Shown here one piece after another: positions 1 through 64,000 of a stretch of DNA of 64,000 nt. Position 1 is the first letter of the stretch. Each line of letters begins with the position of its first letter. The position numbers and the translations under genes were made by a program. The notes under the pieces were generated by a model. It saw only the letters and a program-made list of their open reading frames with translations. It was not told the origin of the DNA and made no database searches. Location: assembly GCA_964016885.1 (NCBI GenBank), contig OZ024740.1:91016001-91080000 (forward strand), written 5' to 3'. The DNA comes from Eledone cirrhosa. Lineage: Eukaryota.

Positions 1-898
1 AGTTATTGACTTTTCGCAACACTGTGCTGCGGCCCTTGGGAGCCGAGGCATTCCGTCGAGGTATGCACTGAAGTCCATGCCCCGATCCTGGCCGCCGCCG
101 CTCCCGAACAGTTCAGCAAAGTGCTGCTGAAAAGCTTCACACATCCGCTCGTGTTCGAGCATCAAGCACCCGTTTTGGTCAGACAAAGACCGAATTGTGT
201 CTCTGTTGCCACGTCGCGCCTCTGCCACCCGGGCTCATTGGATGGTTTTTGTCCCCTCGTGATACAGAGCACGCGCTCTAGCTCTGACAACGCAGCCTTC
301 GTTTTTTGGTTTGAAGAATTGGTCAAGTGCCTATCTCGCCGCAAGTACGTCGTATGCGATGCCTGTCCTAAACGCCTCTTCTAGCCTTCTGACTAGCGCT
401 CCCTCTACTCTATTTTCCTCTATCACTACTCCTTTGCTAAACCTAATCGACTGTGCTTTAATTGCCCTTTTGGGTCGAACCACCACCTGTTGTTGACGAC
501 CACTCCCGTCAACGACGCCCGCTTAACTAATACGCTAATCCGGCTTCTGTAGGCTTTGCGCGCCGGGAAAGACGCGTTAAGCTTCCAGTAACCAGGCCCT
601 TGTCTATGAAGTATGTATATGTCGATCTCACAGATCACAAATATGTGGTCTGTGTAGTCGACTATTTTAAATTGTGGACAACTTATACTAGCCTTATCTA
701 GTTCTCTGCAGAATACCCTATCGAGATACGATCTGGGTGACCCGATGCGGTTTGTCCATGTCCACAATGGCACATTCGGGTGATCCAGTCGATACCTGTC
801 AGACAGTTCAAAACGTCTGAGCAGGTTGGTGAGGCTCTTGCACCCTTCTCCCTTCTCCCTTCTCCCTTCTCCCTTCTCCCTTATCCACTAGCCCCACA

Positions 899-1551
899 AT
901 CTGGGGGATTGTAAGATATATAGATGAATGAACCGAATGTGGAGAGTTGAGAAGAAATGGATATGGACGTAACATTTCGTAGAAGAAAACTGAACAAGCG
1001 ACCATCAATAATAGGAGACAAATTCTGGGTTTAGTCCCCTGTAGCATGGTTTATTTATATTTGGTTGGCAAGGAGTGAGGAGGAGTGTGAGACCAGCGTA
1101 TATGATAGAGAGAGTGAGGGGCTGAGAGGCGATTTCAGCAGGCCAAGAGAGAGAGAGGGCAATCCCTAATTTAACCTGGCATAATTTCTTTTTTCGGCCA
1201 AAATTGTTGCAGGAATATTATTTAGAATTGTAGAAAGACAAACAATTATGAACATGATTTTTTTTTGATTCTGGGGGATTGTAAGATATATAGATGCGAG
1301 AACAGAATTATTTTTAGAACAACGGTGAGAAAGAACAGAATTATAGAAATCCAATTTTGAATACGATTTTTTGATTCTGGGGGATCGTAAGATATATAGA
1401 TGAATGAACCGAATGTGGAGAGTTGAGAAGGAATGGATATGTACGTTACATTTAGTAGAAGAAAACTGAACAAGCGACCATCAATAATAGGAGACAAATT
1501 CTGGGTTTAGTCCCCTGTAGCATGGCTTATTTATATTTGGTTGGCAAGGAA
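899..1551. mobile_element. Non-coding insertion with ~170-bp direct repeats interrupting the Tx1 endonuclease
   Basis: 901-1072 is near-identical to 1377-1551 (ctgggggattgtaagatatatagatg...ttggttggcaagga); a third partial copy lies at ~1270; EN coding sequence resumes on both sides. Confidence 0.65.
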
Positions 1552-2095
1552 TGACACTAAACGGCGGGACGTTCCAGGAAAGATCTCTAGACGTCTGAAG
1601 AAATCTGGCCGTCCTGCTCCTGTTGGGGCGTAGACGGCTACTAGCATGAAAGCATTGCCTTCGCTGCCGGTCACGTCCAGCACCGCCGACTTCCCTTCTG
1701 GGTCGAGGAAGATGGCCCGTATCACGAGTTCCAAGCCTCTCCGAAAAAGGACGGCAACCCTTCACCCCGATCCTGGACAGCTGTGCGATGAGTATACATC
1801 GTAGCCGCCGAAGATCGCTGCGAAGGCTTGTGCTTCGGTGATTCTGGTTTCACTGATGGCCACCACATCTATGTTTAGTGACCTGAGGTCGTTGAGCAGG
1901 TGACCATGCTTCCAAGATGACCGCAGGCCACGTGCATAGCTGTGGTGGCCATCAGTGAAACCAGAAGCGTATTCTGAGTACGGCCATGTTGGAGGAAAAA
2001 CGGGGCAAGTGCGAAATGGTCACTTGCCTTGATCGTGTGGTGAAGGGACAGTAGAACGGTCCATTTCGCTGGTCATGGGTGTCTCCAAGAGGATG

Positions 2096-4138
2096 TCAGT
2101 GTATATCCTCTTGGTAACCGTACCTCTGAAGTTTCCAACTGCTTTGAGGAATTATTTGTTTTAAATGTTTGTACTGTTCTATTGAGATGTCGATGATGCT
2201 TATGTTTGTCGGGAGAGTTCTTGGTGTTGGTGGGGTATAGTAGTTTTTTTCTATGATGTATGTGTGCTGCTTTATATATTGTATGAGTTCTTTTTTTGCC
2301 ATGTGTACATTATGGGGGGAGGGGTGATTTTTGCTGTTTTCTTCTTGTTGCTGTTTGGTGTGTGTGTCTTGTTGTGTTTGCGTTGTTGGTGTTTTTGGTG
2401 ATGCTGGTGGTGGTGTGTTTGTTGTTGTCATCGGTGCTTGTGGTGGTGATGGTGGTGGTGTTGCTGCAAGTTTCCTTGCTGCCTTTACCCCTCTTTGTAT
2501 GCCTTCGCTGTTGGAGGGTGAATCTAAGGGTTTTTTGTTTTTTGTTTTTTGTGGCAGACCGTTTGCAACTTCACTCCCGCCTCAAACTCCATGTGGATTC
2601 TGTGGCGTCTAGGAGGGGGTATGTTCTCCACGGCTGTTGATGGTGTTAGTGGAGCCCTCTTCGGCGATTTTGTTGCTGGTGTAGCTAATTTAAATGTAGT
2701 TATTGCTGTTGCCGCTACTGATGATGCTGCTTTAGTTGTCCGTGGCCTTAGTACGTGTTCTACGGACGTTGCGCTCCTATTCACCGTGGAAGGGGCTTCC
2801 TCGTTTGTTGCCTGCCCTGATCTTGGTAGCAGCGGGCCATGTATTCGAAGGAGAGGGGCCTTCTTCGCTGTCTTCTGCGAGCAAAAGGCCCTGAGGTGAC
2901 CCTTCGACCCACATAGATAATATTTTGGCCGTCTTCCTTCTACACTATAGGGATTTGGAGTCCTTCCTCGATGTCTATGATATCGGGGATAGCGTCGATA
3001 CATTCCTGGTCAGTTTGTATAAGCATTTGCATGCCTATACCTGACCAGTTCTCTCTCCTTATTTTTTCTACTTGCAGCATGGTCGTCCTGTTCTCGATTC
3101 CAGCAAGGACAGACGCGGCCAGCCAAGGTATGGGTACGTCGGGTGGGACCTGGGTCACTTTGACCCTCACAATTTTCTGCCCGAAGTAGGAGGGTACCAA
3201 GACTACCTCCTCACTCTTTAGGGTTTCCAAAGAGTGAGACTTTGCTTCCTGGGGGTGGCGAAAAGTACGTCTACTGTGGCGTACTTTCTGCCTCGGGTGA
3301 TGTGGGTTTTCCGTGCCCAGGCGCACCCCAAGGCCTTTTGGATTTGAGCCTCCGTGGCTCTCTCCACCCGATGTGAGATTTTGCTTAGTGTGCTGTATGT
3401 CACCGTCCGTAGTTGCTGGTCCTTGAAAAAATCGGGTGGAGTTTTTAGGGAGACTTTATTGGCGATTCTTGTCATCATGGGCCTTGCAACTGCCATCTCC
3501 TCCTCTAAGACTAACACTGTCTCGATATTTCAAGCGACACCTGCAAAAAAAGTGGTCGCTTTTTCAGCAGCACCACTATTGCTGCCGCTACTGGTCTTAC
3601 TGGTGGTGCTGAGATCGCTATTACAGATATCGGTGTCATTGTTGTCGTTTTCCTTGGTGCAGTTGTTGGTGTTGTTGTTGTTGTTTTCATTGATACTGTT
3701 GCTGTTGTTACTGTTATTGTGGCTGTTGTTATTATTGTTGTTTTTGATGATACTGTTCCTACTATTATTGTTGTTGTGGCTGTTGTTATTGTCATTGTTA
3801 TTGTCGTTCTCGACCTTACCTCTGTCATTTTTGTTATTGTCGTTCTCGTCTTTACCGCTGTTATTTTCGTTGTTGCTGTTGTTATTGACGGTGTTGTTGT
3901 TGGTGTTATTGTTGGTGTTGTTTGTGTTAGAAATATTTGTTAATTTTAAATCTGTAACAATCTTCTTTTCCTTTGTAATATTTTCGTTTATATTTACCTC
4001 CGCTGGAACGCTGTGTTGTTGACATGCTGATAAAGTCTCCCCCCCTCTGTGATGTCTAACAGCGCTCTCTATCTTTCTTGTGTTACCCAGGTTGAAATTT
4101 TTCAAAAAAATATTTTTACACAAATACGAATACGACAC
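2096..4138 (-). pseudogene. Tx1 ORF1 (gag-like, zinc knuckle), split over several frames, with Asn/Thr-rich microsatellite expansions
   Basis: YLCGSKGHLRAFC (CCHC knuckle with the first Cys mutated) in ORF 2524-3003; consecutive frameshifted ORFs 3530-4138, 3218-3517, 2940-3326 and 2096-2431. Confidence 0.75.
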
Positions 4139-4305
4139 CCCGTAAAGGGGTGCCGTATTATTTACGAGTGAACCCCTGTAATAGCTGGGTCACTTCTTCT
4201 AAACTTTTATCAAATTTAAAACCTGAATAAAAGGTTTAGAACGGTTGAAAACGAGGTAAAACGGTGACTAAAACCGGAGGCAATAGGAAGCGTGGCTTCA
4301 CCATC

Positions 4306-4495
4306 AATAATAATAATAATAATATTAATAATAATAATAATAATAATAATGATTTCTTTATTGGCCACAAGGGCTGACATCAAGAAAAATATTACAGACG
4401 GCACAGGACTGTACAGGAGGGTACAATGTGGGTTTTGTTCGTGTAAATATTTGTATTATTTATATAAGAAAAGAAAAAGAAAAAGAGATAGAAAC

Positions 4496-4531
<36 letters not shown>

Positions 4532-6450
4532 GAACATTTTTCCATTTCTAAAATTACAGGCGTATATTCAGAGCGGACCCGTTCACTCGGACCATTTTGG
4601 CTACATTCACACACTTTTCAACAAACCTGCTACAAGGCAGCACTTGCGTCTCCAACCTGATTTTCCTCTTCAAGTGAAACTTGGAATAGTTATTTAGGGA
4701 TTCGTCGAACAGGTAAGTGTCTGTATTTAACCCTTTCAACCTTGTCGACCACACAATCTCTTTGGCCATGGCCACCAAGCAGATGAAAACCGCATGCCCT
4801 TCCTCCTCGAAGGAAGACGAGAGACCATTATGCACAATGGACTCAGTCGACAACCGGATCAATCCTACACGTGACAGCAACTGTTCCACATAGCTCCACA
4901 AGTCAGCAATGCTCGGGAACTGACCGAGTGCGTGCACGACGGCTTCGTCGCTCTGCGCGCATCCCGGACAGGCTCGGCTGACGGCTCTTCCGTGCCTTTA
5001 GAGCTTATCTCGAACCGGCAACGCTCCCCGGTAGCACTGCCAGGCCAGGGATTTTTGTAAGTTATCCATAGGCCCTGGGCTGAAAGTTCTCCGGAAGAAA
5101 GCAAACAGCTGATCTTCTTCGACGCCCCTGATCTCTCCGGCAACGTCGTCGCTCTTCCCCTCGACTAGTCCTCTATAGAACGCCGAGGTGGATGTTCCAC
5201 CGACACTCGTGCCCAGCTGCCAGTGGGCTGTGAGCGCCTGGAGATATTCCAGTTTCCAATCGCTATCCCTCGGTTTTTTTACTGACCCAGGGCTGCAGCT
5301 CCGTCAATGAGACAAGCTGTGAAAAAACGTGCCTGGCGAACGGCGACCACACCTGTTCACAGTCAAGAAAGCACCAGATATGTCACAGCCTCAGCGCATG
5401 TTTGCACATCATTAGCCATGGCATGCCCAGTTCTCCACGCAACGGGTGTGGACAGCAGATGGATCGTCTGACCATGGGAGCGCGTACCTTCCACATAAAA
5501 CGGAAGAGAGGGCGCTCCATTTTGGTGATAGTTGGGCAAGAGACGACGTTGAGGCGGTAGCAGATGACAGTTGCGATGTACGCATTCGCCACCTCCGCCG
5601 GACCTTTCAGGAACCGCTTCCTCTCGGCCCATTTCTGGGTGAGGGAGGCCACCTTGCTCGTCACCTCGTTCCAGTTTTTCTCCATCTGGAGGTCCGGTCC
5701 GAACCAGACCCGGAGTACTTTTATCGGTCCGTCCGTCCAACGCCTCACGACTCTGTCGGACAGCATGGACTTGCCTCTCCAGGTGCCGAGCTGCAAGCTC
5801 ACCGACATTTCCTGGTTTATCATTGCTCTTGTAACCGCTTCCTATTCCTTGAGAGCGGTGCCGAGCATCTGGACGTGTCTGGTGATCGACACCACCACGG
5901 TGACGTCGTCGCCGTAAGCCAATTCGGATTTCCCGATCCTAGTTTGCGTGGGATGCCCCTCATCGCCTCCAGTTTGTGTAATTACGGCTCGAGAGCCAAT
6001 ACGTACAAGAGGGACGAGAGGGAACAACCCTGGCGGACGGAGCGCATGATGCTGAACGGCTGCGACAGGTGACCGTTCACCCTCACAACTGAGCAGTGTC
6101 GGTGTACATCGCAGCGATCCAACCTCTGAAAACGGGCTCGAAACCTGCTGCCTCGAGGACCTCCGCCAGGTAGCGATGGTCAACCTTATCGAATGTTTTG
6201 GATTGATCCAAGTTGATTAGGGCCCCACCCGTGCCAGGTTCCTTAATCACCCTCTCTATGATGTATCGCATGAGGTGGAGGCTGTCGTGTATTGATCTGT
6301 CCGGAATGGCGCATGTATGCGCCTCTCCCACCAGACCCTTGACGACAAGCGCCAACCTCGTTGCTAACAACTTGGCCAAAATCTTGAATTATGCGTTTAG
6401 CAGGGTTATGGGCCTGAAGTTATCGATAACATCCCCGTTGTTCGGGTCTT
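4306..6450 (-). mobile_element. Tx1-like LINE 3' portion (RT to 3' tail), 5'-truncated and degraded
   Basis: DNFRPITLLN, LINLDQSKTFDKVDH, AYGDDVTV, VLRVWFG; AATAAA followed by an (ATT)n tail at 4306-4350. Confidence 0.9.
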
Positions 6451-6905
6451 GACACATAGGGGACAATAAACAGACAGGATAATTTAAGTGTCCAATAAAA
6501 GCGGATAAAAAAATATCAAATGAACAAAAACAATTAACAATAAAATTATTAAAAAAATAAATACCCAGTAGGTGTATCAACAAGGGTGATGTAGGTATCC
6601 CACCAATTATGAACCACCCGTCGCTTCAAAGGAAACTCGGAATGGCATCCCTCTCCTCATCAACTTAACCAGCCTACAAATACATGCTCAGATTAAGCCA
6701 ATTCAACGGACCCTTCTCTCCACATTTATCACATTTTAGAAAATTTACTGGCTTTCAGTACATATTTCTCGACCGTCACCTTCCTTTCCAAATTGAAAAG
6801 GTTGATGAGAGATCGGTCGAAGTGTAAAGTGTGTCTTCTGTCCTTTTAACATGGCCCACCACACGACCTGCTTTACTGAAGCATAGCAATGAATGGGCAC
6901 CGCCA
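6451..6905 (-). mobile_element. Older Tx1-related 3' remnant
   Basis: Manual translation VKQVVWWAMLKGQKT..NLERKVTVEKYVL resembles the C-terminus of the neighbouring element (AKEIVWSTRLKGLNT..HLKRKIRLETQVL). Confidence 0.55.
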
Positions 6906-6939
6906 GGCTTAATATGCCCAAGAAACACTATATGTTATT

Positions 6940-7150
6940 GATGAAGAGGGGAAAATAGAGAAACAAAATGATTGAGATAAAATCGGTGAGGTGATAAAAG
7001 AGATTGACATCGAAGAGCGATATAGGTATTTGGGTGCTTTGAAAGCATATAACACACATGCGATTATCAGATCTGAATACATAAGGATCATGAGAAATAT
7101 ATCAAAATCACATCTGAATAGTAAGGACCCCTAAGTGGAATAAATACTTG
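6940..7150 (+). mobile_element. R4/Dong-like non-LTR RT fragment
   Basis: Manual translation IKEIDIEERYRYLG...RSEYIRIMRNISKSHLNS..GINT, the thumb-region pattern of R4/Dong RTs. Confidence 0.5.
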
Positions 7151-7874
7151 AAATCAGCAGTAAATTATATTCACAAATTCAGTAGTAAATTATATACAAA
7201 CCTTTCCAATTGTCCCTTTTTTCGCTAGACATGGGCTAGATGTGTGTTTGTATTGGTGTCGAATACAAATGAATACATTCTTTTATTGATAGTATAGTGA
7301 ATGTGAACCATATTTCTTTGATCTAAAAGAAAAAACAACCACAAAGAATTGGTTTCTTTGCTAAGTTTAATTCCGTTGTCGATCAGGTATGCACATATTT
7401 ATAGATTAACTATGCTATTTATATGATAATTGAAAATCCCGGAACAGAAAGGATTTGATTTATAATTGGTTAGGAGATATTCATTCATATCGCAAAACAG
7501 GCTTTTAAACAAAAATAGCAGGCATGTATAGGCGTTTATAAAAGAAGATAATTCTTTGCAGAAATATGTTTAAATATATGTCAATTTATTATTCGTAAAT
7601 TATATCTCGAGGTCTATCGAAGAGACACTGATAATACGTGCTATATCTCTTTGATTAATTTCTTAATTCGAATGTTTTGGTCAGACTTCTTCTTTATTTC
7701 AATAACAGATAATACGATATTTTTAGTGTATAATATCTTTGCTCATCAACAGAAAATGTGAAAGACATTACATTCCATTGAAAACATTAGAAATAAATGC
7801 AAAGAAATCATTTTACGGTAGAAAATATCTCAGCAAAACAATTCTGTTTGTCTATTTCTATAATTACACAAATA

Positions 7875-7990
7875 AGAGGCGAATTGATAGAGTCGTTAGA
7901 ATGTCGGAGTTCAAATCCCACGGAGGTCTACATTCCCTTTCATCGCTTCGATGTCGATGAAAAGGTACCAATCTAGTACTTGGGCCGATT
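7875..7990 (+). mobile_element. tRNA-derived SINE fragment (octopus OK-type)
   Basis: B-box-like gagttcaaatccc followed by the ...ctttcatc...gtcgat...agtac core shared with the copies at 26.3, 36.3, 40.3 and 61.7 kb. Confidence 0.6.
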
Positions 7991-8408
7991 CATCCTCTAT
8001 ATCTGTTCCTCATTTCCTGTATCTCATTTTCCATCTTTCTCATGAAGATACCTGCTGTGAAGATTGCTGTAGAGAGATGGGTTCCGCCAGACTTAAAATG
8101 CCCGACAAAACACCGTATTTCAATACGCCACTCCTGTGAGTTACGAGGCCATGCCTTACCCATAATTACACAATACTTACCCATACTTAAACAAAGAAAT
8201 ATTCAGAGACCTCACACTAAATATATAATTATATAGTTATATTTATATACATGTATTCACAATTACAAACGCGCACACATGCAGACAGACGTGGGCGGAA
8301 GCACAGATATGTAGATATTATTGGTATATATATATATATATAAATTGAAACAAAATGAAAACGAAATTTCATTTCTCACTCTTAGTATGGCACTTACTTA
8401 GTATGGCA

Positions 8409-8439
<31 letters not shown>

Positions 8440-8443
<4 letters not shown>

Positions 8444-8925
8444 TTTCTGAATTTGTTTAGCAAGATTCTTTATCTGAAAACGCGTGTTGAAACCGATATT
8501 GTTATACTTTGGGAGGGTCATGTTGCCAATCAGAAACACACGCACCAGTTACTTTCACTTCAATTTATTATAATAAATTTATAAATTTAGGAATTTATAA
8601 ATTTCCGGTCGGTTGGTTGGTTCCACAACCAGATGATTGTTTATATATTGTCAAAGTTCTTTCGTCAGACAACACACACACAAAAACAAGATGGCGTAGG
8701 ACAGAACAAAGGAGAGGCACACAAAAACAAAGAAAATAATCTACAATCACTGAAGAGGTCACATAATGTGTGCCGAAAGAACTTTGACAATATATAAACA
8801 AACATCTGGTTCTGGAACCAACCAACCAACCGGAAATTTATAAATTTATTATAATAAATTGAAGTGAAAGTAACTGTTGCGTGTGTTTCTTATTGGCAAC
8901 ATGACTCTCCCAAAGTATAACAGTA
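8440..8925. mobile_element. Miniature palindromic derivative of the 30-35 kb PLE family (pLTR only)
   Basis: 8440-8668 matches 30098-30335; arms ~8497-8668 and ~8767-8925 are inverted; flanked by (TA)n. Confidence 0.85.
8744..8790 (+). ncRNA. Minimal type I hammerhead ribozyme (PLE pLTR), partly eroded
   Basis: tca-CTGAAGA-ggtcacataatgtgtgcc-GAAA-gaac-TT-tga; homologous to 34933-34979. Confidence 0.6.
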
Positions 8926-8939
8926 TATATATATATATG

Positions 8940-11910
8940 TATAGGAACGTAGGAGAGAGCGTAAAATAAAGACAATAACACGAGATGTAAGGGAATGTGG
9001 AATGAGATGTATAGTGTGTAGAGGAACGTACGAAAGAGCGTAACACGAGATAGAGTTAACTTGGGAGAGATTTAATTGTCCCTATATTTCAGATTTGCAT
9101 CCATAATCTGAGGGTTTTCTGTGGAGGGAAGGTTATCTGTCGGAGAGGAATGGAACGTGTCCTCGGCTGTTTGCTGTTCGTGACTAATGCGGTACTCTAC
9201 AGAGCTCGCGTGCGCGCGGAATCGGTGCAGTCAAGTAGAGGTCTAAGTAGTTCTTTTAATTGTGGGAGTGGGATGGTGTTAGCTGTCAGTTCATTGTACT
9301 ATTTCTCTTTGTTGGTTTTTGGTACTAGCGGCGTTGTATAGTCGCATGGTAGTAGTATTCTTTTTTTTTAGGTCAGTGGATGGTGGCGGTGCTACACACA
9401 CAAAATCAAGCATTCAAATGTCACTGTGTTTGTGTGCGTGTGTTCGTGCATCGTTAGTTTATACCAACCACCTCATGTCGCTTCTGTCGGATCGGTTATT
9501 TATTTGGGGTCCTAGGCGTTTGATCCAAAGTGCTTCCTTGTTCGTAGCGTGCCGGCGTTGCGTTCTGTCTTAGCACTGTGACAATGGGCCATCCGTCTTT
9601 GTTTCCCCATTTGGTGATGTGTTTCCGGAAAGATGAGGCCCTGATGTTTATGTGCTCCTTGATCCGGATATGTAGCGGCCGGATTGTGATACCGATATAG
9701 TAGTCGTTACACTTGTCACATTCCACCCTGTATACCACGTATGTGCGTAAGCAACGGTTCGTATGGCGCATCGGACAGTTTACGAGGGAACACGCCTCAG
9801 TTGATTTACCGGGTTTCCTGGAGAGGCATCTCCGTAGTGAGGGGCCCGAGTGGGTCATGTGGATGTTGAGGCCCTCTCTCCGTATAGCTCTGCGGATAGC
9901 GTTGGTGGTATTCTCGCCCAGGTGTGGTATTTTAAGGAAGCACTTACTTTGGGTGTTTCCCAGCCTCTTGCGTCTGGTGTCTCGTACTCAGTTTGTGAGC
10001 AAGGCACGGTACCCGTCGTCTCCAGCACTTTGAGGAATCGCTTGGTGTTTTTGACACCAATCACGGCACCGCTGCACCTGTTTTTAATTCGCGTGATCTT
10101 GTTCGTGATGTACTCTCTTTTAGCGCTGCTATGGAGGGCAGACTTGTAGTGGACGAACACGTCCCTGCAGGCTGCCTTGTGGTAGATGTTGGTGTGGATC
10201 CCTCCCTGCTCCGTGATGTTGATTCGGAAGTCGACGAGGGCAAGTGACCCGTTGTTGCTGGGGTGTTCAACACTGAAATGAATGTTCTCGTACGTGTTGT
10301 TGAACGTCTCAACAATTCCGTTTGCCATCTCCGGGGAAGATGTGACGATGAGTATGTCATCCACGTTCCTTGAGAAAAAGGCGACGGCGTTGAGGTGGCA
10401 GGTGTTGAGTGCCTTGCGCTCGAGGCTGACCATCTATGAGATCGCTATCACACCCGACAGGCTTGAATGGTCAGCCCCGAGGTTTGCCGGTATGTTTGGT
10501 CGAGAAAACCGAAGTATGTGTTGTCAACGACGATGGATAGGAGTTGGTGAATATCAGTTGGGGTGAGCCCGAAGAAGTGTTGGTTGGTAGATTCGACGGG
10601 TTCCATCAGTATATCAACGGCCGGGAGCGCCGGGACCGAGGTGTAAAGAGCGTCCACATCAAGGCTGAAGGCATTACTGTTAGGCTTTCTGGTATCGGGA
10701 TACATTTAATGCAGGCGCTCCATCACCTCCTCGGAGCTGTTTACGTGTCCCGGCAAGGTGTCTAGTATGGATTTGAGTATTCTGGCTACGATCCATGATA
10801 CTTTGTAGAGCGGTCCTCCCCAGGCTCGATACGATGGGTCTGATCTTCAGGTCGGGTCCCTGTTTGTGTGTTTTTACAAGGTGGTTGAAGGCGTGTATTC
10901 TGCTGTTTCTCGTGAGGAGGTCGTATCTGAGCTTTTTCAGGAGTTTAAGCCGGTCACAGATGCTGGCCCAGGCGGCGTTGATGTGCTCCTCGATCTGCGC
11001 CGGAGTGATTTCTGTGACTTTGAAGTAGAGGTTATCATCGTCAAGGTGATGATGGGCGAGGGTGCTGTAGGCCTCTCTACTGATGACACATAATTATTTT
11101 CCCTTGAGGGTCTTCGATTTCAAGTTGGAGAGAGTGTTGAGTTGAGATTTAGTGAGGTTGTGTGTTGTGCATGTGTGTGTGTGTGTTTGTATAGGATATC
11201 AGAGATGGAGTGTTTTAACCTGATGAGTTTAGTGTCCAGTTCATGGTTGGCGGGTGGATAGTGTGAGTGGAGTGGGTTGTCGAGGTGGTAGGGGGGAACT
11301 TGTGGCGGGTTGTGCGGGCGCCGTTATTTTCCGTGGCGCTGTTGATGGCGGTTACCCATTTAAGTCGGTAGGCGGCTCGACAGAAGTTGGCTTCGATGTC
11401 GAGTTTGAGTCTGTCGTCGAGTCGTAGGAGTTCCAGCTCGTCGTTCGTGACGGTGCCGGTTAGGTCCGTGACAAGATGCTTCGCATCGTTGAGGTGTGGG
11501 TCGGTGTTGGTGCTTGTGGCGGCGGCGGTTGCAACGTTGTTGTGTTTGACTTGGTTCTGGTCTGTCTGTTTGTTAGTGTCGGTGTTCTTGTTGCGGAGTT
11601 TAAGCAAGATCCAATCATATTTCCGTTTCAGCCGTTTCTTTTCGTGTTGGTCTGTGGAGTGGTAGCACTGGTCGATTGCTTTGTGATTTCAAGGAGCAAG
11701 TCGCCGGGTGTTATTGTTAGTTGATGTGTCCGCTTATGGATGTGTAATTGGCGGTTGAGATGTCACAGGATATGTTTGATACACGAGCGGTGTATGCGGC
11801 TAGCGGTGTTTTGAAAATCTGGTGTACGTAGGCACCTTGGTAAGCGGATGCTCCTGATGGTGGTGGGGATGACATCGTTTTTTAGGCAGCGTTTCAGGAA
11901 ACTAATTTTA
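8940..11910 (-). mobile_element. Penelope-like element (RT + GIY-YIG), 5'-truncated and frameshifted
   Basis: KIRPIVSS, FSLDVDALYTSVP, FSRNVDDILIV, LALVDFRI, then the GIY-YIG motif VVYRVECDKCNDYYIGITIRPLHIRIKEH; degenerate HHR-like hairpin at 9080-9114. Confidence 0.9.
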
Positions 11911-12680
11911 GATCACAAATCAAAATACAGAAATACAGACAGATTGCTTTTATTGAACATATCGCCAATTGTATACCTAACCAAAATCCAAACTTTAAAG
12001 TTTTCCCCATTTACAAATTCATAGACAACACTTCTTTCATCCATCGTACCAATAAGGAAACGTTCTGCATTAACGAATTCCAACCTCTACTTAATGGACT
12101 AAAAGTTCGGACTAAACTAAAACAGGGAACGAACAATGAACCTAAATCTAATTCCTACGTTATCTAAAGAGTAACCTCCCTCACAACCTACATAATCCTT
12201 TTTCTTATATAAATGAATTAGCCCCTCTCATTTCTCTCTCCCATACCTAACCACCCTGAATTACCTCACCCTGCATATTAACTATCTAAAAACGGAAATC
12301 ATATCAAACACCAGACTACTATTTGCCTCCATCATATATCAACTAAGCACTCTTGCCATAATAACACATTTTGAACTGCTTAACTTCAAGAAATATGCCT
12401 GTAAATAATATTATTTTTTGTTTCCCACTACCTTATCATGTTCCACATTAACCCCTTTTTTTTCTTTTGAATTTTCACTTCAAAAACCTTGTTTGTAAAT
12501 AACATTATTCTTTCTTCACCATTTCCTTAACATGTTCAACATCACCAACATTTTACACCAATACAAATTACCCCCTTTGATAATGCATAAAATATTGAAA
12601 CCGGTAATAGACAATTATTAAAAATATAAATAAATAAGTAAATAAATGCCATTGTTAATTAATAAATAAATTAACTAATA
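11910..12680 (+). mobile_element. Degraded PLE 3' remnant (GIY-YIG C-terminus + 3' UTR)
   Basis: Manual translation EHIANCIPNQNPNFKVFPIYKF..HRTNKETFCINEFQPLLN; degenerate HHR-like ttgataa...GAAAccggTA at ~12577-12606. Confidence 0.55.
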
Positions 12681-12814
12681 CCTTACCACTTCACACAAAG
12701 TAAAATATTTTGTTTTAAACATTTTCTAATCCAGAAAAAAGAGAAACAATTAGAAAGCAAAAAAATATATTTTTCTTCCTAATAATCGTCTTTTTTTCCC
12801 TATTTTCTTATATA

Positions 12815-13682
12815 TGAAGATCCGAGATTTGACTACTGTGACTTTACGGATTAATGGTGAAATATATTTCTTTAATGAAATATATACAAGGAATATTAAT
12901 CATGTTTTAAAAGATAATATCTGAAGCTCTAGTTAAACTTTAATTAGTTACCTACCTAGCTATGTGTGATTACACACTTTACAAACTATCCACCGTGATT
13001 TTTTCATGTGTTTATTTTAAATATATATATATGTCAATCAATTTCTAGTTGATATAAAATGCTCGGATCTATTCATTGGATTCTTTGAGCTTATTCTACG
13101 GTGGATTTGGCGCATGTCCCGGACATGACTCCCTTAAATTAATTTGATTAAATTAATTTGGATATATCACGTCTCTTAATTGTAGAGCTATCTCAGTTTA
13201 AATGATTCAGCTGCTATTTATAGCTGTCGATCACCATATTTTACCCCACTGGGATGACGCTAGCATGTTGTTAGTAGTTTTAGAATTGCAAAACGTACGA
13301 TGGGTCACTCGCAGATTTGCATTTGATGTGTAAACACAGATAGTTAAATCTTCTACCTTGCTGAAGACCCGATTTTGACTACTGTGACTTTACGGATTAA
13401 TGGTGAAATATATTTATTTAATGAAATATATACAAGGAAGATTAATCATTTTTTAAAAGGTAATATTTGAAGCTCTATTTAAAATTTAATTAGTTACCTA
13501 CCTAGCTATGTGTGACTACACACTTTACAAATTATCCCCTGTAATTGTTTCATATGTTTATTTTAAATAGATATATATATATATATGACAATCAATTTCT
13601 AGTTGATATAAAATGCTCGGATCAATTCATTGGAATCTTTGAGCTTATTCTACGGTGGATTAGGGGCATGACTCCCTTAATA
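12815..13682 (+). mobile_element. ORF-less partial tandem repeat (546-nt unit) with one hammerhead per unit; retrozyme-like
   Basis: 12815-13139 is repeated at 13362-13680; predicted cleavage sites after 12886 and 13432. Confidence 0.75.
13347..13443 (+). ncRNA. Type I hammerhead ribozyme with a stable stem III
   Basis: Stem I aatctt-cta-ccttg/caagg-aagatt; CTGAAGA 13361-67; GAAA 13405-08; stem III atatattt/aaatatat; cleavage after UA at 13431-32; stem II imperfect. Confidence 0.75.
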
Positions 13683-13702
13683 TAAACTAATTAAGTTAAT
13701 AT

Positions 13703-13745
<43 letters not shown>

Positions 13746-13769
13746 GCAAAATTCGGGGTCCTACTCGTT

Positions 13770-13846
<77 letters not shown>

Positions 13847-13851
<5 letters not shown>

Positions 13852-14044
13852 AACGAGTGTGACCACGACGGCTGAGCTCAAGCCGTTTCGACGGCTAATT
13901 CTGGACGGAATTAGTCCAGAATTAGCCGTCGAAACGGCTTGAGCTCAGCCGTCGGGGTCCTACTCGTTCCTATTACCCACTCTACTACCCTAAGTATTGA
14001 GTAATTTGGTGCGTTATGCTTCCTTACCACATTTCCTTTGTTAT
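13847..14044 (+). mobile_element. Fold-back half-hammerhead mini element, copy A (plus a fragment at 13752-13775)
   Basis: ~60-bp inverted arms 13847-13906/13914-13973 plus a ~70-nt unique tail; the right arm reads GAAA-cggct(tgagctc)agccg-TC-gggg; sits in (TA)n. Confidence 0.8.
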
Positions 14045-14432
14045 ACATATATATAAATATATATATATATATAGTTATACTATATAAATAAGACACATGT
14101 GCTTGCCACACGTGTAACTATTGCACACACTAACTGCTTCTGACTATCCTATCGCATTAATTTCATGTTGTATTTTAACTTTAATTTTTATTTTTATCCT
14201 CTTTTGATATGAATGTAATCTTTAAATGTATACTGCCACGCTAAATGCTATAATGGTTGTCGACCCACCCACCAACAATATATGCATATGTATCTGTATG
14301 TCTCTTGGGTTGAAAAGGAGGTCATATATGTGATCATTCATTAATAAATTGGTCCGAAGAAATCCAAACCTCTGTTTGGAGGAAACAATTGTAAGCATAT
14401 AAAGGATTTGAACAGAACTTTGATTCTTATAA

Positions 14433-14472
<40 letters not shown>

Positions 14473-14529
14473 GTATTTGTAAAGATGGGGTTATTATGTC
14501 ATCATTGATTTGTTTTATTGCATGATATA

Positions 14530-14760
14530 TGTTTCTTTTACATGGTTATGCATGTGATTCCTGATGTGTTCATACACAAGTAACATGCATAACCATGTAA
14601 CAGAAATAAATCAGTTATCTTAACTGCATGTAATTTGATAAATGAACATTTTGGGACTATGGTTGAAATTATCCGTTCCAGATGTACAGAAAAGCGTATG
14701 ATATAGGCCTCTTACATGAAAGCAAAATCTTGAGATAATTGTCGTTTCGACATTACTGCT
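14530..14760 (+). repeat. Old repeat with an eroded HHR and a local hairpin; inverted relative of 16640-16890
   Basis: ttacatggttatgcatgt/acatgcataaccatgtaa hairpin; 14613-14700 aligns to the reverse complement of 16710-16800. Confidence 0.55.
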
Positions 14761-16079
14761 GCTTCTATGTTCGTGGAAGATACTGCCGCAACAAAGCGCT
14801 GGATTTCTGATATCATGTATCTAATTGCACCACACAACGTTCATCCATTCATTATGTCAGTTAGTCGGGTGTTTAGTGTAAGAAATTATACATAAGCTTT
14901 CGTATTCCTGATGTGGAAACAATCGTTTGACACTTTTCTTGTTACTGGTATCTAACTTTATACCGTATCATAGAAACAGTGGGATATGTTCAATTGTCTA
15001 TGAAAGTTCTGTAGACTTCGTGACCCTCCAATGTCAAGTTTAATTTCGAACAATGGCTCAACTAATATCCGCAACCTAAAATAATGAGATATTTCCATTT
15101 TCAACAATCAAAAGACAGCGACAACAAACTGCACACTGTTATTAAGACATAAATAGTCCACATTAAAATACACATTTTAAACGAGATATAATATATCATA
15201 ATCATTGTGATTCAGATAAAAACATAATACATGGAAATTTATGAATATAAAATAAAGACGAAAAGTCCTGGATGGATCATAAGGACAGAATATTGGTTAA
15301 AAGGAAATGTCAAATATGTCAACTCCGGAAGGGTAAAAAGCGAATTTGACCTGGAAACGGATTTGAACTCAGAATGTAGAATTATGTATATAAATACCGA
15401 AAAGTATTGTGACGAGTGATCAACCAGTTCCTGCAATTTACCGGTACATATTCACTAATTAATATAGTTGAAGGCTCGCGCTTCCCTTGAATGTATGTGT
15501 AAGCTATGGAATTATGGAACAGGACTTTTAGTTTTAATTTTAAGGTTAACTTTCAGTTTTAGTCGACGGTTTAAAATACGGCCATTTTTAAATATAGTCT
15601 GCTTATGAGATGCGTGCGAGTATAATTTGGCAAAGTGATCCCCCCACTTCATATTCAGTTCAGCACACACACACACGTGTGTTTGTGTGTGTGTGAGAAA
15701 GATTAATAATCGCACTAACATAATTAAATTTTCTCTTTAATTAAGGTACCAATTTTGAATAATTTTGACCTGAATTTCTTTACTCTCAGGCCCAATATAA
15801 TGGATGGGTGGAATAAGAGGGGATGTAACAAGTGCTGTATTAAGCGAAACCCACAATGTTCATCAGCTAGCTTTTACTCATCAAACTCTCAATATTCCTT
15901 TCCCAGACACGTAGCATAGACTTTTCGGCGAATGGTTAAAAAAGAGATCGGTTTATAATAGCAGCAATCTCTCATTCCTATTTTTAAATATTCGATTTAT
16001 TATTCAGATTGCCAATGCTTAGGTGCATTACTAGAGATTCGTGCTACTCGGTATACATGAGTCAGCCAAAGAAGACCAT

Positions 16080-16600
16080 CTCAATGTAAATATTTTAGAA
16101 TATAGGCCCAAATTCCATCCCCCACTACGGCCTTTCTACAATTGAGGTATTTAATGCCTCATTAGATCTCACACATGGAGGGTTTAGTCAATGAATTTAG
16201 ATACATCTCATGTATATCATAAGATGCTGTTGTGACTGATTTAGAAGAGATGATTCCTAATGAAGTAGAGAGAACACAAGACACGTGTCTGAAGCATGTG
16301 TGGAGGCGGACATCTTATTACGAAGTCGGCGGAATGCCGAATTGAAGATAGCGAATTTGGCTTTTACATGTACCTCCCTCCATCTAATTGCTGAATGATG
16401 ATACTGGGGCATTGTTGTACCAGCTCCTGCAATTCTCACACTTAATCCAGACTTATGTATTCCATCAATCGTGAAAAAGGCTCCGAGATAATTGAACTTC
16501 GCCTCCTGCTACAATGGAACTCTATTAACATGAATGGTACATTGTGCCGGCTTCATTGAGAAGAAAGGTTTCTTAGTTTTCTTAGCAATATCTTCGTTCC
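16080..16600 (-). mobile_element. RTE-clade LINE RT C-terminal fragment
   Basis: KFNYLGAFFTIDG...VRIAGAGTTM...KAKFAIFNSAF. Confidence 0.65.
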
Positions 16601-16639
16601 AGATATGCAGCACTCTGCAAGAAACTATAGAGAGTAATT

Positions 16640-16890
16640 CGGAGATTACCTTCTGTCGAGTTCAGTGACAGCATATAATCTGCAAATTCCAGCCGATGTA
16701 AGTCGCTGATATTTCATGCTTTTCTGCACACCCAGAATGGGTAATTTCAACCTTAGTCCCAAAATATTAATTTCTCAAATTACGGGCAGTTAAGATAATT
16801 GCTTTATTGCAGGATATATATTTTTGTTACATGGTTACGCATGCGACTTCATCAGATTATATGTATAAGCATCATGAATCACATGTAACA
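16640..16890 (-). repeat. Second copy of the 14.5-kb repeat, retaining the CTGATGA core
   Basis: Minus strand reads ataat-CTGATGA-agtcgcatgcgtaaccatgtaac-aaaa; GAAA is mutated. Confidence 0.5.
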
Positions 16891-17834
16891 TTTCGGAAAA
16901 TCCAAGAAAAATCGGAGAAATCAGGACGCTAGTAAATTCGAGGAAAATCCGAGGAATCAGGAATATAGGAAACTATTAGAAAAGCCGAAGAAGATCTCGG
17001 AAAATCCTAGCAATCTAGAAGTAATACGAGGTAATTCCGACATTCCGGCAACACGGTATATATACCTACGCTAAATATTAATGCAATTCAATTCAGACAC
17101 TCTCCCTACTTTTACCACATATGTTTATTTGTGTGTCGTTGTGTGTGTTCGTGAGTGTGAGAGAGTGTGGCCTAAGCGAAATAGACAGTTATCAATATAT
17201 ATTTTACTGAAAAAATGTTGCAACTCGAGAAATGAGACCAGTATTATGTGTGATACTAATTATTTACCAATGCATCTTGTTTGACTGCATTAGCTGAATT
17301 TTAACCTTACACAGTACAAACAGTTTATAGATATGGATATCAGATACCTCAAACAATTTACTCATTTACAAAAGCACATCAAGTTATGAGACATAAATAT
17401 TGATTATCTTCTATTTGCAGACGTTCTATAAATATGAGTGTTATTATTTTTTATTACAACTTCCTTCTGATATAGACCGTTTTGTTGTTGTGGTTCCTTT
17501 GTCTTTGTTTTATCGTGAACATTGAACTAAATCTTTTATAACGAACTAGCAGAATAAGACATTTATGATTTCATTAAAACATCGGGAAGAATTTGTTTTG
17601 AATTATATACTTATTTTATATAGACTATTTACAGATTAATGAATTTTGAATATAATACACAACGAACACACATATATTTTAGGCACGAATCATTTTCTCA
17701 CATATCCATCTAGATAAGTGCGAATGTGTAGAATATGTGCTTTCGTATTCGTTGTATATAATTGTATGTATATTAAATCATACTACAATGTATTGTTTAC
17801 TTGGGATTTATTATTCCGTCAATTTTCAAATGTG

Positions 17835-19265
<1,431 letters not shown>

Positions 19266-19552
19266 ATATATGTATGTACGTATACATATTTAGATCTGTA
19301 ACTTACATAGAGCACTCTTCTCTCCTATGACTTTTTTAATTTCCAACGGGAACTTCATTACTTATATATATATATAAGTATTGAAGATAAATATATGTAC
19401 AGATAAAAACACAAGCACAAAAGGATACATACACATACATGCGTACATACATACAAAAACACGCATGCATACAAACCATACCCATATATATACATAGATG
19501 TACATCTAATCAGACGCACGCACGCGACCATATCTATATATATATATAAGTA

Positions 19553-21227
19553 CAAATAAATTATCGAGAATTGGAACTTCGGCCCAGGAAATAACGAAAA
19601 ACAATCTTCGAAATGTGCGGCAAAGCGCTCAATGTTTCGGATAAACCAGAACTATAACTAACGTTTAATACCAACACACTGAAATGATGCTTAAACATTC
19701 ATTCGCACAGCCAAAAATACGACCAAGAAAATTCGGGTCAAACAAATAAAAATATATATGAATGAAAAAGTTACCCAGACCCCCTGGAAAGAAGGTAAAA
19801 CAAGCATTTGGGTTTCTGCGGCTCCTAAATCAGGTACCGTCCGCCTACATGAAAAATGTCCGGCTTCTGGTAAGATGATGAACAAGGAAGTTACTTTTTC
19901 AACAGGCCTTTATTTCAATAATACAGGAGACGACTGTTACTAAATACACGTGGGGACCAGCAAGGGAGGCAACCCCTATATTAGGCGAATGAATTCAGTT
20001 GTGTATATTATTGTAAGAATACAAAATATCACAAATCGAATTAGAGTTCTCAACAGACGGGTTAAAATTAACATGACCTATTCATCAGTCAATAGGATCA
20101 ACTAAAAAATAAAATTAACTGATCAATAGCTAGAGACTGCAAGTAAATACAAATAAATTATCGAGAATCGGAACTTCGGCCCACGAAATAACGAAAAACA
20201 ATCTTCGAAATGTGCGGCAATGTGCTCAATGTTTCGGAAAAACCACAGCTATAACTAACTTATATATATCAGTATGTAAAATACCTAAACGTAAGAACAC
20301 ACATATACATATACACGCACGCACACGAATGCATTCGTATACATATACAGACACGTATACACATATATGCACACATACACGCTTACATACATATACAAAA
20401 GCCAGCCCTATGAATAAATGGGTACAATATATAAGCAAGTAAACATACATAAAAGCGGCTGAGGGACAATAGAATATATCTGGAGTTAATAACACGAGTG
20501 ACATGTGATATAAGGTAGTGAAAGAAAAGGAGGAAGTAAAATATGTAAAATTGTGAAGATATAAAGTAAGTGAATCAATAGTGGATGTGAAGTAAACATA
20601 AAAATAAAAATAAAAATAAAAATTAAAATAAAAATAAAATAAATCAGAAAGGGAAGTCTGTAAAGAAGGTAAGTTAAGGAAAGCGAAAAACAAGAGTTTC
20701 TGGAGGCTAAGTATCTGAAAGTCAGTTAAGTTTATATGAGCTGGAAAGTAAGTGTGATTTCATGTGTGGGCAACTGGTGAACATTTTTGTTTTTACATTT
20801 AGGCAGGGTTTTGGTGATTTAGAACTTTGTAAAATCCAATATGTTTCACTTATGCAGAGTGCGCATCTTCTTGTTCCTCTTGCATATTCTTTAGATTGGT
20901 TCAAAATTGACCAATCTATTTTTTATTGGGGACCTTGGTCATTCAAATCCCATATTCTGCCAGCCAGAGCTGTTGTAAATCTTTTTTCAGGATGTCGGAA
21001 AGATACGACATGTGAGTAATAACGCGTTTTGAATTTGTTTTGTGTCATACCCACGTATCCTTCGCTGGTGGCTGGTAGGTTGTTGCTAGTGGTTGTCACA
21101 TTAGCCTCATATGTAATGGCTTTGGTGTTGCATTTACCTTGTAATGGGCATTCACTTTTGACTCTACAGGAGCAACCTTGATGTTCTCCGGGTATTTTCT
21201 TATTGAGCATATACGATTTAATAGAGG

Positions 21228-21230
<3 letters not shown>
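19553..21230 (-). mobile_element. 5'-truncated PLE: GIY-YIG domain, 3' UTR, 110-bp direct repeats and a degenerate HHR
   Basis: CPLQGKCNTKAITYEANV..YVGMTQNKFKTRYYSH; RCALCISETYWIL..LNVKTKMFTSCPH; 19553-19660 repeated at 20150-20260; attga-CTGATGA...tcgat at ~20035-20093. Confidence 0.75.
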
Positions 21231-21281
<51 letters not shown>

Positions 21282-22436
21282 TTGTGTGTAAGTAATCATC
21301 TCTTCTTAATTATATACATGCTCAAAATATGTATTGATAAAAAAAAATATTCGTTTTGTTAATGCCCCCACGCCGAACTCACACTACCATTAATCAGTAC
21401 CTTCACATTGTGCTTATACTTCAACTTACGACACATTTTAATAAATGCTCAATTGTGTAAGTACATTGATTACTATTTTTGCTACTATGAACGTCCTGTT
21501 TTGTAGACTGAAGCACGTCTAAAGGCTGACACAAATAAAAAACAACAACATTGTATTTACATATTTTTCCAGGAAAATTCTCTGCGTAGTCAGACTGTCT
21601 CCATTTATATACAACAGTAATGAGATTCCTACACGTTAAAAGACCGATGTTGAAATCACACAAACACACTGACTTTAAAATAAGTTACGATCGTCGCATG
21701 CGTCAAACTAGATCAATATACTCGGCCGTCGGCACGCAGAAGTTAAGAATAATCAACGAATATTCTTAAGAGTTCGCGATGTTTGACACGAGATTTCTGA
21801 TTGTAGTATGCTTCAAATATATTCTGACATATGTATCAGTTCCCAAAGCAGGACTTGTTGCATGACCGTCTATTTTCGTTTAATGAACTCAAGATTCACT
21901 GAGATTCAAGGATTACAGAGCATGTGATTCTCAGGTTACTTCTTATTTTTATAAAGAAGAGAAAATACATTTATTCCATTGTCTTCAATTGTATATATAA
22001 TAGAAAGAGGATATATAGTACTCTTATTTAAAAAATTTCCAAAACAGAAAGGAAAATAATCTGATTGTTTGATGTCATGTTCACAGACGTCGTAAGATAT
22101 AGGAATTGTGTGACAATTTGTTGGAAAACATGTAGAATATATTGTCTTACATACACTTATCTACCCGTAATCTGTCAGTCATTTTTAGTACATAAACAAT
22201 AACACGGACGCACACATACACACACATACATGTATCCACACACAAACTCACACACACAAACTTGCACACATATATATAGAGGGAAAACATACATAAACAT
22301 GATGGTAGAGAGAAGTTCCTAGCTAAAATAGAAAAGCAAATAGATGAATGTGCGCACCATATAGATAAGGAGAACAATGAATATTCTCTATAAAAAAAGA
22401 CAATAACAACAACAACAAACAACTACAAAATATGAA

Positions 22437-22482
22437 TACTACTACTGCTACTACTACTACTATTATTACTACTACTACTACA

Positions 22483-22531
<49 letters not shown>

Positions 22532-22566
22532 ATTCTACTACTACTAATTCTACTACTACTATTATT
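22437..22566. repeat. (ACT)n microsatellite
   Basis: Directly visible. Confidence 0.95.
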
Positions 22567-25150
22567 ACGCATAATTATTTCATTTATTGGCAAAAAGGGC
22601 CGACATATAGTGGACAATGCAATAGACGAGGACATATAAAGTGTGTAAAAATATACATAATAACAAAATAAAAATAAAAATATATTAATTAAATTCACCC
22701 ACATTTTAACAAATGTACTGGGGTCGGCACTTCTCTCTCCACCTTCACCTCCCATTCCAAGTGAAACTTGAAAAAGTTGATGATGGATTGGTCGAAGAGA
22801 AAAGTGTCTGTCTTCATTCCTTTCAGCCTGGTCCACTATACGACCACTTTCGTTACTGTCATCGGACAGGAAAATTGCTTGTCCTTCCCGGACTCAGGTG
22901 ATAGCCAGATGCGTTCTATACGTGACATTATCGGTTCGACATAACTAAAAAAATCAGTAATGCAATCACACTGAGTGAGTGAGTGCAGAACCTCTTCGTC
23001 GTACTTTTGCGCTTTTCGGGCAGGTCCATCTGACTGTACGTCCGTGCCTGCAGCATTTATCACGAACCGGCAGTGTCCCTAGGTTGCACTGCTAAGCGAG
23101 GGATTCCTGGAAGTGATCAATCGCCCCCAGCTGGAAAGTCCTCCATAACAGACAGTGGAAATGAGAGTGGAATTTCTACTGAACTCATTTCCCGCCGGTT
23201 GATAGCAGTGAGTACATGGCAAATTTCCAGATGCCAGGCACCCAGTCTCGGTCTCTTCTTGACTTACAACTGCAGCTCACTCAAAATGACGAGCTTCAGA
23301 AAGGCCTGCCTAACAGCCGACTCGTATATTTGCACATCATTAGCCATAGCATGCCCAGCCTTACTTAGAGTGTGCTGGGAGCGAGATGGACCGCCTCACA
23401 AACAGAACTTGTCCCTTCCACAAGAGTTAGAAGAGTAACCGCTCCAAATTGGCGAGGCGCGTACGGGGTAAGGCACGACAGTCAGGCAATAATAAATGAC
23501 GGCTGCGATGTACAATACACCACGGCCAGCCGACTGTTGAGGGACAGCTACCTCTCTGTTACAGTCTGGGTGAGATTATCTGCCCTGGCCGTGACCACTC
23601 TCCAATTCTGATTTATCTGGGGGTCTGGTCCGAACCAAACACCGGGAAACGTTACCGGTCCATCCATTCAGCGTCCAATGGTGCTGTTGGATGGCATAGA
23701 ATTGTCTCTCCACGTGCTGAGCTACAAGCCCACCAAGTTTTGCGGGTTAAGTTCCACTTTCGTCAAACATTCATATTATTCTAATAAGGTGCTAACCAAC
23801 TTAATGTCCGAGGTGTCCGACACTCTCACGGTGATGTCATCCGATAAAGGCGATACAACCTTTCTGTTCACTAGATCGACCAGCTCCAGCTTCCGCAGAT
23901 TCAATGAGTACGGAAGGGAGGAGAGAGGGCATTCTTGAAGGACCCATCAGTAGATATGAAACGGTTCCGAAATGTGGATAGTCAATTCATTTGACCACCA
24001 AACAGATGCCTCTGTGTATTACAACGATCCAGCCTCTGAACATGGGATCGAACCCATCTGCCTTGAGGACACCCATAAGGTCGACCCTATCGAAAGTGTT
24101 CGATTGATCTAAATTGATAAGAGCCCTCAGTAGTCAGGCTTATACCTACACCTTCTATTATATATCGCATGAGGTGGAAGTTGTCTTGTATGGACCTGGT
24201 CCGGATTGCGATGTTCACGTTCCCCTACCAAATACTAGACGAAAAGGGCAAACCTGTTTGCTAACACCCTGGCCCAAATCTTAAACACAACATTGAGCAC
24301 CCCCACCCTTCCACCTTTCTATTTTTTGTCTAAAGCTACTTCTTTGCTAAACCCTATCAAAATTACCCTCATTTGAGAGCCCACCACTACATATTTATTA
24401 AGACACACTTTGTCAACTTTTGCTTAATTAAGTTGTTGATCCGGAAACAAACTTTTCAGCTTCCACTAACCAGGCTCTAACTTGCTTAGCTTTTCTAGAT
24501 CGATCATACAAATCACAAATTTGTCATCTAAATAAGCAATTGTTTGAAAGTGTGGATAACCTATATACTCGTCTATTGTCCCAATGAATAAACTATCTAT
24601 ATACGATTTAAATTCCGCTATACGGTTGGTCCAATACCACACTGGTTCATTAGGGAAATCTAGACGATAACTCTTTGGCTGTTGGAGCTGACTGATGAGG
24701 TATTTGAGTTTTTCTGTCCACGCTCTTTTCAGTTACTCCCACAAAACTTCAATGTGCGTCTAAGATGCCATTAGAGTCCCCCACTAACTATAAAAGGCGA
24801 AACGTTTCCAGAAAGGCTTCCATGCACCTAAAGTATTCCACCAGACCGGTTCCGGTCGGGACGTTGACGGACAGCAGTTTAAAAGTAGCACCTTCACTAC
24901 TGTTCACGGCCAGGATCACCAACTCACCTTACGGTTCACAGAAAATTGTTCTCGAGATCCAGGCCTATCGTATACAGCACTGTCGCCCCACCTTCCATTC
25001 CCGCCCAAATAAAAGATGACAAGATCAGATAATAATCGAATATGGGGGCTAGAGAGCACATATCGGAAATCCGTCTCGCTGACGGCAATGGTACCCATAT
25101 CTAGTGACCTAAGGTCAGAACTTAAAGGGAAATAAATATATGCCATTATC
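22567..25150 (-). mobile_element. Degraded Tx1-like LINE ORF2 (EN + RT, with internal deletion)
   Basis: SDLRSLDMGTIAVSET, GW*WKLK, LINLDQSNTFDRVD, WFGPD; 3' end catttattggc..gggccgacat resembles 4355-4380. Confidence 0.8.
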
Positions 25151-25215
25151 CTTGGTGTCCGACACTACCTTTGATGCCATTTATAGTTGAATGAGTGGAG
25201 ATGATGGTTGAATCA

Positions 25216-25253
25216 GTAGTAGTAGTAATATCATCATCATCATCAGCAGCAGC

Positions 25254-25309
<56 letters not shown>

Positions 25310-25310
25310 G
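25216..25310. repeat. (AGT)n microsatellite
   Basis: Directly visible. Confidence 0.9.
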
Positions 25311-26257
25311 AGGAGGAATAGGAAATGTTGTCGAGGAAGATGAGGAGGAGGCAGAGGTGTAGGAAGAAAGGAAGGAGTATATCCAGCATTTTTACTAAAA
25401 TAGAAAACGATTCTACCAAGAAATAAATAGAAACATAGATTTAAAATGCCAGACTCATATGTCTGTAAACATTAGGTACGACTCAAACCAATCCATATGA
25501 CATAAATTTAGAAAAGATATATCAGCATAACAGTGATTAATACCCGAAGAAAATAGTGCAAGCAGTACCTTCTTCAAATATTTAAAGAGTAAGTGTCAGA
25601 TAGAAATAATACATGCATTTATAAAAATCTAAGATCATGCCAATTACCAGAAGCATATTTTAAACCTCTCACCACATTCTTCCGTCTCATCAGACATTTC
25701 AAGAAATATATGTTAGAGGTAGAATAGATCGCACTTACTACTGCTTGAAAATAGATGGAACTCTTGAAAATTGTATTCAGTAATATGTAATATTAAAATA
25801 TTGACATATATCATATATGTGATCACTTATTTATCAGACTTGATTGGTATTATCAGCATTTCTATGTGTGCAGCTTTGTATTACTAATGTAAATCTACGC
25901 ACTAGTTATCTGATAAATACAAAACTGTTTACTCACGGTACTACAACTCTCTCACTCTCACTCATACTCTCTTTTAAACGTTCTCTCTCTCTCACTCTCG
26001 CACCCACACATTGTTTCTCTGTTTCTTCTCGTTCAAGAATCCGATTGATATTTAGCGTTTGCGGAGTTACAATATACTTTCCTGTTTTCATTCGAAATAA
26101 AATGACTTGTTGTATCCTACGACTAGATGCCTCATTCAGCGGGGTCGTTTAAAACCACTATTGAACTTGGGCTTAGTATTATAACAGAGACCCTTAACCG
26201 CCTAACTAATGTGCATAATTCAGGGGTTTCGACGAAGAATATTTGTTTATTATTATA

Positions 26258-26452
26258 AGCGCTGGATTGGCAGTATCGGTAGAGTGTCGGACGCCATGCT
26301 TTGCAGCAAAGAGTTAGGGCCATTTATGGTCTGAGTTCAAAACCCGCCGAGGTTAACTTTGCCTTGCATCTTTACGGGGTCGATAAAATAATGTGCCAGT
26401 AATGCGCTGGGATATTTGGTGGCCTTGTGCCAAAAGTAGAAACAATTATTAT
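26258..26452 (+). mobile_element. tRNA-derived SINE (OK-type), near full length
   Basis: A-box-like tggcagtatcggtag, B-box-like gagttcaaaaccc, core aactttgccttgcatc, tail gtgccaaaagtagaaacaattattat. Confidence 0.8.
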
Positions 26453-26463
26453 CCGCAAATTGG

Positions 26464-26501
<38 letters not shown>

Positions 26502-26505
<4 letters not shown>

Positions 26506-27723
26506 CATAAAAGCCCGGCGTTGCTCGTGGTCAGTAAGTTACCAAGGTTAGGTTGCACCACCCATTTTATGGCACCAGTTTTTTGTCTGCCAGGCACTGG
26601 GTGAATGAATTGCAGACCTGGACTGCCGAAGCAGGAGCTGCGCCAGCAGTGACAATTGTAGTTTCGCCTATCGATATTATCTCTGTGCAAAGAAGTGTTG
26701 AATTTTATTGTTTCACAGTACTTGCGCAACACGTGCGTAGACGAGGCCAGCCGAACAACAGAGCTGCGATTGAGTTGTTCTGCATGGTTGTCTAATGTGT
26801 GTTTTCTGAATTTAAGACAGTAGGGAGGGATGTGATACGGGGGAGAGTTAACTGCTGTTTCTAGCCGGTTTAGTGACCTCTTAGAGGAGATGATTTCTAA
26901 ATTTAAGACATTAGGGAGTGGTGTAATATGTGGGAGAGTTAGCTGATATTTCTAGCAGGTTTAGTGTCCTCATAGAGAATATTATTGTGTATAGTAAATG
27001 AACTAATACATCTTTCTTCCACGTTCGTTGATAGATTAAAAAAAAAAAGATTTATCGCTATTTTTGTTGTTGTTGAATAAATATATCTGTTGCTTTTGAA
27101 TATGGGGAGAGTTAGATGCTGTTTCTAGCAGGTTTAGTAACCTCATAGAGAATATGTTTTCTAAATTTAAGACATTAGGGAGTGGTGTGATAAGTGGGAG
27201 AGTTCTAGCAGGTTTAGTGACCTTATAGAGGATATTACTGTATATAATGAATGAACTGATACTTATTTATTCCACATTCGTTGATAGATGTTTTAAAAAA
27301 AGATTTGTCGCTAATTTTTTTGTTGTTGAATAAATTTATCTGTTGCTTTTGAATAATTGTTGTTTCGTATGAAATGTAGTTCTCTTTGTCATTAAATGGA
27401 ATAAATATTTGACCGTTCCACATTCAAAGACAAATGTTCTCTCTCTCCCTCTCACTTTCTCTCTCTCTCTCTCTCTTATAGTTTAAGGGGAGTAGAGAGA
27501 GGTAATCAGATTCTATTAGAGCGTCAAGCGTCATGTATTTAGTCTTATCGATTATTTCCGTAATTGTGGGTGAGTGTGAATGAAATAAATAGTCGTTGAC
27601 CTCAGACAACCATATACAACATTCTTACAGACTTTGAGTTGAATCGGTTTGAAATTGTGCAAATGTATAAACATGGAACATGCTCACACACACACACAAC
27701 AATACAAATCTGCCTTTTATAGA
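26502..27723 (-). mobile_element. Non-autonomous Helitron-like element, copy 1
   Basis: Homologous to 27727-28729; minus-strand 5' TC end at 27723; GC-rich subterminal hairpin; internal ~90-bp tandem repeats. Confidence 0.65.
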
Positions 27724-27726
27724 TAA

Positions 27727-28729
27727 CTAGCATTAAAGCCCGGCGTAGCTCGTGGTCCGTAAGTTACCAAAATTAGGTTACACCACCCGCTTTATGGCAG
27801 CACCTTTTTGTCTGCCAGGCACTGGGTGAATGAATAGCAGACCTGGACTGCCGAAGCGGAAGCTGCGCCACCAGTAACAATTGAAGTTTCGCCTATGGAT
27901 ATTATCTCTGTGCAAAGAAGTGTTCAAATTTATTTGTTTCACAGTATTTGAGCAACACGTGCGTAGACGATGCCAGCCGAATAACAGAGATGCGATCGAG
28001 TTGTTCCGCGTGGTTGTCTACTGTGTGTTTTCTAAATTTAAGACAGTAGGGAGTGGTGTGATATGCGGGAGAGTTAGCTACTGTTTCTAGCAGGTTTAGG
28101 GACCTCATAGAGGATATGTTTTCTACATTTACGACAGTAGGGAGGGGTGTGATATGCGGGAGAGTTAGCTGCTGTTTCTAGCAGGTTTAGTGACCTGATA
28201 GAGGATATTATTGTGTATTATAAATAAACTGATACTTCTTTCCTCCACGTGCATTGAGAGGTTTTAAAAAAGATTTATCGTTATTTTTGTTGTTGTTGAA
28301 TAAATGTATCTGTTCCTTTTGAATAATTGTTGTTTCGTATGAAATGTAATAAGTTCTCTTTGTCATTAAAGTAAATAAATGTTTGACCGTTTCACACTCA
28401 AAAAGAAACGTTCTCTCTCTGTTTCTCCCTCTCTCTTTTCCGCGTTCCTAAAGGAAGTTTGTAAGCATGTATGTAGATTTATCGGATTTTAAGGTAGTAG
28501 AGAGAGGTATCCTGATTATATTAGTGGGTTAAGCGTATTGTATTTAGCTTTATCGATTATTTCCGTATTTGTGGGTGAATTTGAATGAAATGAATAGTCG
28601 TTGACGTAAGTCTGACAATTTCCAAAACTCTTCCAGAGGTTGAGTTGAATAGGTTTGAAATTGTGCAAATGCATAAACATGGAACATGCACACACGCACA
28701 CATTACAACAGCAATCTGCCTTTTAGAGA
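27727..28729 (-). mobile_element. Non-autonomous Helitron-like element, copy 2
   Basis: Termini A|CTAG (27727) and GA|T (28729) correspond to 5'-TC...CTAG-3' on the minus strand; subterminal hairpin cccggcgtagctcgtgg. Confidence 0.7.
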
Positions 28730-28776
28730 TAATGATGATGATATATATACACACATAAGTATACACAAACACACAC

Positions 28777-28817
<41 letters not shown>

Positions 28818-29765
28818 AGTGTCTCTGAGTGTGTATGTGTGTATCTGTATGTATGTTTTATCTTGTGGTTGTACCTATGCCAACATAAGTTTTGCAACAT
28901 GCTGTGTAATACGCATTTTATGTGACTATCTGTAGTAGTTGCGATAACTCAGCTGCTACTAAGCTCTCCTCAATAATTCATTTTCTTATAATTTGTAATC
29001 TTTTCAAATTTATCTTAATTACGTCCATTAATATCTCGAAAGTAGTATTTAATTATTTTAGAATTACAGCTTTTTAATTTGCCAATTTGCAACATTGACA
29101 TATATTCTAAGGATATATGGTATAGTGTCAGGTACATGATGTGAGATAGTTAATTTTTGAAAATATTTGACAATTTACTGACGCATTTAATGCATAAAGT
29201 TTCGCATATATTAATCTTTGAAGTTTCTTGTTGACAGATATTAGACTTTGATCTCTGTACTGACTACACTAAATGAAGTTATTAGCAAATACATAATTCG
29301 AATAATTTACCTCAGATACATTATATATATGAAATTTTGTGAAATTCTTAATGAAAATATTCCGAAAATATATAATAAAAAAATAATGTTCAAATGTTGA
29401 TTACAGAAATGAAAACGTTCATATCAGAAAATAAAATTCTTGCGCAATTACTCATGTGAAGATAATCTATTTATAGAAAATGTATATATCGAAACATCAT
29501 ATGATATATTTCGTATTCCTCATAATACCAGTCAATATTGACATCATGTATTTCTAATAGGTTTTGTACATATATATAAAGTATCTGCATGAGAATTTCG
29601 AATGGCAAACATTCGATAACAAGATGAATCTTACGACATTGTAACATGGGCTGATATATCTCATTTGATAATCTCTTATCTGAACATTTCACGTGAGACA
29701 AATTTGGAAACTATATTTGAAATGAAACCTGTCAGTAACACAGACACACACACACGCGCACACAT

Positions 29766-29894
<129 letters not shown>

Positions 29895-29940
29895 TATGTA
29901 TATATAGACATATCTGTGTCTGTATACATATATATTTATA

Positions 29941-33014
<3,074 letters not shown>

Positions 33015-35136
33015 CAGAATCGGCGCGAGTAACCGATCTGGGGACCTAACAAACTGCATAATAGGCAGTATGGATGTCGTGTCCCTGTATCCATATATTG
33101 ACGTGGATTTTGCTGGGGAGAAATGCGTAGAAATGATCAGCGAGAGCAAGGTTGAGTTCCGTGGGATTGATACCAGTGAGCTGGAACTTCTACTTAAGCT
33201 TACCCATAGTAATAGTTACCTAGACACTTATGACCTTTGCAACCTGTGCCCTACAAGACCAGCAAGAGGCAGACAACCTACCATTACCTCAATGGCCAAG
33301 AAAACCCACACAGATAGATGGAACGGGTGGACCAGAGCCATACGGACACGCGAAAACCACGATGAACTGAAGAAAATGATTGCACATGCGGTAGGGGTCA
33401 GCATAAAATTAACCCTTAAGGAACATATGTTCAAATTTAATGGTAAAACATATGCCCAAGAGGAAGGAGCAGCCATTGGTGTTAGCATTGCAGGCGACAT
33501 AGCTAACTTATTCATGGTATGGTGGGACAGTAGACTTAGACAAAAACTTAAAGAACAATTAGATGACAGCTTAACCCTGATAATGTACTCCCGCTACGTA
33601 GATGATATAAACATGGTAGTTAAGACACCCCCACTAAAGAACAGTCAGGAACTAGAGAAAAACACAATGGAAAGCATCCAGTAAATAGCAAACTCCATCC
33701 ACCAGAGCATTAGAGTTACTATAGACTACCCAAGTAGACACCCCAACCTTCGATTACCTGTGCTAGACACAGAGCTCTGGTTAGATACCATTAACAACCA
33801 AAAACAAATCCTCCATTCCCATTATTCCAAACCCATGACTTCCAAACATCTGATCCACCGAAACTCGGCCATTTCGGACCATACCAAAATCAACATACTG
33901 ATTGCGGATTTGGTACGGGTGATGAGAAATGTGTCCCGCATGTGCAACCCCGAAGAACTAGAGAGACACATACAACACTTCATCCACCGTATGCAGTTCT
34001 CTGGCTACAATCAGAGAGATAGAATCAGAGTGTATAGAGGAGCCAGAACCAAATGGGAAAAAATGGTAAATAATGACATAAATGGGACCTGCCCCTTGTA
34101 TAGGAGCAAAGTTTGGAATAGAATAGAAAGAACTAGGAACAAGGCCAATAGAATAAACTCATGGTATGATAGCAATAAATACCAGAGTGTAATGTTCATC
34201 AATACAACCCCTAGACGCGAACTAGCGTACACATTTAGAAGAGCCCTAAATAAACATAAACTCAATATTAAGATAGTAGAAAGACCAGGTACCTCCGTAA
34301 AAACACTTATTAGCAAGACATACCCGTTCCAAAGACCCTCATGTATAGATAAGAAATGTATAACCTGTAAAATAAGCCCCCATATTAACTGTAAAACTAG
34401 AAATGTAGTGTATAGCATAAGATGTACTGAAGGATAATGTAGAAACAAAAATATAGTGTACATTGGTGAGACAGCTCGTAGTATAGGGCAACGAATAAAT
34501 GAACACTGGCGAGACCTTCAATATAATTAAGAATCATCTGTGCTCTACCAACATGCTAAGATATAACACAGGGGTAAATTAGAGAACATAGAAATAAAAA
34601 TAGAATCTACACACAGAAAAGATGCAATGTTTAGGCAAATTACAGAGGCAGTCAGCATAAAAGAATTACAAACAAAATTAAATAGAAAATATTAGTGGAA
34701 CAGCAACATCACAACTTACAATTAAGGACAAAATGAAAACACACACACACATAGAACAAACAACCAACCAACAATAAATAAATAAATAAATAAACAAATA
34801 GATAAATGAACACAAACACACACAGACACCCGGATGTGACGCATGCGCAAACTGAGCACACAACACACACACAGAAACAAAATGGCGTAAGACGGAAGAA
34901 AGGAAAGGCACAGAAACAAAGAAAGGAATCCCCAGTCACTGAAGAGGTCACGGAGTGTGTGACGAAAGGACTATGACTATGTATAAACAACTATCTGGTT
35001 GTGGAACCAACCAACCAACCAGAAATTTATAAGTTTGTAGATTTGTAAATTCATAAATTTATAAATATATAATAAATTGAAGTGAAAGCATCTGGTGCGT
35101 GTGTTTCTTATTGGCAACATGACCCTCCCAAAGTAT

Positions 35137-35142
<6 letters not shown>
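33015..35142 (+). mobile_element. Inverted duplicate of the same PLE (right arm), with in-frame stops
   Basis: Reverse complement of 30155-32276; ORFs 32962-33684 and 33760-34437 end at premature TAA codons. Confidence 0.92.
34933..34979 (+). ncRNA. Minimal type I hammerhead ribozyme in the PLE pLTR
   Basis: agtca-CTGAAGA-g-gtcac(ggagtgt)gtgac-GAAA-ggac-TA-tgact; stems I and II pair. Confidence 0.8.
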
Positions 35143-35165
<23 letters not shown>

Positions 35166-35169
<4 letters not shown>

Positions 35170-35350
35170 ACGAAGAAACTGTGGTAAGGAACCAGGTGGT
35201 CCATAATGCAACAGAGATACTAAATACTTAGGGTAGTAGAATGTGTCATAGGAACATTTCCAAGACCCCGAAGGCAGACCTCAAGCCGTTTCGATGGATA
35301 TTTCTGGATGTCCAGAAATAGCTGCCTCGGGGTCTTGAACATTTTCCTAT
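35166..35350 (-). mobile_element. Fold-back half-hammerhead mini element, copy B
   Basis: Reverse-oriented homologue of 13847-14044, with one arm internally deleted. Confidence 0.75.
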
Positions 35351-35508
35351 GTATATATATATTAAATTGTTAAACAATATTCAATAATTATGTCAAAGAA
35401 TGAGTTTTACTGTAGATTGGAAGCACTCAACGAGAAAAATAATTTTCTGGAGTGATTAATATTAAAATATAAATATTAACAAAATAGATGTTCTTTTAAT
35501 CAATTACA

Positions 35509-35560
35509 TTTTATTATACATATTTCGGATGTACAACAGTACGTCCTCATCAGCCAAATA
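35509..35560 (-). ncRNA. Hammerhead ribozyme motif (stem I weak)
   Basis: CTGATGA-ggacgtac(tgtt)gtacatcc-GAAA-tatg-TA. Confidence 0.65.
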
Positions 35561-36311
35561 TAATGATACATGACATACCCTGAGATGTTAAATGGTTAAG
35601 ATTTAATCAAGGTAATGATTAACCCGATAGAATATTTTGCTTCTATGAAAGTGCTTACGTGAAAGTGCAAAAACATAATAAATTCATTAGAGAATGTGTG
35701 AGTAAGAAAAAACGTTGCAAACTGTAAGTGTTCTAAACATTTTTTAAATAGATGATACTACAATATATCTAGGAAAACGTCTCATGAATCATAACAGCCA
35801 GTGATAGCGACTGTAAACAAGATTTATAAGGAGGGAAAAATAAAGTATGGGGGATTTTTTTGAAAGTTAGATTTGAAAATATTTAATTTATAATATTAAG
35901 GTGAAGACTCCAGATTTCAGGATTATTTGCTAGTTATTTATATATTATTTATATAAATTCGATAAGTGTGTTATCATTTTTAAATTTCTGAATTGTGAGA
36001 ATAACATTTAAAGGATTTAGGTGGCACATAAATAATGAAATATTATACTGTTGATTATTTACCTAAATCTAAATTTAACAAATATACCAACATATTAGGT
36101 ATGTAAAGTTTTTGAAGTACTTATTGTTATAAATATTTAAATAACTATTATGTATATTGGTATATATTATTGAGCCAGTATATTTAATGTAAATAATACC
36201 GACGAAGATAAAGATAAAATAATATGTTAAGGATAAATATATACATATGTATAACTGGGTGTAAATGTATTAATATTCTTCAACCAATATATCAACATAT
36301 TATTAAATATA

Positions 36312-36505
36312 GGGCGGTGGATTGGCAGTATCGATAGATGGTCGGATGCCATGCTTTGACGCATGGAGTTACGGCCCTTGCCATTCTGAGTTCAAATCCA
36401 GCCGGGGTTAACTTTGCCTTTCATCCTTACGGGGTCGATAAAATAAAGTACCAGTCATGCACGGGATAATTGCTGGCCTTGTGCCAAACGTAGAACCAAT
36501 TATTA
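36312..36505 (+). mobile_element. tRNA-derived SINE (OK-type) nested in the PLE 3' UTR
   Basis: Aligns end to end with 26258-26452. Confidence 0.8.
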
Positions 36506-37958
36506 GGTATAGGGATTCATATATGTAGATATATATTAGTTATTATTAGTGTAGTATACTTTAAGTAAATGATAACAGTTATACTTTTATCAACGTGTTA
36601 CATTTAAATATATATATATATACATATAAGAAAAACAGAGTTCAAAATAATGTCTATAATGATTTTTAGTTTCGATATTATCTCTATATTTGAATAATAT
36701 ATATAGAAATGGGGTAGGTATATATAAAAATATTTAAAAATATATAAAATATAATATATAACTACATATATATTATAATGCATTATATTATAAATGAATA
36801 AATAATAGATCAAAAGTACAGCGAAAAATTCATATTTATATATAAGTTTGAATCCGTTTCAAAATTCAGATTTTATAGTGCAGTAAGTATATTTAAAAGA
36901 AATATATGCTATATTATACTGTAAATAGTACATCAAAAACTCATAAAACATTTGGAGTTATAGATGAGTTTCATACACCTTTTTGGATTGGGTGTTAAAA
37001 ATTTAATTAAAAAGAGATCACAAATGTATTAAAAATTCACAGTTAAATAAATTCGATAAATATGTAAGGATTAGGTATTGTACGAGATTATTGATATAGA
37101 TAATGTGTTAAATAAATGATGCTGTTGAACAGAGTTAACAAATAATGTTGTGGTAATCAATGTTTAGGCATGCTAATTGAAATATATTCATTCATTCTAA
37201 CATTGTTTTTTTTCTATAGATAGTTATAACATAAAGCAATATTAAAGGCAATTGATGTTTTTTACTGTTGATTATATATTCCTGATAACCGAGTTGTTAT
37301 TGGTTCTTTCTTTCTCGTTTTATGTGAGGCTAAAGAAGTGGACGTAGCTTTATGGAGGCAATTAGAGAATAATTCACTTTTTTTGTTAATTAGAGTCTCA
37401 TAATTATTAATAATCAACAGGGTCTCCATTGTACAGAGCGAGCAGCTATTTGATGAAATTTAGGTAAATAATCAACAGTATAATATTTCATTCTTTATGT
37501 GCCACCTAAATCCTTTAAATGTTATTCTCACAATTCAGAAGTTTAAAAATGATAACATACATATCGAATTCATATAAATAATATATAAATAACTAGCAAA
37601 TAATCCTGAAATCTGGAGTCTTCACCTTAATATTATAAATTAAATATTTTCAAATCTAACCGTTTAACGTTCCCCCACACTTTATGTTTCCCTCATAAAT
37701 CTTTTTCCAGTGGCTATCACTGGCTGTTATGATTGATGAGACGTTTCCCTAGATATATTATAGTATCGTATATTTTAAAAACTTTTAGAACACTTACAGT
37801 ATGCAACGTTTTTTCTTACTCACACACTCTCTAATGAATGTAATATGTTTTCGCACTTTCACAGAAATAGGACATAAGCAAAATCTTCTATCGGGTTAAT
37901 CACTACCTTGATTAAATCTTAACCATTTAACATCTCTGGCTATGTTATGTATCATCAT

Positions 37959-38010
37959 ATTTAGTCTGATGAGGACGTACTGTTGTACATCCGAAATATG
38001 TATAATAAAA
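37959..38010 (+). ncRNA. Hammerhead ribozyme motif (stem I weak)
   Basis: CTGATGA 37966-72, stem II ggacgtac/gtacatcc, GAAA 37993-96, TA 38001-02. Confidence 0.65.
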
Positions 38011-38050
38011 TGTAATTCATCAAAAGAACATCTATTTATTAATATTTATA

Positions 38051-38096
<46 letters not shown>

Positions 38097-38252
38097 TTAT
38101 GCTGATGAGAATAGGTACAAATATGCGATAATGAATGTGTCTAAAAACGTCCATAAGTATGTATATATATGTGAAAATGTATATAAATAAGTAAATATAT
38201 ATATATGTTTGATGTGTATAGTTAGATGTAAGTGTATTCATGTATTAAAGTG

Positions 38253-38305
<53 letters not shown>

Positions 38306-39022
38306 GTATGTATATGTGTGTATATGGATGTGTATGTATGTGTATGTGTGTACACATGGACTAGAGTATGTATGTATATATGTGTGTGTCTATACGTGTG
38401 TATATAAAGATAAGTTGAGTATAAAAATGTATACACATGAGCGCGTATGTATGTACATGAATACATGTGTGTATATATATGTGTATGCATGTGTATATAT
38501 ATGTAAGTATGAATATGTGAATTGTGAGTATATGTATTTTGTAGAGGTGTGCAAATATATTTGTTTGTGAATGCGTGGGTGAAAGGATACGTACACTTGA
38601 AAGAAAAATTTAAGTCTGAATGTTAATTAAGTGCAATCACAAAACCAACAACGCATATCTTTACTATCTCTAATTCTTCTATAGATTTAGAAAAATAACC
38701 AATAATATATTCTATATAAAAAATGTCAAAACAACAGATGGGAATCTAATTACTCACTGCCACCAAGAATTCTCACTGCTATCGAAAAACCACTCGTTCA
38801 GCTATTCTTCTAACAACTTCACCCCTCCCTCCTAATATTCTCTATAAAAACTAAATAGGTGCTCAGTAATATTATTCTGATGAAATGACAGTAAATAATA
38901 ACATTGAAATATTGAATGTCTGCATAACTAAAAGTTTGTAGATAGCAGCTGTTTTAGGTTATGTAACTGTTATAGAAACACGTGTCAATAAGTTCCTTTC
39001 AACTAAACTGTATCCATTCAAA

Positions 39023-39121
<99 letters not shown>

Positions 39122-39667
39122 ACATATATATGTCATAGTAGTACACTGGAGGGTTATATATCCGTTGTAGTAGAGCACTCAGTCCATGGGACGAGTTAGG
39201 TTGAACTTACACAACAGCTAGTTGTATTTCTTTTTTTTTGTTCTCGGTATGGTGAACTAACTGTTGAATTCCAAGCCTCGTTGAGAAATCCAAGATCGGG
39301 TATTTCCGCAAAAAAGGAACGAAACTCCCGGTAGTCGAGGCTAGAGGAATTGTGGTAAAGTTTATATGCATCTTTTCTTCTAACTTCTATTTTATACCTA
39401 AGGCCATGTAGTTGATTATTTTTCTAGTCCATTTCTTCGGGCTAAAAGAAATAAGTAGGTACATTTTATCTGTCTGTCCATCGCAGAATATGGTCTGTAT
39501 CATTTGTCTATTATTTCTTCATAGTTACATTTTAAACTTATAGCCTCGTTTAAATGATTGTTTATGTGGTTCATTTATTCACACTGGGGAGAAGAAATAA
39601 TGTATATATTTCTAAGTAATATTTCTTCAGACTTGCAATTTTATCTCGCCGCCCCTCACTCTCTCTC

Positions 39668-39715
<48 letters not shown>

Positions 39716-39730
39716 CATATACATATATAT

Positions 39731-39825
<95 letters not shown>

Positions 39826-40004
39826 CATACATATATATATATATATAAATATATATATAGTTTTAATATAGAGATTTCTGATGATTTCTAAAGAATGAAA
39901 CAGTTCCAGTCCTGTAGAATCTCATTTATATTAAAACTTTTATACTCTGCATTGTACTGAGTACCTTACTTACTGTGGTTACCTCCGACTTAACCCGGAA
40001 TAAC

Positions 40005-40091
<87 letters not shown>

Positions 40092-40140
40092 CATACATAT
40101 ATATGTATATATATATTCCCCATTCATGACATCGCCTATC

Positions 40141-40192
<52 letters not shown>

Positions 40193-40194
40193 TA

Positions 40195-40262
<68 letters not shown>

Positions 40263-40289
40263 CATATATATATACATATATAATATGAT

Positions 40290-40462
40290 TTTTTCTACAG
40301 TTTGCACAAAACCAGCAAATTACCCAGTGCATTACTGCTACTTTATTTTATGAAACCCGTAAGGATGACAGGCAGAGGTAACCTCGGCGGGTTTGAACTC
40401 AGAACGTAAAGGGACGTAACTATGCTGGTAAGAATGTCCGACCCTCTACCGATACTGCCAAT
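40290..40462 (-). mobile_element. tRNA-derived SINE (OK-type)
   Basis: Reverse complement contains ttggcagtatcggtagag, ctgagttcaaacccgccgaggttacc. Confidence 0.75.
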
Positions 40463-40467
40463 ATATA

Positions 40468-41013
40468 AAACAAAATATCAGTGATGCATCTGAACTCAAT
40501 TTATTGTGTGTTACAATAGTTCCGTCGGCGGACCGCTAGTGACGCGATCATTGTGTGGATCTGTCTGATTCTGGACCCGCAGGTTCGACGGACACGTCTA
40601 AATATTTCGGAGCATATTCTTCCACTGGGGTATCTGACCTTGTGGGCCAGTACTGTCAAACACTTCATCCTATTCGCGCGTCCACTGATTGGCCGCTGTT
40701 TGTCTATGTCATCATAAATACTGACTACAGGTATTATTTCGCTGTCGCATGTCTGCTACGCTTCAATGAATTACTGCTGTGTTTGGTAGTCCACACATCC
40801 ACCCGCGCACTCACACCCACACACACACACACATCCACATAGATACCGACAGTCGTGCGCATAGGGTCCCGCTATACCCACACATGAAGTAGATAATATA
40901 AACATATAAACATTTGCATACATTCATCCGGAGAGGAACGTATATACATAGACACAAATGCCTTACACCAATTGGGCGCACCCTTTCTTGTATAGAACAC
41001 TGTGTATCTCTAT
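40468..41013 (-). repeat. Unclassified GC-richer repeat, copy 1
   Basis: Reverse complement of ~46300-46815. Confidence 0.75.
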
Positions 41014-41021
41014 GTGCCGTT

Positions 41022-44000
41022 CAGTGGCGTAACTAGGGATTTGGGGCCCGGGGGCAAGCTCGAACTTTGCTCCCAACCCCCAGTAATTTAAGTTACACGA
41101 AAAAACATGAATATATGATCTAAAATTACTTTTATAAAATTAATATGGAAAAATAGAGTAAAAATATATTTACAAAGAGATTTTTCCTAGCTTTAGCTGA
41201 TGCAAATTGATCGACTATTTCCTCAAAATCTGTTACTTCGCATTCTATGCTTAGGATGGCAAGACCACGCAGACGGCTTTGAGACATTGATGTCCGCAAA
41301 TATGATAAGATGAGGTTGAGCTTGCTGAAGGATCTCTCACAGCTTGCGACGGAAACGGCCATTGTTCGCATTAACTGTAGACCGATGCGCAAATTCGGAT
41401 ACACTTTTGTCTCCGTACTGAACAATAACATTCAGGAGTTGTTCTGGTATTGAGACTGAAACATTTGCGCGGGTTGACAACAACGCCCGACAGGCAACGA
41501 TTTCTTCAAAAAGTTCCTTGCCGTCAATGTCTGCATTGTTGTGATCAGCTAACAAAGAGCATTTTGATAGAAGCGCGAGGTCGTCTGGAAAAGGTGAATA
41601 GCACAGAGAGTGGACATCGAGGAAGAAGCCAAACCTCGCGTCAATATCGCTGAGAAGGGCGAATGGTAGCTGCATTTCTGGTTGAATTCGAAGGAGAAGA
41701 GTTTGCATGACTGGTTTTACTTCACTGGCTGGTGATAGTAATTCATCTTCCGCGACTTAACTCAATAGCTTTATTAAGTGCTTGCTGCGCAATAGTACTT
41801 CCATTAACCGCGAAATATTGCTGGAGGGCCTTTTTGTCTTCAACGGAATCCCAGAAGTTCATTGTTGGATCTTGAAGGCGTTTCTGAACCCGATCGATTC
41901 GAGCCAGAATCCTATTCCAAAATACAAGCAACACGAAGAAGTGGAAGACAAGCATTTGGCTAAAAAGATGTTCTGCATCACATCGTGTGTCGGATATCTC
42001 CTCATCATCTACCAACTTTTGCAGAAGCTCAAGGTTTTCATTCAGAAAGTTTGCAAGATGCTTTACAGCATATGCTCTTGCGCTCCACCATGTGTCCGAT
42101 GGAGATTTCAGAACAAAACGGATTGCTTGCTTTAACTTTTCCTAACGCGAAAAGAACGCAAAAGATGACTCCATGACGTTGAAAAATGACATAACTTTGA
42201 AGCTACTCTTCGCTGCGGTCAAACCAACGAAATTAAGTGAATGGTTGTCACATTTAACATATATCGCCTTTTCGTTCAAATTCCGTTCAAATTTGTTATG
42301 CGTTGTTGAAACCCACTGGTGTGTCCGGCAATTCCCGCAGCCTTGTCGTAACATTGCGCCTTGCAATCACTCAGCGCATGGCCATCATCTGTACATTCTT
42401 TCAAAATAAGTTCTACCATACTGGTTGCATCATTCTCTTCCAGTAGGGTGAACCCTAGAAAGGACTCTCGGATGCGAACGGTCCTTTTGTCGAAATCAAC
42501 ATCGACATACCTCACCACTCGTGACAACTGGTCTCGATGAGCTTGAGCAGGAGATGAGTCCACCATCAGCGCATAATGACGGGCATTATTTACGCGTCAA
42601 AGAACATTCTTCTTGACGTTGAGAGCATGTAGATGTATGAATTCATTTCGGATTGTGGGGGAGAGGTACGACGTGGAACCTCGATGAGTTTCCGCATTAC
42701 TTAGAAACTCCTTTGTCACAGGATCTTATGACAGCAACTTATAAACCGATGAAGTTCCCAGCATTGGTCGTTTCGTTTTGCTGGAGCGATTCGCGATGAC
42801 CCCTTAATGCAAGATTATGTGACGCAACAAACTTGATGCATTGTAGAAGTCCAGAGAGGATATCGCGCCAACTTTGCTTCTCGGTTGTTATTAGTGATTA
42901 AAACTGTGCATCGATAATTCCTTGCTCTTTTGCCAAACTGCGTTTCATCTCTTTCCACTGTGTGAAACAGCGCAGATGATGAAGACTGTTCTCATGCAAA
43001 TCCATTTTCTCTGGCTTCATCCAGTTGCTGAACACTTTTTCTTGTTCAAGTGCAGAATTGAAACTCGAACCGGAGAAAAGAAGGCAGCAAAAGCAGAATG
43101 CCGACTGTTTGTATGGGGAGTACAGAACCCGCGATCGCGTGATTTCTTCGCCCTGGCCGTGCACAAATTGCGGCCAAACCAACTTCTTGTCATCGAGCGA
43201 TTACTACTTTGTGCAAATGGACCATCAGTATTCTGGAAGTACTTCCAACCAAGTTGCACTAACTGCACTCTTAATGAATCAGGTACAAGTGGTTTTCTGA
43301 TTACTGTGTCAAACTGAAGAAGTCTAATGTACTGTTGAATGACGTCAGGAATTACGGGTTCAGATTCATCTGATTTACAGGGCGCGGGTTTTAAGACAAT
43401 GCTGCGACTCATTGATGCCTTCTGAGGAAGATGAACATGATGAAGCCTCGCAGCTTGGACGCTCATCAGCATGAGTAGGAAGAGAGGAACAGGACGTAAT
43501 AGGTTGAGTAAAAAAGGACAGGATAACTTGGCTAGATTTCATGGCTTTTTCTTTCTGCAACTTCCGCCTTCTCCGTCCTTCGGCTCCACTTCCTTCATTG
43601 ATGACAGTCCGCTTCATGATTATACAAAACTCCTACAAAACAATAAATGAATGCATTTTCAGAACGACAGTTTTAACTACAAAAGAACTATGCTAGTATC
43701 TTAATGAAGAGATTGGTTATAGTGATCACAAGGCACTATTGTTGCAGTAAGATAAACAAACTGTTATATTCTGGTAGGAAGATTGTTTAAGACTTTGGTA
43801 TTTACTTATTGCATAAGTAAATACCAAAGTCTGCATGATTTATGTAATGCATTCATGAATTGTTCAGTTAAATCAAGACCGTTAATTCAAGGAACAAAGC
43901 GATTCCATATTTGTTCTTGGTTTCCAAAAAAAGAGTTCATTTTGAGAATAAATCAGCAGTTAGTCATATTTTGTGGGTTTGGACTACACGTATGAAGAAA

Positions 44001-45191
44001 TTCTTTAGAAAAGCTAAGTTATAGAGCACAAACAATTGATGGGCTAATGTATTGAGCAACGGAAAACATAAGTTTTTATTCATGCACAGTAAAAAAGAAA
44101 ATAATTCACTCAATTCAAAAGGAACTTACGGAGTAAGAGCGCACAACCGCACAGTGAAAAACTGTTCTTGCAAGGGACTTACAACCACATTTGGTAGGAG
44201 GTTCATTGAGCTTATTTATTCCTGTTCATTCATGCTGTACTTACAGCCAATACTTCACACCTGACCTCAAAGCGCCCCCTGCTATGCAAACAAAACGTAT
44301 AGGCACGCCTAGTGCACGCACACACGTGCACACGTGCAGGCATGTACAGTCTACTGAACACACACATGTAACGAATAATCCAATTGTAACGGAGGTGAAT
44401 AGATGGTATGATGGTTCAATGTAAAGAATAATACCAGGATTGTGTTGTTACAATGTTTATTTTCTTATAACAATATTCAAATTGATGATTGAATAATAAC
44501 ATCAATAACATGAAATATTCGTACAATAAGTAGGTGGCTCGTCGAGCTACCTATTTATTGTAAATCACAGAATACTATATAATATAATTCGTATTGTATC
44601 TCAAAGATACAAAATGACAAACAGAAATCGTGCGTGTAAAATGAAAACAATGTGAACTTACTATGTGGGCAGACTGTTTTTTCCGTGACGAGAGCATGTA
44701 AATGCGACCTGTCTTGTCTGTAGTCTCACTTTTTCTACCGCTCGTAAACAACCCTTTTATTTATAAGGGCTGAAGTTGGAAGGATAGATATATCATCTGA
44801 CCTTTGGTTAGCATCTCCCAAGGGGTTGGTCTGCCGGGCGTAAACAACCCTTGTATTTATAACGGTTGAATTTAGAAGGGTGGATATATGGGACCTCTTT
44901 TCTGCCAGGCGGAAACAACATGTGACCTGTGTTTAGCATCTCCCAAGGTGTTGGCCTGACGGGCGTAAACAACTAACCACGGCTTGTCCCAGAGGCGTGA
45001 AAGCTCAGATTCGGTTTCGAAACTTCGCCGCCGTTATAGACACGTCACGCGCGAAAATGCGGGTATATTGTTTTCAAAGTTTGCAGCAACCAATCTTGCT
45101 TCAATGTTTAAGTGAACAATCTTGGTCAATTTTGAGCCCCCCTCAAAACGGCAACCGGGAGCACGTGCCCCCATTCAAAGTTACGCCGCTG
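41022..45191 (-). mobile_element. Full-length hAT DNA transposon
   Basis: TIRs cagtggcgtaact / agttacgccgctg; 8-bp TSD gtgccgtt at 41014-41021 and 45192-45199; subterminal cgtaaacaac repeats at 44740-44975. Confidence 0.95.
41132..43617 (-). pseudogene. hAT transposase (ZMYM1-like: TTF zinc finger, catalytic domain, dimerisation domain), frameshifted
   Basis: AFCFCCLLF, YLSPTIRNE, MVDSSP, CDNHSLN, TWWSA (RW motif variant), SVASCERSFSKLNLILSYLRTSMSQSRL. Confidence 0.9.
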
Positions 45192-45426
45192 GTGCCGTTA
45201 TATGTATATGTTTAATATTTTTAATATAGTTAATATTTTTAATATTTTGATATATTTAATATTTAATTTTTTTTTTATATATATGTATCTGCGTACATGT
45301 ATGTATATATATATATATATATGCGTATGTACGTATTTTTTTATATGTGTACATGTTTACAACAAGATGCATCCTTTCATGTATGACCCATTGTGTATCT
45401 TTATATGACTTTGTGTCTATATTCTG

Positions 45427-45516
<90 letters not shown>

Positions 45517-45718
45517 GGTGTGTGTGTGTGTGTGTAGGAGGTGAGTTTCATTGTAGCACAATAAAGCAATGCAAGTGTTTTTTAAGATTCAAAACATGTC
45601 TCCCTATTTTATCTGAAGAGAACGCAAATATCATCCCGTGATGATATTTGTTTTTGAAAAGCGCATAATAAAATAGATGGAACTCTTTTAACCATCTTTT
45701 GATTTTATACTATATATA

Positions 45719-45900
45719 TGGAGTGTGGCAGAGTGGTTAGAGAATTGGATTCGCAATCGTGAGGTTGTGAGTTCGATTCTTAGACCAGGCGATGCGTTAT
45801 GTCCTTGAGAAAGACACTTTATTTCACGTTTCACCTTCTACCTGGAGTTGCAACCGATAGATAGTATTAGCAATTGGAAAGACCAATGGAAACATTGTTT
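45719..45900 (+). mobile_element. tRNA-derived CORE-type SINE
   Basis: gtggcagagtggttagag...gagttcgattc head followed by the gtccttgagaaagacactt core. Confidence 0.7.
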
Positions 45901-46059
45901 TCTCGGTCCGATTTGACGAAAGTCGATCGTTTAAAATATATTTATATATATAATATTATTATTTGTTTTGTATATATGTTTTTATGCGTCGTGGGTGTGT
46001 ATGGGAATATGCGGGTATTTGTAGGAGTGTATATGGTATTGTGTGTGTGTGTGTGTGTA

Positions 46060-46106
46060 TGTGTGTCTGTGTGTGTACAAGGACCCCTGTAGAGAGAGGG
46101 CTTGTT

Positions 46107-46144
<38 letters not shown>

Positions 46145-46815
46145 TGTTTACGAGCCAGTGCGTATCTGTGCGTGTATATTTATATGGGTACATGTGTATA
46201 TATGTGTGCTTGCGTGGGTGGAGGAGGTTGGGGTACGCATACATGTATGTACGTGTTTGTGTGTACGTGTATACATACGCGTATGCATGTGTATGAGCTT
46301 GTGTGTGTGCGTGTTTATGTAGATAGGCCTGTGGGCTTGTGTATGTGTATATACGTGTCTCTCCGGATGAATGCATGCGAATGTTTATAAGTTTATATGT
46401 TCTCCTTAATGTGTGGGTATAGCGGGAGTCTATGCGTACGGCTGTCGGTACCTATGTGGTTGTGTGTGTGTATGTGTGTGGGTGTTAGTGCGCGCGTGAA
46501 TATGTGGACTACCAAACACAGCAGTAATTCATTGAAGCGTAGCATAAATGCGACAGCGAAATAATACCTGTAGTCAGTTTTTATGATGACGTAGTCACCC
46601 AGTGGCCAATCACTGGACGCGCGAATAGGATGAAGTGTTTGACAGTACTGGCCCACAGGGTCAGATACCCCAGTGGAAGAATATGCTCCGAAATCATTAG
46701 ACGCGTCCGTCGAACCTGCGGGTCCAGAATCCACAATGATCGCGTCTTGAGCTGTCCGCCGGCGAAACAATTGTAACACAATACATTGAGTTCAGATGCA
46801 TCACTGATTTTTCGT
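46060..46815 (+). repeat. Unclassified GC-richer repeat, copy 2
   Basis: Inverted homologue of 40468-41013. Confidence 0.75.
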
Positions 46816-46900
46816 TTTATATTATATCATACTCTGCTCTGTAAGATCATAGAGTGCTCAACCGGCATACCGCCTATGGATGCATCTTAGCTACCATCTG

Positions 46901-46985
<85 letters not shown>

Positions 46986-47099
46986 ATAAAGGTAACGAAG
47001 ATCGCTGTCATAAATTCAGCGTCCTCCGGCCAAAGTCTACCTCCCTCAATGAATCTGGCAAATTGCAGAAGTGCAGCTTCAATCAACTGTTCAGAGTAT

Positions 47100-48240
47100 A
47101 CGCGTTTAGTTAACAGTAGATACGTTGGCCGTTTTTAGGTAGAGATACATGGAGACACATATATATATATCAATATATATATATATATCAATATATATAT
47201 ATATATCAATATATATATATATATCAATATACATTATTTAGGCAGATACGTAGATATATACACATAATATTATATGGAAAGGTACCCATGAATTCGAGAG
47301 TACGCGGATGCAGGAAAATACCAACGCAGAGATACGTACAATAATTATATTTTCACACGGGCAGTTGATGAACTACACTTCAACTGATTTGTGAGAGTCC
47401 AGGTGCCTATCATGGCATACCGTTGCGTAACCGAGATGAGTTGTGGATTTAAATAGATAGGTATAAATTGGGTGTGGATGACAGAATATAAGTATGCACT
47501 TAATTTAGGCATGTGAATAGATAGGTAAATATAGAGGTAAAAAGTGATTGTGTAAAAGTGAGGGTAAAGTTGTTGTATCAACGGGAAAAGCACCTGCAAA
47601 ATCATAAACTTTTGGCAGCTGTGCAGGTAGTTCTATTCTTGTGTCCAGTTGGGTAGATGGGAGTCTGCTTACATAGTGGCGCAAAGAGGCATGTAAGTTC
47701 CAACTAAGATTATCCAATGTTCTGAGTGATAAATGATTCAAATTGGTGGTTAATTTATATTAATTATTTGTTAAATTATTTGCTAAATTATTGTAAAATT
47801 GACGTAACTAATTGCGTATTCCGCAGTATGCCTATATGAGTTTGTGCACAGATTATGTCACACCGGAAGAGGGTGTAGTATCCTCAGTAGGCCAGTTCCA
47901 ATATTAGAGCAGCCATGACAGAATATGTTTCATTACTTTTGTGTAAATTATAATTATTAATTAATTCGCTATTTGTTATGTAGTCCGCCCTGGCTATTTC
48001 TAGTAAACAAACGCAGTAATGGACTAGCGTATAATCCTATAATTTAATGAGCTCAAATTCCTTTAATCCGTTATTTTACTTGATATATGCTCCTTGCGTT
48101 TTTTGCTGTTCAGCACTATAAATTGAATGGGTATAAGCTGCCATTATAGCCGCTTGTTCCATACCACTAGTAACTGCCTCACGCTGGTGTTTTTAAATCC
48201 TGTAAATAAAACACACTCCCCTTTGTTTTTTCTCAATATA
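47100..48240 (-). mobile_element. Probable non-coding PLE-derived element with a degenerate HHR (47830-47892)
   Basis: gccta-CTGAGGA-...-CAAA-ctca-TA-taggc on the minus strand; 48040-48240 recurs inverted at 52727-52930; left boundary uncertain. Confidence 0.45.
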
Positions 48241-48242
48241 TA

Positions 48243-49190
48243 TTATAATAATGATAATAATAAGGAAATTTTTGTGTAAAGTGCTCAGGTGCACTACAAC
48301 TCGTCAAAGGTGTATGTATAGTACATAGAATAATACTGGGAAGTACATGTGCGTATGTGTTAGCTGTAGTGTTGGCGGATCTCGGGAAGCATGGAGGCCT
48401 TAAACGATGCAGTGTTTCGACAGCTAACAACTGATGCAGGTAGTTTGTTCCATGCTTCAGCAACTCTAAGCGTGAAAAAATGTTTCCGAAAGTCATGGGA
48501 ACTGTGCTGTTTTCTTACTTTGTGGGCATGTCCACGTGTGTTAGCCACATGGAAATAAAAAAAGTACTCAGGGTTGTTGTTGGCAACATGGTTAACAATT
48601 TTGTGGGTATTTACCAAGTCAGTTGCCAGGCGTCAGAGCTTCAACGAATCCATGCCCAGGGAAGCAAGGCGCTCAGAGTATGGTAGATGCCTGATGGAGG
48701 GTATTCGCTTGGTTGCATGTCTCTGAACAGTTTCCAGGCGGTCAATGTCCTGAGCAAGATAGGGGTTCCAGACTGGTGATGCAAATTCTAAGTGTGGTCG
48801 CACCATAGCTGTATACATCCTTAAATATATATCTGGAGAGCGGCTGACAAAGGTCTTGCTGAGTGATGCTAAGACAATCTCGGCCCTCTTGAAAATTTTA
48901 GAGACGTGCCTCGTCCAACGCAAATCGCTGGTGACCGTAATGCCCAGGTCACGTTCACAGGAAGACTTCTTGATATTAGTGCAGTGGATGGAGTATGTGG
49001 ACGCTGGGTTTGTAATCCCAAAATGCATGGTGGTGCACTTGTCCACAGCTAGCTTGAGTTGCCAGTCTGAGATCCATTGTTGCATTGTGTCCAGCTCAGA
49101 CTGCAAGCAAGATCTATAGTGTTCAGGATTTGTCCTGCTTGATGTCGTCTGCGTACTTTAGTACTGTGGCATTCCTTAAGTTGGCATCTA
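48243..49190 (-). mobile_element. CR1-clade LINE 3' portion
   Basis: [51 protein letters not shown]; (ATT)n tail. Confidence 0.9.
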
Positions 49191-49211
49191 TGTTATATAC
49201 ATATATATACA

Positions 49212-49620
<409 letters not shown>

Positions 49621-49660
49621 AATTAATAAATACAAAGTAACAGTTCCATATATTAAAAAA

Positions 49661-49800
49661 ATCATCATTTTACGATCGTTTCTAGGATATATATGTGTGT
49701 GTTGGTATGTATATCATATAGATCTATGTAGACATTTTACAAACTATCAGAGGGAATACACATACCTACACATATATATGCTGTCTTCAGAAATAATGAT
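49661..49800 (-). ncRNA. Hammerhead ribozyme with a ~100-nt stem II (isolated pLTR fragment)
   Basis: atcattattt-CTGAAGA-...-GAAA-cgatcg-TA-aaatgatgat; homologous to 53817-53957. Confidence 0.75.
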
Positions 49801-49801
49801 A

Positions 49802-49864
<63 letters not shown>

Positions 49865-49867
<3 letters not shown>

Positions 49868-51797
49868 TTATAATTGGGGAGGGTCATATTTGTATAACGT
49901 TGCCAGAATTAATAACAGAACACACTCACAGAAATTGAAAGATCAACGAGAAGATCTCCACCCAAAATGAGGGAGCAGCCATCGGCGTCAGCATAGATGG
50001 TGATGTTGCCAAACTTTTCATAGTATGGTGGGAAAGGAGACTTAAAGATCTCCTTAATTAGAGCTCCATAGACCTCATCATGTACTCTCGTTATGTAGAC
50101 GATATCAATATAGTTATAAGAACACCCCCACTAGAGAGCACTAACAAGTTTGATTTAGAACGTAACACGATGGAAAGCATCCAGCAGATAGCTAGTTCGA
50201 TACACCAGAGTATAACTGTAACTATCGACTTCCCTTCCAAACACCCTAACAATAGACTATCTGTATTAGACACAGAACTCTGAATTAACACTATAGACGA
50301 GAGAGTCCAAATTCTCCACTCACACTATGCGAAGCCCATGGCCTCCAAATACCTGATACTCAAAAACTCAGCAATATCCAGTAGTGCTAAGTTTAATATT
50401 CTGATCGCAGATTTGGTAAGAGTGATGAAGAATGTGTCCCGTTTGTGCGACCCAACCAAAATGGAAAGACACATCCAACACTTCATCAACCGCATGCAGT
50501 TCTCTGGCTACAACCAACGAGACAGAGTCAGCGTATACGAAGGAGCCATAGAGAAGTATAAGACCCTCATAGAACTGGACATGAAAGGAAGTTGCCCATT
50601 ATACAGGAGCAAATCATGGAATAGCTTAGATAAGGCTAGACATACGATAGGGAAAGCCACCTCATGGTACGACAACCAGATATACCAGAGTGTCATGTTT
50701 GTGGACGCCACCTCTGGAGGGAAATTAGCTAACCAGTGTAGAAAGGCCCTGAGAAAGACCCACTTAAAAATAAAGGTGGTAGAAAAGCCAGGAACCACCA
50801 TAAAATCCTTGATCAGCAAAACCTACCCTTTTAAGAAAACCCACTGTACCAATAGGAAATGTATCATATGTAAGGTGAACCCCCGGATAAACTGTAAAAC
50901 TAGAAACGTAGTCTATAGCATAAGATGTACAGAGGGTACTTGCAGAAACATGACAACAACATACATAGGTGAGACAGCTCGTAGCATAGGTGAAAGGATA
51001 GACCAACACTGGCGGGAACTAAAAGGACGAAAAAACGGGTCAGTACTATACGAACACGCTAGAAAACAACATGACGGTAACATAGACAACATAGAAATTT
51101 GAATAATATCTAAACATAGAAATGACACAGCAGATAGGCAAATCAGAGAGGCCAGTGAAATAGAAATTAGAAGACCAAGACTAAACAGAAAGAATTAATG
51201 TAATAACAACAACAACACTCAAACAAACAACACTGACCTAAGAGAAGTATAAATAAGTAAATAGGGTATAATAGGTTAATAAATAAATACATACACAAGC
51301 ACAATAACAACAGGCACATAAACACACACTAGTCACCCATCACACAGCAAGCAAAACACTATACACACACGCAAACGCATGCGCAAAGAAGACAAAATAA
51401 AATAAACAAACAAGCAAATAAATAAATAAATATATAGACAGACTGAATAAAAATGGCGTAGACATACAATACAACAGGAGGAAAATATAACACCACTGAC
51501 GATGTTGCAGATGTGCAACGAAACATTTATGATAAACTATATATATGTGTTTGTGTCTATATTGTATTTGTATTATTTTTGACCGTCGATCAGTCAATGG
51601 CAACATTGAGGACCGAGTAAGTTAGATTACCGATATGAAAGACACAGAAGCGAGAAGCGAAAACCAACAAAACAGAGAGTGTGTTCTGTTATTAATTCTG
51701 GCAATATTACACAAATATGACCCTCCCCAAGTATAACAATATTTGTTTCGACACACGATTTCATATAAAAAACCTCGCAACACTAATTCATCGCCAC
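49865..51797 (+). mobile_element. Second Naiad-like PLE family, 5'-truncated, with a short inverted pLTR
   Basis: YSRYVDD, VLDTEL, CKTRNVVYSIRC, YIGETARS; 49865-49928 is inverted relative to 51677-51740; 3' end similar to the 30-35 kb family. Confidence 0.9.
51491..51534 (+). ncRNA. Minimal hammerhead ribozyme in the pLTR, slightly eroded
   Basis: acca-CTGACGA-t-gttgca(gatg)tgcaac-GAAA-catt-TA-tgat; same relative position as 34933-34979. Confidence 0.7.
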
Positions 51798-51809
51798 TAT
51801 ATATATATG

Positions 51810-51862
<53 letters not shown>

Positions 51863-52496
51863 TTTGAGTTTATGTTGGTTGTATTCTCTCTTTATTTATT
51901 TACTTTCTGTTATCTTCATTTATTGCCTTATATTTCTTCATATACATGGAAGCGCCCCCCCCCCCCCACACACACACCACTACCACTACGATGGTGGAAG
52001 GAGGGATGAAGAAAAAACACAAACTGGATACTTCTAAATTGTTAGCAGCAGCAAGATATAAGCTGACCACTACACCAACAACACTATAAATGTTAGAGGT
52101 CAAAGGTACTGAACAATAGCAGGCAAAAACACTACAGGGAGCCTCACACCAGAAATAATTATATAGACTTTTGACTGAGGAATGCTCTCAGAACTGACCA
52201 ATGGGAAGTTTGACACCTTTTTTGTTATTTTGTTCCTTTAACACCTTGTCCCTTCTACCATTTTATCAATGTTTAAGCTAACTCCAACTATAACAACACT
52301 TACAATGAGGAATGTACTAATAACTGACAAATGAGAGGAGAAGGGGACCTTTGACACTGAAATTCGTTTGTTTGAATTCATATGACTCCAGTTCCTCAGT
52401 CAATTAACAACCCAACAAGGAACTGGGCATATCAGAGTATTGACAATATTATACACCTAAACAACATATGTACTTGTCTATACCATACTAATTCAA

Positions 52497-52553
52497 ACTG
52501 CCTGAAGAGGTCACAGCCAAAGATGGTTGTCACTGAAATATATATATAGCAGT
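52497..52553 (+). ncRNA. Type I hammerhead ribozyme at the end of a probable PLE 3' remnant (~51990-52600)
   Basis: actgc-CTGAAGA-ggtcacagcca(aaga)tggttgtcact-GAAA-tatatata-TA-gcagt. Confidence 0.75.
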
Positions 52554-52597
52554 AATATACGAAGCTAAATTTTAATTGTTTGACTTTTATTTGACTT

Positions 52598-52643
<46 letters not shown>

Positions 52644-52654
52644 ATATATATATA

Positions 52655-52707
<53 letters not shown>

Positions 52708-52726
52708 TGTATATTTCTATATATAA

Positions 52727-52924
52727 TATATTGAGAAACACACTGGGGAGTGTGTTTTATTTACAGGATTTAAAACCACCACCGTGAGGCAGTTACTAGT
52801 GGTATGGATAGAACAACCAACTATAAATGGCAGCTTATACCCATTCAATTTATAGTGCTCAACAGCAAAAAACGCAAGGAGCATATATCGAGTAAAATAA
52901 CGGATTAAAGGAATTTGAGCTCAT

Positions 52925-52930
<6 letters not shown>
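52727..52930 (+). repeat. Fragment inverted relative to 48040-48240
   Basis: Alignment by eye; embedded in (TA)n. Confidence 0.75.
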
Positions 52931-52981
<51 letters not shown>

Positions 52982-53130
52982 CGCCGTTGTGGCGTATTTA
53001 TTTACTGTTTCTTCATAGATGCCTTTTATTCTTATAGCCTGGTCTAATTCGGTTGTTGTGTGGTTAATTATACTGTAGAGATGATGTATATATATTATCA
53101 AATAATTCTCTGGACATGCTTTACTCTATA

Positions 53131-53192
<62 letters not shown>

Positions 53193-53195
<3 letters not shown>

Positions 53196-53744
53196 TGTAT
53201 GTATATATATACATACTAGTGTACGTCTATATACATATATGTATGTACGTGTACATACTTATATTTAAGTAACAGCCGTACTAAGTGTGGGAAATGAAAT
53301 TTCGTTTCATTTTTTCCGTTTATCGTTTTCGGTGCACCCGGCCGATTATCCCACTCGATATGCAAATTGGGCTACTCAGCCTTTAATATGCCTAAGGTAA
53401 GTATATACGTTCAACAATTTGGCTGGAAGGTATATGTTGCTGACGATAGCTAATAAGCTTGAAACTAGTACAGCGTTCCTTTGTCAGTGTTGAACAAACG
53501 AGCAACGATGGTTGCTAGACACTACGGCTTAATTCGGTATGTGTGTTTACAATCACACCGAACATTATAATAAATGTTCGGTGAATCCATAGGTGCATTT
53601 ATATATGTGTGCATGTATGTATATATATATATACATACTACTGTACGTCTGTATACATATATGTATGTACATGTACATACTTATATTTAAGTAACAGTCG
53701 TACTAAGAGTGGAAAATGAAATTTCGTTTCATTTTATCCGTTTA
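53193..53744 (+). mobile_element. ORF-less partial tandem (~417-nt unit) with a central hammerhead; retrozyme-like
   Basis: 53193-53322 is repeated at 53610-53744; related pieces at 8340-8410 and 17835-19265; in (TA)n. Confidence 0.75.
53434..53476 (+). ncRNA. Minimal type I hammerhead ribozyme
   Basis: atgttg-CTGACGA-t-agct(aata)agct-t-GAAA-ctag-TA-cagcgt; palindromic stem III ACTAGT, GUA cleavage triplet. Confidence 0.8.
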
Positions 53745-53757
53745 TATATATATATAT

Positions 53758-55452
53758 AAATTAATAAAAACAATGTAATAAAAACAAAGAACAGGTTCCT
53801 TGTATTAAAAAAAATTATCATTTTACGATCGTTTCTGGCATATATATGTGTATGTTGGTATGTATATCATATTAAAGATCTATGCGAAAACAAATATTAC
53901 AAATTATCAGAGGAGATATACATACCTTCACATATATATGCCATCTTCAGAAATGATGAAGTATGTTTATTGAAAGAAAGTATTAATAAATACAAAATGT
54001 ATGTTTAGGAACAGGTTTCGAATTGACCAATAGAAAAGTCAGAGGTCAAGTTGATAGTATAACCGTAGTAAAAATGTTATGCTAGGAGTGGAGGACTGTA
54101 AATATATGCTCCCCCCCCCCCAGCAAAAATGGATGTTATTAAAGAATGTTTTTAAAAGCATCAGGAAAAGAATGTTATGTGGGATGCGAGTGTTAGTGAG
54201 AAATACTACACCTGTTTAAATTTTAAGGAACCTAGATACATAAAAGGAAATTAAATTAATTGATAGGTATACTTACAGAGTTAAACTTATATTAATTCTT
54301 ATAGATGTGATAAATAAAGAAGTAAAAGAAATAAAATTAAAAACATATTTATATATATAGATAGACTGAAATAGATAACATTTTATAAAAAGTAATGTAT
54401 CTATATAAACAACCGTAATATTAAAGATATTAATTATATTTACTAATCCTACGTATTGAGTGTGATAGATAGGGGATGCGGTTAAAAGAAGTAGTGAGGT
54501 TAAAGATAAATTAAGGTAAAGTGAGCTGCAAGAGGGAAATACAATTATGAAATTCTTTGTAGTAAATATTTAATTATAGGTAAACTAAATGAAACAAAAT
54601 TATAATAATTTGTAAAATATAAGAGTGAGGTATATATTAATTAAATTTATAATATATGAAGGTTTTTTCTAATTCTATGATAGTATGATATAATTAATTA
54701 TTGTCGCTTATTTAATAGGATATCATTAGATTTCATGATTTCAAATAGTTCTTGGGAGCATAACCTATACTCCTAACTACTATTTTGATAAGGAGTGGCA
54801 CGCTCCAGGTCAGGTTATAATCAATATCCTTCTTTCAATAATTAGTAATTGCTTCAGTCAAGGAGGTTGTATTAGCTAATGCGGCATTTTGAAAACATAA
54901 CTAACAAAATTTCTAGTAATCAGACTAAAACATCAATTAATCTAACTAAACCAGATACATCATATAAATATAAGAAACAATGCCGAAACTGTAATAGACA
55001 TGTATAAGCATATAAGAATATAAGAAACAATGCCGACTCTAATAGATATGTATGCCTAAAAGATTATTTGCTATCCTAGATAAAAATTTCCCACCAAACC
55101 ATAAATACCATCAAATTTTAAATAGATCTACTCTCAAATGTTCCTACTGCACTAACAAGAATATACAACATAATATAAGTGCGGACAACACATATAATTG
55201 TAAATAAACCATAAATATACCACCAACACATCAAACCAACCATAATAATACAAAAGTAAACCTAAACAAACCGCCTTCTTCTTCACCTATAATAGGACCC
55301 GTAAACTCCACACCAACTTTGACTAATAATCTCCAAAACAAACAGAGTTCTACTATCTCCACAACACCTAAACTATCACCAACCAACAACGTGTCTAACC
55401 ATAATATAAGGAATCTGTTCTTTGTTTTTATTTCATTGTTTTTTATTAATTT
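53758..55452 (-). mobile_element. Degraded PLE with inverted termini
   Basis: 53758-53806 is inverted at 55405-55452; minus-strand RLCSQELFEIMKSNDILLNKRQ (GIY-YIG C-terminus) at ~54690-54790. Confidence 0.65.
53817..53957 (-). ncRNA. Intact type I hammerhead ribozyme with an extended stem II
   Basis: Perfect 7-bp stem I atcattt/aaatgat; CTGAAGA; stem II tggcatatatatgtg/cacatatatatgcca plus ggtatgtatatc/gatatacatacc; GAAA; palindromic stem III ACGATCGT; GUA. Confidence 0.88.
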
Positions 55453-55886
55453 ATCTTGACACTGTATTCGTATGATTGTTATCGTTAAATGTTGAAGTCA
55501 TTCTCTCTTTTCATGATGTCTTCTATATTTGGATTGCATTGAGTTCTTTATACGGATTGGACACCAGCGTTTATTTTCGTAGATTTATCTACCTATATAT
55601 ATACATATGAATGTATATATAATGTATTTTGCAATACACTTTATGCTTAATTAAAAGCATTTTGAAGACCGTATGCTATTGTTTTAGAGTAGTGACAAAC
55701 TCACTTACTTTAATCTCAGCAAACAAGGGGAGATAAGCCGACAATGCCTTGTTTCGCATTTATTGATGCTTATCAAGGCTAACTACTCCCTCCTGTCTAC
55801 TGAGATCACTGATGTTATATTCTTATAGAATTCTAGTAAATAATTAGGAACTGATTATACAGAGCGGTTGCCGGTCAGGCAGAAAT

Positions 55887-55969
<83 letters not shown>

Positions 55970-55970
<1 letters not shown>

Positions 55971-56780
55971 TCCTCAGTGTATACTGATTAATGTTCAGAG
56001 CCATCCTCAGCATTCTCGTGTAGCACCCATCCACCATCTGAGTGAGTTTCTTGGTTAGTGTCCAAGTCGCAGCCCCATACAGCAGCACACACTCCACTAC
56101 AGAAATGAAGAGGCGGATGTTCAGGTCTCTACGAAGGTCCGCCTTCCACACCGATCTCAAGCTGTGGCACACCGCCCAGGCCTTGCACTTCCTCTCAACC
56201 ACATCATCTTCCGTATTCCCAATCTTTGCTCCCAAATACAGGAAGTCCTCAACCAATTCCAGCGGCTTCCCGCCTACATTAATGATCCCCTCTAGCTTCT
56301 CAACATTCTCTACCAGATATTTTTGTTTTAGTCTCATTCATTCTCAGCCCCACACTCATCGATACAGTCTCAACCCCCCGCATCAAATCCTCTGCCTCCT
56401 TCACTGTATTTGTCACCAAAACTATGTCGTCGGAAAATTCAGCAACCGATACTTCTGAACATTAATCAGTATACACTCAGGATGAAAAACTCAGAGCTGT
56501 ATGGGACCATCCCAAAGGTCAGCTCAAAAGTGACACAGAGGAGACTGAGATTAGCTGGACATGCTCACCGACATCCAGAGTTGACATTGCACTCAGTGCT
56601 CCAATGGGAGCCCCTACATGGACACACTAGAAGAGGAATACCAAGGTTAACGTATGTTGATGCCCTAAGGTAAGACACTAGTCTGTTGGAGACGCAGGAC
56701 ATGGCAGCGATAATGAGGGACAGAGACCGTTGGAGAGATATCGTCCATGGATCTCGGGAATTTTACCCGCCTTAGATAGA
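55970..56780 (+). mobile_element. RTE-type LINE 3' portion with an inverted 5' segment
   Basis: 55970-56454 on minus encodes DDIVL..FLYLG..VLLYGAATWTLT..RMLRMALNI; 56455-56780 on plus continues LNINQYTLR..RRLRLAGH..RDRDRWR. Confidence 0.85.
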
Positions 56781-56809
56781 TATGTATATATATATATATA
56801 CATATATAT

Positions 56810-57003
56810 ATTACGAAGGATTTGTGGCAAGGAACCAAATGGACCATAACGGACCAGATTACTCAATACTTAGGGTAGTAGAATCGGTAACAGGAAGAAG
56901 TATGACCCCAACGGCAGAGCTCAAGCTGTTTAGACGGCTATTTCTGGACCAGAAATAGCCGTCGAAACGGCTTGAGCTCTGCCGTCGGGGTCACACTTGT
57001 TCC

Positions 57004-57006
<3 letters not shown>
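56810..57006 (-). mobile_element. Fold-back half-hammerhead mini element, copy D
   Basis: Reverse-oriented homologue of copies A and C. Confidence 0.8.
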
Positions 57007-57038
<32 letters not shown>

Positions 57039-57692
57039 TTCCTGATGACGGAATGATTTTCTATATGTTTCTTCGGAAAATATATTTACTCCATTCCAGA
57101 AACTAATTAGTTGGAAGTGATTTTTTAGTAAGTAAGTTAATTTTATAATTTTCTTATTTTACGTCTATCATATTATTGTTCTGCAACCCCATGCATTGAA
57201 CCACATTGTTAATAAGACAAAACCTATATATTTGCTAGCATTGATATGCATCTGTGTGTATATAAATGTTACTAGATATTAATTCCTTATAATTATCTCC
57301 AATTCATTTGTCGAGCAATATTTGGCCATGACTGCTACTATGGTAGTAAGCTGGCCGCTGTCTTAATAACCACTCGCTTTCCACTGATTGACCTCGATGT
57401 CACGTGATTGATTCTTTTTGAATGTGCCACAGACGTAGAGGCAGTGATTTTCTCAATGGCTTGGAATCCAGTCCACACTTCGCTATTTCCATTCCACTGA
57501 ATTATATTTTTAATAAGTTTCCAGTGTCCTCGCTATGCCTGGAGACCTATACGGAAAAAGACTTTCCTGATGACGGAATTATTTTTTATATGTTTCTTCG
57601 GAAAATATATTTACTCCATTCCAGAAACTAATTAGTTGGAAGTGATTTTTTAGTAAGTAAGTTAATTTTATAATTTTCTTATTTTACGTCTC
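57039..57692 (+). mobile_element. ORF-less partial tandem (525-nt unit) bounded by two hammerheads; retrozyme-like
   Basis: 57039-57167 is repeated at 57564-57692; CTGATGA at 57042 and 57567; (TA)n on both sides. Confidence 0.8.
57561..57643 (+). ncRNA. Type I hammerhead ribozyme (a second copy at 57039-57118 has a truncated stem I)
   Basis: actttc-CTGATGA-cggaat...attcca-GAAA-ctaattag-TT-ggaagt; palindromic stem III. Confidence 0.75.
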
Positions 57693-57719
57693 TCAAATAT
57701 ATATATATATATATATATA

Positions 57720-58324
57720 TGGTGGCTGCCAACTCGTTTTCAAGTACGGCCACTACTTTATAGCCATGCAGGAGAACGCCCATCGATGCGCTGAACGAGC
57801 GTGACTTTTTAGTCCAGCCAGCGACTTGAAAACTCTGGTACAAACACTATACTTGTGACAATTATTGATACACAGAGCTGGGCCCCTGGTACCATGTGAC
57901 GACAAGTGCAGAGAGATCTCCAGATATAAAGCAATGCCTGTGCAGTGAAGCTTTTATAGTGAGTAAAGGCACTGCACAAAGCCAGTCCCACTCTTTTAAC
58001 CAATATGATATTTACCAAAAAGAAGAAGTCAACATCACTGGATACTATAAGGGTTGCAGGTGTTATATCAGGATTTTCCTTCTCCTTGAATTCTGCCTTG
58101 ACAATGGCTAAGGGGTCATCTCTCCCGGTGATTGTGCATGGCCATTGACTCTTAATAGCTCATTTGCCCTTTGAGCTGTTTTGTTTTTTGTCCTGCAGGA
58201 TGTCGAAAGTCACCCTCCTCACCAAGCAAACTTGGTGGGGTTGCCAGTTTAGTCGCCAACAAACCCGACCACGAGACAGGTTGTACTGGGATGCATGTTA
58301 CCAGTAGCACCAACTGGTGACCTG

Positions 58325-58325
<1 letters not shown>
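57720..58325 (-). mobile_element. Short non-autonomous RTE derivative (5' UTR-like part joined to the 3' end)
   Basis: 3' end encodes SVCTRVFKSLAGLKSHARSAH (eroded C-terminal C2H2 finger typical of RTE/BovB-like ORFs); GC-rich structured 5' region; no RT between them. Confidence 0.55.
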
Positions 58326-58384
<59 letters not shown>

Positions 58385-58386
<2 letters not shown>

Positions 58387-59093
58387 GAGTGTTGAAAGAT
58401 CACTGATGAAGGACCACTTTATTCATATGTAACCCATTTGCAACTCCGCAGCACGTTTATTCTCATATTTACACTTATTTGTTCCCCTCTGTGACCCGTC
58501 TATTTCGGTCTTACTGCTTCCTCTTTCTCTGTATATTTACCCTCTCTAACAGTCACTCTCTGTGTTAGCCCCTTCCTCACCCTTCACTCACTCACTGTTA
58601 CTACCTCTGCCCCTCCTCCTTCTTCCCGTTTGACCTGTGCGTAATTCTTTTCTTTCGCACGCTTGGCCAAGCCGCCGGCATTTTTTCTCTCTCTCGTCTA
58701 CGATTTCACAGAACTTATGTTTACCGAATTCGCCGACTAGACCCCTTCTTCCTCCCGTTAGACCTGTGCGAAATTACTTTCTTGCTCACATTTCAACCAG
58801 GTTTGATGATCTTTATTGTCCCTCGTTCACGATTTCACCGAACTTATATTCATAGAAATCTTTGGACTTGACTCGCTCTTCCTCACTTTTCTTTGCTTCA
58901 CCATATTTGTTTGTTTACACTCTCGCTGTTCCCTTTATTTACATGTCCCAACGACTTTGTTTAGCCGTTGCTCGCACCAACCGGGGGTATGTAGTATTTA
59001 AAGCGAAGAAATACCTATGATGGTTGGAAGATCACTGATGAAGGACCACTTTATTCATATGTAACCCATTTGCAACTCCGCAGCACGTTTATT

Positions 59094-59096
<3 letters not shown>
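58385..59096. mobile_element. Non-coding element with 70-bp terminal direct repeats in (TA)n
   Basis: aagatcactgatgaagg...cacgtttattct at 58397-58463 and 59028-59095; internal ~130-bp duplication at 58615-58850. Confidence 0.65.
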
Positions 59097-59161
<65 letters not shown>

Positions 59162-60147
59162 TAAATATCCCCTTGTGTGTATTAAGTTGGAGCCATAAGT
59201 GAGTTATCTCAGTGTTTTGTGGATTTGTTTATCTTTTGTGATGTTGGCTGTAGGTAGTAAAAACTGCATCTGTCATGCTCAATTCCACAAAGTGTGATGT
59301 TGATGTGCTAGAATTTAAAAGAATCATTAGCAGCAACAAAAGGAAATTCATAATAGTGGCGTGCATGAATGCATGCACACTAAGATTTTATGTAATAAAC
59401 ATCCATACGTTTCTTCTTACCTCAACATCAAGTTAACATACACCGTGAGCCTACTCATTTGTTATGCATAAAGGAATATACATACCTTTAACACACCCAC
59501 ACACTTTCATAAATAAAATCGAGAAACAGATCAGTAATCTGTTTTCAGAATGAAAGTGTACCGATAAGTTCACAGATGTGTGGGAAGAACAACGTGTTTG
59601 ATTCTACTGGAAAAATTGCACTTCCGTAACTTTTTGAACTATAAGAATATTTCCAAATAATCTGAAAGGAACATGATTGCGCTTCATGTTACCTTGATTT
59701 AAGCCCGTACTTGTCATATGCATCTCTCATCTGTCAGAAACTTCAGTGGTTAATGCATTCTTTGAATGAAATTGATTGCTTACAATTTAAATGATTTAAC
59801 GCTCTACAATAAATTTAGTGTTACGTTGATATTTTTTGTGATTGATGTCATTTTAAGTAATGAATTAAATCAGGCTGGGTGGTCATGTTGCTTATGACCT
59901 AACGGTTAGAATATATATTCCACTTTTTATTTTTTTAAATATACTAGTGTGCGGAAAATATAATACCACCTCGAATATGTTTACAGTTAATGTTCAAATT
60001 ATTTACCATGGGCTGTATGCGTATCTACTTTGACGGAACAGATTTCATCAAATATCACTTCGCTTTTTAATGGCCGCGAATGGCGCATATGACAATAAAT
60101 ACAGCATTTCCAGGAGAAATAATGTTATTACATATATATATATATAT

Positions 60148-60338
60148 GATAAGATTCAGGACCCTATGGCTGAGCTTCGGCCGTTTCGACAGCTATATCC
60201 GAACAGTTCGTATATAGCTGTCGAAACGGCTGAACTCAGCCGTTGGAGTACTGAATCTTTTCATATTACAAAGTCTACTAACTTAGTATCGAGTACTTTG
60301 GTTAGTAATGGTCTAATTAGTTTGTACCACATCCTATA

Positions 60339-60340
<2 letters not shown>
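60148..60340 (+). mobile_element. Fold-back half-hammerhead mini element, copy E (diverged subfamily)
   Basis: gccgtttcgacagctata..tatagctgtcGAAAcggctgaactcagccgtt plus a homologous tail. Confidence 0.7.
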
Positions 60341-60386
<46 letters not shown>

Positions 60387-60730
60387 AAATCTCCATATGT
60401 GTGTATTAAACTGGAACCATGAGAGCTTTATCTCAGAGACGGACGGGGTATAATAACAACATGCTGCTTCGATCGTCTCTAACTCAAAAATATAAACACA
60501 CATTTTGTTTCTGTTTTTCTTTGTTTACATTTTCCTTAAAGCCTCTTCGAATGTGTTTACCATCATTCCGTTGGTATACATCTATTATGCCATTTATACC
60601 TGAATATGTCACCGGATTCTAACGCAAACTTCCCAGGCAACCTTTCCACTGATAGTGTTTGCAGAAATAAATAATTAAGAAAATTAATTATATTTGTCCT
60701 CCTGCCATGCTACATTACAATATATAAATA

Positions 60731-60792
<62 letters not shown>

Positions 60793-61644
60793 TAATTACC
60801 AGACTGTAATCTAACCGGATTACATTTCTTACGCACACATCAGGTAATACAGTATATTTTACCATTTCATTTAGTATATGCTGATATTAAATATCATGTT
60901 TATTAAACAGTTATAAGTTATATTTCAAAGTATTTATCTGAACCAGCAATGTAGTGACTTCTTACATATTTGATTTTATTATACAGTGTTAATATATGCG
61001 CTGTCATATAAAATAAAAATAGAATATTTATTTTTACTTTTGGCACAAGGCCAACAATTACCCAGTACATGTGAATAAAACAATTCCGTCATACTTGTTT
61101 TAAGTCAGAAATAAGGTATTTGCCAGAAATCAGGTGAGAAATACACTCAATGCATCTTGGTATTTTGAAAGGAATCTTTCAGGTTATGTGGTATCGAAAC
61201 GCGATATAAAAAAAAAACCACAAATGCCTACTGATATGAAAGTCCAATCCACATGTCCAGATTGCGATAGATTCTGTCATTGGAAGGATGATAATTTTAA
61301 TTTTGGAATACGGGAATCAAACACGTTGCTAGCAAATAATAGATTATTCCTACATAGGAACATATGAGACGGTTAATCATATAGCAAAACCTTTCTTTGT
61401 ATTGAACATCAGCAGAAACATGTCTCAGCACAATGGCAATTTAAATGATTATGGATTAAATTAAAAAAATGCAGTAATTCATCAGGCGTCTATTAATGAA
61501 GAGCAGAGGCATGTTGAAACGTTCTACTAAAGAATCAAAGTTAGGAGCTCACATTCTACATACCTTAATTAAAAAAATATTTTCCATGTGTTCTTTTATT
61601 GTCATTTACACTAATAGACATTGATATAGGCTACTAGTTATTTA

Positions 61645-61860
61645 GGCGGCGAATTGGCAGAATGCTCAAAACGAAGTTAAATATAGAACCAGTCTATTAG
61701 TAAGATCGATATTTCCTCTATGTCTCTTTTACTCTTTGCCTGTCTAAATCTTTCCTCTTCCTTACAACTCTGAGTTCAAATCCCACTATTGTCAACTTTG
61801 CCTTTCATCCTTTCGGTGTCGACGGAATAATTAGCAGTCTAGTACTGGGATCGATATATT
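61645..61860 (+). mobile_element. tRNA-derived SINE (OK-type), diverged
   Basis: ggcggcgaattggcagaat head; ctgagttcaaatccc..gtcaactttgcctttcatcctttcggtgtcga core. Confidence 0.65.
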
Positions 61861-61899
61861 ATCTGTATCTATTTCTCACCCTTTCTTACTCTATCTCCT

Positions 61900-62745
61900 T
61901 CATACTCTGGAGGAAATAATATGTGTCCAGGCCTGATAGACATCGTCAGTGTTTTTGTTTAATGTCCGAAAAACACTGTTCCACAATACGGTTTACTAAC
62001 GCCCCGTAGTGAAGCATTTGTATGAAGAGAAAATGTTAAGGTCAGTTGCAATTTTCCTATATCCCAATATTATTACTTTCAGGTATTTCTATAAACAGTA
62101 GCTAACTCTTATTTAGAACAGTTGAGGAATTGTATGGTTCTCTCCGGCTCATAAGTGATGACTCCAGCCAGCATATTGGGTTAGGAAACCTTCAAAGGAA
62201 CCAGATTTTCCAGTTATGCAATCAGACTGGTACGTTTTCCATATGGTGCCCGAAGACGTGGTCCTCATAGAGCAGAATCCATAACTAAGCCTATTTTATA
62301 TTCTCAATTCTCACGGCATGAGCTAATAGCATAGTATATTGGATTTATAATCAATCACGTCATTCATCACCGTGTGGTGAACACGATCAATATTTTCTTC
62401 GTTGGCAGTGCAGGGCGTCACTTTCCCTCCTCCGTTCAACTGCCCTCTTTTGCACCGTTTATAAAACTGGAGCGGCACATATGTATGTAGTAAACAGATC
62501 AGCATGAATGTCTTTGGGGCGAAATTCTTTTGCTGCAGGCACTTGATAACACCCCGATTCCAAATGTTATCTATGTCAATAGTATGTTGATAGTAGATAA
62601 AGTTGAAGTCTTCTTTGAGCAATCGGATATCAATTTGCATAGAAAGAAACAATGTAGTTTTTAATAAGAAGAATATGAATTATCGCATGCAAGATTTCTC
62701 AGCTTTAGCATCGCCCCTTCAACTTATCAACGTTTCAAACCACCC
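61900..62745 (-). mobile_element. Mariner transposon remnant
   Basis: IWNRGVIKCLQQKNFAPK, EENIDRVHHTVMND (mariner HTH region) and a YEPE-like motif at ~62140-62160. Confidence 0.65.
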
Positions 62746-63186
62746 TTTATTTACTGAAATTCAATAATGATATAAGCAGATTTCAATTCAAGTTAGGGTT
62801 AGAAACATTTATAATTCAAATGTGTACATGAGGCGATATGTTGTATTTTCCTTTTCTTTAGGAGCGTGATAGAGGGTTGCGTGTTGAAATGCTCTCTACT
62901 AAGAATTGATAGCATTTGAGTTAGAAGTAATTGTGTAGGTCCGGCACGTTAGATAACGGCAAATATCACAGTGTGTAGTCATGCTATTTAACTAAATAGG
63001 AAGTTGGGACTTCGTTAAAAAAAGAAACATTGATTTTCTGCTTCACGTTCTTCTTATATTCGTTGGAAAGAGGAAAACATTGTATTTGTTTTCCCTACAT
63101 CTTTACATATGGCACATAGTAATTATACAAATTATTGTAACATATGGCAAACAATATCTCTCTCTATCAATCCAAATATGTAAACG

Positions 63187-63237
<51 letters not shown>

Positions 63238-63276
63238 ATATTAATAAATGGAAACTATATTTATAAAACCATATTT

Positions 63277-63339
63277 ATTTCATTATATGTATTTCAAGGA
63301 TACCATCTTACATTATGGTATGCCTTCATCAGACAAAAT
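63277..63339 (-). ncRNA. Type I hammerhead ribozyme near a (TA)n tract
   Basis: attttgt-CTGATGA-aggcataccat(aatgtaag)atggtatcctt-GAAA-tacata-TA-atgaaat. Confidence 0.7.
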
Positions 63340-64000
63340 ACAATATATAACAGTTTTATAAACACACATTGACGTACCCCTTTAAAAAATTGACTGTTGT
63401 TTTTGGAGGCCATCAGGATAGTGATTTGTTTACTTTAATAAGTCATAGTGTTAAGAGTAAGTAAAAAGATGGAGAGTGAGAGAAACGTGGAGAAAAGAAA
63501 GGGAGAGATAGATAAAGAAAAAGAAGAAAGCAAAAAGAAAAGAGAACAGAGGAAAAATAACGGGGAGATATCAAACCATCAGACAGAGAAAAGAATCCAG
63601 AGAGAGATATATAGAGATACAGAGAGGGGGGAGAGAACGAAAACCTTAAGTTATGTCATATTAAGTTGAGTTAACAATTGGGATGAAAAGCATAAATAAA
63701 ATTAGAAATATTAATATTCATGAATGGAATATAGATATATAATATGAGAAATTACACATTGTTTAATTATGATTAGATATTTAGTTTAAAATTGAGATCA
63801 ATATATTAAAAATTGGAATTTAACCATTATAAAATATATATATTGCTAGAGAGATTATCTATCGCATATTACATACACATAGGCAAAGGTACATAAATAT
63901 ATATATATACACACTCACTCAGAAAATACACATTATATCTACTCCCGCACATAATATATATATACAAAGCATAAGTGATTTTTTATTTATTGCCATACAT

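What the first reader, a model, noticed from the sequence alone, without database searches (positions are those of the whole stretch)
57039..57692. Retrozyme-like unit 2: 525-nt unit bracketed by two hammerheads
Seen: ~130-bp near-identical direct repeats, each holding CTGATGA, a ~50-nt stem II, GAAA, palindromic ACTAATTAGT and a GUU site. Cleavage sites 57112 and 57637 are 525 nt apart. There is no ORF, (TA)n lies on both sides, and the sequence is unrelated to unit 1. As in unit 1, the 5' boundary falls at the stem I/core junction. Inference: an independent circRNA-type replicon; the palindromic stem III would let the two HHRs cleave as an intramolecular dimer.
Basis: partly seen in the sequence, partly recalled or inferred. 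Interest (0 to 1): 0.78.

Follow-up and report, generated by a model that had tools for sequence, protein, structure and literature searches.

The report
Penelope-type hammerhead retrozyme, truncated copy
This is one clipped copy of an abundant, non-coding 525-base repeat in an animal genome that carries a predicted self-cutting hammerhead RNA and was likely pasted in by the enzymes of Penelope-type jumping genes, so it is a new example of a known kind of element (a retrozyme), not an independent replicon.

Summary
Observation confirmed, with corrections. The repeats are 135-136 bp (131/135 identical), period 525, each holding a type I hammerhead motif; the right end is about 57695-57698, not 57692. 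Public reads show a large, diverged, non-coding family whose unit closes head to tail. Core, stem II, palindrome and cut site show almost no common variant; N7 and loops vary. A C·A opposition replaces G10.1-C11.1 family-wide. Copies share one fixed 3' end about 60 nt past the cut site, followed by (TA)n (15 contigs in one run, 2 in another sample), just upstream of a conserved AC-loop hairpin. That matches the internal reverse-transcription start described for a Penelope element. The claimed 5' boundary did not recur in four runs. At this locus the left ribozyme keeps only 4 stem I pairs, so a 525-nt product from this copy is doubtful. Best reading: a non-LTR retrozyme likely mobilised by Penelope-like elements, probably from a circular RNA. 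Cleavage, expression and circles are untested. 'Independent replicon' is unsupported; 'pLTR of a coding PLE' is unlikely. Novelty: new member of a known kind.

The parts
57038..57698 (+). Whole insertion, about 1.26 units of a 525-nt non-coding repeat, between (TA)n tracts
   Evidence: right end fixed by the family 3' end
57038..57173 (+). Left repeat (5'-clipped hammerhead plus the 58-61 nt after the cut site)
57563..57698 (+). Right repeat
57038..57118 (+). Left type I hammerhead: 4-nt remnant of stem I 5' strand (57038-41), core 57042-48, C57049·A57098 opposition, stem II 57050-55/57092-97, UUCG hairpin 57063-85, GAAA 57099-102, palindrome 57102-111, predicted cut after 57112
   Evidence: conservation
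57550..57655 (+). Right type I hammerhead with full stem I (6 bp 57561-66/57638-43, internal loop, distal 6+3 bp), core 57567-73, 5-bp stem II (copy-specific change at 57580), palindrome 57627-36, predicted cut after 57637
   Evidence: variants
57113..57637 (+). Predicted 525-nt monomer, cut site to cut site; 34.5% GC; folding z = -3.2
57170..57173 (+). Internal copy of the family's fixed 3' end (ATAT, merges with the TA target); same site as 57695-57698; likely reverse-transcription start
   Evidence: 15 contigs in X3 and 2 in X5 stop at 57173 and go on in (TA)n
57178..57201 (+). Stem-loop with AC-rich 6-nt loop just 3' of the fixed end; candidate binding or initiation signal for the PLE protein
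   Evidence: fold; 4 of 4 variable sites lie in the loop
57384..57419 (+). Block kept in diverged copies: two TGATTG around an E-box-like GTCACGTG (motif names recalled); candidate internal promoter element
   Evidence: depth peak; 20-nt exact match at the same spacing from the ribozyme in an X7 contig
57011..57037 (.). (TA)n target, left flank (shared with an unrelated hairpin element at 56811-57004)
57699..57720 (.). (TA)n target, right flank

Best explanation
This is a 5'-clipped, 1.26-unit genomic copy of a high-copy, non-coding 525-nt repeat family with a conserved type I hammerhead motif and one fixed 3' end in (TA)n, likely a non-LTR retrozyme copied by the reverse transcriptase and endonuclease of a Penelope-like element (PLE) from a probably circular RNA. 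Steps: (1) intact multi-unit copies are transcribed, perhaps from an internal promoter (inferred). (2) Neighbouring hammerheads pair through the palindromic stem III and cut at GUU, and a host ligase closes the 525-nt monomer (inferred from coral, mussel and axolotl retrozymes). (3) A PLE protein nicks (TA)n and starts reverse transcription inside the RNA about 60 nt 3' of the cut site, beside an AC-loop hairpin (fixed end shown; enzyme inferred). (4) It copies across a cut-site junction, once round the unit and across the junction again, and stops 4 nt into stem I (two junctions crossed: shown; circle rather than uncut linear multimer: inferred). This copy has since decayed by about 1.5% and is probably a poor source of monomer.
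For: Family: 1,434 contigs in X1 and 5,767 reads in X9 lie on the unit, all 30 bins covered in 3 of 4 runs; 1,144 of the 5,767 reads join the end of the stretch back to its start (sum of ten rows, up to 60 start places in one row); the loose ends in the middle read as diverged homologous sequence. 150 X10 reads run from the ribozyme into the unit's own upstream sequence, and one 587-nt X5 contig fits the same period. Ribozyme constraint: seven positions in 57042-57118 vary at 10% or more, all in N7, the stem II internal loop or the lower hairpin; none in the other core bases, the 6-bp stem II, GAAA, GUU or proximal stem I (P=4e-4, set drawn after seeing the data; one row dropped, see evidence against). 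Variant alleles keep pairing: 57565 U·G to C-G, 57554 G·U to A-U, 57552 C-G to U·G. Fixed 3' end: 15 of the 101 partly laid contigs in X3 and 2 of 7 in X5 (another sample) stop at 57173 and continue in (TA)n. The window's coding PLEs end the same way, at an internal ATAT followed by (TA)n. In the anole PLE, reverse transcription starts internally, 3' of the hammerhead cut site, in an AC-rich stem-loop, on AT-rich DNA (PMC11167929). One template: both repeats carry the minor allele T at 57122/57647 (A in 93% of X3 depth and 100% in X5, X6), and their four differences look copy-specific.
Against: No cleavage, transcript or circle has been shown. G10.1-C11.1 is replaced by C·A, GUU is a weaker triplet than GUC (recalled), and Rfam does not recognise the motif. 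One palindrome row, 57108 T>A in 4 of 18 X10 reads at a place where most reads of that run end and in no contig, was left out of the conservation count; 57067 and 57068 vary although they pair in my drawing of the lower hairpin. The apparent A-U to U-A change at 57558/57647 is unphased and its two frequencies differ. Only 1 of 9 predicted Xenopus retrozyme dimers cleaved in vitro (10.64898/2026.07.22.740005). In the anole PLE, uncut RNA was the dominant template and ribozyme mutants did not change insertion, so a circle is not required. No PLE in the window resembles the unit, so the partner is unidentified. A second fixed end (the PLE 'tail') was not among the 23 of 251 loose-end rows shown. 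Arrays of more than two units were not shown: no listed piece spans the stretch. X1-X3 may be the sample the window came from.
Confidence: 0.6

Rival explanations
1. Same family and same PLE enzyme, but the template is an uncut linear transcript that starts near the 5' edge of a hammerhead and runs through the next one. The 5' boundary then marks the transcription start, the 1.26-mer is a near full-length cDNA, and circles are a side product or absent.
For: Uncut RNA is the dominant substrate for the anole PLE in vitro. Four unrelated elements in this window begin within 20 nt of a hammerhead-type core: 57038 (-4), 12815 (+1), 58391 (-12), about 39858 (-20). In the 632-nt unit the start lies 23-28 nt after a TATA-like motif of the right copy. 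A conserved promoter-like block lies 150-180 nt upstream of the core.
Against: For this family the 5' end did not recur: zero depth on the TA flank in 4 of 4 runs, and no depth step at 57564 in X9 (418 against 415). The 422-nt unit starts far from its ribozyme. The four cases were picked after the fact, and the 632-nt unit has no GAAA after its core.
Confidence: 0.2
2. The repeats are the pseudo-LTRs of a coding PLE, and this locus is an internally deleted or 5'-truncated partial tandem of it.
For: (TA)n target, fixed internal 3' end and partial tandem are PLE features. An extra base after A9 and a long stem II resemble PLE-type hammerheads (PMC4209133). Retrozymes are proposed to descend from pLTRs.
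Against: No ORF over 69 aa; best non-self tblastn hit of the middle to the window E=0.10; no DNA similarity to the window's PLE ends. The unit closes on itself in many diverged copies and in runs labelled as other organisms. Descent from a PLE stays possible; being a fresh fragment of one is unlikely.
Confidence: 0.08
3. The hammerhead is a non-cleaving relic or serves only as a protein-binding fold; the repeat spreads without self-cleavage.
For: C·A at 10.1/11.1, GUU triplet, stem III probability 0.2 in the isolated right ribozyme, active fold 2.5 kcal/mol above the minimum. 8 of 9 predicted Xenopus dimers did not cleave.
Against: Catalytic bases are constant while N7 varies, in four runs. 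An axolotl hammerhead with a U·U at the base of stem II cleaves, better as a dimer (PMC7229834).
Confidence: 0.09
4. An independent circular-RNA replicon (viroid-like, RNA-to-RNA) that left occasional DNA copies.
For: Unit folds more stably than 100 of 100 shuffles; unit length lies between two predicted cut sites.
Against: Many diverged genomic copies with PLE-type ends; hammerhead on one strand only; no ORF; no family member in the metagenome or viral contig scans.
Confidence: 0.03

Closest known systems
Metazoan non-LTR retrozymes (Cervera and de la Pena 2020, PMC7229834, parts 2-4 of 6 read; Li, Clavereau and Pollet 2026, 10.64898/2026.07.22.740005, parts 1-3 of 5 read)
   Same: Non-coding head-to-tail unit, one type I hammerhead per unit, GC under 50%, dispersed high copy number, co-occurrence with PLEs. 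Closest ribozyme: axolotl HHR_Amex2 (2-bp stem III with tetraloop, mismatch at the base of stem II, better as a dimer).
   Different: 525 nt is above the 150-450 bp of the 2020 paper but inside the 51-972 bp of the 2026 survey. The mismatch is C·A, not U·U; stem II carries a long insert with a UUCG hairpin; the triplet is GUU. A fixed 3' end beside an AC-loop hairpin is not described for retrozymes in the parts read. Expression, cleavage and circles are untested here.
PLE pseudo-LTRs and their hammerheads (PMC4209133, parts 1-2 of 4; anole Poseidon PAc, PMC11167929, parts 1-2 of 4; Craig et al., 10.1101/2021.04.23.441226, passages)
   Same: (TA)n or AT-rich target, partial tandem with clipped 5' end, fixed 3' end downstream of the ribozyme cut site, AC-rich stem-loop near that end, palindromic stem III, a base between A9 and the first G-C pair of stem II.
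   Different: No RT/GIY-YIG ORF; no inverted 5' arm at this locus; second fixed end (tail) not shown; an extra A also precedes G12; stem I is long, with a distal helix.
pDo500 satellite of Dolichopoda cave crickets (PMC2837043, passages) and newt satellite 2 (PMC2114352, abstract)
   Same: Roughly 500-bp (463-505) or 330-bp hammerhead-bearing repeat; ribozyme more conserved than the rest; single and double hammerhead folds proposed.
   Different: Sequence not compared here; those are shown to be transcribed (and pDo500 to cleave); long arrays are not shown for this family.

Membership tests
Non-LTR retrozyme | Type I hammerhead motif in each unit | tested here: met
   conserved across copies (with the C·A deviation below)
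Non-LTR retrozyme | Head-to-tail repeat with at least two ribozymes | tested here: met
   1.26 units at this locus; junction shared by 1,144 of 5,767 X9 reads; longer arrays not shown
Non-LTR retrozyme | No protein-coding ORF | tested here: met
   longest frame 69 aa; no PLE protein remnant
Non-LTR retrozyme | No primer-binding site or polypurine tract | not tested
   no scan run
Non-LTR retrozyme | Short, low-GC, self-paired unit | tested here: met
   525 nt, 34.5% GC, z=-3.2; above the 2020 size range, inside the 2026 range
Non-LTR retrozyme | Many dispersed genomic copies | tested here: met
   copy number itself not measurable (no assembly held)
Non-LTR retrozyme | Two consecutive complete ribozymes at the locus ('active' copy of Li et al.) | tested here: not met
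   left stem I cut to 4 bp, P=0.00; lowers 'active copy', not family membership
Non-LTR retrozyme | Self-cleavage in vitro | not testable with these tools
   needs bench assay
Non-LTR retrozyme | Expressed as linear and circular monomer RNA | not testable with these tools
   no RNA data could be laid on the unit
Non-LTR retrozyme | Target-site duplication | tested here: inconclusive
   both flanks are (TA)n
Canonical type I hammerhead | C3 U4 G5 A6 N7 G8 A9, G12 A13 A14, A15.1-U16.1, NUH | tested here: met
   only N7 varies
Canonical type I hammerhead | G10.1-C11.1 pair closing stem II | tested here: not met
   C57049·A57098, no variant at 10% or more; C kept in 5 of 5 loose-end consensuses that reach it; so a variant, not a canonical motif
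Canonical type I hammerhead | Loop 1-loop 2 tertiary contact | not tested
   internal loops exist in stems I and II; contact not modelled
Pseudo-LTR of a coding PLE | RT and GIY-YIG ORF between or beside the repeats | tested here: not met
   unit closes on itself
Pseudo-LTR of a coding PLE | Fixed 3' end at an internal site, AT-rich target, variable 5' end | tested here: met
Pseudo-LTR of a coding PLE | Second fixed end defining a tail | tested here: inconclusive
   not among 23 of 251 loose-end rows shown
Plant LTR retrozyme | Type III hammerhead in LTRs | tested here: not met
   strand order is type I
Viroid-like autonomous circular RNA | No DNA stage | tested here: not met
   many genomic copies

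The most novel reading that the evidence does not exclude
Retrozymes in this genome carry the whole PLE cis-signal set in one unit (promoter block, hammerhead, AC-loop initiation hairpin) and are copied from an uncut primary transcript whose start sits at the 5' edge of the hammerhead, so insertions run from transcription start to a fixed initiation site like a miniature LTR element; the C·A-closed, UUCG-extended hammerhead is a slow, dimer- or protein-gated switch tuned to stay uncut until reverse transcription has passed.
Probability: 0.15. Interest if true: 0.65.

Novelty: new member of a known kind. Interest (0 to 1): 0.36.

Why it matters
That PLEs mobilise animal retrozymes is proposed from co-occurrence and pLTR likeness in the papers read, not shown from insertion ends. 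This family adds a fixed 3' end about 60 nt past the ribozyme cut, next to a conserved AC-loop hairpin, the same layout found biochemically for an anole PLE, and so names a testable initiation signal. It also offers a natural hammerhead with a fixed C·A at 10.1/11.1. The class is known, and earlier unchecked notes of this scan describe several younger families in the same genome with clearer footprints, so the added value is modest.

Tried and rejected
No assembly is held, so copy number and end maps rest on reads and contigs only. No RNA holder listed. Summed contig depths were not used as copy numbers. Rfam: no hammerhead at E up to 1 in the window or up to 10 on the unit. Pattern scans: 0 in metagenome contigs and 0 in viral contigs for the ribozyme; 4 hits for the conserved block, all lacking any further similarity or ribozyme, so chance. 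An alternative register using the GAAA at 57601 gives a 4-bp stem II but no stem I, and was rejected. Bacterial promoter and terminator scan: chance level and not relevant. No octamer motif in the unit; eight runs of four or more T argue against a full-length Pol III transcript (Pol III rule recalled). The circular monomer folds at -114.9 kcal/mol, 60% paired, without a shuffle control. No earlier finding matched by place, sequence or relatives. A C·A at 10.1/11.1 was not seen in the listings or passages from searches. The paper most likely to list such variants (Lunse et al. 2017, recalled) is not held, the supplement of PMC7229834 could not be read, and the supplements of the 2026 preprint and of PMC4209133 were not seen; this family or this variant may be in them. 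Searches (ribozyme or retrozyme with octopus or mollusc, a guess at the host that I did not establish) listed no paper on such a family by title or abstract start. PMC1636495, PMC11300833 and PMC544870 (passages) gave nothing on GUU or C·A.

Full report
Setting. The window is AT-rich DNA with 63 (TA)n tracts and several retroelements, among them Penelope-like elements (PLEs). Frames at 32917-34437 and 50284-51102 are 61% identical over 218 aa and carry a Cys-rich linker and GIY-YIG-type motifs (read; motif names recalled). Pfam support is weak: RVT_1 at E=7e-4 and GIY-YIG at E=5e-4, in 2 of 7 frames scanned, both below the curated cut-offs. No assembly is held and the organism was not established; an earlier unchecked note calls it a cephalopod.

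Observation. The two repeats are 57039-57173 and 57564-57698, 131 of 135 identical, offset 525. Each has the type I hammerhead strands in order, with predicted cuts after 57112 and 57637. My descriptor finds 8 sites in the window and 1 in 30 shuffles; the strict form finds only these 2 and none in 30 shuffles. It was written after seeing the site. No frame exceeds 69 aa, and the unit resembles none of 13 other elements tested in the window.

Ribozyme anatomy. The right ribozyme has a 6-bp stem I, an internal loop and a distal 6+3-bp helix. A C·A opposition stands where G10.1-C11.1 is usual. Then follow a 5-bp stem II, an internal loop and a UUCG hairpin; stem III is 3 bp with an AAUU loop, and the triplet is GUU. 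In isolation this fold scores -13.8 against a minimum of -16.3 kcal/mol; proximal stem I and stem II pairs have probabilities 0.6-0.8, distal stem I 0.3-0.7, stem III 0.2. The left ribozyme keeps 4 stem I pairs with probability 0.00. The palindromes form a -9.0 kcal/mol duplex against +1.5 for the hairpin and pair with P=0.85 in the whole locus, but neither cross stem I forms. Constrained energies are: free -150.5, both sites as a dimer -136.2, both as monomers -129.7, single sites -138.6 to -143.3. So dimer cleavage is the better bet for the family, but this copy is handicapped.

The family. Eleven runs were listed and eight laid. On the rotation 57168-57692, 1,434 contigs (X1), 5,767 reads (X9), 54 contigs (X4, another organism label) and 4 contigs (X7, another label) were laid. 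1,144 X9 reads join the right end back to the left, with several alleles at the joint, and one 230-nt X7 contig spans ribozyme, joint and middle with 7 differences. On 57029-57215, 985, 36, 2,155 and 18 records were laid (X3, X5, X10, X6). 150 X10 reads go on from the ribozyme into the unit's own upstream sequence, and a 587-nt X5 contig fits the same period. The loose ends in the middle read as homologous, diverged sequence. The 525-nt unit therefore closes on itself in many copies; it is not a one-off deletion or the edge of an ORF. Arrays longer than two units are not shown, since no listed piece spans the stretch. X1-X3 may be the source sample; X5, X9 and X10 are other samples.

Selection on the ribozyme. 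One search lists all 23 rows at 10% or more. In 57042-57118 seven positions vary: N7, three in the stem II internal loop 5' side, 57067 and 57068 in the lower hairpin, and 57089. None lies among 50 positions of core, stem II, upper hairpin, palindrome and proximal stem I (P=4e-4). Two cautions apply. I drew that set after seeing the data, leaving out the lower hairpin. I also dropped one row, 57108 T>A, seen in 4 of 18 X10 reads where most reads of that run end and in no contig. The C and the A of the mismatch do not vary, so it is a family trait and not decay. Alleles at 57565, 57554 and 57552 keep pairing. The alleles at 57558 and 57647 would swap A-U for U-A but are unphased (which shows 40 of 133 rows). 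An axolotl hammerhead with U·U at this place cleaves, better as a dimer. Other motifs in the window have U·U (39878, 53440) or C·U (13361) there.

Ends. Fifteen of 101 partly laid X3 contigs and 2 of 7 in X5 stop at 57173 and continue in (TA)n; an X6 piece also stops there. The window copy stops at the equivalent 57695-57698, 58-61 nt past the cut. The window's PLEs also stop at an internal ATAT before (TA)n, with a second end about 58-60 nt further on. Just 3' of the fixed end lies a hairpin (57178-57201) whose four variable sites all fall in its AC-rich loop (P=0.0014, post hoc). For the anole PLE, reverse transcription starts inside the RNA, 3' of the hammerhead cut, in an AC-rich stem-loop, after cleavage of AT-rich DNA, and genomic ends fall on those sites. 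The 5' end behaves differently: no record in 4 of 4 runs covers the TA flank at 57029-57035, and X9 depth is flat across 57564. Within the window, four unrelated elements do begin within 20 nt of a CTGANGA core and one does not, which keeps the transcription-start rival alive.

Template. A copy that starts 60 nt past a cut site and crosses two junctions cannot come from a cut linear monomer without template jumps; it needs a circle or an uncut multimer. Both repeats share a minor allele at 57122/57647. Their four differences look copy-specific: 57580 (G in 205 of 207 and 186 of 194 reads), 57586, 57167 (T or C in 953 of 959) and 57696. They were probably identical when inserted. That suits one circle, as proposed in PMC4209133 and PMC7229834, but also a homogeneous source dimer, and uncut RNA was the main template for the anole PLE. 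I put about 0.8 on a PLE-mobilised retrozyme and about three to one on the circle within that.

Comparison and verdict. The element meets the sequence-level features of non-LTR retrozymes and works like a non-autonomous PLE. It is not a canonical hammerhead at 10.1/11.1, not an 'active' two-ribozyme copy at this locus, and not the pLTR of a coding element on present evidence. Papers seen: PMC7229834 parts 2-4 of 6; 10.64898/2026.07.22.740005 parts 1-3 of 5; PMC4209133 and PMC11167929 parts 1-2 of 4; passages of 10.1101/2021.04.23.441226, PMC2837043, PMC1636495, PMC11300833 and PMC544870; abstract of PMC2114352; no supplements. Earlier AI notes on this genome describe similar families; they are leads, not support. 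New member of a known kind; interest 0.36.

Noticed in passing
window 12815-13711: Partial tandem, period about 547, with a hammerhead of similar build at 13361 (long stem II, C·U at its base, palindromic stem III); the left copy starts at U4 and lacks C3. Octamer-like motif at 13322 (-).
   Followed up: partly
window 58385-59097: TA-flanked partial tandem, period 632, with CTGATGA in both repeats but no GAAA after it; left copy starts about 12 nt before the core, 23-28 nt after a TATA-like motif in the right copy's upstream sequence. May be a permuted or broken hammerhead.
   Followed up: partly
window 39847-40005: Short TA-flanked element with one hammerhead (39878, U·U at the base of stem II) whose 5' end sits at the foot of a long stem I.
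   Followed up: partly
window 30097-35140, 49865-51813, 8441-8923: Penelope-like elements with inverted 5' arms and two fixed ends about 58-60 nt apart; minimal hammerhead-like motifs at 34939, 51496 and 8750.
   Followed up: partly
window 13850-14056, 35169-35322, 49335-49537, 56811-57004, 60162-60332: Five copies of a small TA-flanked element: a GC-rich palindrome of about 120 nt plus an 80-nt tail on one side, like a miniature two-armed PLE-type insertion. One copy shares the TA tract left of this finding.
   Followed up: no
window 53175-53745 and 17833-19244: 422-nt unit with a hammerhead at 53440 and an octamer at 53360; related inverted arms around a long TA tract at 17833-19244.
   Followed up: no
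window 35330-36068 and 37458-38059: Inverted arms of about 600 nt, each with a hammerhead-like motif (35553 -, 37966 +), ends about 95 nt apart.
   Followed up: no
window 19549-20259 and 26504-28732: Further TA-flanked partial tandems (period 597 with a 112-nt repeat; period about 1,225 with internal 91-nt repeats); no hammerhead found by my descriptor.
   Followed up: no
window 52502 (+) and 63332 (-): Single hammerhead motifs about 55-60 nt from cut site to a (TA)n tract, the same spacing as in this family.
   Followed up: no
window 40463-46822: Inverted repeats of about 500 nt around broken frames (41337-43538) that look like a DNA transposase (impression from motifs, recalled, not tested).
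   Followed up: no
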